Under the pieces are notes generated by a model, which had not been told where the DNA came from, made no database searches, and was given only the letters and a program-made list of their open reading frames with translations. A stretch of 53,032 nucleotides of DNA, from positions 1-53,032 of the IMG/VR virus record IMGVR_UViG_3300027872_000009; one strand, given 5' to 3'. Every line of letters starts with the position of its first letter. Position 1 is the first letter of the stretch. Source of the stretch: a virus. Its lineage: Duplodnaviria; Caudoviricetes. Made by a program: the position numbers and the translations under genes. Of this stretch, positions 1 to 53,032 are shown piece after piece.

Positions 1-145
1 CCGTGAATTTGGCAAGGCTTTCGGCACCGACGCCACCCTTCAGGTCAAGGCGTTTTACCAGACGTTTTCGGCTGGTGCTTCCACACTGGCGGAAGCCACC
101 CGGACCCTTGACGTGGCGAACAAGCTGGCAATCGGCGGCGCGACC
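1..145. repeat. Terminal overlap with 52888-53032 (circular genome assembly)
   Basis: Positions 20-145 are identical to 52907-53032; there are 5 mismatches within the first 19 nt. Confidence 0.95.
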
Positions 146-2962
146 GATGTTGAGACTGCCGTGGATGGTTTGACTTCGGTCCTCAACGCCTATGGTGACG
201 CGGTCCGCGATGCAACCGACGTATCCGACAGCATGTTCGTTGCCATGAAGGCCGGCAAGACGACCATCGGGGAACTGGCGAGCGCCCTTGGCCGGGTCAC
301 GCCGTTGGCCGCTGCCTTGGGAGTATCATTCGACGAAGTGACGGCGGCCGTCGCGGCTCTGACCAAGGGCGGCGTCACAACCAAGATGGCGGTCACGCAA
401 TTGCAGGCCATCTTGACCAATATCGTCAAGCCGACATCGGAGGCGGCGAAACAGTCGAAGGTCCTTGGCATCGAGTTCAGCGCTGCCGCTCTACAGGCGC
501 AGGGCTTGCAGGGTTTTCTCGAAGGCGTGATCGAGGCGACCGGTGGAAGCACCGCCGTACTGGCGCAAATGTTCGGGTCGGTCGAGGCTCTTGGTGCGGT
601 GCTGGCGTTTGCTGGCCAAGCCGGTGAGGATTTCAATGCTATTCTTAAAGAAATGGAAAACAAGGCCGGCGCGACCTCAAAAGCCTACCTAACCATGGCG
701 GAAAGATTCGATAATCGATGGAACGTCGCCGTTGCCAAGGCGACCGATCTTGGCCTGACTCTGGGTAATGCTCTTCTGACCGTTTTGGTTCCGGCCCTTA
801 CGGCGCTTGCCGCCAATGCTGACGTTGCCGCTGCCGCGATGGCCGGGCTGGCTGTATTTTGGGCGGCTTCCAAGATTGCCGGGATGGCCGCATTCTCCAC
901 GTCAGCAACGGCCATTGCCACGGCCTTCCGAATTGTCGGGCCGGCTGCGGTGGCTGCCGCCGCAGGCATGTCTCTTTTGAGCGCAGCCATGGCAGCAATA
1001 AGCTGGCCATTGGTTGCTGCAGTTGCCGTTACTACGGCCATCGTTGTACTTGGCCGGTCCTTTGATGCATCGGCTAAAGCTGCCGATGCCTACAAGGATG
1101 CACAGGAACGGGTTAATTCCGCATTGGACGGAACGGCGAATAAGGCCGACACGGCGGCAGCGGCTATTCGAAGTAAGGCTGCGGCTGACGTTGATGCCGC
1201 CCGCACGGTTTTACGACTAGACGAGGCCGATCTTGCCCGGCGGCGTATTCAAGGAGCCATCCAAAGAAAGGTTGTTCCTGATTTTTCCGATGCCGAGGCT
1301 CAAATAGCAGTGGCACATGAAAATCTTGATTCATTGAATCGCACTTTACAGGGTGCCGCCATATCTGCTGCAAATGCAGCCGGCAACATAGGGGAAGCAT
1401 TTGCGCTTGCTACCGATGCGGGCGCGACAACGGCGGAAGGTCTCACAAAATTAGCGAATATCGATCTTGGCGGCGTTGTCGCCAATACCAAGTCCGTATC
1501 GAGCGCATTAAACGATGTTGGTCCGGCGGCAAAATCTACCATGGCCGGCATTCAGGACGTTGGAAAAGTGACGGCGGAAGTGCTGATCAATACCGTTCGT
1601 GAACTGACTGCTTTAAGCGGGGAACTTCGTTCTCTGGAAACTCAATTGTCATCCATGAAGAGCCAGCTTGCCAGTCTTGCCAATGTTCCATTGAAGGAAA
1701 TTTTCGGGCCGGTTGCAAAGGCAGAAATGACGACATTCCAGAGTGCGGCAGATAATTTCAGGAAGTCGGTCGCTGGTATTTTCGAGGAAATGAGAGCCGG
1801 CAAAGGTACGCCTGAAAAGATGGCGGCTTCCTTGGAATCAGCGCGCGAGGCTTTGATAGCGTTTGGCGGCGATTCTAACTTGATAAATCGCTTCGCCGAT
1901 GCGGTCATTAAGTCGCAATTTGAGGTGCAAAGGCTTACGGGAGACGTTACCGCGTTAAGCGCAGCCATTAACAATATTCAGGATAAAACGGTTCATATCA
2001 ATATCGAAACGCGGCGCTATGACGTGCCGGGTGGTCCGGTCACTGTCTCAAGTGCTTCCACGACCACATCGGTTCCGTTTGCCGATCAGCCGGCCACGCC
2101 ATTTGGCGAAACTCCCGTAGCGGCAACCGCCGGTCTGATTTCCGCGCCTGTCGATACAACCTTTGACGATCTTCCCGATACATTTGCCCACGGTGGCATA
2201 TCTCATGGACCGGCTATTTTTGGCGAGGCCGGCCCGGAGGCCGCCGTTCCATTACCGGATGGCCGGTCGATCCCGGTAACATTGACGGGGCCTGTCGCGT
2301 CTCCCGCTGGTGAACAGCAACCAATCTCGACGGAAACCGCGGCCCCGGCTTCGACCATTCAAAGCACGGTATCGGAATCGGCGACGCTCAAGGAGATTGA
2401 AATTAACACGGCGCAAACGGCTGCGTTCACGGAAAGGGCGCTTGGTTTTCTGGACACGATTGATGCCGATATTGTCGCGGCAATTAGCGAAATGCAGCGC
2501 ACACGAATCGCATCAACGGTGAGTCCGGAGAGAAGTGAAGGCGATGCCTTCCTGATCAGATCACAAGCACTTCTCAATTTGGCAACCGCCTCGAAACTCG
2601 CTGTTGATGCAAATGTCTTTGCTAATCTGAATGAAATCAATTCCCGGTTCCGAGGATTTCACGAGGGCGGCGTTATCCCGGCCAGCGGCAGCGGCAATGT
2701 TGACACCCGCGTGGTCGAAATACTCACCCGCCCGGACGAAACCATTGCGATCCAGACGCCGAAACAACGCAAGGACATGGTCAATAAGTTTGACGCGGAA
2801 TTTGAGCGCGGCAGAAGTTCCGGGCGCGGCATCAATTTCAACGGCCCTATCAACATTCACATACCGTCCAATTCGCGCGATGACCGGCGCTCGGCTCGCG
2901 CGCTGGCAGATGAGTTTACCCGGCAGGTGCAATCCAACCTGTCGCCACTCTATAAGGATTGA
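2..2962 (+). CDS. Tail tape measure protein (3' part; the gene starts at 52523 and spans the junction, ~1108 aa total)
   Basis: Ala-rich helical protein with a TP901-type TMP core (GKTTIGELASALG, TQLQAIL) and C-terminal FAHGG..GEAGPEA motif. The frame is continuous with the ORF from 52523 and follows the tail chaperones. Confidence 0.93.
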   Translation, partial: REFGKAFGTDATLQVKAFYQTFSAGASTLAEATRTLDVANKLAIGGATDVETAVDGLTSVLNAYGDAVRDATDVSDSMFVAMKAGKTTIGELASALGRVTPLAAALGVSFDEVTAAVAALTKGGVTTKMAVTQLQAILTNIVKPTSEAAKQSKVLGIEFSAAALQAQGLQGFLEGVIEATGGSTAVLAQMFGSVEALGAVLAFAGQAGEDFNAILKEMENKAGATSKAYLTMAERFDNRWNVAVAKATDLGLTLGNALLTVLVPALTALAANADVAAAAMAGLAVFWAASKIAGMAAFSTSATAIATAFRIVGPAAVAAAAGMSLLSAAMAAISWPLVAAVAVTTAIVVLGRSFDASAKAADAYKDAQERVNSALDGTANKADTAAAAIRSKAAADVDAARTVLRLDEADLARRRIQGAIQRKVVPDFSDAEAQIAVAHENLDSLNRTLQGAAISAANAAGNIGEAFALATDAGATTAEGLTKLANIDLGGVVANTKSVSSALNDVGPAAKSTMAGIQDVGKVTAEVLINTVRELTALSGELRSLETQLSSMKSQLASLANVPLKEIFGPVAKAEMTTFQSAADNFRKSVAGIFEEMRAGKGTPEKMAASLESAREALIAFGGDSNLINRFADAVIKSQFEVQRLTGDVTALSAAINNIQDKTVHINIETRRYDVPGGPVTVSSASTTTSVPFADQPATPFGETPVAATAGLISAPVDTTFDDLPDTFAHGGISHGPAIFGEAGPEAAVPLPDGRSIPVTLTGPVASPAGEQQPISTETAAPASTIQSTVSESATLKEIEINTAQTAAFTERALGFLDTIDADIVAAISEMQRTRIASTVSPERSEGDAFLIRSQALLNLATASKLAVDANVFANLNEINSRFRGFHEGGVIPASGSGNVDTRVVEILTRPDETIAIQTPKQRKDMVNKFDAEFERGRSSGRGINFNGPINIHIPSNSRDDRRSARALADEFTRQVQSNLSPLYKD

Positions 2963-3579
2963 TCATGGTCGATTTTCCGACGATCATCATCGAAGATTAT
3001 CTCGCGGTAGGCTTTACGGCCGGATCGGTGTGGGAGACGTCGGACGTGCGGGCGATAAGCGGTTTTTCGCAACGCAATCAACAGCGGGTCCGCGCCGTCC
3101 ATGAGTACCAGTACGGCGGGGCGGAAACGGCCATCGCCAACCTTATTGCGATCAAGGCTTTCCATTTCGAGGTTCGCGGAAAATTGTTTACGTGGTTGCT
3201 CAAGGACTGGACGGATTATATCTATGCCGGGGAACTGCTTGGCATCGGCGACGGGGCCGATACGACCTACCAAGTGATCCGCACCTATGGAACGGTCAAT
3301 CCCTATGTCCGCGACATCACGGCTATCAAGACCGGTACGCTGGCGGTTTATGTCAACGGCGTTGAGAAGTTCGACCCCGGCGACTACACCATCAGCGCGA
3401 CCGGGTTGATCACTTTTGGCGTCGCGCCACCGTCCAGCCAATCGGTCACGGCGGACTATGAATTTTATGTGCCGGTTCGGTTTCAGCAGGACGATTGTTT
3501 CATTGAAATTACCGGCCGCGACGCATCGTTCGGCAATATCTCGACGCTTGACGCCATTGAAGAATTGCCAAGCGTATGA
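2959..3579 (+). CDS. DUF2460-family distal tail protein (GTA-like)
   Basis: Motifs FHFEVRGKLFTWLLKDWTDY, GIGDGADTTYQ and TADYEFYVPVRF; lies directly after the TMP. Confidence 0.85.
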   Translation: MIMVDFPTIIIEDYLAVGFTAGSVWETSDVRAISGFSQRNQQRVRAVHEYQYGGAETAIANLIAIKAFHFEVRGKLFTWLLKDWTDYIYAGELLGIGDGADTTYQVIRTYGTVNPYVRDITAIKTGTLAVYVNGVEKFDPGDYTISATGLITFGVAPPSSQSVTADYEFYVPVRFQQDDCFIEITGRDASFGNISTLDAIEELPSV

Positions 3580-4505
3580 CCGTTAGAGCATTAAGCGGAG
3601 GCTTTGCAACTTCGGTTGGGGCGAGCGCATTGACGGTCGGCGTATTGCTGTCGATCACGATGCCGGACGCTACCGTCAAGCGTTTCAATTCGTTTGGCAG
3701 CTTGGCCTTTTCGTTTTCCGGTCAAACATGGTTCGGCTATCCCGGCTTCACGATATCCAACATGGCCTTGACCGACGGCAATGCTGCGCCGACGATCGAG
3801 ATTGAGCGCGGAGTCGGGCTGGACACTTTGCTGACATTCATCGAGGCCGCGAGCGGTATTGCCAGCGGCGCAAAGGTCGTCATTTACCTAGTCGATTTTG
3901 TCAGTGGAGCGAGCCACAATCTCGGGTCGAAGTGGCGCATAGGAAAGACCGATACTGAGCGAACCGGCTTTGTCGTATTTGACATCGTTTCGCTTACCCG
4001 CCGCAACAAGCAGCTATTTTTGAAGCGTTACGTTCCACCGTGCCAGTGGCACCTTGGCGACGCGGGTTGCGGCATTGATCTGGACGGTTCGCCGTCCTTC
4101 GTCGATACGGTGACGGTCGTCACCAATGCTGACGCCTATAATCTGACCGTAAGCGGATCGTCGCGGGCCGACGACGAGTTCAATCTTGGGGCCATGAAAT
4201 TTTTGACCGGGAACCTAACCGGGCAATCTTTCGACGTTCGCGACTGGACCTTGTCGGGCGGTGTGCTTGTTCTCGCCAAGCCGTTGACTGGGACGGCTGG
4301 AGTCGGCGACACGGCGACCATCCATACCGGTTGCGACAAGTCCAACGGTGCGGCAGGATGCGCCTTCTATAGCAATCAGGCGCGGTATTTCGGTTTCCGG
4401 CATCTGCAGGAAGATAATGCGGAAGCGGCCGCTGATCCGCCGCCGACATTGGAGCCGGAAAACGATCTAGGCTGGTGGTGGCAACCACGGGATTATGGAT
4501 GGTGA
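3576..4505 (+). CDS. DUF2163/BR0599-family tail hub protein (gpL-like)
   Basis: Cys motifs PPCQWHLGDAGC and GCDKS..GC..YSN..YFGF; synteny after DUF2460. Confidence 0.85.
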   Translation: MTVRALSGGFATSVGASALTVGVLLSITMPDATVKRFNSFGSLAFSFSGQTWFGYPGFTISNMALTDGNAAPTIEIERGVGLDTLLTFIEAASGIASGAKVVIYLVDFVSGASHNLGSKWRIGKTDTERTGFVVFDIVSLTRRNKQLFLKRYVPPCQWHLGDAGCGIDLDGSPSFVDTVTVVTNADAYNLTVSGSSRADDEFNLGAMKFLTGNLTGQSFDVRDWTLSGGVLVLAKPLTGTAGVGDTATIHTGCDKSNGAAGCAFYSNQARYFGFRHLQEDNAEAAADPPPTLEPENDLGWWWQPRDYGW

Positions 4506-4508
4506 TCC

Positions 4509-7500
4509 ATGGGGAATTGGGACAATTTCACCTACAACAACTGGGGCAACAACCCGGAGCCGACCGATACCGCTTCGGTTGTGGCGGCCGGCGGCGGCGG
4601 CAATTCGTCACCGCTTGATCGCGGTATCCCGAAGGGCGTGGGGCTTGTCGGTCGCAAGGGTGAAATCATCGTCGGTATCGATCATTTTGGTGGCATAAAA
4701 ACTACTGATGGCCGAAGTTCCGTCACTCTGGTTCTCGGCTTTCAGGATACTGATCTTGGCGGCGCTGCCGAACTGGTTTGGCTCAAGGCCGATGATCAAT
4801 TCATCTTTCGCGCACAAGCGCCAACGCGAGCGCCTACAGGTCCCTTTGTCGTCTATGATGGAACACAGACGGAAGTCGATCCGACAATCCTAGATGCCTT
4901 GGGAGCGCTTGAAACAACCATGTGGCCGGGCTTGGCCTACATCGTTATGAAAGATTTTGACCTGTCGCCATTTTCAGAGACGGGCGATGTTATTCCCAAC
5001 TTCTTTGCAGCATGGACAACCGATGCGACGGTAGCCGGCGGCGGCACCACGACGACGGCGGTCACGGGCGGCGCATGGTCCGGGGTTTTCGATGCGTCGA
5101 TGGCGATCGATTACACCACAAACCGGGGATATCTTTGGGTCTATGCCAATCCGTCTGAAGCCTACGTTGTGACCGTTGACCTGACCACGGAAGCGGAAAT
5201 CAGCCGCGTTCAATTAGACCCCGCACTGGGGCCTTACGGCTATTCCTTTGGGATGGTGTCGCTCCAAGGGACGGACTTCGTTGTCGTCGAATGTTTTACT
5301 CAAATTGTCCAGCCGGGCGATTCAGACATTGGGGGATTGCGGCTGATCAACGCCCGGACCGGAGAGGTGCTTGCCGATCTTGATGCGGTTCATCGGCTTT
5401 CCGGCGCAAGCGATGGATACTGGGAACCGGGCGTGATCGGCAGCGTTCTTTTGGAGTCGGGCGCGGCGACCAAGTACCTTGTCTTTTGTTTCGACTTTGC
5501 ATCGTTGGGCATCTTTCCCAGTGAGGTCAATGCGACGGACGGTATGATTGCACTCGCCGACATTACCAACGGCACATTGGAATGGATCGTCCACCCTGAT
5601 TTTGCGCCACTGAAAACAGCCAGCGGTCAGGAAACCGTCGATCACATGGTCGTGTCGGAAGTTTTCAACGGGCGGGCCACGGTATTCTTTTACTCGCAAA
5701 ACGACCGTACCGTTTACCGGGTCTTTGTGACCGCTTCCGGGGTGAGTGGCCTGACTGCAATTTACACGGATGGCACATCGGACATTGCCGGAATTGCCTA
5801 TGATCAAATCGACAATGCGATAATAGTTTCGACCATCGACGTTCGCATTATCAAATACGATCTGGACACGTCGATGGTCGTCTATGACGTGTCTAGATCG
5901 TCCGACACTGGCGGCCCCACCCTGTGGATGAACCCGTACAATTCAGACTCCTCTGCAACCGGCGATGCGTCAAAGCCCGGTTTCGGCGTGGGATATTCCG
6001 CCGGCGCAAACAAGTTGTGGCTTGTCGATTTTTCAGATGGTTCAATAACGGCTCTCAATAGCAGCTTTATAGATTTCATGTATTTCGATCAGTACCGGGG
6101 CAAGGTTTACGATCCGGCGGCTGTGGGTACGATCAGAATCCTTGCGCTTGGCGATCTAAATCCGAACAGCATCGACTTGCAGGATATCATTACAAGCCTG
6201 ATGATCTACAATGGCGACTACATTGCCGGGGATCTGAGTTTCACCAATTTTACCGGCGGCGAGGTCGAAGGGCTGGACGTTTCGTCGGACACGACGATTG
6301 ACGCGCTCTTGCGCGACGTAACCAGTCTCAACAGCGTCCGCGAAGTTCACGACGCCGGCAAGGTCAAATTCTCGATACCGACGCGCGACGGTGCGTTCGC
6401 GGTCGATGTGACGCTGGACAATAACCACATCGTTGATAGCGGCATCAGGCAGGAGATCGACGATCTCGACGTCGCCTATGAGCGGACCATTGTCAGCTTC
6501 GGAAATGTCGATGCGGACTTTGCCAAGACGCCACAGGAATTTGCCCGGCCCAACGGCGAATATGAAGTGCTTAAATCAAACAAGCGCCGGAACGTATCAA
6601 CGTCTTTGACCATGACCGCACCGCAGGCGGCCAAGCTGGCAAACCGGATCACCTATGAGTCCGATCTTGACCACAAAACTTACCGGCTGGCGATTATGCC
6701 TTCGCAGTTCAAAATTGAGCCATCGACGGTGATCCAGTTCCCATATGGCCCGAACGACGAGTTCACAATTGTCGCCGAAGTACGCCGCGCGACGCTTAAC
6801 AATGATCTATCGCAGGAAATTGAGGCGTCAGAGGCCCTACAAGACGTCCTGACGACGTTTTCGGGGTCGCCGCTTGTGGTTGTACCAGTCGCGCCGGAAA
6901 TTGCACCAGCGGCGCTTACAATACTCGACACGGCATTATTGACATGGGGTGACGATCTTGGGCAAAGCGGATTAAGGGGATATGCGATTTTGCATGGAAC
7001 CGGCACGGACAATATCAGCAACTCGCGGCTGTTCCTGTCTGAAAACGGGATCGACTATGCCGCGTCCGGTTCCCGCTCCGGCATCTCGCCAATCGGCGGG
7101 TACATCACGACGCTTGGCAGCACGCTACCCGACGATTTTCAAACCGACTTTCTCAATACCTTGACGGTTCGGATTACGGGCGGCGACGTGTCGCTTATGG
7201 CCAGCACAGATGAGCCGGGCCGGTACAGCCTCGTCAACTATGCGGTGATCGGCCAGCGCGGAAGATGGGTGCTGATTTCATACGAGGACATTTCCGTAAG
7301 CGGGCAAAGCGTTGTCCTGTCAAATATCATTTGGGGCATGAAGGGAACGGAAGTTTATTTGGATCAACTCAAGGTCAACGATCAATTTCACAACCTTGAG
7401 CCGAACGAAGTCCTTAAATTCAGTTCATCGACGGCTATCCTGAATGCCGATCTTTATTACAAGGGCGGCTACAGTGGTTGGTCGCTTCTGTCGTTGCCGA

Positions 7501-7865
7501 CGGTAAAAAACCTTGCGGACGGCGAGGCGGAAAAGCCATACGCACCGGTCGATCTGGCCGGCGTCGATAATGCCGGCGATGTCGATATGTCCTGCGGCTA
7601 TCGGGAACGGCTAGACCCGTTGCCGGTATTGACCGGCTTCAAGTCTGCCGGGTATTCCGACGGCACAGATTTCGAGTGGGATATCATGGACGGGTCGACG
7701 GTCAAGCGGACCCTGACATCGGCGACAAATTCGGTTACATATTCGTCGGCCAACTTCATTGCGGATTTTGGCAGTCCGGTTCCGGCGACGTTGACGTACC
7801 GGGCCTATCACATGAGCGGATTAGGCTTTAGAGGACATCGAGCGGAGGCAACGGTTACGCCATGA
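4509..7865 (+). CDS. Tail tip / host-specificity protein (J / GTA megatron-like)
   Basis: 1118 aa with WPGLAYIV..DFDL..F...IPNF and C-terminal LSNIIWGMKGTE; synteny. Confidence 0.85.
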   Translation: MGNWDNFTYNNWGNNPEPTDTASVVAAGGGGNSSPLDRGIPKGVGLVGRKGEIIVGIDHFGGIKTTDGRSSVTLVLGFQDTDLGGAAELVWLKADDQFIFRAQAPTRAPTGPFVVYDGTQTEVDPTILDALGALETTMWPGLAYIVMKDFDLSPFSETGDVIPNFFAAWTTDATVAGGGTTTTAVTGGAWSGVFDASMAIDYTTNRGYLWVYANPSEAYVVTVDLTTEAEISRVQLDPALGPYGYSFGMVSLQGTDFVVVECFTQIVQPGDSDIGGLRLINARTGEVLADLDAVHRLSGASDGYWEPGVIGSVLLESGAATKYLVFCFDFASLGIFPSEVNATDGMIALADITNGTLEWIVHPDFAPLKTASGQETVDHMVVSEVFNGRATVFFYSQNDRTVYRVFVTASGVSGLTAIYTDGTSDIAGIAYDQIDNAIIVSTIDVRIIKYDLDTSMVVYDVSRSSDTGGPTLWMNPYNSDSSATGDASKPGFGVGYSAGANKLWLVDFSDGSITALNSSFIDFMYFDQYRGKVYDPAAVGTIRILALGDLNPNSIDLQDIITSLMIYNGDYIAGDLSFTNFTGGEVEGLDVSSDTTIDALLRDVTSLNSVREVHDAGKVKFSIPTRDGAFAVDVTLDNNHIVDSGIRQEIDDLDVAYERTIVSFGNVDADFAKTPQEFARPNGEYEVLKSNKRRNVSTSLTMTAPQAAKLANRITYESDLDHKTYRLAIMPSQFKIEPSTVIQFPYGPNDEFTIVAEVRRATLNNDLSQEIEASEALQDVLTTFSGSPLVVVPVAPEIAPAALTILDTALLTWGDDLGQSGLRGYAILHGTGTDNISNSRLFLSENGIDYAASGSRSGISPIGGYITTLGSTLPDDFQTDFLNTLTVRITGGDVSLMASTDEPGRYSLVNYAVIGQRGRWVLISYEDISVSGQSVVLSNIIWGMKGTEVYLDQLKVNDQFHNLEPNEVLKFSSSTAILNADLYYKGGYSGWSLLSLPTVKNLADGEAEKPYAPVDLAGVDNAGDVDMSCGYRERLDPLPVLTGFKSAGYSDGTDFEWDIMDGSTVKRTLTSATNSVTYSSANFIADFGSPVPATLTYRAYHMSGLGFRGHRAEATVTP

Positions 7866-8368
7866 CGATCGAAAAGAAAAACCCGAATGCCACCACCATT
7901 GCCGCGACGCCGTTGGTCCTCACCGCTATCAATGATCGGATCAACCGCGAGGAAAGCGCCAACCACGGCATTTTCGACTTTGCCGTTGATGCCACTTCGG
8001 AGACGTTTACCAGCGCGCAATTTTGGGATGGCCATACGATACGCCTGACCGAAGGTTCGCCGGCTCCTGGCGGTGCCGTGACGATCACCGTACCGGGCGG
8101 CAGTCCGCCGGAACAGCGCGGCAATTTTCTTGTCGATAATCAGATGACGGAAGATTGTGGCTTTACGGTTTCAGGACAATCGGGAGCGGTGCCGGTTGTG
8201 CCGGCTGGCGAAACCGCGTTGCTCACATGCGACGGCGACGACGTTTCGTTCGCCGACACCTACAATATCAATTCGGAGGACGTCGACCTTGTCACCAAAC
8301 TGACGCAGGCGGCTTACGACGCGCTGAGTCCGCCGGAGGCCAGAACACTTTATTACATCGTTGGGTAA
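7862..8368 (+). CDS. Minor tail / fibre-associated protein
   Basis: C-terminal TQAAYDALSPPEARTLYYI motif, typical of phage minor tail proteins; translationally coupled. Confidence 0.6.
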   Translation: MTIEKKNPNATTIAATPLVLTAINDRINREESANHGIFDFAVDATSETFTSAQFWDGHTIRLTEGSPAPGGAVTITVPGGSPPEQRGNFLVDNQMTEDCGFTVSGQSGAVPVVPAGETALLTCDGDDVSFADTYNINSEDVDLVTKLTQAAYDALSPPEARTLYYIVG

Positions 8369-8371
8369 GCG

Positions 8372-8944
8372 ATGGCGGATCACAAGTTCGGCGCATCAAC
8401 TGTCGATGCCATTTATATCGGCGTCGACCTAGTCGACAAGGTCTACATTGGAGCGGACGAGGTATGGTCGACATCAGGTGCTTTTACCTTGGTGATGGGA
8501 TCGGGATCGTACCCGTATGTCGGGGCCGCCTTGGGCCTACCCTTCGGCCGTCAATTGCCCATGGGCGCGGGTGCTTATCCGTATGTCGGGGCCGACCTGA
8601 CATTGACGGCGGACCAAGGCGATTTCACGCTAACCATGGAAGCAGGCGCTTACCCGTATGTCGGGGCCGCCTTGGGCTTACCCGTTGGCCGCCAACTGGT
8701 GATGGGAGCCGGCGCGTATCCTTACGTCGGCGCGGATTTGGGATTGCCGACAGGCGTCTCCTTGACAATGGAAGCGGGGTCGTATGCTTACGTCGGGTCG
8801 GACTTGGGACTGGTATCCGACCGGCAGTTACCGATGGGGTCCGGGTCTTATGCCTACGTCGGGGCCGACCTGACGTTGACATTTGCCGCAGGTGGCGGTG
8901 GTGATCCTATCGGGCTTTTACTCTCACTCACAAAGGCAAGCTAA
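8372..8944 (+). CDS. Repeat-containing virion protein
   Basis: Six ~22-25-aa repeats LxMxxGxYxYVGAxLxL; N-terminal IYIG..VDKVYIGADEVW. Confidence 0.6.
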   Translation: MADHKFGASTVDAIYIGVDLVDKVYIGADEVWSTSGAFTLVMGSGSYPYVGAALGLPFGRQLPMGAGAYPYVGADLTLTADQGDFTLTMEAGAYPYVGAALGLPVGRQLVMGAGAYPYVGADLGLPTGVSLTMEAGSYAYVGSDLGLVSDRQLPMGSGSYAYVGADLTLTFAAGGGGDPIGLLLSLTKAS

Positions 8945-9552
8945 TGGCTGACAATGTAAGCATCACTGAAGGCTCCGGCACTGAGATTGCGGCCGACGAA
9001 ATTGGTTCGCCGCCGGTCAAGTTTCAGAAAGTCAAAATCACGCACGGGGTCGACGACACCGCCGACAATGCTGTTTTCGGTGCCGGCCTACCGGTCGATG
9101 CCGGCGACAATTTCCTTGTGCAAGTTGCACCGACCGTGACGGCGGGAGCCTATACCGCCGATGATTGTATCGGTGGCGAAATGACCATTTCAGCGGCGGC
9201 CCGCGCTTCGGGCAAGGGCGGTACGCTTGTCGGTATAACGATGGCAAGCAAGGCGACGGTCGCGGCCTTTGATGTCGAAGTTCTGATTTTCGACGCCAAC
9301 CCCGCCGGAACATATACGGACAACACCGCACTCGCCGTCACCGCTGCTGATGCGTTTCTGTTGCTTGAAGCCGTCCTTTTGGACAAACTTTCGGACCTTG
9401 GAACGCCGACCATGTTGACGGCGCGTAATCTCAATATTCCCTATGTGTGCGACGGATCGGCGGACCTTTTCGCCGTGGCGGTTAATCGATCTGCATTCAC
9501 ACCAGCGTCAACATCTGATCTGCAATTCACATTTCATCTGATCAGAGATTGA
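8944..9552 (+). CDS. Putative virion structural protein
   Basis: Beta-rich, Ala/Thr/Asp-rich, coupled to neighbours in the tail module. Confidence 0.5.
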   Translation: MADNVSITEGSGTEIAADEIGSPPVKFQKVKITHGVDDTADNAVFGAGLPVDAGDNFLVQVAPTVTAGAYTADDCIGGEMTISAAARASGKGGTLVGITMASKATVAAFDVEVLIFDANPAGTYTDNTALAVTAADAFLLLEAVLLDKLSDLGTPTMLTARNLNIPYVCDGSADLFAVAVNRSAFTPASTSDLQFTFHLIRD

Positions 9553-9553
9553 C

Positions 9554-10279
9554 ATGCTCGCTCGCAATCAAATCAGGCGCGATTCCGGTCGAATACGAAC
9601 GCCGCAACCGCGATGGGAGAACGTCGTATTTTTGTGTTCATGGGATGGTACGGACGCAGCAACGACAGCGACGGATGATAGTTCTCTGGGTTTAACGATT
9701 AGTTTCCAGAGTGATGCACAACTGGATACGGCACAGAAACGAATTGGCCCGTCGTCATTGCTCTTGGATGGAACCGGCGATGCCTGCGATGTTCCTAATA
9801 ATTCGGCCTACCACTTAGGAGCGGGTGATTTTACATTAGAAACGTATGTTAGGTTTAACAATGCTTCAACCGAAGCAGCATTGATGTTTATTTACACATC
9901 AGCAAGCAATCAAAGGGCATACGGAATAGAACACTATCCCGCTGGCGGCAATACATTGTTTTTTTATTGGTCAACAACTGGAGCAAATAGTTTCAACGTA
10001 CAAAGACCTTGGAATCCGGTGGCTAACCGATGGTATCATGTGGCGATCTGCCGTCGCGGAAATTTATTATATATGTTTTTAGGCGGAAAATTAATTGAAA
10101 AAGCGGAGCCGTTTACCTCTACAATTTTCAATTCTGGGCTTCGCGGAATGCATTTTGGTGAAATTCAGTCGAATATAATTAATCTGAACGGCTGGCTGGA
10201 CGAAACTCGCGTGACCGTTGGCGAAGGAATTTATGTAAAGGATTTTGTTCCGCCGCAATCAGCATTTCCGAGGCAGTGA
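9554..10279 (+). CDS. LamG / concanavalin-A-like lectin domain protein (candidate receptor binding)
   Basis: SSLLLDGTGD, GDFTLETYV, WYHVAICR and LNGWLDETRVTVG motifs; visibly AT-richer than its flanks. Confidence 0.8.
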   Translation: MLARNQIRRDSGRIRTPQPRWENVVFLCSWDGTDAATTATDDSSLGLTISFQSDAQLDTAQKRIGPSSLLLDGTGDACDVPNNSAYHLGAGDFTLETYVRFNNASTEAALMFIYTSASNQRAYGIEHYPAGGNTLFFYWSTTGANSFNVQRPWNPVANRWYHVAICRRGNLLYMFLGGKLIEKAEPFTSTIFNSGLRGMHFGEIQSNIINLNGWLDETRVTVGEGIYVKDFVPPQSAFPRQ

Positions 10280-10497
10280 TGACATTAATTCATAATTGGA
10301 AAAAGATCGCCCGGTACGCATGGTCGTTCCGGTTGATGGGGATAGCGGCGGTTTTGACCGGGCTTGAAGTTGCGCTGCCGCTCTTCCAGCATCGGATACC
10401 GATCCCGAACGGATACCTTGCGCTCGGCTCTGGTATCTTGACGGCGGTGGCCATGACGATGCGGGTAATTTCGCAGAAAAAATTTCAGGAGGATTAA
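10276..10497 (+). CDS. Putative holin
   Basis: 73 aa, two hydrophobic segments, N-terminal LIHNWKKIARYAWSFRL; upstream of the endolysin. Confidence 0.65.
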   Translation: MMTLIHNWKKIARYAWSFRLMGIAAVLTGLEVALPLFQHRIPIPNGYLALGSGILTAVAMTMRVISQKKFQED

Positions 10498-10728
10498 ATG
10501 TCTGTCATACCCCTCAAGACGTTCAAGTCGGAATGCGCGGAGGATCTGATTGAAATTCTGGAGGACAAACTTGCGCGCGCCAAGGAAGGAGAATTTTCCA
10601 CCGGTGCGGTTGTCCTAGTCAGGCCCGACGGTTCGATTATGTGCCATTTTTCAAAATCTGAAAACACTCATGCGTTAGTCGCCGGCTGCTCATATCTGGC
10701 GCACGATATAATGGAAGGAAATTATTGA
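10498..10728 (+). CDS. Hypothetical protein
   Basis: Strong GGAGG SD; abuts the holin. Confidence 0.55.
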   Translation: MSVIPLKTFKSECAEDLIEILEDKLARAKEGEFSTGAVVLVRPDGSIMCHFSKSENTHALVAGCSYLAHDIMEGNY

Positions 10729-10866
10729 TGGCTTGCATAGGATTTAGCCTTGGTCGCTGGTGCGGCTCGCATGGGCGTTGGCTTTCTCGGCAACGAATGT
10801 ATTTTCGCGGATACCGATGGACGCCGTTTGTCTGGATCAAGTTTCGTTATTGAGGAGGATTAAGCC

Positions 10867-11358
10867 ATGGCCATGCCAAGGATGCCACGGAAGCTGGTTC
10901 CAAAGAGCCGGCTTGGAAAGGGCGGTGCCATCTTGGCCCTTGCCGTTGTCACCGTCGGAGCCTTCGAGGGCGTTCGAACTGCCGCCTACAAAGATGTTGT
11001 CGGGGTGCCGACGGTCTGCTTCGGCGAAACGCGCGGCGTCCAGATGGGTGACAAGCACACCATGGCTGAATGCAAGGAAATGCTCGGCGGTGCGCTGGCC
11101 GAATTTTCTGCCGGCTTGGACAAATGCCTGAAGGTCGAGACGCCGGACAAGACCTATGTCGCCTTCGTTTCATGGGCCTACAACGTCGGCCTCGGCGCAG
11201 CCTGCCGCTCAACGCTTGTCCGTAAAGCCAACGCTGGCGATCTGGTGGGAGCCTGCAATCAGCTTCCAAGATGGAACCGGGCCGGGGGCCGGGTATGGCG
11301 CGGCTTGACCCGTCGGCGCACGGACGAGCGCGCAATGTGCCTAGAGGGCCTTCGATGA
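10867..11358 (+). CDS. Endolysin, GH24 lysozyme with N-terminal SAR segment
   Basis: Catalytic E-x8-D-x5-T (FEGVRTAAYKDVVGVPT), AYNVG and GLTRRR motifs; basic then Gly/Ala-rich hydrophobic N-terminus. Confidence 0.92.
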   Translation: MAMPRMPRKLVPKSRLGKGGAILALAVVTVGAFEGVRTAAYKDVVGVPTVCFGETRGVQMGDKHTMAECKEMLGGALAEFSAGLDKCLKVETPDKTYVAFVSWAYNVGLGAACRSTLVRKANAGDLVGACNQLPRWNRAGGRVWRGLTRRRTDERAMCLEGLR

Positions 11359-11801
11359 TTGGGCTTATGAACCCGTTACCGATGGCCATTGCGGGCCTTG
11401 TGGCCCTGTCTGTGGTCGCTGGTGCCTATGTCAAGGGCCGGGTCGACGGTCGGGAACTGGCAAGCGCGGATCATTTGCGCGCAATTGCCTCCCTGAATGG
11501 CCAGATCAAGGAAGCCAACGACCGGAACCGTGCGACCGAACAGCGCAGGCGGCAGGCCTTCACCGATGTTGTCGAGGCGAGAAACAAGAATATGGCGATG
11601 GTTGCCAAGGTCAAGGCGGCAGCGGCAGCGGACTATCAGGAAAGGCTTGGAAAATATGAAGCGGAACTCGATGCGGAGCGAATTTCCAACGCCGCTCGAC
11701 TCGTGGAATACGAGAAAGAAATTTCGGATATTACCTGTGGTTGTTTGCTTAATGAGCGCGACCTTGACAGGATGCGGCGCGGCGAGGCCGCTGTTGATTG
11801 A
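11355..11801 (+). CDS. Inner-membrane spanin (Rz-like)
   Basis: N-terminal TM helix, coiled coil and C-terminal Cys; follows the endolysin. Confidence 0.7.
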   Translation: MIGLMNPLPMAIAGLVALSVVAGAYVKGRVDGRELASADHLRAIASLNGQIKEANDRNRATEQRRRQAFTDVVEARNKNMAMVAKVKAAAAADYQERLGKYEAELDAERISNAARLVEYEKEISDITCGCLLNERDLDRMRRGEAAVD

Positions 11802-12030
11802 ACAGCCATTGCCTGAAATGGCAATAATTCCGCCGCTCCCCGACAGTTTGGCGAAACCATGCGAGCGCGTTATCCCAAGATTGGGAAAGGACGCCCGCAT
11901 CGAACTTTACCGGACCTTAGTGGTTCTTGAGCATTGCGCGGCCGACAAAGATGATGGGGCAGATTTTTATCTCGATATCCGGCAGGCGCAGATCGAGGCG
12001 GCGATAACTGTGAAAAGGGAAACCCCGTGA
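11656..12030 (+). CDS. Outer-membrane spanin lipoprotein (Rz1-like); start codon uncertain
   Basis: Lipobox LTGC followed by a Pro-rich segment; overlaps the i-spanin in another frame. Confidence 0.7.
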   Translation: MKRNSMRSEFPTPLDSWNTRKKFRILPVVVCLMSATLTGCGAARPLLIEQPLPEMAIIPPLPDSLAKPCERVIPRLGKDARIELYRTLVVLEHCAADKDDGADFYLDIRQAQIEAAITVKRETP

Positions 12031-12482
12031 TCCTGACGACGTCGGCGAAAAGGGCATGGACAATCGGCGCTACCATTGCTGCCGGTATTATCCTGATCGG
12101 CGGAGCCGTCACCGCGATGTTTGCAATGTCGAAATTGATCAATGCGTCGGCGACCGATAGTGAAGTCCTGACCGCTTTCAATACCGTCAACGGCCGAGTC
12201 GAGAGTCATGAGCAACACGTCGACCCTAAACTGATTCAGCTTGCCGGGGGCCTGACCGCGATCGAAAAGGCAACGGCATATAACGCTTGGCAAAACTCAC
12301 GCGACGGCCTCGCCCGCGATAAGGCTTTTTTGTACGACGTTCAAAAGGAAATGAAGATTGCGCCAAGCGATGCGGCGGCGGCGCGGGTGCGGTCGCTTAC
12401 AACATCAATTGAGGAAGGCATAAACGAAACGCGACGGAACCATTGCGCGTTCCTGAAACTCGAGGGCAAGCCCTGTTTTTGA
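12027..12482 (+). CDS. Hypothetical membrane-anchored coiled-coil protein
   Basis: N-terminal TM segment; coupled to the spanin. Confidence 0.55.
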   Translation: MILTTSAKRAWTIGATIAAGIILIGGAVTAMFAMSKLINASATDSEVLTAFNTVNGRVESHEQHVDPKLIQLAGGLTAIEKATAYNAWQNSRDGLARDKAFLYDVQKEMKIAPSDAAAARVRSLTTSIEEGINETRRNHCAFLKLEGKPCF

Positions 12483-12504
12483 CGGGCGGCGGTGGTGACA
12501 ATCA

Positions 12505-12804
12505 ATGATTAATTATCTTTTTGCCGGGGTGACGCTTGTTCTGATTTGCTGGACGGCCCCGGCGCTGGCGAGCCATCCACATGCTTGCTCAAATACCGTG
12601 CGGATCGAATCCGACCTTGCCATGAAATACAATGAAGCCGTGACGGCGACTGGTACGGCAAATCAATACGCAATGAAGGTGTTTCTTTCGGAAACCGGGT
12701 CGTGGACAATCATTTACACCAGCCCGGCAGGATTTAGTTGCGTTATGCTGGCCGGTGAGGATTGGGAGGCCGTGCCATGGGAAGCACCGGGGCGGAAAAG
12801 TTAG
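12505..12804 (+). CDS. Small secreted protein
   Basis: Signal peptide ending ALA; C..L..KY.E...SETGSWTI...G.SC...GE.W pattern recalled from alphaproteobacterial phage/GTA-associated proteins. Confidence 0.6.
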   Translation: MINYLFAGVTLVLICWTAPALASHPHACSNTVRIESDLAMKYNEAVTATGTANQYAMKVFLSETGSWTIIYTSPAGFSCVMLAGEDWEAVPWEAPGRKS

Positions 12805-12908
12805 CCGGCGTTGCGCTTGCTGCCCTTATCCGCCTTCAACCAGAGATAAAAGATCAGGGCCGCTTGCCCAACGGCCATTCCGGCGTAAAATATCAGAAAT
12901 TCATACAT
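12801..12908 (-). CDS. Small membrane peptide (35 aa), not in the ORF track
   Basis: MYEFLIFYAGMAVGQAALIFYLWLKADKGSKRNAG; overlaps the stop of the upstream gene. Confidence 0.4.
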   Translation of the reverse strand: MYEFLIFYAGMAVGQAALIFYLWLKADKGSKRNAG

Positions 12909-13176
12909 CATTTTTCTCCGGTTCGGCCAGTCCAACAGTGCCTAAAACGACAGCCGAGGCATCAGGAAGGACAACAGGCCCCGCGCCGGTCAGATGGTCG
13001 TGCATATTCATTATTGGATTTGCGAACCATCCAACCATCAGGCCCTGATCGATTTCAAGACCCTTATCCACGACAATTTGCTGGAACGCTTCGGCCCATT
13101 TCATCGCATCATGGCCGCAGGCTGATAGCAATTCTGGGCCATTCATTACTGTATAATCAGGCTGGTCAACCATCAT
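12901..13176 (-). CDS. Hypothetical protein
   Basis: Coupled member of the leftward operon. Confidence 0.6.
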   Translation of the reverse strand: MMVDQPDYTVMNGPELLSACGHDAMKWAEAFQQIVVDKGLEIDQGLMVGWFANPIMNMHDHLTGAGPVVLPDASAVVLGTVGLAEPEKNDV

Positions 13177-13477
13177 TCTTCTCCGGTTCGGTTAGCGGGT
13201 CAGGGCTGAAGGCGAGCATGTCGCGGTAGATTTCAATCCCACCTTTTTTATCCATATATGGCCGGCACCCTGCCGTGAGCATTTCTTCAGTCGGCTCCAC
13301 CGGAACCAGCTTCCAGCCGTGGCTACCGTCGAGTGCAGCAATGATGGCTTTGGCGGCTGCAACATTTTCCTCGTCGAAAGAGGGAAAACTATAATTCAGA
13401 GCATACATATCCTCGCGTAATTCTAGGACCGCTGCCCATTCTATCAGTGCCACTTTCTCTATAAGGTCGTTAGTCAT
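13166..13477 (-). CDS. Hypothetical protein
   Basis: GWKLVPVEPTEEMLTAG motif common in phage accessory proteins. Confidence 0.65.
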   Translation of the reverse strand: MTNDLIEKVALIEWAAVLELREDMYALNYSFPSFDEENVAAAKAIIAALDGSHGWKLVPVEPTEEMLTAGCRPYMDKKGGIEIYRDMLAFSPDPLTEPEKNDG

Positions 13478-13976
13478 ACAGGTGTCCTCTCACTATCTGT
13501 TCGCCCCGATAATCGTTGCCTGTTCCCGCCCATAGGCAGGCTGCCCAGCAAACGGCTTTGTAAATTCCTCCATAACGGCTCCAATATTTTACTTCGTTTC
13601 CGTCTCGGTGGAGTTGGTCATGGCATGGCCGGCACAATGGAACGGTCCAGCAATCGTCCGGCTTCTGCGTTCCTGACTCCCGTTTCCCGGCCCGCTCGCA
13701 AGCCGGCTTGATATGATGGGGATCTGAGTGGTCAGGGAGGCCACAGGCGACACAGGGGAGCGTTCTGATCCAAACTAGGTGATCTGGCACCGTGGGACGC
13801 TTGTCGCGCTGTGGCGGGCCTGAAAAAGCCGTGCCGGGCGGTTGCACCTTACTCGTCATTGTTAAGCCCCTCACATGCTCTGCCTGTCGTTTGATTTTCT
13901 CCATTTCAGGATCAACACCGTTTTCCTTTAGTATTCTGGCATCCCTTTTTCGCTCCCAATCCTGCACCTTACTCAT
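13470..13976 (-). CDS. DUF968 / HNH-like nuclease-fold protein
   Basis: HLVWIRTLPCVACG..DPHH..DD..TVPLCRPCHDQLH. Confidence 0.8.
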   Translation of the reverse strand: MSKVQDWERKRDARILKENGVDPEMEKIKRQAEHVRGLTMTSKVQPPGTAFSGPPQRDKRPTVPDHLVWIRTLPCVACGLPDHSDPHHIKPACERAGKRESGTQKPDDCWTVPLCRPCHDQLHRDGNEVKYWSRYGGIYKAVCWAACLWAGTGNDYRGEQIVRGHLYD

Positions 13977-14316
13977 TGCACAGCGCCCAAAGTGTCGACT
14001 CACACCCGGACGCGGTATCCTTGCCGCCTATGGTTGGCTCCACCCATCCACCCCGCACCAAATCAGACATGCGCTTCCAGACTTGCCGTTCACGCAAGTT
14101 CGCCCGGACGGCGATATCCTCGTAGTTCATGGGGTGGGGGTGGGCCTTCATGGCTTCCACGATTTTGTCCATGTGCGTTCCGGCGCGGTAACTCGCCCGC
14201 TTGGCTGCTCTGTGGCTTGTGGCCTTGTCGGTCCGCCGCGCGTGTTTTTTGGCAAAGTCGAATGGGACGTCACCCGGTTTTGAGAACATATCCGATTGAC
14301 GTTTATCGTTTTTCAT
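13969..14316 (-). CDS. Winged-helix DNA-binding protein
   Basis: ARRTDKATSHRAA followed by an HTH-like EDIAVRANL..QVWKRMSDLVRGGWV. Confidence 0.7.
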   Translation of the reverse strand: MKNDKRQSDMFSKPGDVPFDFAKKHARRTDKATSHRAAKRASYRAGTHMDKIVEAMKAHPHPMNYEDIAVRANLRERQVWKRMSDLVRGGWVEPTIGGKDTASGCESTLWALCNE

Positions 14317-14490
14317 TTCTTCTCTCCTTGTGCAAATGCCGTTCGGATTTCCCCTTGCCTTTTGTCAACGGCATGTTCTTGCCGGAGGACAGTTCGAGGA
14401 CCCGCTTTTCATGCTTTAGAAAATCGCTTTTCCGTTTCACGTCTTTGGCTTTGTGCCGCCGGATGCCGCTCAACTTGGCGTGCCTTTGCA

Positions 14491-14820
14491 TCAGCCTATC
14501 CTTTCCCGCCCTCTGTAATTCGCGCTTTCGGTACGCCATGCGTCAATGACCGCGATTGCGTGTTTTTCTTTTTTGACGTGCCAGATCACTTGCTCGCCGG
14601 CGACCGCCTCGCGTTCGGTAGCCGCCAGAAGATCAGGGTGGCACTCTGCTTTCGCGTTGCGCTCCGCGACGGTCCCAACATACCCTAAAAACAAACGGCC
14701 TCTGGTGGCCTTTACATTGGCCTCGGCGCGGGTCTTTTCGGCGGCGGCGGCGGCGGCCGGCTTGGCATAATGTACCATCCAGTCAAACGCCGTTTGAACC
14801 ATGTCGTCGGTGATCAGCAT
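14491..14820 (-). CDS. Conserved phage helical protein beside the recombinase
   Basis: GTVAERNAKA..IDAWRTESAN motif; coupled to neighbours. Confidence 0.6.
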   Translation of the reverse strand: MLITDDMVQTAFDWMVHYAKPAAAAAAEKTRAEANVKATRGRLFLGYVGTVAERNAKAECHPDLLAATEREAVAGEQVIWHVKKEKHAIAVIDAWRTESANYRGRERIG

Positions 14821-15023
14821 CAGCCCGCCTCCTTGGCCGGCAATGTCGGCAAGGGCATCCACCATTTGGGATGCCATTCTACGCCTCCCCGCTGGCTGTA
14901 AACCAACCTTCCTCCGCCGCTTCGATAGCGAACAACTGCAACCTTGAAGAATGTTGCGTTCGGCTTTGCTATCAAAAACGCCGTGCCGTCCTTCGGCGCT
15001 GTTTCAATGGGTTGCCAGTCCAT
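14820..15023 (-). CDS. DUF551-like protein
   Basis: WQPIETAPKDGT ... WMPLP. Confidence 0.75.
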   Translation of the reverse strand: MDWQPIETAPKDGTAFLIAKPNATFFKVAVVRYRSGGGRLVYSQRGGVEWHPKWWMPLPTLPAKEAG

Positions 15024-15916
15024 CAGCCCGCCTCAACGGTTTCAATCATCCCCGGCAACAGCCGCTTTTCCAGCGCGCAGGCATCGCCCGGATGCGCTAC
15101 CCAAAACTGACGCAATGGCTGCTTGTTAATCTCAAAAAACTGGGCGACCATTTCCGGGGTATGCTGTGGATCGTCGGCCCATTCCATGACCCGGTCGTAA
15201 AGCTGGCCGACCGGTACAAAATCGATCGGCATTCCCGGTTGCCATGAAATTGCGATGGTGTTGTCGGCTGCCAATAATTTTTGCCGGTTCTCTTCCTTGT
15301 GCGCTTCGATCCGTTCGGCCGCGCTCATATCAGACGCAACGGCCTGATCCATTTCTGCCTCGGCATAGACCCCGGAAAACACGTCGGGCCAGCCGGCGCG
15401 CAGGGCTTGCTGCGTGGCACATTTGGTTGTCATCACGCGCGGCATCTTTGGCCATTGCGTTTTGTAGTCGAGGACATATTCGTCGGTCGGTTTGTTGTCT
15501 TTCCAAGCGGGCTTGAGCGGAGCAAATTCGGTCCACCGTGCCTCGCCGACAACCTTGTGCCACTCGCCACGGTTGTCCTGCTTGAACAGATAGACGGTAC
15601 AAGAGACGATGCCGGCCGGGTTGGTCGGGCCGATCAGGGTTTCGTCAATCTCAAATGTGGCCTGTTCACTGGCCGGGCGGTAGTCGCCGCATCGTTGTGC
15701 AAGAATGCGTTGCCCGTCGATACCGACGACGATCGACATCTTGCGCTTGGCCGGGTCGTGCTTGGAAAACACAAGCGGCATGACCTGCTTCCTAAACGGG
15801 TCGAGGCCAAGCCGCGAAACCACCTCCATGAAAAGTTCAAATTCTTGCTTGTCGCAATCGCTGGCGATGGTCCGGCGGATCAAATCCAACTGTTTTCCAT
15901 TGAGCGTATAGTCCAT
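15023..15916 (-). CDS. bet: Phage single-strand annealing recombinase, Bet/RecT family
   Basis: EFELFM..LGLDPFRKQ, VGIDGQR..AQR.GDY and W.KMPRVM..KCA..QALRAGWP...GVY..EM. Confidence 0.9.
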   Translation of the reverse strand: MDYTLNGKQLDLIRRTIASDCDKQEFELFMEVVSRLGLDPFRKQVMPLVFSKHDPAKRKMSIVVGIDGQRILAQRCGDYRPASEQATFEIDETLIGPTNPAGIVSCTVYLFKQDNRGEWHKVVGEARWTEFAPLKPAWKDNKPTDEYVLDYKTQWPKMPRVMTTKCATQQALRAGWPDVFSGVYAEAEMDQAVASDMSAAERIEAHKEENRQKLLAADNTIAISWQPGMPIDFVPVGQLYDRVMEWADDPQHTPEMVAQFFEINKQPLRQFWVAHPGDACALEKRLLPGMIETVEAG

Positions 15917-16443
15917 TATTTCCTCCTTACGGTGAGAGATATGGAACCGTTGTCGAGTTCGGCTCCGGCAACTTCCATGCCCGGATGTAGTTCGTCACCC
16001 TTGAGCGTAACAAGCACGGCCTTCTTGTCCAGCTTGGGAGCCGGGCGCTCTTGTTCGATCCAGTATTTGAGCGGGATTTCTGACTCGTCCAAGATGACAA
16101 GGCCCGGTGCGATTTTACGCAAACTGAGCGTAGCGGTCGGCAGGGTGATCTTCTGTTGTTCACAGATCACCATGGCCTGTTCGACCAAGGCGCGAATACG
16201 GTTGACGCGATTTTTCAGGATGGTTTTCCGCTCGCCAAATTCCGCGATCTTTTTGGCAAGGCCCATGACCATGATTTCGGTTTCGTCGATCGCGTCAACC
16301 GCTTTGGCGATGATTTCGATCAGGCCGGTTTGGCCTTCTACGGCATTCAAAATGTCGTCCGGGTTGGTGCCTATTTCGTCGGCAAATTCGGCCAAGAGTT
16401 GGCGGCTGGCTTCCATTTCCATGCGGAGTTTGTATTCGTCCAT
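15916..16443 (-). CDS. Siphovirus Gp157-family protein
   Basis: Coiled coil then LVILDESEIP.KYW...PKLDKKAV...GAEL; adjacent to the recombinase. Confidence 0.85.
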   Translation of the reverse strand: MDEYKLRMEMEASRQLLAEFADEIGTNPDDILNAVEGQTGLIEIIAKAVDAIDETEIMVMGLAKKIAEFGERKTILKNRVNRIRALVEQAMVICEQQKITLPTATLSLRKIAPGLVILDESEIPLKYWIEQERPAPKLDKKAVLVTLKGDELHPGMEVAGAELDNGSISLTVRRK

Positions 16444-16673
16444 TACGCTGCCTCCACCTGTTCCGCCTGCCGCAATGCTTGGATCGCGGCGAAAGCATCA
16501 CGCAGGATATCCGCTTCGCCCTTGTCACAAAGAAAGAAGGTGATGTCGCCACCGGGCTGTGTCAGTTCAACAGAGCCGAAGGGCTCGACGCGCTTGTCCG
16601 TGGGCGGGAAGTTGGTTGACTTGACAGAAAAATCGCCCTTGATGTGGGCCGAAATATAAATTTTGTTGGCCAT
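16443..16673 (-). CDS. Hypothetical protein
   Basis: Coupled to Gp157; downstream of a predicted promoter. Confidence 0.5.
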   Translation of the reverse strand: MANKIYISAHIKGDFSVKSTNFPPTDKRVEPFGSVELTQPGGDITFFLCDKGEADILRDAFAAIQALRQAEQVEAA

Positions 16674-16697
16674 CGGGTTTCTCTTTTTCACGGTTTC

Positions 16698-16726
16698 AAA
16701 TTAGACGGTAATTGCCAGCGTGGCAA
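16698..16726 (-). promoter_or_regulatory. Sigma70-like promoter overlapping a palindromic operator
   Basis: TTGCCA-17nt-TAATTT on the minus strand; perfect TTGCCA-N3-TGGCAA palindrome at 16712-16726. Confidence 0.6.
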
Positions 16727-16733
16727 GGTTTAG

Positions 16734-17084
16734 TTATTCGGTTTCAGCGCGTCGTTTTTGCCCGCGCCGGCCTGCTTTCATCGCCATCATAAAACTTTTG
16801 GAATAGCCTTTAAGGTATTTTTCGGCGGCAACTTCCGCAGCCTCATCGGACAGCCCATCTTTCAAAAAGTTATTGAAAAAGAAGCTATGTTCGGAGGACA
16901 ATCCGATCGTCATTCCCATTAGCAAGGTGGACGGTTTGGAATTAGGGCGTTCCATTTCGGCATTGTAAAAATCCTTGAGAACATCGCCAAGCGGCGTCAT
17001 TGTCATTCGATCAAAAACGGCGAGAGTCGGTTCTCGGCCCTTTCCCATCCTGTCGATAATTGAGTCCAAAAGTTTGTCGGTCAT
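16734..17084 (-). CDS. Hypothetical protein
   Basis: GGAGG SD; coupled to the upstream gene. Confidence 0.6.
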   Translation of the reverse strand: MTDKLLDSIIDRMGKGREPTLAVFDRMTMTPLGDVLKDFYNAEMERPNSKPSTLLMGMTIGLSSEHSFFFNNFLKDGLSDEAAEVAAEKYLKGYSKSFMMAMKAGRRGQKRRAETE

Positions 17085-17443
17085 GTGCCGAACCTCCTGT
17101 CATATCGCCGCGCCAGAAGATGGCCGCGCAAGGCGATCAGGCGATTACCGTCGGCGCACCAATAATTGGCAGCGGCCATTCGCATTTCGTTCGCCACCTG
17201 TTTGCTGATTTCGTCATCTGCCGGAAGGTGGTTTTCGGCTTTCCACGCAAACGGCCCGTACAGGGCGTCGAGTAGCTTCGACTGGCGGTAGCATGGGCCG
17301 CATTCGATCAGAAAGGTGGCCTCACGCTTGACGGATCGGATTATGGCACGACGCCCCAAGGCAAAAAACAAGGCGGCCTGTGGCGCTTCGCTACCTGGAG
17401 GGGCCGGGCGCGTCTGAGGCGGGTTATATGGAATATTGGTCAT
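17081..17443 (-). CDS. Hypothetical protein
   Basis: AAGGA SD upstream. Confidence 0.55.
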   Translation of the reverse strand: MTNIPYNPPQTRPAPPGSEAPQAALFFALGRRAIIRSVKREATFLIECGPCYRQSKLLDALYGPFAWKAENHLPADDEISKQVANEMRMAAANYWCADGNRLIALRGHLLARRYDRRFGT

Positions 17444-17471
17444 GGCTTATTCCTTTCGGAGTTGAAACGGG

Positions 17472-17497
17472 AAAACCCGCCGGCGGATACCGGCGGG
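17472..17497 (-). terminator. Rho-independent terminator after the DUF2786 gene
   Basis: CCCGCCGG/CCGGCGGG stem followed by TTTT on the minus strand. Confidence 0.6.
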
Positions 17498-17519
17498 CAT
17501 GTTCTGCAATGTGGGGCGC

Positions 17520-18254
17520 TTAGGCAATTGCGCCGGCGCTTTTCTTGGAGCCAACACCGGCGTTGATTGAGACCCGGTTGCCGGCCGCCTTGCCGGCGGA
17601 ATATGCGCCGTGTTCAGTACCATTTGAACGCCGTGCGGAGTTCCGGAGGTTCAGGTTCAACGCGGCAAAGGCTTCGGTGACGACGGCCATTTTGACCACT
17701 ACCAGTTCCTTGCCGGTCGTCTTGTGGCCAGCGTCGCGGGCCTTTTTCATGTCGCGCAGCCGGGCCGAAACGCGGCGCGTGTATCCGGCCATGAAGGAAG
17801 TCCGCAGGCGCTTGCCATGAACTTCGGAATCGCGATCAGGAGACTTTTTGTATGCCTTGAAATCGCTTTCCATGGCGGTCTTGATCAGCGCGGAAAGATA
17901 CTCCGCAATTTCGCGATCCTTGGGCATACCGAAGAAAACGATATCGGCCCCGCTCTGCCAAACCTCGCAGTCGCAATATGCGGCCACGGCCCCGACGGCA
18001 TAGGAAACCTCATGCGCCCGGCTGGCGTTCTTGTCGGGCGTTCCGTCTTTCCGGGTGTGCGTGTAATAGGTGGTCCGGCCTATCTTCTGCTTTTTCATCT
18101 GGACCTGAGAAAACGATAAATCGTATTTGTCCATGAGTTCGCCGGCCTTGTCGGCAGCCAGCATGGCTTCCTCTTCGGTACAGCCATTTTCTATCGTCTT
18201 GTTCAAAAGGCTGCGGATACGCTTGGCAATGGCGTCCTGTTTGATATTGGCCAT
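17520..18254 (-). CDS. DUF2786-domain protein
   Basis: IAKRIRSLL...GCTEEEAMLAADKAGELMDKYDL and SFMAGY...RL. Confidence 0.85.
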   Translation of the reverse strand: MANIKQDAIAKRIRSLLNKTIENGCTEEEAMLAADKAGELMDKYDLSFSQVQMKKQKIGRTTYYTHTRKDGTPDKNASRAHEVSYAVGAVAAYCDCEVWQSGADIVFFGMPKDREIAEYLSALIKTAMESDFKAYKKSPDRDSEVHGKRLRTSFMAGYTRRVSARLRDMKKARDAGHKTTGKELVVVKMAVVTEAFAALNLNLRNSARRSNGTEHGAYSAGKAAGNRVSINAGVGSKKSAGAIA

Positions 18255-18296
18255 GGTCTTTTTCTCCTGTTTCGACGAGTCATTTCGCCTGTCCCT

Positions 18297-18324
18297 AATA
18301 TATCCACTCCGGCAAGTTTTGCAA
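18297..18324 (-). promoter_or_regulatory. Leftward early promoter
   Basis: TTGCAA-16nt-TATATT; near-identical to the promoters at 22562 and 45458. Confidence 0.7.
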
Positions 18325-18338
18325 GGGAAGAAATGGGG

Positions 18339-18367
18339 TTGTCTTTTGCCGCGCTGGCAATTACCGT
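18339..18367 (+). promoter_or_regulatory. Rightward promoter with overlapping operator (probably leaderless transcript)
   Basis: TTGTCT-17nt-TACCGT ends 7 nt before the ATG at 18374; TTGCCG-N3-TGGCAA at 18346-18360. Confidence 0.5.
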
Positions 18368-18373
18368 TGGCAC

Positions 18374-18559
18374 ATGACACTCAAAGAATGGAAAGACGAA
18401 AAAGGCAAGAGCGGCAGCGAAATCGCCGCCGCGCTGGGCGTGCATCAAAGCACGGTCCACAAGTACCTTCACCAGAAGCGTATCCCCGAACCGTATATGA
18501 TCTATAATATCCAAAGGCTCACGGGAAATCGCGTGATGTTGGAGGACTGGATTATCTAG
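18374..18559 (+). CDS. Cro/XRE-like HTH regulator
   Basis: 61 aa; SGSEIAAALGVHQSTVHKYLHQKRIP...LTGNRV..EDW. Confidence 0.85.
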   Translation: MTLKEWKDEKGKSGSEIAAALGVHQSTVHKYLHQKRIPEPYMIYNIQRLTGNRVMLEDWII

Positions 18560-18571
18560 AAGGAGCAAAAT

Positions 18572-19471
18572 ATGTCTACACAACATTCAAGCCGCCCCGA
18601 TCAACCGACGGCGATGTTTCCTAATACGGGGCATTTGATCAAAGGCGCAAATCGCACGCCTCCCGAAATCACGGCTAGACCTGCTTTGCTGGACGTGGCC
18701 ATGGCCACAGATTTCATGTCTCGCAATACCGAACCCCGCGAAATCAACAAGCGGAATTTGGCCGGCATGGAGTCGGACATACGAAACGACCGATGGGATG
18801 AAAACGGGGCATCCGTTGTTATCTCCGACACCGGGGAGTTGAACGACGGTCAGCACAGATGCCAAGCCGTGATCAATACCGGTATTCCGATCATGGTCAT
18901 TTTGGTGGAAGGCCCAAAACGGCAGACGCGCTTTTCGACCGACACGGGCGACACAAAAAAACTTCAACACTTGCTGGCCATGAACAGCGTTCCGCATCCA
19001 AAATGCGTCGCGCGGGTTTCCAAGCTGATATTTCAGATCGAGAAAAGAGGCGTCCTTACCAGTACGCGGTCGGGTGGTGTTTCGTCGGGAGAATCCATGC
19101 CGGAATTGCTGGAATATGCCCATTTCCGCATGACCCAAATCCAGAGGTCGATCGTGGCCGTTAGTGAAAAGTCGGCGCGGTCCATTTCATCCTTCCCGAA
19201 CGTCGTGGCGGCCCATCTTTTTCTGACCGAAATGGTCGGCGACAGGGCGGAGGTCAACGAGTTTTTCCATGGCCTTTGTACCGGTGCGAACTTGGACCTT
19301 GGCGGCCCTATCATGCGGACGCGCGACCGGCTACAGAATGAACGACTCGGCGTTCATGGCTGTGGTGTCCACCGGGTTTTCGAAATCATAATCCGGGGAT
19401 GGAACAAGCACAGGCGCGGGCGTTCGGGGAAGTTGCTGATAATGGGCTTCTGGCCAGAGATTGAACGCTAG
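18572..19471 (+). CDS. ParB-like N-terminal (DGQHR) domain protein
   Basis: NTEPRE...W..NG.....GELNDGQHRCQAV. Confidence 0.7.
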   Translation: MSTQHSSRPDQPTAMFPNTGHLIKGANRTPPEITARPALLDVAMATDFMSRNTEPREINKRNLAGMESDIRNDRWDENGASVVISDTGELNDGQHRCQAVINTGIPIMVILVEGPKRQTRFSTDTGDTKKLQHLLAMNSVPHPKCVARVSKLIFQIEKRGVLTSTRSGGVSSGESMPELLEYAHFRMTQIQRSIVAVSEKSARSISSFPNVVAAHLFLTEMVGDRAEVNEFFHGLCTGANLDLGGPIMRTRDRLQNERLGVHGCGVHRVFEIIIRGWNKHRRGRSGKLLIMGFWPEIER

Positions 19472-19475
19472 GAAA

Positions 19476-19548
19476 TTCGTCGGGTTTCACTCCTGTTTCC
19501 CGACGAAGAAACCCCGGCCGTGGCGCGTCGCGGCCGGGGTCGACTTTT
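19476..19548. terminator. Double hairpin, possible terminator
   Basis: TTCGTCGGG/CCCGACGAA and ACCCCGGCCG/CGGCCGGGGT stems followed by TTTT. Confidence 0.5.
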
Positions 19549-19551
19549 CAC

Positions 19552-19770
19552 ATGAAGCCCGATCGCCCCGGCATCATTAAAATGTTTCCGACCGAACCGG
19601 AAAAGCCCCGGCCAATCATGGCCGAGGGGGTGGCGTTCTTGGAGTGCGGCCATGGGCGCTGCCGGTGGCCATTATGGGCAGTCTATACAGAAGCGGATAT
19701 GAGGGCTGTGTGCGGCGATCCGTGTTCCGGGTCATATTGCCAGCGCCACTATGCCGTCGCTTACCAGTGA
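19552..19770 (+). CDS. GcrA-like protein (C-terminal Cys/His domain only)
   Basis: CRWPL...CG......SYCQRHYAVAYQ matches the GcrA C-terminus. Confidence 0.75.
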   Translation: MKPDRPGIIKMFPTEPEKPRPIMAEGVAFLECGHGRCRWPLWAVYTEADMRAVCGDPCSGSYCQRHYAVAYQ

Positions 19771-19921
19771 CGCTCTGAGGCGCTTGTCGGTAGGTAAAAA
19801 ATGTGTTCAAAAGAAAACCCGCCCCGTGATCCGTCGGGGCGGGTTAAATTGCCGGCAAAGGAGACAAAACCGGACATGACACTCATAAACAAGCTGCCCA
19901 CATTGTTCAAGGGCCTCTGAT

Positions 19922-20701
19922 ATGCCTTCCGGTGGATATTTCATCATATACCGGGAAATTTTCAGCCACCCGATTTTTGCACCCGAACCATTCACCGAAC
20001 GGGAAGCATGGGTATGGATGATTTGCACCGCCGCATGGCAACCGTGCGCGATCCGCGTTGGGTCTTCCGTGGTGAATATAAAGCGCGGCGAACTGGTACA
20101 TTCAACCCGATTTTTGGCGCGCAAATGGCGGTGGTCCGAAAGCCGTGTCAGGCGGTTTCTGAAGCGGTTGCAGGGTGACGCAATGATCGACGCAATTTTG
20201 ACGCGGCAAACGACGCACTTAACCATCTGTAATTACGACAAATACCAGAACATGCGACGCAGCGATCGACGCAATTTTGACGCAGCAAGCGACGCAAATA
20301 AGAAAGAAACTAAAGAACCTAACAAGAAAGGGACTACGTCCCCAAAGAAAGCACCGGCACTCGCAAAGCGATTGCCCGACGATTGGTGTCCGTCTCCTGA
20401 AACTGTCGAGTGGGCTTACAGCGAATTTGGTTTCACCCGCGATGCGCTTTACCAACTCCTGCTACAGTTTCGAGACTATTGGATCGGCGAAGGTGGCCAG
20501 AAGTCCCGAAAGATAGATTGGAACCGAACTTTCAAAAACAGATGCCGCGACGTTGGGGCGCAAGGCCGCCGGCCGAACGGATCACAAAAGCCCGGATGGG
20601 GAGAAGCTGCAAAGGATATGATGAAAAATGAAAGAGCAAATATTGATGCGAGTGAGTTACCTCTTGGCCGGGTGCGTTTGCCGACTGCCAAGCGGCCTTG
20701 A
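19922..20701 (+). CDS. Replication initiator protein
   Basis: GYFIIYREIFSHPIF..EPFTEREAWVWM, LARKWRWS..RVRRFL..L, TICNYDKYQ and DWNRTFKN motifs; contains iterons. Confidence 0.8.
   Translation: MPSGGYFIIYREIFSHPIFAPEPFTEREAWVWMICTAAWQPCAIRVGSSVVNIKRGELVHSTRFLARKWRWSESRVRRFLKRLQGDAMIDAILTRQTTHLTICNYDKYQNMRRSDRRNFDAASDANKKETKEPNKKGTTSPKKAPALAKRLPDDWCPSPETVEWAYSEFGFTRDALYQLLLQFRDYWIGEGGQKSRKIDWNRTFKNRCRDVGAQGRRPNGSQKPGWGEAAKDMMKNERANIDASELPLGRVRLPTAKRP
20177..20330. repeat. Iteron array and A-rich tract: putative replication origin
   Basis: GACGC at 20177, 20189, 20200, 20212 and 20256, 20268, 20279, 20291 (two blocks with 12/11/12 spacing), followed by an A-rich run. Confidence 0.75.
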
Positions 20702-21065
20702 TATTCAACTGACGCTGCAAGGTTATTGTGACGCCCTCGCTGATTGCGATATGTACGACCTTGGCGACGTGGTCAAGGAATGCGTCGCTGGCGATCCGGT
20801 CAAATACGAATGGGCACCAGACGCGGCGACCGTCCGGAAGTTGTGCGCCGACAAGGCGGCAGCGAGGAAAGCAGGGACGGAAAAGCAATTGCTGCCGCCA
20901 GCCAAAGACGAAACCATGCCGACGGACAAAGAATACAGAAGGATGGCGGCCAAGGCGGCGCGGGTGAGTAAGAAAATCGGCGGCCGTGTCCCATTCGATA
21001 AATGGAAAAGCGACCGCATCGCGGACGGGTCGATCAAGGAGGCGGACGATGCCGTGGGCAATTAA
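20628..21065 (+). CDS. Replication accessory protein (helicase loader-like, tentative)
   Basis: Directly after the initiator; Y..AL.D.....WAP..A.VR pattern. Confidence 0.45.
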   Translation: MKEQILMRVSYLLAGCVCRLPSGLDIQLTLQGYCDALADCDMYDLGDVVKECVAGDPVKYEWAPDAATVRKLCADKAAARKAGTEKQLLPPAKDETMPTDKEYRRMAAKAARVSKKIGGRVPFDKWKSDRIADGSIKEADDAVGN

Positions 21066-21306
21066 GCACGTCACCGACTCCCGGCTCGACGGCCATAGGG
21101 AATGGCTGGAAGGAAACGCCAGATTTTCCGTGCCGGCATGTGTCGCCGGGTGCCACAAGGTAGTTTACAAAACCAGAGCCGAAGCCAGAAGGCATATCAG
21201 GCTGCATCACGGTTACATGAAAAAAGGGTCTTATTTACGAACCAACCCGCATGGCTGGAAGATGCCTGTCGCCGTAAGGTGCCGGATCACGGTGGAGGAA
21301 ATATGA
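21049..21306 (+). CDS. Hypothetical protein
   Basis: GGAGG SD; KTRAEARRHI...PHGWKMP. Confidence 0.6.
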   Translation: MPWAIKHVTDSRLDGHREWLEGNARFSVPACVAGCHKVVYKTRAEARRHIRLHHGYMKKGSYLRTNPHGWKMPVAVRCRITVEEI

Positions 21307-21614
21307 TGGCAAAGGGCGTAAAGTTTGAAGGTTCGAATGTCGAACTCAAGCCGCCGATCGGACTGGTGGCAAACCGGATGGGGCATGTCGAAAATATCCC
21401 GGCCCATAACGACGGTACGCAGATCATCACATGCTGGCGATTATCCGATGAAGAAATGCAGGAAGTTATGCGGACGGGCGTTGTGTGGTTGTCCGTTGCC
21501 GGCCAGTCGATGAACACGCTCAGGATCAGCGGCGAGGCACTGGTACGGGTAGCCGGCCGCCCGTCGGTTGCCGAGCCATACGTTCACCCGCTCCTGAAAA
21601 AGATGGACAGTTAA
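21303..21614 (+). CDS. Hypothetical protein
   Basis: GGAGG SD; ITCWRLSDEE..EV.RTG.VWL. Confidence 0.65.
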   Translation: MMAKGVKFEGSNVELKPPIGLVANRMGHVENIPAHNDGTQIITCWRLSDEEMQEVMRTGVVWLSVAGQSMNTLRISGEALVRVAGRPSVAEPYVHPLLKKMDS

Positions 21615-21726
21615 CGACGAAGCACAGAACGCGACAGGGGCGCTTGGTGCGCCCCCGTGTGTGGTTGGACCTAAAATTTACTGGCGGTCGCTGGCGGTGG
21701 TTTATAACGCCATAATAACCGGGTTA

Positions 21727-21951
21727 TTACTCCTTGAACCATGGCGACGCTTGGCGCTGCCGTTCGATCTTGGCGGCCTGCTTTTCGGCTTCCTGCAATT
21801 TGGTCGCCAGTAGATGCAGTTCATCGGCGATCAGGTAGCACGGCAGATTGCCTTCGTTGCGGTAAAGTTCGGCGGCGGCTAGGAGCATTGCGCGCCAGTC
21901 GTTGCCGTCGAAGAGGGGCTGAAGTTCGCGCTTGAGTTCGGCGTATTTCAT
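21727..21951 (-). CDS. Hypothetical protein (leftward island)
   Basis: Coupled to the upstream ORF by an ATGA overlap. Confidence 0.5.
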   Translation of the reverse strand: MKYAELKRELQPLFDGNDWRAMLLAAAELYRNEGNLPCYLIADELHLLATKLQEAEKQAAKIERQRQASPWFKE

Positions 21952-22139
21952 GTCGTCACCCTGAAAACGCCCGCGAGACGCTTTTCCGCTTGTGCTTCCC
22001 ACAGCTTTGCGTCCGGGTCGCGGGGATCGACTTTGGTGTACTCGCGATGCGCCGCAAGCGCCGTGTCGAGGTCGAGCGCGGGCAGGCCAGCGTCAAAGCG
22101 GGCGAGGTTGGTGGCTTTCCAGAACTGGCGAAAGAGCAT
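21948..22139 (-). CDS. Hypothetical protein (leftward island)
   Basis: AGGAGG SD. Confidence 0.55.
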   Translation of the reverse strand: MLFRQFWKATNLARFDAGLPALDLDTALAAHREYTKVDPRDPDAKLWEAQAEKRLAGVFRVTT

Positions 22140-22163
22140 TGGTTCCTCCTGTTTGGGTTTCGA

Positions 22164-22235
22164 TCAGCCGGCCAAGACAATGACGAAAGCGGCCAGCGCG
22201 AGAAAGGCGAAGATGATCGTTAGGGCGCTAGGCAT
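22164..22235 (-). CDS. Membrane micropeptide (23 aa)
   Basis: MPSALTIIFAFLALAAFVIVLAG; overlaps the stop of the upstream ORF. Confidence 0.35.
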   Translation of the reverse strand: MPSALTIIFAFLALAAFVIVLAG

Positions 22236-22437
22236 TTGCGCCATCCTTGACGTGGGCAACGGTTACGAGACCTTTGTACCAAGTGCTTATGTACCAAGTG
22301 CTTATTTCCCGCGTGGATTTGGTGCGTATCTCGAACACGTCATGGGGCGCATGGTCTCCGCCGAGATATATTGCCGCCTGTAACAAGCTGGCTTTTTGCG
22401 TGGCTATTCCGGTAGACAGATCAGTATATATTGCCAT
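22228..22437 (-). CDS. Hypothetical protein with an in-frame 5-aa duplication
   Basis: GGAGG SD; ISTWY-ISTWY from a 15-bp tandem repeat at 22276-22305. Confidence 0.5.
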   Translation of the reverse strand: MAIYTDLSTGIATQKASLLQAAIYLGGDHAPHDVFEIRTKSTREISTWYISTWYKGLVTVAHVKDGANA

Positions 22438-22442
22438 TTGAT

Positions 22443-22535
22443 TCATCCTCCGATTACGATTGCAATTGCGAAAACCCAAACGGTGATCAGGTTGATCGCG
22501 ATGATTTTTTTGTTGAACTGGATGGTCGTGGTCAT
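22443..22535 (-). CDS. Membrane micropeptide (30 aa)
   Basis: MTTTIQFNKKIIAINLITVWVFAIAIVIGG; first ORF after the promoter. Confidence 0.4.
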   Translation of the reverse strand: MTTTIQFNKKIIAINLITVWVFAIAIVIGG

Positions 22536-22561
22536 GGTCGTTTTCCCGTTTCGGTAACTTA

Positions 22562-22590
22562 CATATAATGCCAGCCCGGCAAGTCTGCAA
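22562..22590 (-). promoter_or_regulatory. Leftward early promoter with operator
   Basis: TTGCAG-17nt-TATATG; ATGCCA-N3-CGGCAA at 22568-22582. Confidence 0.65.
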
Positions 22591-22649
22591 GGGAATAAGC
22601 GACATCGTTGCACACGATTATTTCTGTGCAACAAGAGCCAGCCCGGCCA

Positions 22650-22679
22650 TTGACAGGCGAACCGTTGCGTCGGTATGAA
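22650..22679 (+). promoter_or_regulatory. Rightward promoter of the modification/packaging operon
   Basis: TTGACA-18nt-TATGAA. Confidence 0.55.
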
Positions 22680-22711
22680 AAGCCGGCGGAAACCGGCGAG
22701 GCCCTATCCCC

Positions 22712-23314
22712 ATGCCAGCAAAAAAGAAGGCGGCTAAATGGCCCGCCGATGCAGTTGCAAGATGGAACATCGACAAGCTGTTCCCACAGGCGAACAACGC
22801 CCGGATGCACTCCCCTCTGCAAATTGATCAGATCGTCGCGAGCATTCAGGAATGGGGCTGGACCGTACCGGTCCTAGTCGACACCAAGGGCCATATCATT
22901 TCCGGCCACGGGCGCATCCTTGCAGCGAAAAAACTCGGTATCAATGAAGTGCCGGTAATGGTGGCGCGCGGGTGGAGCAACACGAAGAAGCGGGCCTATG
23001 CAATCGCCGACAATAAGCTGTCCGACAACAGCGATTGGGACCGTGGGATGTTGGCGATCGAACTTGGCACCATGGCCGACGAATTTGATCTTTCGCTTAC
23101 CGGGTTTTCTTCCGAGGACCTGAAAAGCCTGTCGCTCGACTTCAAGCCGGAAGAGCAACCGGAAACCGGCGGCGGCGGCCCAGTGACAGGCGACGACATC
23201 ACCAATGCAAAGGGCAAACTGGGCGGCAAGTTTGGAAAGTCGGGCCAAACTATCATCGACGTGATGTGTCCCAACTGCGGGCAGACTTTCGGGGTCAACA
23301 AGAATGACCTCTAA
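22712..23314 (+). CDS. ParB/Srx-like N-terminal domain protein
   Basis: NARMHS..QI..I..SIQEWGWTVPVLVD....ISGHGRILAA...AYAIADNKL; C-terminal CPNCG. Confidence 0.88.
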   Translation: MPAKKKAAKWPADAVARWNIDKLFPQANNARMHSPLQIDQIVASIQEWGWTVPVLVDTKGHIISGHGRILAAKKLGINEVPVMVARGWSNTKKRAYAIADNKLSDNSDWDRGMLAIELGTMADEFDLSLTGFSSEDLKSLSLDFKPEEQPETGGGGPVTGDDITNAKGKLGGKFGKSGQTIIDVMCPNCGQTFGVNKNDL

Positions 23315-23882
23315 AATAAACCATGCGGCGTATGACACCATTGCCGACATATACGACGGGATGCACCAATCGGATGACGAACTGGACGAAAACGATCAGA
23401 TCACGGGATTGGCAGGATACGAAAAGGGGCGTGTTCTGGACATCGGTTGCGGCACCGGACTGTTTCTCGAATATGTGACACCCGACGATTATGTCGGGAT
23501 CGACCCATCTCCAAAGATGCTCATAAAGCATCAACGCAAGTTTCCGGTGGGGCCGGGAGCCTTGACCATTTGCACGACGTTCGAGGACCTTCTACCGCTG
23601 CCGGAAAAGTTCGACGTGATAATCGCGCTGTTCGGAGCGGCAAGCTATGTGGAGCCGCGTGGATGGTCGCGCCTGCCGATGTTTCTGAGGCCGGCCGGGC
23701 ATTTCTTCCTGATGTTTTACGCGCCCGACTACGTTCCAAAGACGCATGAGGCCGGGGTTGTTCTTCCCTTCCATCTTTATACTGGACAGCCCGAAGGTGT
23801 GCATTTGAGGATGGGCAATTATGATCTGGTATATGGCCGGGCCGCGCCGCCGTCGCAGCTTGTCGAAAAGGAAACCGCATGA
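23304..23882 (+). CDS. Class I SAM-dependent methyltransferase
   Basis: VLDIGCGTG, GIDPSPKML and FDVI motifs. Confidence 0.88.
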   Translation: MTSKINHAAYDTIADIYDGMHQSDDELDENDQITGLAGYEKGRVLDIGCGTGLFLEYVTPDDYVGIDPSPKMLIKHQRKFPVGPGALTICTTFEDLLPLPEKFDVIIALFGAASYVEPRGWSRLPMFLRPAGHFFLMFYAPDYVPKTHEAGVVLPFHLYTGQPEGVHLRMGNYDLVYGRAAPPSQLVEKETA

Positions 23883-24433
23883 AGGGCAAAATCAAATTTG
23901 TCGTCTCCGATATCATGGACCTTCCGGCGGACTACGCTGTCGATTGCGACATGACTTACACCGATCCGCCGTGGGGGCAGGGGCTTGTCAAGATGTTCGA
24001 AACTCTGGCCTTCAAGGATGCCGGGGTGGAGCGGCCGGGCAACCTGATTGTAAACATACTGGCGAGACTGTTTTCGCTGTCTCCGATTGGCAAGCCAATT
24101 TTCGTCGAATGGAGCGTCAAGGACGCAATGATGGTGCGCGGTATCGGACAGGATCACGGCCACGTATGCAAGCACATGGATGTCGTGACACAGACGAATG
24201 GCAAGCTGGCCACTGTCGTTTCGTTCAATACCGAAATGACAATAGACTATCCGAAAAGGGGATACGAGTTCATGTTCGCGGCGCTGGACTATCACAAGCC
24301 GAAGTGCGTGTTCGATCCGTTCGCCGGCCACGGCCAGCACGCCCGGCGGATTATCAATCGCGGGATCGACGTTGTCGCCGCCGAGTTCAACCCGGCCCGC
24401 GCCCGCAAGCTACAGGACCACTTCGGCCTATGA
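23879..24433 (+). CDS. Minimal amino-methyltransferase (N6-A/N4-C DNA methylase-like)
   Basis: Motif IV YTDPPW precedes motif I VFDPFAGHG and AEFNPAR; only 184 aa. Confidence 0.7.
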   Translation: MKGKIKFVVSDIMDLPADYAVDCDMTYTDPPWGQGLVKMFETLAFKDAGVERPGNLIVNILARLFSLSPIGKPIFVEWSVKDAMMVRGIGQDHGHVCKHMDVVTQTNGKLATVVSFNTEMTIDYPKRGYEFMFAALDYHKPKCVFDPFAGHGQHARRIINRGIDVVAAEFNPARARKLQDHFGL

Positions 24434-25146
24434 GACAGATCAGCGCCGTCATCATTATGACGCACGAAAGCCGCGCCGCCGAGGCCGACGTTGTCCGCAA
24501 GCTGGTGAAACTGCAATGCGAGCCGCTTGGCATACCGGTCTTGATGTCACTGGACCAAGGATGGAACAACCCGCGAAAAAACCTGATGCAATGCCTAACC
24601 CTGCCGGCGTCCGGCGGATTGAAAAGGGTGGTGATCCATGACGACCTGATTATGCCGAAGGACGTTTTCAGGAAGCTGGATCATATCTTGGCGCAGCTTC
24701 CCAAGGCGGTGTTTGTGTCGGCGTACTGCCCGGCAAATGCCGGCTACGATGAGGCGTTCGAAAAAGGCCATCACGTTCTATTGACGGCGACGAATATATG
24801 GTCGCAAGCCTTTTGCTTTCCGGAGTCTGTTATCCCGACCTTGGTGAAATTCAATGAGGATGAAATTGCCGACGACTTCAGGTATGCCGACCGGCCCATA
24901 ACCATTTTCCAGAAGTGGCACCGCATGAAAACACATTGCATCGTGCCGTCGCTGTTTCAGCATATTGGCGCGTACCGGTCGACCTTGGGATTTGCCGGCA
25001 AGGTGTTCAAGCGTTACCGGTATTCGGATCACTTCGATCCTGACTTCGATCCGTATGCCGTCGACTGGAAACATGAACTTGAAAACGCGGCAACGTCGGA
25101 AGTGCCGATCGATATGAAAAGGATGATGGCAGATGAAACTGCTTGA
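24430..25146 (+). CDS. GT-A-fold glycosyltransferase-like protein
   Basis: IIMTHESR, VVIHDD (DxD-like) and VPSLFQHIG..ST motifs. Confidence 0.6.
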   Translation: MRQISAVIIMTHESRAAEADVVRKLVKLQCEPLGIPVLMSLDQGWNNPRKNLMQCLTLPASGGLKRVVIHDDLIMPKDVFRKLDHILAQLPKAVFVSAYCPANAGYDEAFEKGHHVLLTATNIWSQAFCFPESVIPTLVKFNEDEIADDFRYADRPITIFQKWHRMKTHCIVPSLFQHIGAYRSTLGFAGKVFKRYRYSDHFDPDFDPYAVDWKHELENAATSEVPIDMKRMMADETA

Positions 25147-25558
25147 GGGGAAATACAAGGATCGGCGGCTGTCGATCGAGTACGTTCCGACAGCGTCGCT
25201 CAAGCCGAACGAATATAATCCAAATGTCCATAGCGCCGATTCGTTCGATCTGTTGACCCGGTCCATTGCCTACTTCGGCTTCACACAGCCGATCGTTGTT
25301 GACAGCAGGACGGGCGAGATTGTCGACGGCGAAAACCGCTGGCGCGTCGCGGCCGTGCTTTCCATGCCGGAAGTGCCGGTATGTTTCATCGACCTGTCCG
25401 ACGGTGAGCGGCAGGCGGCATCGATCATGCACAACCGGGCGCGGGGCCGCGAACTGGGAGCGCAGATCGCAAAGATCGAAAAGTCCGTCGACGATCTGGA
25501 CCCGGCGCTTCTGGATGATGTTCTGTTGAAGAGCCGGTTCGATGCGCCTGTATCTTGA
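25133..25558 (+). CDS. ParB-like protein (IbrB-type)
   Basis: PNEYNPN, GFTQPIVV, IVDGENRW and HNRARG. Confidence 0.82.
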   Translation: MKLLEGKYKDRRLSIEYVPTASLKPNEYNPNVHSADSFDLLTRSIAYFGFTQPIVVDSRTGEIVDGENRWRVAAVLSMPEVPVCFIDLSDGERQAASIMHNRARGRELGAQIAKIEKSVDDLDPALLDDVLLKSRFDAPVS

Positions 25559-26681
25559 TCAGGATGTCTTTCAGGCGGCCGAGGCACGGCTCAACTGGAT
25601 TTTCGACGAGTTCGAAAACGTCATGGTTTGCGTGTCCGGTGGCAAGGACAGCACCGTTTGCCTCAATATGGCCCTTCAGATCGCCACAGAGCGCGACAGG
25701 CTACCGTTAACGGTCCAGTTCACCGATCAGGAAGCAGAGTGGCAAACGGTCATTGACCATGTCCGTGAGGTCATGTCCGACGACCGGGTCGATGCACATT
25801 GGCTGCAAGTTCCGATCAAATTATTCAACGCTTCGTCGCAAATGACGCCATGGTTGCAATGTTGGGAGCCGGGCAAGGAATGGATACGGCACAAGGAACT
25901 CGACAGCATCCACGAAAACAAGTTTGGGACCGACAGATTTACCGATCTTTTCCGGGCCTATGCCGAATACGTTTACGGCAAGGACAAGTGCGCGCTGATA
26001 GGCGGGGTCCGTTGCGAGGAAAGCCCGGCCCGGACACGGGGCCTGACCGAATCGGAAGTCTACAAGGGCGAGACGTGGGGCAAGGTCATAAGTCCGAAAT
26101 TGCCGCACCACACTTTTTATCCGATTTACGATTGGTCATATACCGACGTCTGGAAGTCGATCCATGACAACGGCTGGCCGTATTGTCCGATTTACGATTA
26201 TCAGTACCAGTACGGCTTGCCGGTCATGTCCATGCGGGTGTCAAACGTCCACCACGAGGGCGCGATGCCGAACCTTTATTATCTTCAAGAGATCGAGGCC
26301 GACACATGGGATAGGATCACCGCCCGGCTGGACGGCATCAGCACGATCGGCCACATGAAGAAAGACGTGTTCTGCCCCAAGGTGCTGCCGCCCATGTTTC
26401 GCGACTGGTTCGATTACCGCGACCACTTGATCAAGTACCTAGTCGCCGATCCGAAAATCCAGAAATATTACCGGACGACGTTTGCCCGGTACGACGACCG
26501 CTACCCGGTCACGTTGCACGAAAAATTGGTCAAGGTGCAAATCGCCTGCGTCCTGTCCAACGATTACCACGGCCAGCGGCTAGGCTCTTTCCGGGCCTGC
26601 TATTTCGGCCAGAGCAAAAACGTCGGCAAGGTGAATAAGATCCTCGTACCTATGGACGAATACAAGGCAAAACGGGCATGA
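25542..26681 (+). CDS. PAPS-reductase-fold / DUF3440 protein (IbrA-like PP-loop enzyme)
   Basis: SGGKDS PP-loop, GVRCEESPAR, FYPIYDWSYTDVW and MRVS. Confidence 0.88.
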   Translation: MRLYLDQDVFQAAEARLNWIFDEFENVMVCVSGGKDSTVCLNMALQIATERDRLPLTVQFTDQEAEWQTVIDHVREVMSDDRVDAHWLQVPIKLFNASSQMTPWLQCWEPGKEWIRHKELDSIHENKFGTDRFTDLFRAYAEYVYGKDKCALIGGVRCEESPARTRGLTESEVYKGETWGKVISPKLPHHTFYPIYDWSYTDVWKSIHDNGWPYCPIYDYQYQYGLPVMSMRVSNVHHEGAMPNLYYLQEIEADTWDRITARLDGISTIGHMKKDVFCPKVLPPMFRDWFDYRDHLIKYLVADPKIQKYYRTTFARYDDRYPVTLHEKLVKVQIACVLSNDYHGQRLGSFRACYFGQSKNVGKVNKILVPMDEYKAKRA

Positions 26682-27265
26682 AGAAACCGCGAAAGACATC
26701 GTTTCCAGATCAACCGGTAAACACGGTTCGATGGGTGCCACTCGAAAAGGTCAGGCCGAACGACTACAATCCGAACGCCGTCGCCAAAACGGAAATGCGA
26801 TTGCTGTACCAGTCGATCTTGCACGACGGTTTCACACAGCCGATCGTCACGGTTTACGACAAGGCCGCCGACGAGTATGTGATCGTCGACGGTTTCCATC
26901 GGTACTTCGTCGCCAAAAACAACGCGGTCATATCGGAGCGAACCGACGGGATGGTGCCGGTCGTGGTTATCGACAAGGGCGTCAATGACCGGATGGCGTC
27001 GACGATCCGCCACAACCGGGCAAGGGGCAAGCATTCGGTCGCCGGCATGTCGAGCATGGTTTTCAAGATGCTGGACAATGGCTGGAAAGATGAGGCAATT
27101 TGCAACGAACTTGGTATGGAGGCCGAGGAACTTCTACGGCTCAAGCACATTACCGGGTTTTCCCGGCTGTTTGAAAACATGGAATACAAACGGGCCTGGA
27201 AGCGGCGCAGCCAAGTGCGGATCAAGAACGAGTACCGGGAGAAGGCAGATGAGCAAGGCAGTTGA
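26678..27265 (+). CDS. IbrB-like ParB-domain protein
   Basis: PNDYNPNAVA..EM.LL..SI..DGFTQPIV, VDGFHR, RMASTIRHNRARGKH and LGM..EELLRLK. Confidence 0.88.
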   Translation: MKKPRKTSFPDQPVNTVRWVPLEKVRPNDYNPNAVAKTEMRLLYQSILHDGFTQPIVTVYDKAADEYVIVDGFHRYFVAKNNAVISERTDGMVPVVVIDKGVNDRMASTIRHNRARGKHSVAGMSSMVFKMLDNGWKDEAICNELGMEAEELLRLKHITGFSRLFENMEYKRAWKRRSQVRIKNEYREKADEQGS

Positions 27266-27473
27266 TATATTTCGTGGCTTGAAGAATGAATTTGTTGAGG
27301 TTCAGATCACGACTGGCGTCCCACCGGCACATCCTAATTGCCGATCTGCCATCTACGTCTATTTCGAGGACCCCGCGATTTTTAATTTCCTCACTGAAAA
27401 TGCGTTGCCAAAGCCGGATGAACCGAAGCATACGCTTGAACTGAAGGCGGAGAAACCGGATGCCCAAGGCTAA
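27249..27473 (+). CDS. Small protein carrying the MuF signature PPAHPNCRS
   Basis: Coupled between the IbrB-like gene and terS. Confidence 0.5.
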   Translation: MSKAVDIFRGLKNEFVEVQITTGVPPAHPNCRSAIYVYFEDPAIFNFLTENALPKPDEPKHTLELKAEKPDAQG

Positions 27474-27915
27474 AAAGCCCAAGGGCGGCAGGCCACGGAA
27501 GGAAATCGATCCGGCCGATCTGCAAAGCCTTGTGCGTATGCAATGCACCGCCGCTGAGTGCGCGGCGTTCTTCGAAATATCGATCGACACGCTTGATCGG
27601 CGCATAAAGGAAATGAAAGACGAGGACGACGTCGCGATCGAAGGTTTTGCGGACTACTATAAAAGGCAAGCCCCGCACGGCAAAGCGTCATTGCGTCGTT
27701 TGCAGTGGGCATCGGCGCACCGTGGCAGCGTCACGATGCAAATATGGCTCGGCAAACAAATGCTGGATCAGCGCGACAAGCAGGACCACGAATTTAGCGG
27801 CCCGGAAAAGGGTCCTATCGAAACGATCAACTGGGATGAGATATCGGCCGAGGCCAAGCGCGAACTTTTGAAAGCGTCGAGGATGCTTACGAATGCAGAC
27901 CCTAACGGGAAATGA
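27460..27915 (+). CDS. terS: Terminase small subunit
   Basis: GGRPRKEID HTH and GKASLRRLQW..A..G..TMQIWLGKQMLDQRD; precedes terL. Confidence 0.85.
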   Translation: MPKAKKPKGGRPRKEIDPADLQSLVRMQCTAAECAAFFEISIDTLDRRIKEMKDEDDVAIEGFADYYKRQAPHGKASLRRLQWASAHRGSVTMQIWLGKQMLDQRDKQDHEFSGPEKGPIETINWDEISAEAKRELLKASRMLTNADPNGK

Positions 27916-29323
27916 GCGAATCGTTGTCGAACAATCGCTGGGCAAAAGCCTGCCCGATTTCGTCCAGATGGCATGGCAAGTTCTTGAGCCGGCCACGGAT
28001 CTGAAATGGGGATGGGCGCTCGACGCTATTTGTGAGCATCTTGAAGCGGTCACAAACGGCGATATCCTCAACCTTCTGATCAACGTACCGCCCGGCATGA
28101 TGAAGTCGCTAATGGTCGGCGTGTTCTGGCCGGCGTGGGAATGGGGTCCGCTCGACCGGTCCGACCTCCGGTATCTCGGCACTTCATACCGCTATGATCT
28201 GGCGCTTCGTGACAACCTGAAATGCAAACGGTTGATCGAGTCGCAATGGTATCAGGACCGTTGGCCGATCAAAATCCGCATGGATCAAAATTCCAAGACG
28301 AAGTTTGAAACCCCGCGCTTGGGATTTCGCGAGGCAATGGCCTTCCAGTCCATGACCGGTTCGCGCGGCGATCGGATATTGCTGGACGATCCACTAAGCG
28401 TGAAGGGCGCGCGATCCGACGCCGACCTGACGACTGCGGAGATTACATTCACCGAAGCACTGCCAACCCGGATCAACAATGAAGAATCATCGCAGATCAT
28501 AATCATGCAGCGGTTGCACGAACGCGACACCAGCGGATTGATCATTTCGAAAGAACTGAATTACGAACGCCTGATCCTGCCAATGGAGTTTGAACCGGAC
28601 CGGCGGTGTGAAACGTCCATCGGGTTTTCCGATCCTCGGACCGTGGATGGCGAACTGATTTTTCCAGAGCGGTTCCCTGCATCACAGGTGGAAACCCTCA
28701 AGGCGACGATGGGGTCGTATGCCATAGCCGGCCAGTTTCAGCAGCGGCCCGCGCCAAGGGAGGGCGGCCTTTTTAAGCGTCACTGGTTCGATCTTGTCGG
28801 GGCCGTGCCGGACGGCACCACCTTTGTCCGGGGATGGGACCTAGCGGCTTCCACAGGGCAGGAGGCGTCCTTTACCGCCGGGGTCAAGATCGGCAAGCGG
28901 CTGGATGGTGGTTTTATCATCGCGGACAGCCGGCGCGGCCAACTGTCGCCCGGCATGGTTGAACGGATGCTGGTCAACACGGCCGCCGAGGACGGAAAGG
29001 CCATCAGCATTTCAATTCCGCAAGACCCCGGACAGGCCGGCAAGGCGCAGGCGCAATACCTGATTGGCAGGCTGGCGGGATTTACAGCGAGGGCAACCCC
29101 GGAAAGCGGCGACAAGATAACGCGCGCCGAACCGCTGGCGGCACAGGCCGAAGCCGGCAACGTCTCAATTCTAAAGGGGGCATGGGTTGAGAAGTACCTT
29201 GATGAACTGTGCACATTCCCGTATGGGGTGAATGCAGATCAGGTGGATGCGTCGAGCCGCGCATTCAACGTGCTTATAGAAGCGCGAGCCGGATACCAGC
29301 AGGAAATCACCGGACTGTATTAA
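27893..29323 (+). CDS. terL: Terminase large subunit
   Basis: INVPPGMMKS (Walker A variant), ILLDDP, MQRLHERD, GWDLA and DQVDA. Confidence 0.95.
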   Translation: MQTLTGNERIVVEQSLGKSLPDFVQMAWQVLEPATDLKWGWALDAICEHLEAVTNGDILNLLINVPPGMMKSLMVGVFWPAWEWGPLDRSDLRYLGTSYRYDLALRDNLKCKRLIESQWYQDRWPIKIRMDQNSKTKFETPRLGFREAMAFQSMTGSRGDRILLDDPLSVKGARSDADLTTAEITFTEALPTRINNEESSQIIIMQRLHERDTSGLIISKELNYERLILPMEFEPDRRCETSIGFSDPRTVDGELIFPERFPASQVETLKATMGSYAIAGQFQQRPAPREGGLFKRHWFDLVGAVPDGTTFVRGWDLAASTGQEASFTAGVKIGKRLDGGFIIADSRRGQLSPGMVERMLVNTAAEDGKAISISIPQDPGQAGKAQAQYLIGRLAGFTARATPESGDKITRAEPLAAQAEAGNVSILKGAWVEKYLDELCTFPYGVNADQVDASSRAFNVLIEARAGYQQEITGLY

Positions 29324-30798
29324 TGGCTGACGAAAAAGACATTACCTCCAAACACCCTGATTATGTGATGCGCATCGACGCTTGGCATACCATGCGCGAC
29401 ACGATCTTGGGCGAGGATGCCGTCAAGCTGGCCGGCGAAAAATATCTGCCGATGAAAAGCGGCATCAAGGCTATCACGGACAAAGACAAGCAGGACCACG
29501 CCCAAGCCGCCTATGTGATGCGCGCGGAGTTTCCTGAAATTGTAGCGCCGACCATCCGGGGATCGATGGGCCTTGTCCATGCCAAGGACAGCGTGATCGA
29601 ACTTCCGACGGCCTTGGAGCCGCTACGCGAGCGGGCAACAAAAGATGGCCTGACCCTTGGCCAACTCCACAGGAAGATCACCGTTGAGCTTTTCCGTACC
29701 GGTCGATTTGCGCTAATGCCGGGCCTGATTGACGGGGCGTTCCATCTGGCGGGATATACCGCCGAGGCGTTTATCAACTGGGACAGCGTCGAAGGTATCC
29801 TGTCCTATAGCGTTCTCGATGAATCGGCATTTGTCCGCGACGTTGAAACGAACGAATGGGCATCGCTGGAAAAATACCGGGAACTCTATTTGAACGAAGA
29901 AAACCAGTTCACGTCGCGCATGTGGATCGAAGTTACAGGCAAGTCCGACGGCGGCAAAAAAACCTTTGCGCCACAGGATGAAGAAACGTCGACCATCCAA
30001 GGCCGGGAGGGGCTGGACTTCATACCCTTGGTCGCGGTCGGTACGCACGACCTGACAGTCCACCCCGATGAAATGCCCCTTTATGGGCTGGCCAAGCTGG
30101 CGCTTCGGTCCTATCGGCTCGACGCCGATTATGTGACCGCCCTTCACATGACTTCCGAACCGCAGCCTTATGTGACGGGCGTTTCAAAGTCCCAAGCGCC
30201 AACCACGATCGGCGCGGCCAATCTATGGGTACTTGAGGACGCAGCTTCCAAGGCCGCATTTCTCGAATTTAGCGGGCCGGGCGTCTCGGCACAGCAGAAA
30301 GCAATTCAGGACACGCAAGAACGCGCCATCATGTTCGGCGCTCAACTGTTCTCCGAAAGCAAGCGCACGGCAGAAAGCGGCGAGGCCATACGGCTTCGAC
30401 TGGGGAACCAGACGTCGGCCTTGAAGATGATTTCGGTATCGTCCGCCGACGGCTTGGAACAGGCCCTTAAATTCACGGCAATATGGGCCGGGGTTGACCC
30501 CGACCAAGTGAGCGTTGAGCCAAATCTGGAGTTCATTGACCAAGAACTGTCGCCGCAAGAGATTACCGCACTGGTTCAAGCGTGGCAGGCGCAGGCGTAC
30601 AGCAAGGAAACGCTATTCGATAACCTACAGCGCGGCGGCGTTGTCGACCCCGAAAAGACTTTCGAGGAAGAGGAAGAAGAGATCGAGGCCGACGAGCAAA
30701 TGCCCGACCACGACCCCGACGGCATCGAAGATGAGCCGGGCGGCCTGCAAGCCTTGATAGGTGGACTGACAAAGGGATTCCGTTCCAATGAGACATGA
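29323..30798 (+). CDS. Portal protein (DUF4055-type)
   Basis: HPDY...W...RD..G..VK..GEKYLP and AESGEA..LR; follows terL. Confidence 0.88.
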   Translation: MADEKDITSKHPDYVMRIDAWHTMRDTILGEDAVKLAGEKYLPMKSGIKAITDKDKQDHAQAAYVMRAEFPEIVAPTIRGSMGLVHAKDSVIELPTALEPLRERATKDGLTLGQLHRKITVELFRTGRFALMPGLIDGAFHLAGYTAEAFINWDSVEGILSYSVLDESAFVRDVETNEWASLEKYRELYLNEENQFTSRMWIEVTGKSDGGKKTFAPQDEETSTIQGREGLDFIPLVAVGTHDLTVHPDEMPLYGLAKLALRSYRLDADYVTALHMTSEPQPYVTGVSKSQAPTTIGAANLWVLEDAASKAAFLEFSGPGVSAQQKAIQDTQERAIMFGAQLFSESKRTAESGEAIRLRLGNQTSALKMISVSSADGLEQALKFTAIWAGVDPDQVSVEPNLEFIDQELSPQEITALVQAWQAQAYSKETLFDNLQRGGVVDPEKTFEEEEEEIEADEQMPDHDPDGIEDEPGGLQALIGGLTKGFRSNET

Positions 30799-31405
30799 TG
30801 AAGCAGAGGATTTCGGCTTCACGCTTGGGCAGGAAATTGCCAAGCTACAGAAGCAGACATCGACGGGTGACGGCCCGCCCGTGGTGGTCGATACGCCTGC
30901 CGTCAATGTCCAGCCGGCGGCCGTTACAGTCGAAGCCCCGACCGTCAATATACCGGTCGAAATGGTTGCCAAGGCGATCGAAGAATCCAAGTTTGACGCC
31001 GGCGAACTGGTGACGGTTATCACCAAGGCGGCCGAGGTCATTGCCAACATCGATCTGAGCAATTTGCAAGTGTCGATCGAGGGCATCGATAATCGGCGCG
31101 AGTTTGTCCAATTGACGGCAACCGTTGACAAGGCCCTGAAGGCGATGTCTGAGTCTCAAGCGAACAACACAGCAAGGCTGGCCGATGCGATACTGAGCCT
31201 CGGCCTGTCCCAAGCCGCCCACACCAAGGCGCTTGTGGCGGAGGGTATGAAACAGCGCGAGACAGTAGGCAATCTTCGCGCTGCAATGGTCAGGATCGAA
31301 ACCGTACAGACCGAATTGATCGCTGTTGCGTATGCAAGACGCGACCTGATTTTTGACACCGACGGCAACCCGGTTGGATTGCAGATCGAAAGGCGAATCA
31401 ACTGA
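30788..31405 (+). CDS. Hypothetical virion-associated protein
   Basis: P/V-rich repeats (PAVNVQPAAVTVEAPTVNIP), helical body, C-terminal DTDGNPVG. Confidence 0.55.
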   Translation: MRHDEAEDFGFTLGQEIAKLQKQTSTGDGPPVVVDTPAVNVQPAAVTVEAPTVNIPVEMVAKAIEESKFDAGELVTVITKAAEVIANIDLSNLQVSIEGIDNRREFVQLTATVDKALKAMSESQANNTARLADAILSLGLSQAAHTKALVAEGMKQRETVGNLRAAMVRIETVQTELIAVAYARRDLIFDTDGNPVGLQIERRIN

Positions 31406-31836
31406 TGGCGACCTTCAACAAATTTTTCGATTTTACCGATGCGATCCACGAGGCCGCCCACAAGCTGGCAACCGACCAACTTGAGACGGCGCTATGCACT
31501 CAAGCCAATATCCCGGTGAATACCAATCGTGTTCTCGCCGACCTGACGCAGATTGCCTATACCAATTTGACGCCGGCCCCGCCGAACATCACTACCACGA
31601 GTTCGACGCAAACCGCCGGGCAGTATTCCATGGTCAACGCCGACCTTGTCTTGACGGCGTCCGGCGGGCCGGTGGCGACCTTCCGACACGTCATCATGTT
31701 CAACGAGACAGGAGCCGTGACCGGTTTTGTCGACCCGTTGTGCGCCCATTGGGATTTTGGTTCGGACCTGACACTGGCCGACACCGAAACCCTGACTCTC
31801 GACTTCACAACCAATACTTGGACGGTGGGAGCCTGA
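31405..31836 (+). CDS. Conserved small virion structural protein
   Basis: MATFNKF...H.L..DQL..AL, ASGG....FR..I.FN and WD.GS.LTL...ETLT.DF, recalled from phage structural modules. Confidence 0.65.
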   Translation: MATFNKFFDFTDAIHEAAHKLATDQLETALCTQANIPVNTNRVLADLTQIAYTNLTPAPPNITTTSSTQTAGQYSMVNADLVLTASGGPVATFRHVIMFNETGAVTGFVDPLCAHWDFGSDLTLADTETLTLDFTTNTWTVGA

Positions 31837-31838
31837 TT

Positions 31839-32180
31839 ATGGCAAAAGTGATCAAGGACGTTTTCACAAGTCGCGGCATCCTCATTTCGCCGACGGTGCG
31901 GGGCCTGCAATTGGAGTTCCATGCTCTGGCCAAGAAAAAGGCCATCGTTGAAAAGGCGCTTGCGCCGGCACGGGCGGAATACAAGAAGCTGCGTCGAAAG
32001 GGCTTTGCATATTGCCCTGAAATGGTCCCTCTCATGGACAAGATACTGGCGGCTAACGAAGTACTGTCCGATCTTTGTAATGGCATGGGCGGGCTGGCGC
32101 GGGCGATCGAATTTATCCACGCAAAGGCCGCCGGCAGCAACGCCCGGCCGATGGTGGCAACAACCGGCAAACCCGAATAA
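31839..32180 (+). CDS. Hypothetical helical protein (possible chaperone)
   Basis: GGGAG SD; basic and helical, lying between structural genes. Confidence 0.5.
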   Translation: MAKVIKDVFTSRGILISPTVRGLQLEFHALAKKKAIVEKALAPARAEYKKLRRKGFAYCPEMVPLMDKILAANEVLSDLCNGMGGLARAIEFIHAKAAGSNARPMVATTGKPE

Positions 32181-32218
32181 CCCGGCTATCTTGAGCCTTG
32201 AAACTCTGAGGACCTAAC

Positions 32219-34738
32219 ATGGCCGCAATAGCTGATGCCGATATCTCCATTGACAACAGTGGCGCTATCAGATGGACCGGGGCCGCGACGACGCCACGGC
32301 ATTCCGTGCTGGAATTTATCCAGTTAATGCAGGACAAGCAGGACGATGAGCAGGCGGCCGGCGACATCCTTTTGGATATCACCGTCGATACACCGTTTGA
32401 TCGGTCGACCGATCAGATTGTGGCGCTCAACTCGCCGTTCAATATCGACGCCACGTTCGCATCGCATTTGTATGACGGGTCGGTTTCGCAGACCAACCCG
32501 ACGTTCGGCGGCGAGGACCTGTTTTCGGGGCTGGAACTTATTGGTCCTGTCGTGGCCGGCACCGAATATATGGTCCTGCAAAACGGCAAGGTGATTGCGG
32601 CGTTTTGGGGAACCGGCATCAACGCGCCGCCTGCCCCGACGCTGGTGTTCTCCCGGCATCTGGTACAGTCGAAGCTTGCCGGGGCGCAGATTGACGGACG
32701 GCGGATCACCGTTCTGGCTCGCGAACTTGGCGATCAGTTCCGGCGCTTCCCGGTCACACTTGGCACGGGTAACAGCGTGGCGGCTATCGGTAACGGCGCG
32801 GACATTTTCAACACGACGCCCGACGCGACCATCGCCGGCTGGACTACCATTACCAATGTCGAGGGTTTTCAGGAACTCGATATCGACAAGACCGGCGCTG
32901 CCGGACAGGAATACTATTCCCAGTGGGCCAAGGCCGCGCAGTCCATCAATGACACCTATGAGCGTACCAAGTGGATTTCGCAGCGGTCGCATATCGCTGA
33001 TTCAAATGCCGAGGGCGCTGAAGATTTCATCATCGACGATAACAACACAACGAGCGTTGGCGTTGGTTCGGAGTGGTCCGCAACGGCTGCGGGAGAAGTC
33101 CTGACCGAACTGGTCGCCAGCATCAAGATTGGCGCTGGCACGGCTCACACAGGGACGCTTTACGCCTTGCTCTACGATTCCGACGATGTCGCCACGGCAG
33201 CACCGACGGGGGCCATTCTGGCGCGTTCGGAACCGATCTTGGCCAGCGCCATTACATCGTCTTATGAGGACATTATTTTCCGCTTCAACCTGAAAGACCC
33301 AAGCGACGGGTCGGATCAGGCCGCCGGGCTGGTATTGGTTGCAGATCAGGAATATTTCTTTGTCCTGAAACACGACGAAGGAAGCGCCACCGATTATTTC
33401 CATGCCGAGGGCGATACGACGACAGCCGACGACGGCAACTTCGCTCGCGAGACGCCGCCAGCGACGTTTACTGGTGTTGGAACGAGTGCTTTGCAATTCA
33501 CCGTCAAGACGTCGCCGGCGATCCATGGCGTACCGGGCGAACTTATGCAGGGCATCAGCGTCGAGGTAGGTTACGACGGCGAAATAGGCACGGGTGTCGC
33601 CGAAGACAACATCGTCATGTGGGGAACCAAGGTTAATTATGACGGGCTTACGGGCGGGCCGTTCTTTGCCGGTGAGCCGGTGACGTTCCGGGCCGAGGGC
33701 GACAGTTCGCTCAAGACTGGCGGCATCGTGCTTTATGATGATTTGACTGATGAACTCATTGTCGCGCTGGACACGCCGGGCGCGGCCGTGATCGACGATA
33801 ACGACCTGATCGAAGGACTGGTGTCCGCTGCCACGGCGGCGATCAATGTTGCCGGTGGTGCCATTCTGGATGAGGACAAGGGCGGCGGTACGGGCATTTT
33901 GCTGGCAAAGGACGATAACGGCGCGGCTGGCGAATTGTATTTGCAAGTCTTGACCGGCATCGACCCGGTCGACGACAACACGATCAGGCGCGACGATGCG
34001 AGCGGCGATCCGTTGCTTGATTTGTGCCTTGCAACGGCTGTCATCAACCCCAAAACGATCAACCCCGAATTTCTTGGGACGTCGACGGGGTCCAATATTA
34101 TTGGCGCTTACGGGATCGGCTTCGACCCGGACGACGTCGGGGCGTCCGATCGTTTCATATCCTTGGATGACGCCCCGCGTACTCCGCCGAACAATGTCGC
34201 GTTCACCATTTCGGCTCTGGTATCCGGCGAGGACCGGGTATTGGTCGCGCCGCGTTCGGGATCTGTCATCGACGAGGGTCAATGGTTGCTGGCGACGGCG
34301 CTTACGACTGGCACGGAAGTCGCCGTTGTGGTGAAAACCGGGACGGAAACGGTCCCATTCGTCACGGCCGATATCAATTGGCCAACAACCGGGAAGGTGG
34401 CCGAACCGGCGAAGCTGCGTATCCAACTGGACAGTAATATCCGCCGCCATATCGATTATGAATCGCACGACGCCGTTGATACGTTCACTATCCTTTCCAC
34501 CAGCTTTACCGGAGCAAATTCGGCGGCGGTCAACCGGCAAGTCTATCTCGCCTTCATTGACGTACTGGCGGACGCCACCACGGAAAGTTTCACGGGAGTC
34601 CATGACGCCCAAGACCGCGACCTGTTTGTCCGGGTGCGCGATGGAGGCGGAACGCCGATCAAGACATTTGAGTCAGTGACGGCGCAATTTCTTGCCACGC
34701 CTGTAACGGTCGCGGCGGTCAGAACAAGCGACGCCTAG
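32219..34738 (+). CDS. Large acidic beta-rich virion protein (839 aa)
   Basis: Long ORF with genome-typical codon usage, D/T/G/A-rich; C-terminal LFVRVRDGG..PIKTFE..RTSDA. Confidence 0.7.
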   Translation: MAAIADADISIDNSGAIRWTGAATTPRHSVLEFIQLMQDKQDDEQAAGDILLDITVDTPFDRSTDQIVALNSPFNIDATFASHLYDGSVSQTNPTFGGEDLFSGLELIGPVVAGTEYMVLQNGKVIAAFWGTGINAPPAPTLVFSRHLVQSKLAGAQIDGRRITVLARELGDQFRRFPVTLGTGNSVAAIGNGADIFNTTPDATIAGWTTITNVEGFQELDIDKTGAAGQEYYSQWAKAAQSINDTYERTKWISQRSHIADSNAEGAEDFIIDDNNTTSVGVGSEWSATAAGEVLTELVASIKIGAGTAHTGTLYALLYDSDDVATAAPTGAILARSEPILASAITSSYEDIIFRFNLKDPSDGSDQAAGLVLVADQEYFFVLKHDEGSATDYFHAEGDTTTADDGNFARETPPATFTGVGTSALQFTVKTSPAIHGVPGELMQGISVEVGYDGEIGTGVAEDNIVMWGTKVNYDGLTGGPFFAGEPVTFRAEGDSSLKTGGIVLYDDLTDELIVALDTPGAAVIDDNDLIEGLVSAATAAINVAGGAILDEDKGGGTGILLAKDDNGAAGELYLQVLTGIDPVDDNTIRRDDASGDPLLDLCLATAVINPKTINPEFLGTSTGSNIIGAYGIGFDPDDVGASDRFISLDDAPRTPPNNVAFTISALVSGEDRVLVAPRSGSVIDEGQWLLATALTTGTEVAVVVKTGTETVPFVTADINWPTTGKVAEPAKLRIQLDSNIRRHIDYESHDAVDTFTILSTSFTGANSAAVNRQVYLAFIDVLADATTESFTGVHDAQDRDLFVRVRDGGGTPIKTFESVTAQFLATPVTVAAVRTSDA

Positions 34739-34758
34739 ATGCGCCATGAGGTCATGTC

Positions 34759-37356
34759 GTGACAATTCTGGATCAACGCGATCTGATCGGAGACGCTTCC
34801 TCTGACTCTGCCGCATGGGTGGACGAAGGCGGCGGCACCGCGCCGACGACCTACACCCTGTCGGCCCCGCCCGGCGTGACAACCGTCATATCGGACAAGG
34901 TTTCGAACCAGCTTGACGGGATGCTCTACAATGACGCCACGCCAGCCGGCGGGGCCTATGCTGATGGCGACACCATCTTTATCTGGTGGAATGCCATTTT
35001 TGGTTCGTTCAACACGGTAGCAAACGGCGGCGTCAGGATGAAGTTTGCCGGGGCAACCCGGACGGACTTTTTCGCGGTCACTATCGGCGGGTCGGACAGC
35101 GGCAAATCCGGCTGGCAATTAACCGCGGTGAATATCGGCAAGGCGCGGGCCAACCCCGATTTTGTTGGTGGCACGCCACCGGCCGCCGCCAGTATCGAAC
35201 ACGTCGGCATCCTGTGGGATGTCACGGCGAACGTCGGCGGCAACAATGACAATTGCGCCATCGGCAATATCTACAGGCAGACCGCCGATCAGCGCACCTA
35301 TCGTATCGATGCCGGCACGGATGGAACGCCGATCACATGGCAAGACGTTGCCGATCAAGTTTTGACCGACGGAACCGGTATCGTACAGGTGGACAGTAAC
35401 GGCGTGTTCCGGCTTGCCGGGTCGTTCGCGTGGGGAACGTCGACACCTTCCAGTGCGGTCGACATGACATTTGTCGATGCTGGCGTTGTTCTGGCTTTCG
35501 AGGATTTCCCGTTCATCGAAGACAGTTTCTACCAGTTCGAAATGGACCTCGCCGCATCCTATACCGGCGATGCCCGGATCACGGCAGGAGCCAAGAGCGG
35601 GGCCGGTGCGGCGGCCGTCGGCGTCAACGGCTGGACGATCCTTACCGGCGGGCCGAAATGGCGATGGATCATGGAGGATGCCGACCAAACCGACGTGCAA
35701 CTCTATGGTTGTGCGTTCTCCGGTGCGGGCGATTGTCTCCTTGACGACCCGGCCGTCGAGTGTGTCTCAAATACGTGGATCGGCTGCGGCACTGTCGAAG
35801 TGACAGGCAACAGCGTCGCCGCGTCGATGCCGCGATGGGTGAGGAATTTCTTTTCCGCCTGTCCGGGTCCAAGGGCGCAGATCGTATGGACAAACGCCGT
35901 TTCGCCAAATGCCGACGGCTTCCAGTTCAACACGTTCGCGAACATGCTCTGGTTCGGCATGGAAATCGGTTCGGCGATGACCGGGTCGCTGACGTTCGAA
36001 CTTCGAGACAATGCCTTCACGAACAACGGCACAAACAGGGACATACTCGCGAGTAATGACGTTGGCGACCTGACCATAAATTCCGACGCATCGCCGACGC
36101 CACAGGGAACAAACGGAACGACGATCAACATCGCCATGGTCGGAACGGTCGACCGGTTCATCTACACGGTCGTTACCTATGAGGACGTGAGCAACACAGA
36201 CGGGGCCGACCAGAGCGCGTTCGGCAATCCGCTTGTGACGCAGTTAACGGCAAGCCTGTCGGCCGATGACGATACCTTTGCGGTCGCTGCGGCCGTACCC
36301 TTCGGGGCGTTGACCTATACCGGCGCAAGCGACCAATACACGGACGACCTTTTGTTCGAAAATATCGTCGGCGGGCTGGTGGCAAGGCTTGGCCTTGACG
36401 AAGTGACGCCCGGCGCGGCGACCCGTACCGGCTTCCCGGTCCACGATGGAACGGAAACCGAAGGCGTACAGGCGATTGTCAACGTCAACGAGTTCGCTAC
36501 CAGTACGCCGGTCGGCAAGATCGACCCGGCGTTCCGTCCATGGGCCGAGGTCGTGGCCGGGATTTCCGCCACCTTCGGTTATGGCGCGGCACTGGCCGCC
36601 GTTCACGCGAATACCAAATGTTTTGTCATCGTGATTGCCCTCGACGCGGCGACGGCGGCCGATACGGCTATCAGCGCGATCGACATCGACACGGGCGCGA
36701 GCGTGCAAGCGCTCACTTCGCGGATCGTTGAGCAAGACGACAACATCGGCGGGGCGGGGAACAGTCTTGAACTGTCGATCTTCGATCTGCACGAAGCGGT
36801 CGACACGACCGAACAGGGTGGGACGCTGTTGATCCAAGCCGGCAGCGTTGCAACGCTAATCCATGTTGCCGACGATCTTGGGGTCGATCTGGAAAATGCG
36901 ATTGTTTTGCTTGAAGCCGCCGACGCTGCCGGCGATCTGCCATTCGACGATACCGTGACCATCACGCACGTAACGACGCTGGCGACCGTCGCACATACCG
37001 GACACGACATGATTGCCGGCGACAAGGTGGTGATCCGAAAGGCGGATCAAAATCCTTACAATGGCACGTTCGCGATTTCCAACATTTCGGCAAACGCTTA
37101 CGACTACACCATGAACAGCGACCCCGGTGAAAATGCTACCGGTACGATCAAGGCGACCGGGGCAGTCTTGCAAGGCCTCACGGACGCGAACGGGGATATC
37201 ACCACGTCGCGTTCTTGGGGCAGCAATCAGAACGTGCGAGGATATGTCCGCAAGTCGACCACGTCGCCGCGCTTCAAGACCTTTGATCTGTCGGGCAACA
37301 CAATTTCATCGGCCGACGGGTTGCCAATTAATGTGAGGATGCAATTGAATGAATAA
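34759..37356 (+). CDS. Large fibre-like virion protein (865 aa)
   Basis: Beta-helix-like middle; HTGH...GDKVVI...YNGTF.I module common in tail fibres; C-terminal GLTDANG. Confidence 0.65.
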   Translation: MTILDQRDLIGDASSDSAAWVDEGGGTAPTTYTLSAPPGVTTVISDKVSNQLDGMLYNDATPAGGAYADGDTIFIWWNAIFGSFNTVANGGVRMKFAGATRTDFFAVTIGGSDSGKSGWQLTAVNIGKARANPDFVGGTPPAAASIEHVGILWDVTANVGGNNDNCAIGNIYRQTADQRTYRIDAGTDGTPITWQDVADQVLTDGTGIVQVDSNGVFRLAGSFAWGTSTPSSAVDMTFVDAGVVLAFEDFPFIEDSFYQFEMDLAASYTGDARITAGAKSGAGAAAVGVNGWTILTGGPKWRWIMEDADQTDVQLYGCAFSGAGDCLLDDPAVECVSNTWIGCGTVEVTGNSVAASMPRWVRNFFSACPGPRAQIVWTNAVSPNADGFQFNTFANMLWFGMEIGSAMTGSLTFELRDNAFTNNGTNRDILASNDVGDLTINSDASPTPQGTNGTTINIAMVGTVDRFIYTVVTYEDVSNTDGADQSAFGNPLVTQLTASLSADDDTFAVAAAVPFGALTYTGASDQYTDDLLFENIVGGLVARLGLDEVTPGAATRTGFPVHDGTETEGVQAIVNVNEFATSTPVGKIDPAFRPWAEVVAGISATFGYGAALAAVHANTKCFVIVIALDAATAADTAISAIDIDTGASVQALTSRIVEQDDNIGGAGNSLELSIFDLHEAVDTTEQGGTLLIQAGSVATLIHVADDLGVDLENAIVLLEAADAAGDLPFDDTVTITHVTTLATVAHTGHDMIAGDKVVIRKADQNPYNGTFAISNISANAYDYTMNSDPGENATGTIKATGAVLQGLTDANGDITTSRSWGSNQNVRGYVRKSTTSPRFKTFDLSGNTISSADGLPINVRMQLNE

Positions 37357-37744
37357 AATTCAAGCCATCAACGGGCAGGACAATTACGTCGGGGCCGGCT
37401 TCCACCGGTTGGGCAAGGGGCTGGTTCACAAGAAAGCGCCGAAAATCAAATGGGGCATTGAATACGTTGCATGGCCGCCGGAGCGAAAAATATCGTACCT
37501 TGAGAAGCTGGCCGCGTCCATGAACCATGCGGCATTTCTGATCCAGAACGAACGCAATGATATTATGGAATTGTTGATCAAAAAAGAACAGCAGATCGTC
37601 TCGATGAAAAAGGCGCTTGGCCAAAACAATACGATGATCCAAGAGCAAATTACGGCCATGAATGCCGAACGGCAGAAATACAATGCGGCGATAGTGGCGC
37701 TCAAGGCGGAACTTCGAGAGGCCGGGAATGGCGATCACGGTTGA
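37349..37744 (+). CDS. Coiled-coil hypothetical protein
   Basis: Heptad pattern; coupled to neighbours. Confidence 0.6.
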   Translation: MNKIQAINGQDNYVGAGFHRLGKGLVHKKAPKIKWGIEYVAWPPERKISYLEKLAASMNHAAFLIQNERNDIMELLIKKEQQIVSMKKALGQNNTMIQEQITAMNAERQKYNAAIVALKAELREAGNGDHG

Positions 37745-38285
37745 ATGGGGAACGAAGGTCATATCGATACCGCAAGCCGACCTGACGCTTGTTTCGGGAT
37801 CGTTGTATGAACTGGACACACAGACGCAATTCCGAGTTCCGCTCAACGCGCTTATGGCGAGCGAAGAGGGCATCCCTTTCGACACGCCGCTGGATCACAA
37901 CAGCGAATACACCGTCGCCGGCGTCACCTATGCCCGCAAGATCGAGGTTATCAACGGGTACTCCGTGACGTTCACGCCCGACGCTCAATATTCCGTTCGG
38001 CTGGCCGGTTCGAACAACAACCTGTTTGACGTTGAAAACGGCATCCTTAACCAAAACCAAGTTTCTGTGATTGGCAATAATTCGGCCGGTTTGATTGTCG
38101 TCACGTCCGGGTCGGGGTTGTCGGTTGCACAGGCGGCGCAGTTGAAGGAACTCTGGCAGCTACAGGGCCTTGAACTTGGAAACGCGATGACGGTCACGCC
38201 GACACAGCGCAAGGTGGCCGACGACGCAATCGATCAGGCCATATCGGGAGACGGCGACACGACGACGACCGTCACGCGGCAATGA
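37728..38285 (+). CDS. Putative virion structural protein
   Basis: Beta-rich; AGVTYAR..E.INGY.V.F and NQVS...NSAGL. Confidence 0.6.
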   Translation: MAITVEWGTKVISIPQADLTLVSGSLYELDTQTQFRVPLNALMASEEGIPFDTPLDHNSEYTVAGVTYARKIEVINGYSVTFTPDAQYSVRLAGSNNNLFDVENGILNQNQVSVIGNNSAGLIVVTSGSGLSVAQAAQLKELWQLQGLELGNAMTVTPTQRKVADDAIDQAISGDGDTTTTVTRQ

Positions 38286-38746
38286 TCAATCCGCTCACCG
38301 TTGCATCGGACGGATATCTGTCGCCGAACGGTCTGGTTTCATTGACCATCGCGAGTCGCGGCTACCTGTCGGCCGTCGCCGCCCCGATACCTCCGGGCCC
38401 CTCCGGCGGCGGTGGTGCTGGTGGCGTTACTCGCCGGCGCAAAGGACAGGCCCCGGTCACGGTTGCCAAGCGGATCACGCGCGAGGAACTTCAGGCCAAG
38501 GCAATCGAACTTGCGGACCTTGAAAAACAGATCAGCGCGAAAACCATCAAAACCGTGATTCGCAAGGTGGAACTGGGCAGACTGGACCTTTTAGCGCTGA
38601 AACAGGCAATTGCGAGGGCCAGAGACATAGCACCAGCGACCGTTCGCAAACTCCCGCTTGTCATTGTGCCGGCAGATATTACGTTGCCCCTCGCGGCTCC
38701 TGTGAGCGACCTGAATTTGCGTTTGCTCTTGCTGGCGGGATACTGA
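38282..38746 (+). CDS. Hypothetical protein with Pro/Gly linker
   Basis: ASDGYL/ASRGYL repeat and PPGPSGGGGAGG; coupled. Confidence 0.55.
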   Translation: MINPLTVASDGYLSPNGLVSLTIASRGYLSAVAAPIPPGPSGGGGAGGVTRRRKGQAPVTVAKRITREELQAKAIELADLEKQISAKTIKTVIRKVELGRLDLLALKQAIARARDIAPATVRKLPLVIVPADITLPLAAPVSDLNLRLLLLAGY

Positions 38747-40479
38747 TGGCGCTCAACGACGATATTCTTGAACGGGCGATCGGCCATGAAATCGGCTTGC
38801 GCCGGCATTCGAGCAAGCTGCTAAACAACTACACGAAGATCCTCCAACAATCCGAAACGCGGCTCATAAACGAGATAGCGCGGCGCGGCATAGGCGATGT
38901 CAGTTTCACAAGCCGCCGTCTGGACCTTATGTTGAAGTCCGTACAGACCCTGATGCACGACACCTATCTGGCGGCGAACGGCCAACTAAATTCCAGCCTG
39001 CGGGATATGGCCGGCAACGAGGTCAATTTCCAAACTGAAATGCTCAAGCGGTTCCCGCCGGTGAGTCTGGATATCGTGTCACCTACCAGCCAGCAAGTTC
39101 ATGCGGCGGCTCGAGGCCGGCCGTTTTCAGGCCGCGTCCTCAAGGACTGGTACAAGGATATCGACACCAGCGCCTTCAAGCGCGTCAAGGAAGAACTGAA
39201 ACAGAGCTTCGTGGAAGGGCGAACCACGGATCAAATCGTCCGGTCGATCCGGGGAACGGCGGCGCAGAATTTCAAGAACGGCATCCTTGAAATCAACCGG
39301 CGCGGCGCGCGGACGATGGTCAGGACGGTGACAAATTTCTACGCCACCGTAGCAAGGGAAGAGACGTTTCGCGCTAACAGGAAGGTCCTCAAGGGCGTCC
39401 AGTGGCACGCTACCTTGGACAACCGGACATCGGCGATCTGCCGGGGCCGTGACGGCATCATGTACCCGGTCGACAGCGGCCCTCGCCCGCCGGCGCATCC
39501 CAATTGCCGATCGACCATGATACCGATCACAAAATCGTGGAAAGAACTAGGTATCAATCTCAAGGAAGCGCCGCGCGGTACGCGGTCGTCGATGAATGGC
39601 GCTGTACCGGGCAAGCTGAATTACAACGATTGGCTCAAGCAACAGTCGGTCGCATTTCAGGACGACGTACTCGGCAAAACCAAGGCACAGCTATGGCGCA
39701 AGGGCGGCGTGCCGTTGAAGCGGTTTGTCGATCTGAAAACCGGGCGGGAATATTCGCTGTCGGAACTGCGGGCCAACGATGCGGCGTCATGGCAAAAAGC
39801 GTTCGGCGGCGGTACGGCCACACCGGGTCCGAAACCCAAGCCGAAGCCCAAGCCCAAGCCGGTCGAATATGAGCGTCTGGACGTCGATCCGAAGGGCGAC
39901 CTTCCGACACCCTTGGAGGGGCACGAAGTCGTAAAGAAAATGGAAACGCTTATGAAGGAGTCGATCGTTGACCGGGGCGAACTTGCCCGGCGTTTGACCT
40001 TCGAGGAAGCACAGGCATTAAGTCGCTATACGGGGTCAGGTTACAGGGAAATAAATGGATATCTTAGAAAGGCAACGAAGCGTACCGGGGCCGAAATCAC
40101 GGAAATTCAACCCGTTGTTGATCTGCTCGACGACATTTTTGAAGCAACGTCGCTTTCGAAAAATGTTAAAGCGTTTCGAGGCATTTCTACAAACGGCTGG
40201 AAAAGGTTTAACGATGGGTATAAGGTGGGGGATACTTGGATCGACAAAGGATTTACAAGTGCATCCGTGCGAGAACAAGTTGGCAAGAACTTTGGACAAG
40301 GCCCCATGCTCGAATTTCTTGTCCCAAAGGGGGCAAAAGCATTTCCGACCAACGGCCTGTCCAGCCATGTTAGTGAAACGGAGTTACTTTTTCACCGGGG
40401 CCTCGAATGGGTTGTCAAGAGCATTGACCCGACCGGAGTCGGCGGGTTGTATCCCCGCGTGGTTTTGGAGTTGAGATAA
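38746..40479 (+). CDS. MuF (SPP1 gp7-like) minor head protein fused to a C-terminal ADP-ribosyltransferase domain
   Basis: MuF: WHATLDNRTSAICRGRDG and PPAHPNCRS. (PK)n linker. ART: YT..GYREINGYLR, FRG, GFTSAS and ETELL (R-S-E triad). Confidence 0.88.
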   Translation: MALNDDILERAIGHEIGLRRHSSKLLNNYTKILQQSETRLINEIARRGIGDVSFTSRRLDLMLKSVQTLMHDTYLAANGQLNSSLRDMAGNEVNFQTEMLKRFPPVSLDIVSPTSQQVHAAARGRPFSGRVLKDWYKDIDTSAFKRVKEELKQSFVEGRTTDQIVRSIRGTAAQNFKNGILEINRRGARTMVRTVTNFYATVAREETFRANRKVLKGVQWHATLDNRTSAICRGRDGIMYPVDSGPRPPAHPNCRSTMIPITKSWKELGINLKEAPRGTRSSMNGAVPGKLNYNDWLKQQSVAFQDDVLGKTKAQLWRKGGVPLKRFVDLKTGREYSLSELRANDAASWQKAFGGGTATPGPKPKPKPKPKPVEYERLDVDPKGDLPTPLEGHEVVKKMETLMKESIVDRGELARRLTFEEAQALSRYTGSGYREINGYLRKATKRTGAEITEIQPVVDLLDDIFEATSLSKNVKAFRGISTNGWKRFNDGYKVGDTWIDKGFTSASVREQVGKNFGQGPMLEFLVPKGAKAFPTNGLSSHVSETELLFHRGLEWVVKSIDPTGVGGLYPRVVLELR

Positions 40480-40610
40480 TGGCCAAGAAACCCAAATTCG
40501 ACCGAAGCGACAAGTTCGTTTACAGCGAAGCGGATATCGATGCGTTGATCAAAAACCCGACCGACGCCGAACGGAAGGCCGCACAGCCGGTTCCCAAGAA
40601 ACCCGCCTGA
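40479..40610 (+). CDS. 43-aa candidate immunity protein, not in the ORF track
   Basis: MAKKPKFDRSDKFVYSEADIDALIKNPTDAERKAAQPVPKKPA; TAATG-coupled to the toxin; GGAG SD. Confidence 0.55.
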   Translation: MAKKPKFDRSDKFVYSEADIDALIKNPTDAERKAAQPVPKKPA

Positions 40611-40611
40611 C

Positions 40612-40640
40612 TTGCCAAGCCGGCCAGTTTTCCTATATAA
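40612..40640 (+). promoter_or_regulatory. Rightward promoter with operator
   Basis: TTGCCA-16nt-TATATA; TTGCCA-N3-CGGCCA at 40612-40626. Confidence 0.6.
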
Positions 40641-40649
40641 CGCCCATTA

Positions 40650-40814
40650 GACGGTAAGAGAAACTCGCCCCGTCCGGTAGTACGGAATTTAGGCTTGGTG
40701 TTTTTCTTGGCAACTTCGACCGGGGAGCCGTTTGACGGTAAGAGGGTGGGGCCGCGCCGGTCTAGCGGCTTGGCTGCGGTCTGCCTTCTTGGTAATTCCG
40801 ACCGGGGAGCCGTC
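40650..40814 (+). ncRNA. Tandem pair of structured RNA-like units (family not recognised)
   Basis: Units 40650-40732 and 40734-40814 share GACGGTAAGAG ... TTCTTGGYAAYTYCGACCGGGGAGCCGTY around different sequences that both fold as hairpins; G-U pairs favour the + strand. Confidence 0.6.
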
Positions 40815-40835
40815 CTGTCATAAGGAGTAAACGGC

Positions 40836-40973
40836 ATGGACATCTTGATCCAAGCCTTTGTCTTTTTCACGGTACTTGCCCTTGCCAACGGCGCTTTCGA
40901 ATATGGCTTCCAGAGTTGGTTGATCCGGCGCGAGATTGCCGAGCGGCTGGAGGCTATGCCATGCACCCGCTAG
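40836..40973 (+). CDS. Small membrane protein (45 aa), not in the ORF track
   Basis: TAAGGAG SD; MDILIQAFVFFTVLALANGAFEYGF. Confidence 0.55.
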   Translation: MDILIQAFVFFTVLALANGAFEYGFQSWLIRREIAERLEAMPCTR

Positions 40974-41173
40974 AGCAAAAGGCCCTTGATGCCCTTTGTC
41001 CGCGAGACAGGCGCATTCGCGATGCAATTGTTACAGAACTTGATCGCCAATATCAGGAAGTGAAAATGGGGGCTTGGGTTGGTGACGACCTTGGGACGGC
41101 CATAAGCGTTGACGGTGAAATTGATTTGATGGAATTAGTCGCTGCGATTGTTAAAGGCATTAACGCAGCATGA
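40961..41173 (+). CDS. Hypothetical protein
   Basis: GGAGG SD; coupled to the methyltransferase. Confidence 0.55.
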   Translation: MHPLEQKALDALCPRDRRIRDAIVTELDRQYQEVKMGAWVGDDLGTAISVDGEIDLMELVAAIVKGINAA

Positions 41174-41733
41174 AACCCTTTGAACAACGCGCCGAGGCCA
41201 TCCTCCGGCGGGTCAGGCCGAAAATGATCGTTGCCGAAGTCGGCGTTTTCCATGGCCAGCTATCGCGAATATTGCTCAACGGCGGCCTCTATGTTTTTAT
41301 GATCGACAATTGGCTTTCCGGTGAAGCACAAAGCGACCGCTACAGGGCGACGGGTGACTTCCATGGAACGCTGTCAGTCGAGGCCGTCGAGGCTGCCGAA
41401 AAGTCTGCCAAGGCGGTTGCGAGGCCATACGGTTCTTTTGCACAAATTTACAAGGGAAATTCCAATACGATTGCTCGCAGTTTCCCCGATAAAATGTTCG
41501 ACATGGTATTTCTCGATGCCGACCACAGCTACGATGGCGTCAAGGAGGATATCCACGAATGGATGCCCAAGGTGAAGCCGGGCGGGTGGCTCGGCGGACA
41601 CGATTATGGCGAGCCGCCGCCGGGCTTTAACGTCGGCATGAACTTCGGCGTCACGGCGGCGGTCGAAGAAATGATTGCGTCTTGGTACGTGATCGAAACT
41701 GATCTGAATATGACATGGTTCGCGCGGCTCTAA
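41170..41733 (+). CDS. Class I SAM methyltransferase (Methyltransf_24-like)
   Basis: AEVGVFHG and FDMVFLDADHSYDGVKEDI..W.PKVKPGGWLGGHDY. Confidence 0.9.
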   Translation: MKPFEQRAEAILRRVRPKMIVAEVGVFHGQLSRILLNGGLYVFMIDNWLSGEAQSDRYRATGDFHGTLSVEAVEAAEKSAKAVARPYGSFAQIYKGNSNTIARSFPDKMFDMVFLDADHSYDGVKEDIHEWMPKVKPGGWLGGHDYGEPPPGFNVGMNFGVTAAVEEMIASWYVIETDLNMTWFARL

Positions 41734-41865
41734 AATTACCGACCTACAAGCAGATCACGCTTGAACAGCAGCACGGATTTCTGTTGCGAGAAATCGCGAT
41801 TATGTGGGGTATCGACTTCAACACCATCTGCTACATTGTCCTGAAAGCGATAAGGAAAAAGCCCG

Positions 41866-42387
41866 ATGAGACACCCGACGGCATACATACACCCGATGGC
41901 CTGCGTCGATGATTCCATAAAGGACATCGGACCCGGTACGAAGATATGGCAATTTGCCTCGGTAATCCGAGGTTCGATAATTGGCGAACGTAGCGTCATT
42001 GGAAATTGCGCTATCGTGGACGCTTCCAGAATTGCCGATAACGTCCGTATCCAGCCGGGGGCGGTTATCTTTCCCGGCGCGATGATATGGCAGGACGTGT
42101 TTGTCGGGCCGAACGTGGTCCTCTGCAATGACTTCTGGCCAAGCGTCGACAAGGATGGCTGGAACTACGAAGCATTGCTCAACGGCGACCTGACATCGAT
42201 CCGGATTTATCCGGGTGCCAGCATCTTTGCCGGTGCAAAAATAATGCCGGGGATCACGATCGGCGAGGGGGCGCGCGTAGCGGCCAATGCGATTGTCAAG
42301 CAGGACGTACCGGACAATTGCCTCTATGGCCGTGACGGGTCCATTGAGGCCATCAGAGGCCAGCCCCGACGGCAGCGGACGTGCTGA
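41866..42387 (+). CDS. Hexapeptide-repeat acetyltransferase (sugar N/O-acetyltransferase-like)
   Basis: IGPGTKIWQF, VFVGPNVVLCND and GASIFAGAKIMPGITIGEGARVAANAIVKQDVP. Confidence 0.9.
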   Translation: MRHPTAYIHPMACVDDSIKDIGPGTKIWQFASVIRGSIIGERSVIGNCAIVDASRIADNVRIQPGAVIFPGAMIWQDVFVGPNVVLCNDFWPSVDKDGWNYEALLNGDLTSIRIYPGASIFAGAKIMPGITIGEGARVAANAIVKQDVPDNCLYGRDGSIEAIRGQPRRQRTC

Positions 42388-42388
42388 C

Positions 42389-42559
42389 ATGACCGACACC
42401 GCCCGTTGCACCAGTATAGGCCGCTGCCAAAACGAAATCGTCCGGCTGCGATGGTTCCTGAATCGGATAGCAAAGCTGCCGCCCGGCTCGCGTGGTAACA
42501 AATCGAGGAAGTTGGCAAACGCGGCCCTGTCTGGAAAATCAACCGACTTCAAGCCGTGA
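42389..42559 (+). CDS. Hypothetical protein
   Basis: Fills the gap; GTGA-coupled to the glycosyltransferase. Confidence 0.4.
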   Translation: MTDTARCTSIGRCQNEIVRLRWFLNRIAKLPPGSRGNKSRKLANAALSGKSTDFKP

Positions 42560-43206
42560 CCGGCTTCCGTGGCATGTTGACCGTAGCGTGCTGCCTGTGG
42601 ACCGCTAACAGGCACTCACGGCCGTTCTCGCAAATGTATAACGAGTCATGGGTCGAGAAGCTTTATCGCGGCTACGCGCGCAACCTGACGCTCCCGTTCA
42701 AGTTCATCTGTTTTACCGATCACGTCCGGCAATTCAACGAACCGATCGAACAGGTCGGTTTCAAGAGGCTGGATGGCGAGCCGCCGGATTACGGGCAGTT
42801 GATTGAGCCGTTCCGGCTGAATGAGCCGATGATCCTTACCGGGTTGGACACGATCATTACCGGCAACATCGACCACCTGATGTCCTATTGCTTCCTGTCT
42901 GAAAAACTCGCCCTGCCGCGTGACCCAAATCACCTTGAAACGATCTGCAACGGCGTCGCTCTGGTGCCGCGAGGCCACAGCCATATTTATCATAAATGGG
43001 ATGGCAACAACCAATACCTGTCCGACATGGATTGGCTTCGCCGGCAGGACTATGCCGTGCTGGATGATCTGTTCCCCGGCCATGTCGTAAGCTACAAAAG
43101 CCACGTCAAAAAACAGGGTCTTGGCGATGCCCGGATCGTCTACTTCCACGGCAAGGAAAAGGCGCACGAGATTGACGAGCCGTGGATCAAGGACCATTGG
43201 AATTGA
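42556..43206 (+). CDS. GT-A-fold glycosyltransferase
   Basis: VACCLW..Y..WVEKL...RNL..PF.FICFTD, LDTIITGNID and IVYFHGKEK.HE. Confidence 0.8.
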   Translation: MTGFRGMLTVACCLWTANRHSRPFSQMYNESWVEKLYRGYARNLTLPFKFICFTDHVRQFNEPIEQVGFKRLDGEPPDYGQLIEPFRLNEPMILTGLDTIITGNIDHLMSYCFLSEKLALPRDPNHLETICNGVALVPRGHSHIYHKWDGNNQYLSDMDWLRRQDYAVLDDLFPGHVVSYKSHVKKQGLGDARIVYFHGKEKAHEIDEPWIKDHWN

Positions 43207-43218
43207 GAGGATCAGATT

Positions 43219-43383
43219 ATGATGGACAAGATTTGCATGTGGATCGCATGGCGGCTTCCAAAGAAGCTGGTTTATTGGGCGCAAATCCGAGTCACCTGTT
43301 ATGCCACGCAAGGGAAATACTCGTCGCAGGTGGTTCCTGATTTGACGGTGGTCGATGCATTGGAGCGTTGGGAAGGCCGATGA
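43219..43383 (+). CDS. Small hypothetical protein (54 aa), not in the ORF track
   Basis: GAGG SD; MWIAWRLPKKLVYWAQIRV..ATQGKYS. Confidence 0.55.
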   Translation: MMDKICMWIAWRLPKKLVYWAQIRVTCYATQGKYSSQVVPDLTVVDALERWEGR

Positions 43384-43551
43384 ATTATCGCGGATTAATT
43401 ATCGCTGCCGGCTGGCTCTGCATGATGTATCTAATCATCCTGTGGGCAGGCGCATAGGAAAGCCGTCCGAGATTGACGGGCTGTGGACTAACGAGTATTG
43501 GATTTGATACCGGTCCTGCATGGGCCGGGTTTTGTCATCTTGCATTGACGG

Positions 43552-43590
43552 AAAGCCGCCTCGGCCTTGAAAACCGGGGCGGCTTTTTTT
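43552..43590 (+). terminator. Rho-independent terminator (possibly bidirectional)
   Basis: AAAGCCGCCTCGG/CCGGGGCGGCTTT stem plus T7, between convergent genes. Confidence 0.8.
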
Positions 43591-43608
43591 GAGCGGTGCT
43601 GGAAATGA

Positions 43609-43905
43609 TCAGGCGGGCGTCTTGCCAACGGTCGGATCGGACAGGTCGATTTCCTCTTCGCGAGGTTTAGGCGGATCGACAAACATTGAAGCGCCATGTC
43701 CTATGACCTTCCGGCTTAAAACATCGTTGACGTGCCACTCCGGTTCGGCTTGGGCAAAGGCAAAAGAAACTTGCGACAGGGCGGCGCTTTCATCGCGGCC
43801 GGTATGCTCTTGCCGGGCCTGTTCGTCCAGAGTATCTGCGATGCCCTTGAAAATGTCCTTCAGGATTTCGCTGAGTTCGGTCTTGGTGATCAGTTCGGTT
43901 TTCAT
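43609..43905 (-). CDS. Hypothetical protein (inverted island)
   Basis: GGAG SD. Confidence 0.55.
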   Translation of the reverse strand: MKTELITKTELSEILKDIFKGIADTLDEQARQEHTGRDESAALSQVSFAFAQAEPEWHVNDVLSRKVIGHGASMFVDPPKPREEEIDLSDPTVGKTPA

Positions 43906-43944
43906 CTGCTTTCTCCGGTCGGGTTGGAGTTCATCGGGGTATTG

Positions 43945-44226
43945 CTAGATTTTACGTCCGTGTTCGTCTCTGAAATAAAGTCCGGGGCGAAGGCCTAGTG
44001 CGCGCAAGAGCGCGCGAGCGCCGATATGCGTTGTGTCGCCGTCCATGTTGCGAATGACATGGATGTTATCGTAAAATTCGGCATCGCTAATTAACTCGGC
44101 ACAATCTGGATGGTCGCGGTCGATCCAATAATGGCGACTATTTTCTTTTAGAATCGTCGGAGCGGGTAAATCACGGCAACCAACGTGGTCGTCATAAAAT
44201 GCTTTGGGGATTCTGGTCAGGGCCAT
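43945..44226 (-). CDS. Hypothetical protein (inverted island)
   Basis: AAGGAGG SD; RIPKAFYDDH..RDLPAP...ELISDAEFY. Confidence 0.65.
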   Translation of the reverse strand: MALTRIPKAFYDDHVGCRDLPAPTILKENSRHYWIDRDHPDCAELISDAEFYDNIHVIRNMDGDTTHIGARALLRALGLRPGLYFRDEHGRKI

Positions 44227-44238
44227 TGGCTTTCCTCC

Positions 44239-44637
44239 TTACAGGCTGCGGTTGATAACGGAATAGGGGTGGCCGTCCTCGAAAGCCTCGAGGGCAAGGT
44301 CGGCGCTCGCGTAGCCCTCCGGCTCGGCGGACGGCTTTGCGAAATAGGCGCTTGTGGGACCCTCCGCGCCCTCGTAGGCGCGTTCGATCATTTGCCATGC
44401 GGCAACCACCGTCGGAGTCGGAACGTGGCTCACGGTGCGGCTCTTGAAACAGTCGCAATCCATGCTCTCATGGACAAATGCGATCCGGCCGGCTTCACCG
44501 GCCTTGGCCAGCAAGGGAACGTACCGGGCGCGGCCGTTGATGGTGGAATGGATCGGCGCGGCGTTGCGGCTGGCCATATTGCGGAACACCCGCCGCACCT
44601 TGCGCTTCCATTGCTTGGTGACTTTGAAAGTGGTCAT
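44239..44637 (-). CDS. Hypothetical protein (inverted island)
   Basis: AAGGAGG SD; DCDC, AEGP and DLALEAFEDGHPY. Confidence 0.65.
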   Translation of the reverse strand: MTTFKVTKQWKRKVRRVFRNMASRNAAPIHSTINGRARYVPLLAKAGEAGRIAFVHESMDCDCFKSRTVSHVPTPTVVAAWQMIERAYEGAEGPTSAYFAKPSAEPEGYASADLALEAFEDGHPYSVINRSL

Positions 44638-45023
44638 TGGCTTTCCTCCTTGATGCGCTGCTCTGCGGCTTCGCGCGGGTTGATCTGCCCGGACCACTCC
44701 GCGAAAGTCGGAAAGTCCAGATTGCCGCAAGCCCGTGCCTCGGCTTTTTCCTCCTGATAATTGTCGTATTGAACATTGAGGACCGCCTTGCTTTTTTCCA
44801 TTGCGCGAGCATTGCGGCACCGTCTTTTCACGTCATTGACCGCTTCGCCGATGGTCCAGAAATTTTCGCGGTCCCTATGGCCCGGAAACTGTGCGCCGAC
44901 GGTGACGACGGCGAACTTGAAATTCCAGTCGGGCGAAAAGAGAATGTGAAAACTTCGCTTGCCAATGATCCGGCCTTCGCTATTGGTCGGCGACGTTTGT
45001 TCCAGCGTGTAGATTTTGGACAT
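44634..45023 (-). CDS. Hypothetical protein (inverted island)
   Basis: AGGG SD; ATGA-coupled to the next gene. Confidence 0.55.
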   Translation of the reverse strand: MSKIYTLEQTSPTNSEGRIIGKRSFHILFSPDWNFKFAVVTVGAQFPGHRDRENFWTIGEAVNDVKRRCRNARAMEKSKAVLNVQYDNYQEEKAEARACGNLDFPTFAEWSGQINPREAAEQRIKEESQ

Positions 45024-45048
45024 TGGTCGTTTCCCTGTTTGGTTGAGG

Positions 45049-45429
45049 TTAAATGTGCAGGCGGTAAACGATACCGTCGGCATGGCAGACGGCGATATGT
45101 TTGCGGACCCGGTAATTGCTGATGCGGCAAATGATCGTGTATTGCTGACCCCGGATCGTCGAAACTTTCGCGGCCGGCAATGGAACGGCAAAGCGTTCGC
45201 ACATTTCGGCGACCTTGCGATCGACGGCAAGCGCAATGGAGTCGTCCATGGTCGGAAATTTGCCGACGCCGTTCGGGTATGACTCCTTGAATTTCCGGGC
45301 GAGCAACTTGTCGTTAAGGCCGTAGTCGTCGGCAATCTCGACAACGTCGGCGTGATCGATATCGTTCTTTTTCAGGTACAGCGCCTTGAGTTCCGCGAGC
45401 GCGTCTTTTAAGTCGGCCATATTGACCAT
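45049..45429 (-). CDS. Hypothetical protein (first gene of the inverted island)
   Basis: GGGAG SD directly after the promoter. Confidence 0.6.
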   Translation of the reverse strand: MVNMADLKDALAELKALYLKKNDIDHADVVEIADDYGLNDKLLARKFKESYPNGVGKFPTMDDSIALAVDRKVAEMCERFAVPLPAAKVSTIRGQQYTIICRISNYRVRKHIAVCHADGIVYRLHI

Positions 45430-45457
45430 TGAGTTTCTCCCGTTTGTTCCTGTCCCC

Positions 45458-45485
45458 AATATAGCCGTTCCGGCAAGTTTTACAA
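45458..45485 (-). promoter_or_regulatory. Leftward early promoter with operator
   Basis: TTGTAA-16nt-TATATT; TAGCCG-N3-CGGCAA at 45462-45476. Confidence 0.7.
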
Positions 45486-45498
45486 GGGAATATCGGAC

Positions 45499-45999
45499 AT
45501 GCTAATCAACCGGCTTCTCGCCATTGCCCCGCCCGGCCCAAGGATCGAAATGGGTGTTTTCAGGGGTGCTACCTTGGAGGTCATCGCGCGGCATCCGGGC
45601 GAGACGATCGGCGTGGATAGTTTCGCCGGCATGGCGGAGCCTACCGCCCGCGATAAGCCGGGCGGCGAAAATCCATACCCGAAGGGCCGGTTGGCTTACG
45701 CGATGGCCGACGTGAGGCGGGTCGTTCCGGGCGCTCGGCTCATTTGTGGATACGTGCCGGCGGTACTGGCCGACGTGCCGGACCAACTCTACGCCTTCGC
45801 CCGGCTCGACATGGACCATTACGAGCCGACGGCGGCGGCCTTGGATTGGCTGTGGCCCCGGATGATGGCCGGCGGCGTTCTGTCCTGCGATGATTATTTT
45901 CCAGACAATCATTTTCTCGCGTCCGGTGCTATCAACGAGTTTAGTGGCAACCACCCGATAGTCGGGCATGAAGGACGCGAGGCTTGGTTCATCAAATGA
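45499..45999 (+). CDS. TylF/MycF-like sugar O-methyltransferase
   Basis: EMGVFRG, DSFAGM and AFARLDMDHYEPT..ALDWLWPRM..GGVLSCDDY. Confidence 0.85.
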   Translation: MLINRLLAIAPPGPRIEMGVFRGATLEVIARHPGETIGVDSFAGMAEPTARDKPGGENPYPKGRLAYAMADVRRVVPGARLICGYVPAVLADVPDQLYAFARLDMDHYEPTAAALDWLWPRMMAGGVLSCDDYFPDNHFLASGAINEFSGNHPIVGHEGREAWFIK

Positions 46000-46571
46000 A
46001 AACGGCAATTATTCTCGGCGGTGCGGCCTGCGTATGGGAGGACATGGAGGCGGCACTTGCGCTCGGCACTTATGATGCGACCATCGCCACGAACGACACT
46101 CTCGCCTATCATTCCGGGGAGGTTGACTATGCCGTTTCCTTGCACCCGCAAAAGTATGCCGGGTGGCTTGACGAGCGCCAAAGGAAGGATTTTCCCCGGC
46201 CGAAATGTGTCGTCACCTTTCCTGAATACAGCAAGGGCGGCTGTGTCAAGATTGACCTGTTTGTCAATTACAAATGGCCGGGAATGGCCAAGAGCGGATC
46301 AAGCGGTTTGTTCGCGGTCAAGGTTGCACTCGATCAGGGCTTCAAAAAAATAGTGCTATGTGGTATCCCGATGACCTTGCAACCGCACTTCTTTGGTGCG
46401 AAGGACTGGAAAGATTCGGATAAGTTTTGGCCGGCATGGGAAACGATGCAGGACAAGTTCAAAACTGAAACCCGCTCGATGAGCGGTCGGACCATGGAAC
46501 TGCTTGGTTGTCCGACCAAGGAATGGCTCGCTGAAACACAGGCCGGCGAGGCCGGCAAAGGAAAAGCCTGA
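45996..46571 (+). CDS. Sialyltransferase/Maf-like (DUF115-type) Rossmann-fold transferase, tentative
   Basis: AIILGGA, IATND and SGSSGLFAV.VA...GF.KIVLCG.PM...HF. Confidence 0.55.
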   Translation: MKTAIILGGAACVWEDMEAALALGTYDATIATNDTLAYHSGEVDYAVSLHPQKYAGWLDERQRKDFPRPKCVVTFPEYSKGGCVKIDLFVNYKWPGMAKSGSSGLFAVKVALDQGFKKIVLCGIPMTLQPHFFGAKDWKDSDKFWPAWETMQDKFKTETRSMSGRTMELLGCPTKEWLAETQAGEAGKGKA

Positions 46572-47377
46572 TGGGCATCAAAGCTGTTATCGATGCGGAC
46601 GAATTTGGCGAACTGCCTGAAACCGTCCAAGCGTTTTATTCGGCCGCCGGCGACAAGCACGTTCTGAGCGTCGACGGCATCAATCTTCACCCCGAAGTAG
46701 TGAACCTGAAAACGGCGCACGAAAAGGTCAAGGCCGTTGTCAAGGTATTCAAGGACTACGCCAACGGCCGGGATGTCGACGACGATCAAATTACCGACGA
46801 CCAAGCCAAAAACGCTCTGAGCCGACTGCGGGCGCGGCTGGATGGCCTTCCGGAAGATTTTTCGGTTGCCATGCTCGCGGAACTGAAAAAGACGGCCGAA
46901 GGAGCAGGCGCTCCGGCGGACGAACAGATCGCCAAGATTCGAGACAAGTACCGGGACGAAAACAAGGCGGTGGTCACTGGGCTGGAAACCAAAGTCTCGG
47001 ATTTACAGAGTTCCATCGAACGCATGACGATCGACGGCGGGCTGTCGCGGGCAATGGACAACGCCCGGATCGATCCGTTGCACAAGCCGAAGCTGCTTCC
47101 GTTCCTCAAGGCGAAAATGGATATTGAGGTTGAACAGGTCGACGGGGTCCACAAGGCCGTTGTCAATTCCGACATGGGGCATCAGACCTTGGACGAGAGC
47201 GTCCTTGACTGGGCTTCATCCGATGACGGCAAATTGTACGTCGCAAAATCAGGCGGACCAAATCCTAACGGCGGATCGGGCGGCAGGGGTGGCAAGACCA
47301 TCACCCGCGCCGACTATGAGAAACTTCCGCACGGGGAGCGCCCGGCGGCTGCAAAGGAAATGCAGATCGTCGATTAA
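46571..47377 (+). CDS. Head scaffolding protein
   Basis: Coiled coil, Gly-rich SGG..NGGSGG tail and TITRADYEKL; precedes the capsid gene. Confidence 0.8.
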   Translation: MGIKAVIDADEFGELPETVQAFYSAAGDKHVLSVDGINLHPEVVNLKTAHEKVKAVVKVFKDYANGRDVDDDQITDDQAKNALSRLRARLDGLPEDFSVAMLAELKKTAEGAGAPADEQIAKIRDKYRDENKAVVTGLETKVSDLQSSIERMTIDGGLSRAMDNARIDPLHKPKLLPFLKAKMDIEVEQVDGVHKAVVNSDMGHQTLDESVLDWASSDDGKLYVAKSGGPNPNGGSGGRGGKTITRADYEKLPHGERPAAAKEMQIVD

Positions 47378-47395
47378 TATTGAGTTTTCTGACTG

Positions 47396-47427
47396 CCCGA
47401 CGGGTAGTATTTCAGGCCGAGGGCCTT
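47396..47427 (+). promoter_or_regulatory. Bipartite leader motif upstream of the capsid gene
   Basis: CCCGACGGGT-N9-GGCCGAGGGCCTT, repeated before the tail tube gene. Confidence 0.55.
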
Positions 47428-47458
47428 TTCCATTCACACCAGATGAAGGGGCCTTCAC

Positions 47459-48625
47459 ATGGCTAACACCCTTACGAATCTGATTCCTGATCTTTATGAG
47501 GCATTGGACGTAATCTCGCGGGAATTGACCGGGTTTATCCCGTCGGTGACACGCGATTCAAGCATCGAACGCGCTGCCATTAACGAGAGTGTTCTCATTC
47601 CCGTGACGCAGTCTTTCGGCGCATCACTGGCCAATACGCCGGGCGTAACCGCGCCGGATAATGGCGATGCAACTGTCGACACCTTACCGGTCACAATCTC
47701 CAAATCACAGTACCAGCCGGTTCGCTGGAATGGTGAAGAGACCAAGGGCGTCAAAAACAGCGGCACGTTTTCAACGATTCAAGCCGATCGCTTTTTCCAA
47801 GCGATGCGGTCGTTGGTCAATGAGATCGAAACCGATCTGTGGACAGAGGCTTACCAGAGCGCATCGCGCGGTTTTGGTACTGCCGGAACAACGCCGTTCG
47901 GCACCGCTGCCGATCTTTCCGACTTTGCCGGGGTGCTTCGTATCCTTGAGGAAAACGGTGCGCCGACAAACGACCTTCAGCTTGTCTTGGGCCACGACGC
48001 AGTTGCCAATCTGCGGGGCTTGCAGACGACCTTGTTCAAGGTGAATGAAGCCGGGTCAAGCGACATGCTGCGGAACGGCATGACCGACCGCGTCCAGAAA
48101 ATGGCCTTGCGCCATTCCGACGCAATCGGAGTTCACACAGCAGGCACGGCTAACGGTGAATCGCCTGCCAACCTGATTGATCAGGTGTCGCCGGGAGAAC
48201 TCGTCGGTCAGACGACAATCACGATCGATACCGGTTCCGGCTCGATGATCCCCGGCGACGTTTTTACGGTGTCCGGTGATCTCAACAAATACATCGTCAA
48301 CGTCGCTCGCGCGGCCGGCGACGTTGTGATTGGCGCACCGGGCCTTCGTGAAATTGCGGTGGACGATGCTGTCGTCGATATAGGCAATGCCTACACGCCG
48401 AACGTAGCCTTTGCCCGTCACGCGATCCTTCTCGCAACCCGCGCACCGGCGATGCCGGAGGGTGGCGACATGGCAACGGACGCGACAACCATTGTCGATC
48501 CGCGCACCGGCCTTGCGTTCGAAATTGCGGAGTACAAACAGTACCTCCAGACGGTCTACCACGTCCGGCTGGCATGGGGCTTCAAGGTCATCAAGGAAGC
48601 GCACGTCGCGGTCCTTCTCGGCTAA
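47459..48625 (+). CDS. Major capsid protein (P22 coat-like, HK97 fold)
   Basis: MANTLTNLIPDLYEALDVISRELTGFIP, QAMRSLVNEIETDL and LATRAPAMPEGGD. Confidence 0.92.
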   Translation: MANTLTNLIPDLYEALDVISRELTGFIPSVTRDSSIERAAINESVLIPVTQSFGASLANTPGVTAPDNGDATVDTLPVTISKSQYQPVRWNGEETKGVKNSGTFSTIQADRFFQAMRSLVNEIETDLWTEAYQSASRGFGTAGTTPFGTAADLSDFAGVLRILEENGAPTNDLQLVLGHDAVANLRGLQTTLFKVNEAGSSDMLRNGMTDRVQKMALRHSDAIGVHTAGTANGESPANLIDQVSPGELVGQTTITIDTGSGSMIPGDVFTVSGDLNKYIVNVARAAGDVVIGAPGLREIAVDDAVVDIGNAYTPNVAFARHAILLATRAPAMPEGGDMATDATTIVDPRTGLAFEIAEYKQYLQTVYHVRLAWGFKVIKEAHVAVLLG

Positions 48626-48643
48626 GTTTCCTCCCAAAACTTG

Positions 48644-48670
48644 CCGGCGGCGTTCGCGCCGCCGGTCTTT
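48644..48670 (+). terminator. Terminator after the capsid gene
   Basis: CCGGCGGCG-TTCG-CGCCGCCGG then TCTTT. Confidence 0.7.
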
Positions 48671-48691
48671 CCCCGACAAAAGGACGAAGCC

Positions 48692-48844
48692 ATGAATATG
48701 AAATGCGAAACCGTTAAGATCAGGGCCGGCGACGGCTACATGATTATCAACGAGTCCGACTACGATCCGAAAAAGCATACCCTGTTTGACAAGCCGGCGA
48801 CCAAGACGGCGACGAAAAAGAGCCGCAAGAAAAAGGGTGATTAA
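48692..48844 (+). CDS. Small capsid-associated protein
   Basis: ETVKI...Y.IINESDYDP..H.L; AAGGA SD. Confidence 0.6.
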   Translation: MNMKCETVKIRAGDGYMIINESDYDPKKHTLFDKPATKTATKKSRKKKGD

Positions 48845-49353
48845 TGGCGATTGACACCACGCCGAAATCGCCGACCGCCGTTGCCTATGGCCCGGTGGTG
48901 GATGCGGACGCCTATTTTCTGGCGCGCGGCATAGCGGCATGGACCGGCACGGACCCCGCCAAGGAGGAAAGCCTGATCAGCGGTCAGGACTACCTTCACG
49001 GGCTTTACGCTGCCGGCTGGTTCGGCATCCGAACGACGCAGGACCAAGCGCTGGATTGGCCGCGCGCATGGCTGGTGGATTTGGACGGCTATCCGATCGA
49101 CGCCGACCTGTACCCGTTGGGGCTGGTTCATGCCAATTTCGAAGCCGCTCTATTGATCCTCACCGGAACTGACTTGGAGCCGGTGTTGGTCCGTGGAGGA
49201 TCGATCACGAAGAAGAGCGTCAAGGCGGCAGTCGTGGCCACTACCACGGAATATGTGAGCGGTGCGCCGGCGCGGTCGGTGATTACCAAGATCGAAGGAC
49301 TATTGGCGGGCCTTGTTTCCTTGGGAACGTCACAACCTCTATTGAGGGTCTGA
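48844..49353 (+). CDS. Head-tail adaptor (annotated DnaT-like in many phages)
   Basis: ADAYFLARG...W, QALDWPR and A.FEAAL. Confidence 0.8.
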   Translation: MAIDTTPKSPTAVAYGPVVDADAYFLARGIAAWTGTDPAKEESLISGQDYLHGLYAAGWFGIRTTQDQALDWPRAWLVDLDGYPIDADLYPLGLVHANFEAALLILTGTDLEPVLVRGGSITKKSVKAAVVATTTEYVSGAPARSVITKIEGLLAGLVSLGTSQPLLRV

Positions 49354-49354
49354 C

Positions 49355-49717
49355 ATGACGACCGTCGCGGAAATAGCGGCAGAGGCGTTCACTGACGTTG
49401 ACCTCGAGTTGACGGACGTGATCAAGGCTTGCACGGTCGAAACGATCGTCCAAGGCGCTTACAACCCGGCTACGGGCCTATATGCGGAAACCCCGACAAG
49501 TTTTACCGGCCGTTCGATCATGGATCAGGCATCCCCGATCAAGGATGTATTTCCCGAATATGTAGCCGGCCCCGGCGATACGCTGTTTTGGCTTGAGGGG
49601 CTGTCGCAATCACCAAAGGAACTCGACAAGCTGACGATTGGCGGGCTTGACCGGGAGATAAAACAGGTCGGCGACGTTGCCGGGGCCGGCACGTTCTTTT
49701 CCGTGGTGGCGCGATGA
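49355..49717 (+). CDS. Head closure / connector protein
   Basis: GAYNPATG; synteny. Confidence 0.65.
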   Translation: MTTVAEIAAEAFTDVDLELTDVIKACTVETIVQGAYNPATGLYAETPTSFTGRSIMDQASPIKDVFPEYVAGPGDTLFWLEGLSQSPKELDKLTIGGLDREIKQVGDVAGAGTFFSVVAR

Positions 49718-50103
49718 GCCTTACACCCGAACAATTTATTCTGGATATCAGTTCGGCCGTCAAAAACCTTGTCGAAGATGAGGTTGTCTTGGTCGTCCAA
49801 AAATTGAGCCTCGATGCGCTTCGGGGCGTCATTGAAAAAAGCCCGGTTGATACCGGTCGATTTCGGGGCAATTGGAACGTCGGCATCGGCGCACAGGACT
49901 TGAGCACGTCGGAGAATACCGACAAGGACGGCGGCCCAACCGAATCAAAAGGTGGAGGCCTTATCGACGCGGTGGGGCCGTATGTCGCGATTTGGGTCAC
50001 GAACAATCTGCCTTATGCGACGGCGCTTGAATTTGGCCATTCCACAAAAGGCTCGCACATGGTTTCGCGGACCTTTGCGGAATTGGAGGCCACGAAACTA
50101 TGA
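49714..50103 (+). CDS. HK97 gp10-like neck protein
   Basis: SPVDTGRFRGNW and NNLPYA..LEFGHS. Confidence 0.85.
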   Translation: MSLTPEQFILDISSAVKNLVEDEVVLVVQKLSLDALRGVIEKSPVDTGRFRGNWNVGIGAQDLSTSENTDKDGGPTESKGGGLIDAVGPYVAIWVTNNLPYATALEFGHSTKGSHMVSRTFAELEATKL

Positions 50104-50525
50104 CGCTTGAGACGGAGCGGATCGCCATCGAGACTCGGTTCAACGATCTGTGGCTGAATGAGGACAGCCCGCCGACGGCGTTGACGCGGGTCGGTTTCAG
50201 TTCGCATGGATTCAAGCCGACGGAGGACGGCGATTCGGTTCGGCTGACAATTATGAACGGCAGGGCGGAAACAGTATCGGCCGGGTCGCCGGGGGCGAAC
50301 CTTGTCCGCAACTCCGGTATCATCGTGATCGAAATTTTTTCGCCGGGCGGCAAGGGCGAAGAAACTATCAGGCCGCTTGCTGAAACGGTTATCGGCATCT
50401 TCCGCAATGTGGATTTTGGTGGTATCCGATGTCGAGCGCCATATCTGGTGGCGCAGCTTGAAGAGCCGCCTTTTTTGATCTGGAAGATTGTCGCGCCGTA
50501 TGAGCGTGACGAGTTTAACGGATGA
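50100..50525 (+). CDS. Tail terminator protein
   Basis: GIIVIEIF.P.G.G; position before the tube gene. Confidence 0.72.
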   Translation: MTLETERIAIETRFNDLWLNEDSPPTALTRVGFSSHGFKPTEDGDSVRLTIMNGRAETVSAGSPGANLVRNSGIIVIEIFSPGGKGEETIRPLAETVIGIFRNVDFGGIRCRAPYLVAQLEEPPFLIWKIVAPYERDEFNG

Positions 50526-50558
50526 CCCGACGGGTCTGACCATCTGGCCGAGGGCCTT
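50526..50558 (+). promoter_or_regulatory. Bipartite leader motif upstream of the tail tube gene
   Basis: CCCGACGGGT-N10-GGCCGAGGGCCTT. Confidence 0.55.
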
Positions 50559-50587
50559 CAACCTAATATTTTCGAAAGGATGGAATT

Positions 50588-51532
50588 ATGGCCTTTGCCG
50601 ATGGATCAGGCACACGCCTTGCACATATCACGGAAGTGACAGAGGGCACCACGCCCAGCACTCCCGCATTCAATGAACTGCGGTTCACTGGCGAGACACT
50701 CGTCGGTGAAAAGCAAACTGTCGTATCGGAGGAAATTCGACCCGACGGCAACGTCGCTGATGTTACCAAGGTAGGGTTTCAGGCTGCCGGCGGCATCTCA
50801 TTTGAGATGTCCTACAGCACTTTCGACGATCTGCTGGAATCCGTGCTTACCGGAACATGGGCAACCGATACCTTGGTCAATGCCCGCGATCGAAAGTCCT
50901 TCACCCTTGAAAAAACTTTCGAGACAGGCGGCACCGATGTTTTCCGGCGCTATCTGGGCTGCATCATCGGTTCGCTGTCGCTGGACATTACGGCCAAGCA
51001 GATCATCAAGGGACAGATGTCCGTCCTTGGCCGGTCCTATGACGCGGCGAATGCGATCATCGCCGGTGCAACCTACGTGCCGGCGAACACCCTGTCGGTT
51101 ATGAACGCGGCGGCCGATTTTGCTTCTCTGGACATCGGCGGAACTTCACCGGAAATCACGATCAAGCGTTTGCAATTGGATATCACCAACAACCTTCGGG
51201 CGCAGGACAAGGTCGGCACCGATGCGCTGGCCGGTATCGGACTGGGGCAGGTGGTCGTGACCGGTGTCATCGACGCTTATGTCGAGGATATTCAGATCCT
51301 TGATCTGATCGATGATCACACCGCCAGTTCGCTGATCTTCACGATCGGTTCCGTGACAAACGAAAAATACACCTTCGATATCCCGAAGTTGTATCTGATT
51401 GCCGGCGATGCGCTCACACCGGGCAACAACCAAGACGTGATGATCAGCATGAACTTCCAAGGCGTCTATTCCAATTTGGGACCGTCGCCGCTCGATGATC
51501 ACACAATCGACATCACAAGGAACGTAGCGTGA
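50588..51532 (+). CDS. Major tail tube protein
   Basis: EVTEGTTP, LRFTGETL, SEEIRPD, SFTLEK.F and ITNNLR. Confidence 0.88.
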   Translation: MAFADGSGTRLAHITEVTEGTTPSTPAFNELRFTGETLVGEKQTVVSEEIRPDGNVADVTKVGFQAAGGISFEMSYSTFDDLLESVLTGTWATDTLVNARDRKSFTLEKTFETGGTDVFRRYLGCIIGSLSLDITAKQIIKGQMSVLGRSYDAANAIIAGATYVPANTLSVMNAAADFASLDIGGTSPEITIKRLQLDITNNLRAQDKVGTDALAGIGLGQVVVTGVIDAYVEDIQILDLIDDHTASSLIFTIGSVTNEKYTFDIPKLYLIAGDALTPGNNQDVMISMNFQGVYSNLGPSPLDDHTIDITRNVA

Positions 51533-51705
51533 TGGGCAGAGTCATTATCGACAAGAATTTTACCGGCTACCCGGACGGCGTGAAAACCAAGTTCCGGGCA
51601 GGGGCGGAAGCCGAAGTTCCGCTCAACTTCGAGAAAATGGTTGTCGACAAAGGGTATGCCCATCGGCCCGCCCGCAAATCGACAGCTATGCCCGACGATG
51701 AATGA
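51532..51705 (+). CDS. Small hypothetical protein (57 aa), not in the ORF track
   Basis: TGATG-coupled; FTGYPDG...F.AG...V.KGYA. Confidence 0.5.
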   Translation: MGRVIIDKNFTGYPDGVKTKFRAGAEAEVPLNFEKMVVDKGYAHRPARKSTAMPDDE

Positions 51706-51769
51706 TCAGCGCTGATCAGGCGGGCCGGGGTCGGGCCGGCCCGCCACCTTACCCGACGAGGAAAAGACT

Positions 51770-52177
51770 ATGACAGACGACATGCAATTCGACGGCTTCG
51801 ATGGTTGGTCTACCGACCCCGAACTGGAAATCGGCAAGGGCGTTGATATCGGCTATGGCGAAGGTCGGTTTATCACTATCCGACGTGCCGGCGGCCGCAA
51901 CGTCGCATTCAATCAAATGGTTGCGCGCACGCTGCCCAAAAAGGGACGCAAACTTTCCCCGGAAGCCGACCGGGCCACGCTGCACAAAATCTATGCCGAC
52001 ACGATTGTTGTCGGCTGGCGCGGCATGAAATCCGGCGGCAAGACCATCCCGTTCAACAAGGAAAACCTGATTAAGTTTTTCAATACCTATCCTGACGTGT
52101 TCGAAGAAATTTGCGTCCGGGCCACGGCCCTCGATGACTTTCTTGTCGACCAGTCGAAAGGCACGTCAAAAAACTGA
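51770..52177 (+). CDS. Tail assembly chaperone (gpG-like)
   Basis: TD.ELE..GV, IRRAGG.N and IVVGWRG; ends at a slippery site. Confidence 0.8.
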   Translation: MTDDMQFDGFDGWSTDPELEIGKGVDIGYGEGRFITIRRAGGRNVAFNQMVARTLPKKGRKLSPEADRATLHKIYADTIVVGWRGMKSGGKTIPFNKENLIKFFNTYPDVFEEICVRATALDDFLVDQSKGTSKN

Positions 52178-52530
52178 AACGCGCCCTTCGCTGGGCCATT
52201 GAATGGGGCGAACAATATGAATGGCTGGCGGAAATATATGAGGGGCGCGAACATAAATCGCCGGCATTGCGTAACCGGGTCGTGCCTGAAGCTGATGAGA
52301 TAATTTACTGGGAGGCGTTTTCCTTTCTGAGCATGTACCGGCGATATAAGGAGGGGCCGGAAGGTCAAAGCCTGCCCCTTCCGTTTACCTTGGACGACGT
52401 GAAAACCTATTGTGAGTTTGTCGAGATAACCGACGTTTCGATGAAACTGGATTTTGCCGAAATGATCATGGCGCTGGACATGGAATGGTTCGCGCTGCGG
52501 CGCGAAAGACCGAAGGTTAATAATGGCTGA
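52168..52530 (+). CDS. -1 frameshift extension of the tail chaperone (gpT-like)
   Basis: A-AAA-AAC at 52168-52174; the -1 frame is open to 52530 (KLKRALRWAIEWG...YWEAFSFLS...). Confidence 0.75.
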   Translation, partial: KKLKRALRWAIEWGEQYEWLAEIYEGREHKSPALRNRVVPEADEIIYWEAFSFLSMYRRYKEGPEGQSLPLPFTLDDVKTYCEFVEITDVSMKLDFAEMIMALDMEWFALRRERPKVNNG

Positions 52531-53032
52531 CGTGACAAAGGTCATTGGAGTTGGTGTCGATCCTTCGGGGGCGCAGAAAGGCGCTCGCGTCGTCAAGTCC
52601 GAACTGCAAGGCATCGGTCGATCAGCCGACAAGGCCGAAAAGGAAATGAAGCAGATGGGGCGCGGTGGTGCCGCCTCATTGAAGCAAGTAGGGGCCAGCG
52701 CAAAGGCAACTCAAGCGAGCGTGACGGGCCTCACAACCTCTGTAAAGACCCTTGCAGTCACGTTTATATCTGTTGCAGCGGCGGCTCGCATCGTTAGCAG
52801 TTCGATCAATCAATCTTTGGATTTCTCGCGGGCAATCGGCGAGGTCGGTACGCTTGGTGCCGACATGGAAGGCACTGCTGCCAAGGCCCGCGAATTTGCA
52901 CAGGCGTTCGGCACCGACGCCACCCTTCAGGTCAAGGCGTTTTACCAGACGTTTTCGGCTGGTGCTTCCACACTGGCGGAAGCCACCCGGACCCTTGACG
53001 TGGCGAACAAGCTGGCAATCGGCGGCGCGACC
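52523..53032 (+). CDS. Tail tape measure protein, 5' part (continues at position 2)
   Basis: MADVTKVIGVGVDPSGA...; open to the window end and in frame with the ORF at the window start. Confidence 0.9.
   Translation, partial: MADVTKVIGVGVDPSGAQKGARVVKSELQGIGRSADKAEKEMKQMGRGGAASLKQVGASAKATQASVTGLTTSVKTLAVTFISVAAAARIVSSSINQSLDFSRAIGEVGTLGADMEGTAAKAREFAQAFGTDATLQVKAFYQTFSAGASTLAEATRTLDVANKLAIGGAT

Follow-up and report, generated by a model that had tools for sequence, protein, structure and literature searches.

A conserved three-way-junction RNA motif of uncultured marine phages, found in tandem ahead of a glycan-modification cassette

Structured phage RNAs and the tandem units of the window

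To our knowledge, few structured regulatory RNAs of phages have been described and almost none of them comes from uncultured marine siphoviruses. Among the described systems, the manA and wcaG motifs and the glutamine riboswitch are leader motifs described mostly from marine phages, cyanophages and metagenomes, some of which are arranged in tandem and some of which precede sugar or glycan genes. Phage c4 and P4 CI-type antisense RNAs are small and combine a closing stem with two hairpin loops that pair with their targets, and the put RNAs of phage HK022, two stem-loops immediately downstream of an early promoter, work in cis on RNA polymerase. Tandem glycine riboswitches and purine-riboswitch-type folds provide two further points of comparison. 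The locus described here shares features with each of these systems, and its two units belong to a conserved RNA motif with a three-way junction, carried by uncultured marine phages, that was previously uncatalogued and is absent from Rfam 15.

The locus lies in a 53-kb virus record, referred to as the window and analysed over its whole length of 53,032 nucleotides, whose gene set marks it as a tailed phage that has a coat protein of the P22 type. The genes for the small terminase (27460), the large terminase (27893) and the portal protein (29209) are accompanied by a MuF-ADP-ribosyltransferase (MuF-ART) fusion gene at 38746-40479, a 43-aa open reading frame (ORF) that overlaps the MuF stop codon (40479-40610), and the genes for the scaffold protein (46571) and the major head protein (47459). 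Both units sit in the 225-nt spacer between the 43-aa ORF and an AUG at 40836, so that the 5' leader placement proposed for them in a first-pass annotation of the sequence, just upstream of a co-oriented gene, is borne out in the window. The first ORF after the units (40836-40973, + strand) has the Shine-Dalgarno (SD) sequence AAGGAG 8 nt upstream and encodes 45 aa, the N-terminal half of which is hydrophobic and which match no family. This small membrane ORF heads a cassette containing a methyltransferase (Methyltransf_24; 41170-41733), a hexapeptide transferase (41866-42387), read as an acetyltransferase, and a glycosyltransferase-like gene (42556-43206), inside which terminator-like hairpins occur at 43252, 43510 and 43564. 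In Microcystis phage Me-ZS1, the closest cultured capsid relative (62%), the scaffold and coat genes form one contiguous block with a small ORF and a MuF-like gene, and the approximately 6-kb cassette of the window is missing between the MuF and scaffold genes. Therefore, the units of the window mark the 5' edge of an inserted cassette of approximately 6 kb. A search of the window with ARAGORN returned no tRNA or tmRNA.

The region contains direct repeats of 28 nt (40704-40731 and 40786-40813, 89% identity) and of 17 nt (40644-40660 and 40728-40744, 88% identity) at a spacing of 82-84 nt. Two units of 81-83 nt on the + strand are present where the first-pass annotation had placed them, namely unit 1 at 40650-40732 (83 nt) and unit 2 at 40734-40814 (81 nt). 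A 5' block of 17 nt and a 3' block of 28 nt are common to both, and their interiors, designated subtype A in unit 1 and subtype B in unit 2, are only 33% identical. Each unit, when folded alone, adopts the same shape, consisting of a closing helix (P1), a long hairpin (P2) and a short hairpin (P3). For unit 1 the fold comprises P1 (40650-40654 / 40728-40732), P2 (40655-40709, with its basal helix at 40655-40664 / 40700-40709 and an apical loop holding CCGGU at 40673-40682), the joiner GCAA (40710-40713) and P3 (40714-40717 / 40724-40727, closing the loop GACCGG at 40718-40723). The corresponding elements of unit 2 are P1 (40734-40738 / 40810-40814), P2 (40739-40791, with CCGGU again held in the apical loop, 40756-40764), the joiner GUAA (40792-40795) and P3 (40796-40799 / 40806-40809, loop GACCGG at 40800-40805). 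The outer stem GACGG/CCGUY recognized in the earlier annotation is recovered in both separate folds as the 5-bp P1. In both units P2 (UAAGAG... / ...CUUCUUG) begins directly after P1 and is stacked on it, the joiner is the four-base G-Y-A-A, P3 is a 4-bp helix (YUYC / GGAG) with the loop GACCGG, and the 3' strand of P1 follows without a linker.

Comparison with Rfam 15 (4227 models) produced no match in the whole window at gathering thresholds, none in 40400-41000 at E<=10 and none at E<=1 in three further loci that carry the motif (L082, L084 and L088, described below). The covariance-model check is thus in agreement with the initial view that the RNA belongs to no recognised class, and we consider the motif to be a new family among the structured leader RNAs of phages, themselves a known kind of RNA. 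Its layout in the window resembles that of the tandem glycine riboswitch, in which two adjoining three-way junctions of approximately 80-100 nt, closed by P1, precede an SD sequence and AUG in a 5' leader. However, no Rfam glycine model matches at E<=10, the conserved nucleotides are different, and three of the four loci have single units in an incoherent gene context. As in the purine-riboswitch-type fold, P1 closes two hairpins with invariant complementary loops (CCGGU / ACCGG), but here P2 spans 50-65 nt against 14 nt for P3, a single 4-nt joiner is present, no Rfam model matches, and the loop-loop contact is without covariation support. The c4 and P4 CI-type RNAs are likewise phage-borne, approximately 80 nt long and composed of a closing stem and two hairpins with conserved loops; no Rfam c4 match was obtained, no complementary target boxes were found, and beyond Rfam the likeness is one of description. 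With manA, wcaG and the glutamine riboswitch the motif shares its character as a structured leader element of marine phages, including the tandem and glycan-gene cases, although the Rfam models of these motifs find no match in the window, L082, L084 or L088. The HK022 put and the EAR RNAs are comparable as structured RNAs that directly follow a promoter-like site and head a long operon, which in the window is the glycan cassette, but there is no Rfam EAR match and the architecture differs by description. Hammerhead, twister, twister-sister, pistol, hatchet and HDV-like ribozymes were rejected as candidates, with no Rfam match at E<=10.

Homologues in other uncultured phages

In pattern scans, one unit each was detected on three further contigs of uncultured phages (L082, L084 and L088), which brings the total to five units in four loci. 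The lead to these homologues was provided by contigs of three seawater DNA runs that were compared with the region. The second contig of run X1 (15 kb) matches positions 40666-40733 with 7 differences while both of its flanks are unlike the window, and a third contig from the seawater runs has the 30-mer 40666-40695 in common with the window. A scan of viral contigs with that interior sequence yielded L082, and a scan of metagenome contigs with a degenerate pattern derived from three copies yielded L084 and L088. The latter scan returned six stretches, of which L084, L088 and L087 are true; L087 and L082 are one and the same contig. When scored with a model of the motif, R1, L083 was rejected as a chance match (16.4 bits, E 0.77), as were L085 and L086, for which R1 gives no match. 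R1 was built from the same five units, which therefore match it by construction, with scores of 72-102 bits (101.5 for unit 1 and 72 for unit 2).

The three additional loci carry one unit each, and no second unit is present in the whole 20.5-kb record behind L082. The tandem pair, one subtype A unit followed by one subtype B unit, occurs only in the window among the four loci, and the dual-aptamer layout proposed from the window alone does not extend to the family as a general feature. A six-frame ORF comparison indicated that the phages of the window, L082 and L084 have almost no proteins in common; L088 is only 1.1 kb long. The sole protein common to the window and L082 phages is a ParB-like 'DGQHR' protein (phrog_5931, 27% over 88 aa), which is uninformative as a clue to the partner of the RNA. 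This protein adjoins the unit only in L082 and not in the window. The L082 unit has a GC content of 57% within a locus of 41%, compared with 56% for the window.

Searches of broader scope returned no additional units. A whole-unit pattern gave no match in the viral contigs, and a 3' block pattern with C before GACC gave three matches there with no unit in context (R1 assigns 15.5 bits and E 1.2 to L003 and nothing to L004 and L005). Four further patterns recovered only L082 and L093 from the viral contigs, the latter without a unit. No relative of the MuF-ART protein was present in the viral contigs, and none of the 76 loci around related major capsid proteins in these contigs holds a unit by regular expression or by R1. 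Genome contigs of species-representative bacterial genomes were scanned with a pattern that fits all five units; none of the four stretches found was scored as a unit by R1 (L091 gave only a 6.9-bit partial match to the last 18 nt), so that no prophage or host copy was seen in the species representatives with that pattern. GenBank phages gave no relevant blastn match even at E<=10, and R1 finds nothing in Me-ZS1. Among the literature matches listed, the titles and abstract openings contain no account of the motif.

Covariation, strand and architecture

The five units were aligned with MAFFT without fitting to structure (alignment A2), and pair statistics were determined for P1, the P2 base and P3 together with a putative loop-loop helix, the structure being derived from these same five sequences. 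The statistics rest on few independent events because n=5 units, three of which have the same interior, and within this limit standard pairs occupy 97.5% of the 120 pair cells, compared with 89.1 +/- 1.8 in shuffles, none of 500 of which reach the observed value. Seven pairs have changed on both sides (two in P1 and five in the P2 base), against 2.8 +/- 1.1 in the shuffles, again with 0 of 500 reaching the observed number. Sliding the 3' partner columns by 1-3 positions gave 41-56% pairing and 0-3 pairs changed on both sides. RNAalifold independently gives P1, the basal P2 and P3, and the pairing of P3 is kept through one-sided G-U/G-C changes (CUUC, UUCC and CUCU versus a constant GGAG).

Assignment of the RNA to the + strand, argued originally from G-U pairs, is strengthened by several results. 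A hand count over the per-pair table found G-U in 18 of the 120 cells, each of which corresponds to A-C on the opposite strand. The + strand folds (-24.3 kcal/mol for unit 1 and -40.0 kcal/mol for unit 2) are stronger than those of the - strand (-17.7 and -23.3 kcal/mol), and the R1 score of unit 2 is 72 bits for the + strand versus 1.6 bits for the - strand. Distances of 65, 63, 65, 66 and 76 nt separate the conserved blocks and cover all three residue classes mod 3, so that no reading frame is kept, and stops are present in most frames across the units; a protein-coding reading was rejected on this spacing, and the units are not protein-coding. Taken together, the covariation, the G-U pairs, the strand scores of R1 and the block spacing demonstrate a structured RNA of the + strand, and it is unlikely that the units are a site in duplex DNA. 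Fold stability corresponds to a z-score of -0.08 in unit 1 and -2.33 in unit 2, and the complete 211-nt region gives 0.03. Thermodynamic stability relative to shuffles is thus ordinary for unit 1 and for the whole region, and folding energy alone could not have revealed the feature as real. That it is more than chance follows from the homologues and the covariation.

In the modelled architecture of the family, P1 is extended by a long P2 stacked upon it, and a G-N-A-A joiner leads to a 4-bp P3, completing a three-way junction. Approximately 35 positions are invariant over the five units and are concentrated in the junction and the loops. These include GG-UAAG at the transition from P1 to P2, GCC-S-CG and CCGGU in distal P2, and CUUGG-N-AA followed by four pyrimidines and then GACCGGGGAGCC. 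Two details of the earlier structural description required revision. The 'U bulge' is a U-G pair, since this U stands opposite G in all five units (columns 12-79), and L088 is unable to form the proposed cap NCCG-GUNNNN-CGGN'; comparison of the units points rather to a GC-rich stem that closes a 9-10-nt loop, always with CCGGU.

Distal P2 exists in two forms, subtype A (unit 1, L082 and L084) and subtype B (unit 2 and L088). Phages that have no other DNA and almost no proteins in common show 91-94% identity in the subtype A interior, and the basal P2 strands of these units are 29-57% identical with pairing kept. For unit 1 compared with L082 and L084, the identity of the basal strands is 29-50%. 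Preservation of the fold by compensatory change, together with an interior of approximately 30 nt that is near letter-perfect across phages, points to a specific and conserved binding partner. In subtype B a 5-bp GC stem closes the 9-10-nt loop. The L088 unit has an extra small hairpin on its 3' side. CCGGU can occupy the 9-10-nt apical loop in both subtypes and is exactly complementary to the ACCGG of the P3 loop. All ten positions are invariant and hence without covariation, and a 5-bp tertiary contact between the two loops is possible. Such a contact is geometrically demanding, as a P2 of 15-25 bp must bend sharply to reach the 4-bp P3.

Gene context and function

The distance from the last unit to the co-oriented start codon downstream of it is 21-45 nt at each of the four loci. 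The unit of L082 is followed by a ParB-like protein of 361 aa, that of L084 by a 73-aa ORF and that of L088 by a 101-aa ORF that matches no Pfam or PHROG family. The latter ORF is read from its position and N-terminus as small-terminase-like, and the frame after it is read as terminase-large-like. The downstream genes of the four loci are unrelated, with no coherent pathway or transport association, and this lack of a common theme is unlike a metabolite riboswitch. A ligand related to nucleotide sugars, SAM or NAD, suggested initially in view of the glycan cassette, finds no support as a general feature, given that the genes downstream elsewhere are the ParB-like gene, the 73-aa ORF and the 101-aa ORF.

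Upstream of the units, a promoter-like TTGCCA-16-TATATA can be read in the sequence on the + strand at 40612-40639, ending 10 nt before unit 1. The promoter of the first-pass annotation is therefore present as sequence but is not called by a sigma-70 scan, which omits it because the second hexamer is without T at position 6. No recurrence of this promoter motif was found elsewhere in the window. L084 has a promoter-like TTGCAT-17-TATACC, also not called by the scan, whose last base is approximately 140 nt upstream of the unit, and in L082, where the unit starts 6 nt past an upstream stop codon, the strand of the unit shows no promoter-like site. A sequence match to the region near 16700, which had raised the concern that part of the element might be a DNA site, is real as a 12-mer, but there is no R1 unit at 16700. 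At least one recurring 12-mer is held by 97.7% of 300 random 227-nt regions of the window, which places the match at chance level and removes the basis for that concern.

A putative expression platform is predicted at 40810-40835 (+ strand) in the minimum free energy (MFE) fold of the window. The 3' strand of the unit 2 P1 (GCCGU, plus CCU) can pair with AGG, located within the SD sequence AAGGAG at 40822-40827, and with ACGGC at 40831-40835, which abuts the AUG. The anti-SD pairing noted earlier, GCCGUCCU with AGG..ACGGC, thus appears in the MFE fold of the window but is absent from L082, L084 and L088. When the four loci were modelled with P1 forced or blocked, no consistent change in SD/AUG accessibility was obtained, and an anti-SD switch is consequently not supported as a general feature. 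None of the four loci has an intrinsic terminator after the units.

We tentatively interpret the motif as a new leader aptamer that acts in cis and has a ligand or a protein as its partner. The motif would be transcribed on the + strand within the 5' leader of the following gene and would most likely work in cis as an aptamer-like domain, in which P1, P2 and P3 might be stabilised by the binding of a small molecule or of a protein from the host or the phage. In the window, a stabilised P1 could free the SD/AUG region of the 45-aa ORF from the 3' strand of the unit 2 P1, and the glycan-modification cassette would then be switched on. The tandem order of A then B may provide two inputs or a sharper response. 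A more elaborate proposal, which we consider doubtful, is that the motif represents a new phage-borne class of sensor or catalytic RNA (a second-messenger-type riboswitch for host state or defence, or a self-cleaving ribozyme) whose interchangeable interior cartridges, A and B, gate in tandem in the window phage a glycan cassette of the lysogenic-conversion type. Naming the partner of the aptamer could show how these phages time or condition their gene expression, and if the motif proved to be a riboswitch or ribozyme it would add a new class. At approximately 80 nt it is small enough for direct biochemistry.

Small self-cleaving ribozymes of phages typically have a scattered, gene-context-free and sometimes tandem distribution. 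The present motif is scattered over unrelated phages with no common gene association, is tandem in one genome, and has a compact three-way junction with approximately 35 invariant positions in the junction and loops. These properties would suit a processing element or a new self-cleaving ribozyme, with each unit cut either by a host RNase or by itself, so that the tandem pair might set free a unit-length RNA and split the upstream and downstream messages. Although no ribozyme family of Rfam 15 matches even at E<=10, and the junction consists only of G-N-A-A without the catalytic core of any known class (cores being compared by description), we assign this unlikely reading substantial weight because the scattered, context-free distribution is the pattern of small ribozymes. 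Cleavage of this kind aside, an RNA released from the leader could act in trans as a small RNA or decoy, with CCGGU, GACCGG and the subtype A interior, its invariant loops, binding a host RNA or protein in the course of host takeover or counter-defence. The 91-94% identity of the subtype A interior across unrelated phages would fit a conserved host partner, and two interior subtypes could address two partners. However, no terminator follows any unit, every unit adjoins a co-oriented gene, and the window and L082 phages have only the ParB-like phrog_5931 protein in common, which makes a trans-acting RNA improbable.

Two further alternatives are both very unlikely. Processive antitermination in the style of HK022 put or the eps-associated EAR would have the leader bind RNA polymerase and carry it through terminators. 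The units stand downstream of promoter-like sequences in the window and L084, the terminator-like hairpins at 43252, 43510 and 43564 lie in the window cassette, and the unit before the 101-aa ORF and terminase-large-like sequence of L088 could mark the start of a late operon. Nevertheless, these promoters are not called by the scan, no Rfam EAR match exists, the put RNAs are two stem-loops by description rather than a three-way junction, and the L082 unit, 6 nt after a stop codon, has no promoter-like site on its strand. The other alternative is an element acting at the DNA level, such as a single-stranded DNA hairpin, a recombination site at cassette borders or an embedded antisense promoter. 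The position of the window units at the 5' edge of the approximately 6-kb cassette missing in Me-ZS1 and the occurrence of a GC-rich unit within an AT-rich phage are in line with this explanation. In addition, the antisense strand of subtype A contains TTGCCA-16-TAAATT, which is called by the sigma-70 scan in the window and L084. Subtype B, however, is without the antisense -10 element, compensatory changes are not expected of a promoter, and the G-U pairs in 18 of the 120 cells would turn into A-C mismatches when read from the opposite strand and into weak G-T pairs at the DNA level.

A type III-style array of RNA antitoxins or decoys, directed at the adjoining MuF-ART and suggested by the location of tandem repeats directly after the MuF-ART fusion gene, is essentially excluded, since none of the other three loci, where units are single, has a MuF-ART neighbour; moreover, the interiors of the 81-83-nt units are 33% identical and no endoribonuclease-type toxin is encoded downstream. 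Two repeat-array candidates were rejected from the form of the units themselves. A type III toxin-antitoxin array consists of near-identical short repeats, which units of this length and interior divergence are not, and the P2 interior, which would be the 'spacer' of a CRISPR-like array or solitary repeat, pairs with itself with compensatory changes and is 91-94% conserved between phages.

Additional copies of the unit sequence and an antisense promoter-like motif

Assembly graph analysis of the probable source sample of the phage (seawater DNA sequencing run X1) revealed a branch at a 30-mer corresponding to window positions 40666-40695, within unit 1. This 30-mer is common to at least two other X1 contigs (15 kb and 5.6 kb), which shows that the community of this sample holds additional subtype A units. 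The first-pass annotation had also remarked on a repeat at a distant promoter and suggested that part of the element may be a DNA site. The 12-mer at window 16700-16711 is indeed an exact copy of the bases spanning the start of unit 1; a search with the covariance model built from the five units (R1) detected no unit at this location, and recurring 12-mers of this kind are the rule in this window.

The antisense strand of subtype A units reads as a promoter-like TTGCCA-16-TAAATT sequence, called by a sigma-70 scan both in the window (40686-40713, - strand) and in the uncultured phage contig L084 (544-571, + strand, antisense to the unit). This sequence is missing from subtype B units.

The MuF toxin gene, the probable cassette insertion and other window genes

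The MuF gene and its adjoining 43-aa ORF occupy window positions 38746-40610. The encoded fusion protein combines a MuF domain for head morphogenesis with an ADP-ribosyltransferase toxin domain at its C-terminus (Pfam ADPrib_exo_Tox, 1.9e-19), and the start of the 43-aa ORF, which follows next, overlaps the MuF stop codon. MuF polymorphic toxins accompanied by a small immunity gene are organised in this way. In both units, the conserved 3' strand of P2 (UUUCUUGG; 40703-40714 in unit 1 and 40786-40795 in unit 2) has its complement near the end of the 43-aa ORF (…CCCAAGAAA…, window 40590-40601), and, judging from this complementarity, a transcript reading through from the MuF gene could compete with P2 formation.

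The Microcystis phage Me-ZS1 has its MuF-like, scaffold and coat genes in one uninterrupted block, whereas the window carries at that place a cassette of approximately 6 kb (40612-46570) containing methyltransferase, hexapeptide transferase and glycosyltransferase-like genes. Terminator-like hairpins occur within it at 43252, 43510 and 43564. The cassette resembles an insertion of the lysogenic-conversion type.

The interval from the portal region to MuF contains two ORFs of very large size, 839 and 865 aa (window 32219-37356); Pfam gave no match for either, and PHROG gave a weak hit for just one of them. The window also encodes three ParB/Srx-like genes (18572-19471, 22712-23314 and 26678-27265) and one PAPS-reductase-like gene (25542-26681). 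One of the three ParB/Srx-like genes belongs to phrog_5931 and bears the DGQHR motif, and in the phage contig L082 a phrog_5931 homologue immediately precedes the unit.

A second conserved element in L084 and L088

Directly upstream of the unit, L084 (605-790, - strand) and a further phage contig, L088 (803-1000, - strand), share a second conserved element that is not present in the window or in L082. Its closing stem comprises 9-10 bp (…GCGCGG / CCGCGC…) and is abutted internally by a 5-bp hairpin in which a C-to-U change leaves pairing intact. This element may represent an extra domain of the leader or, alternatively, a larger and distantly related form of the unit. Its two copies share an identical 18-mer, and in both the same four residues terminate an open frame.
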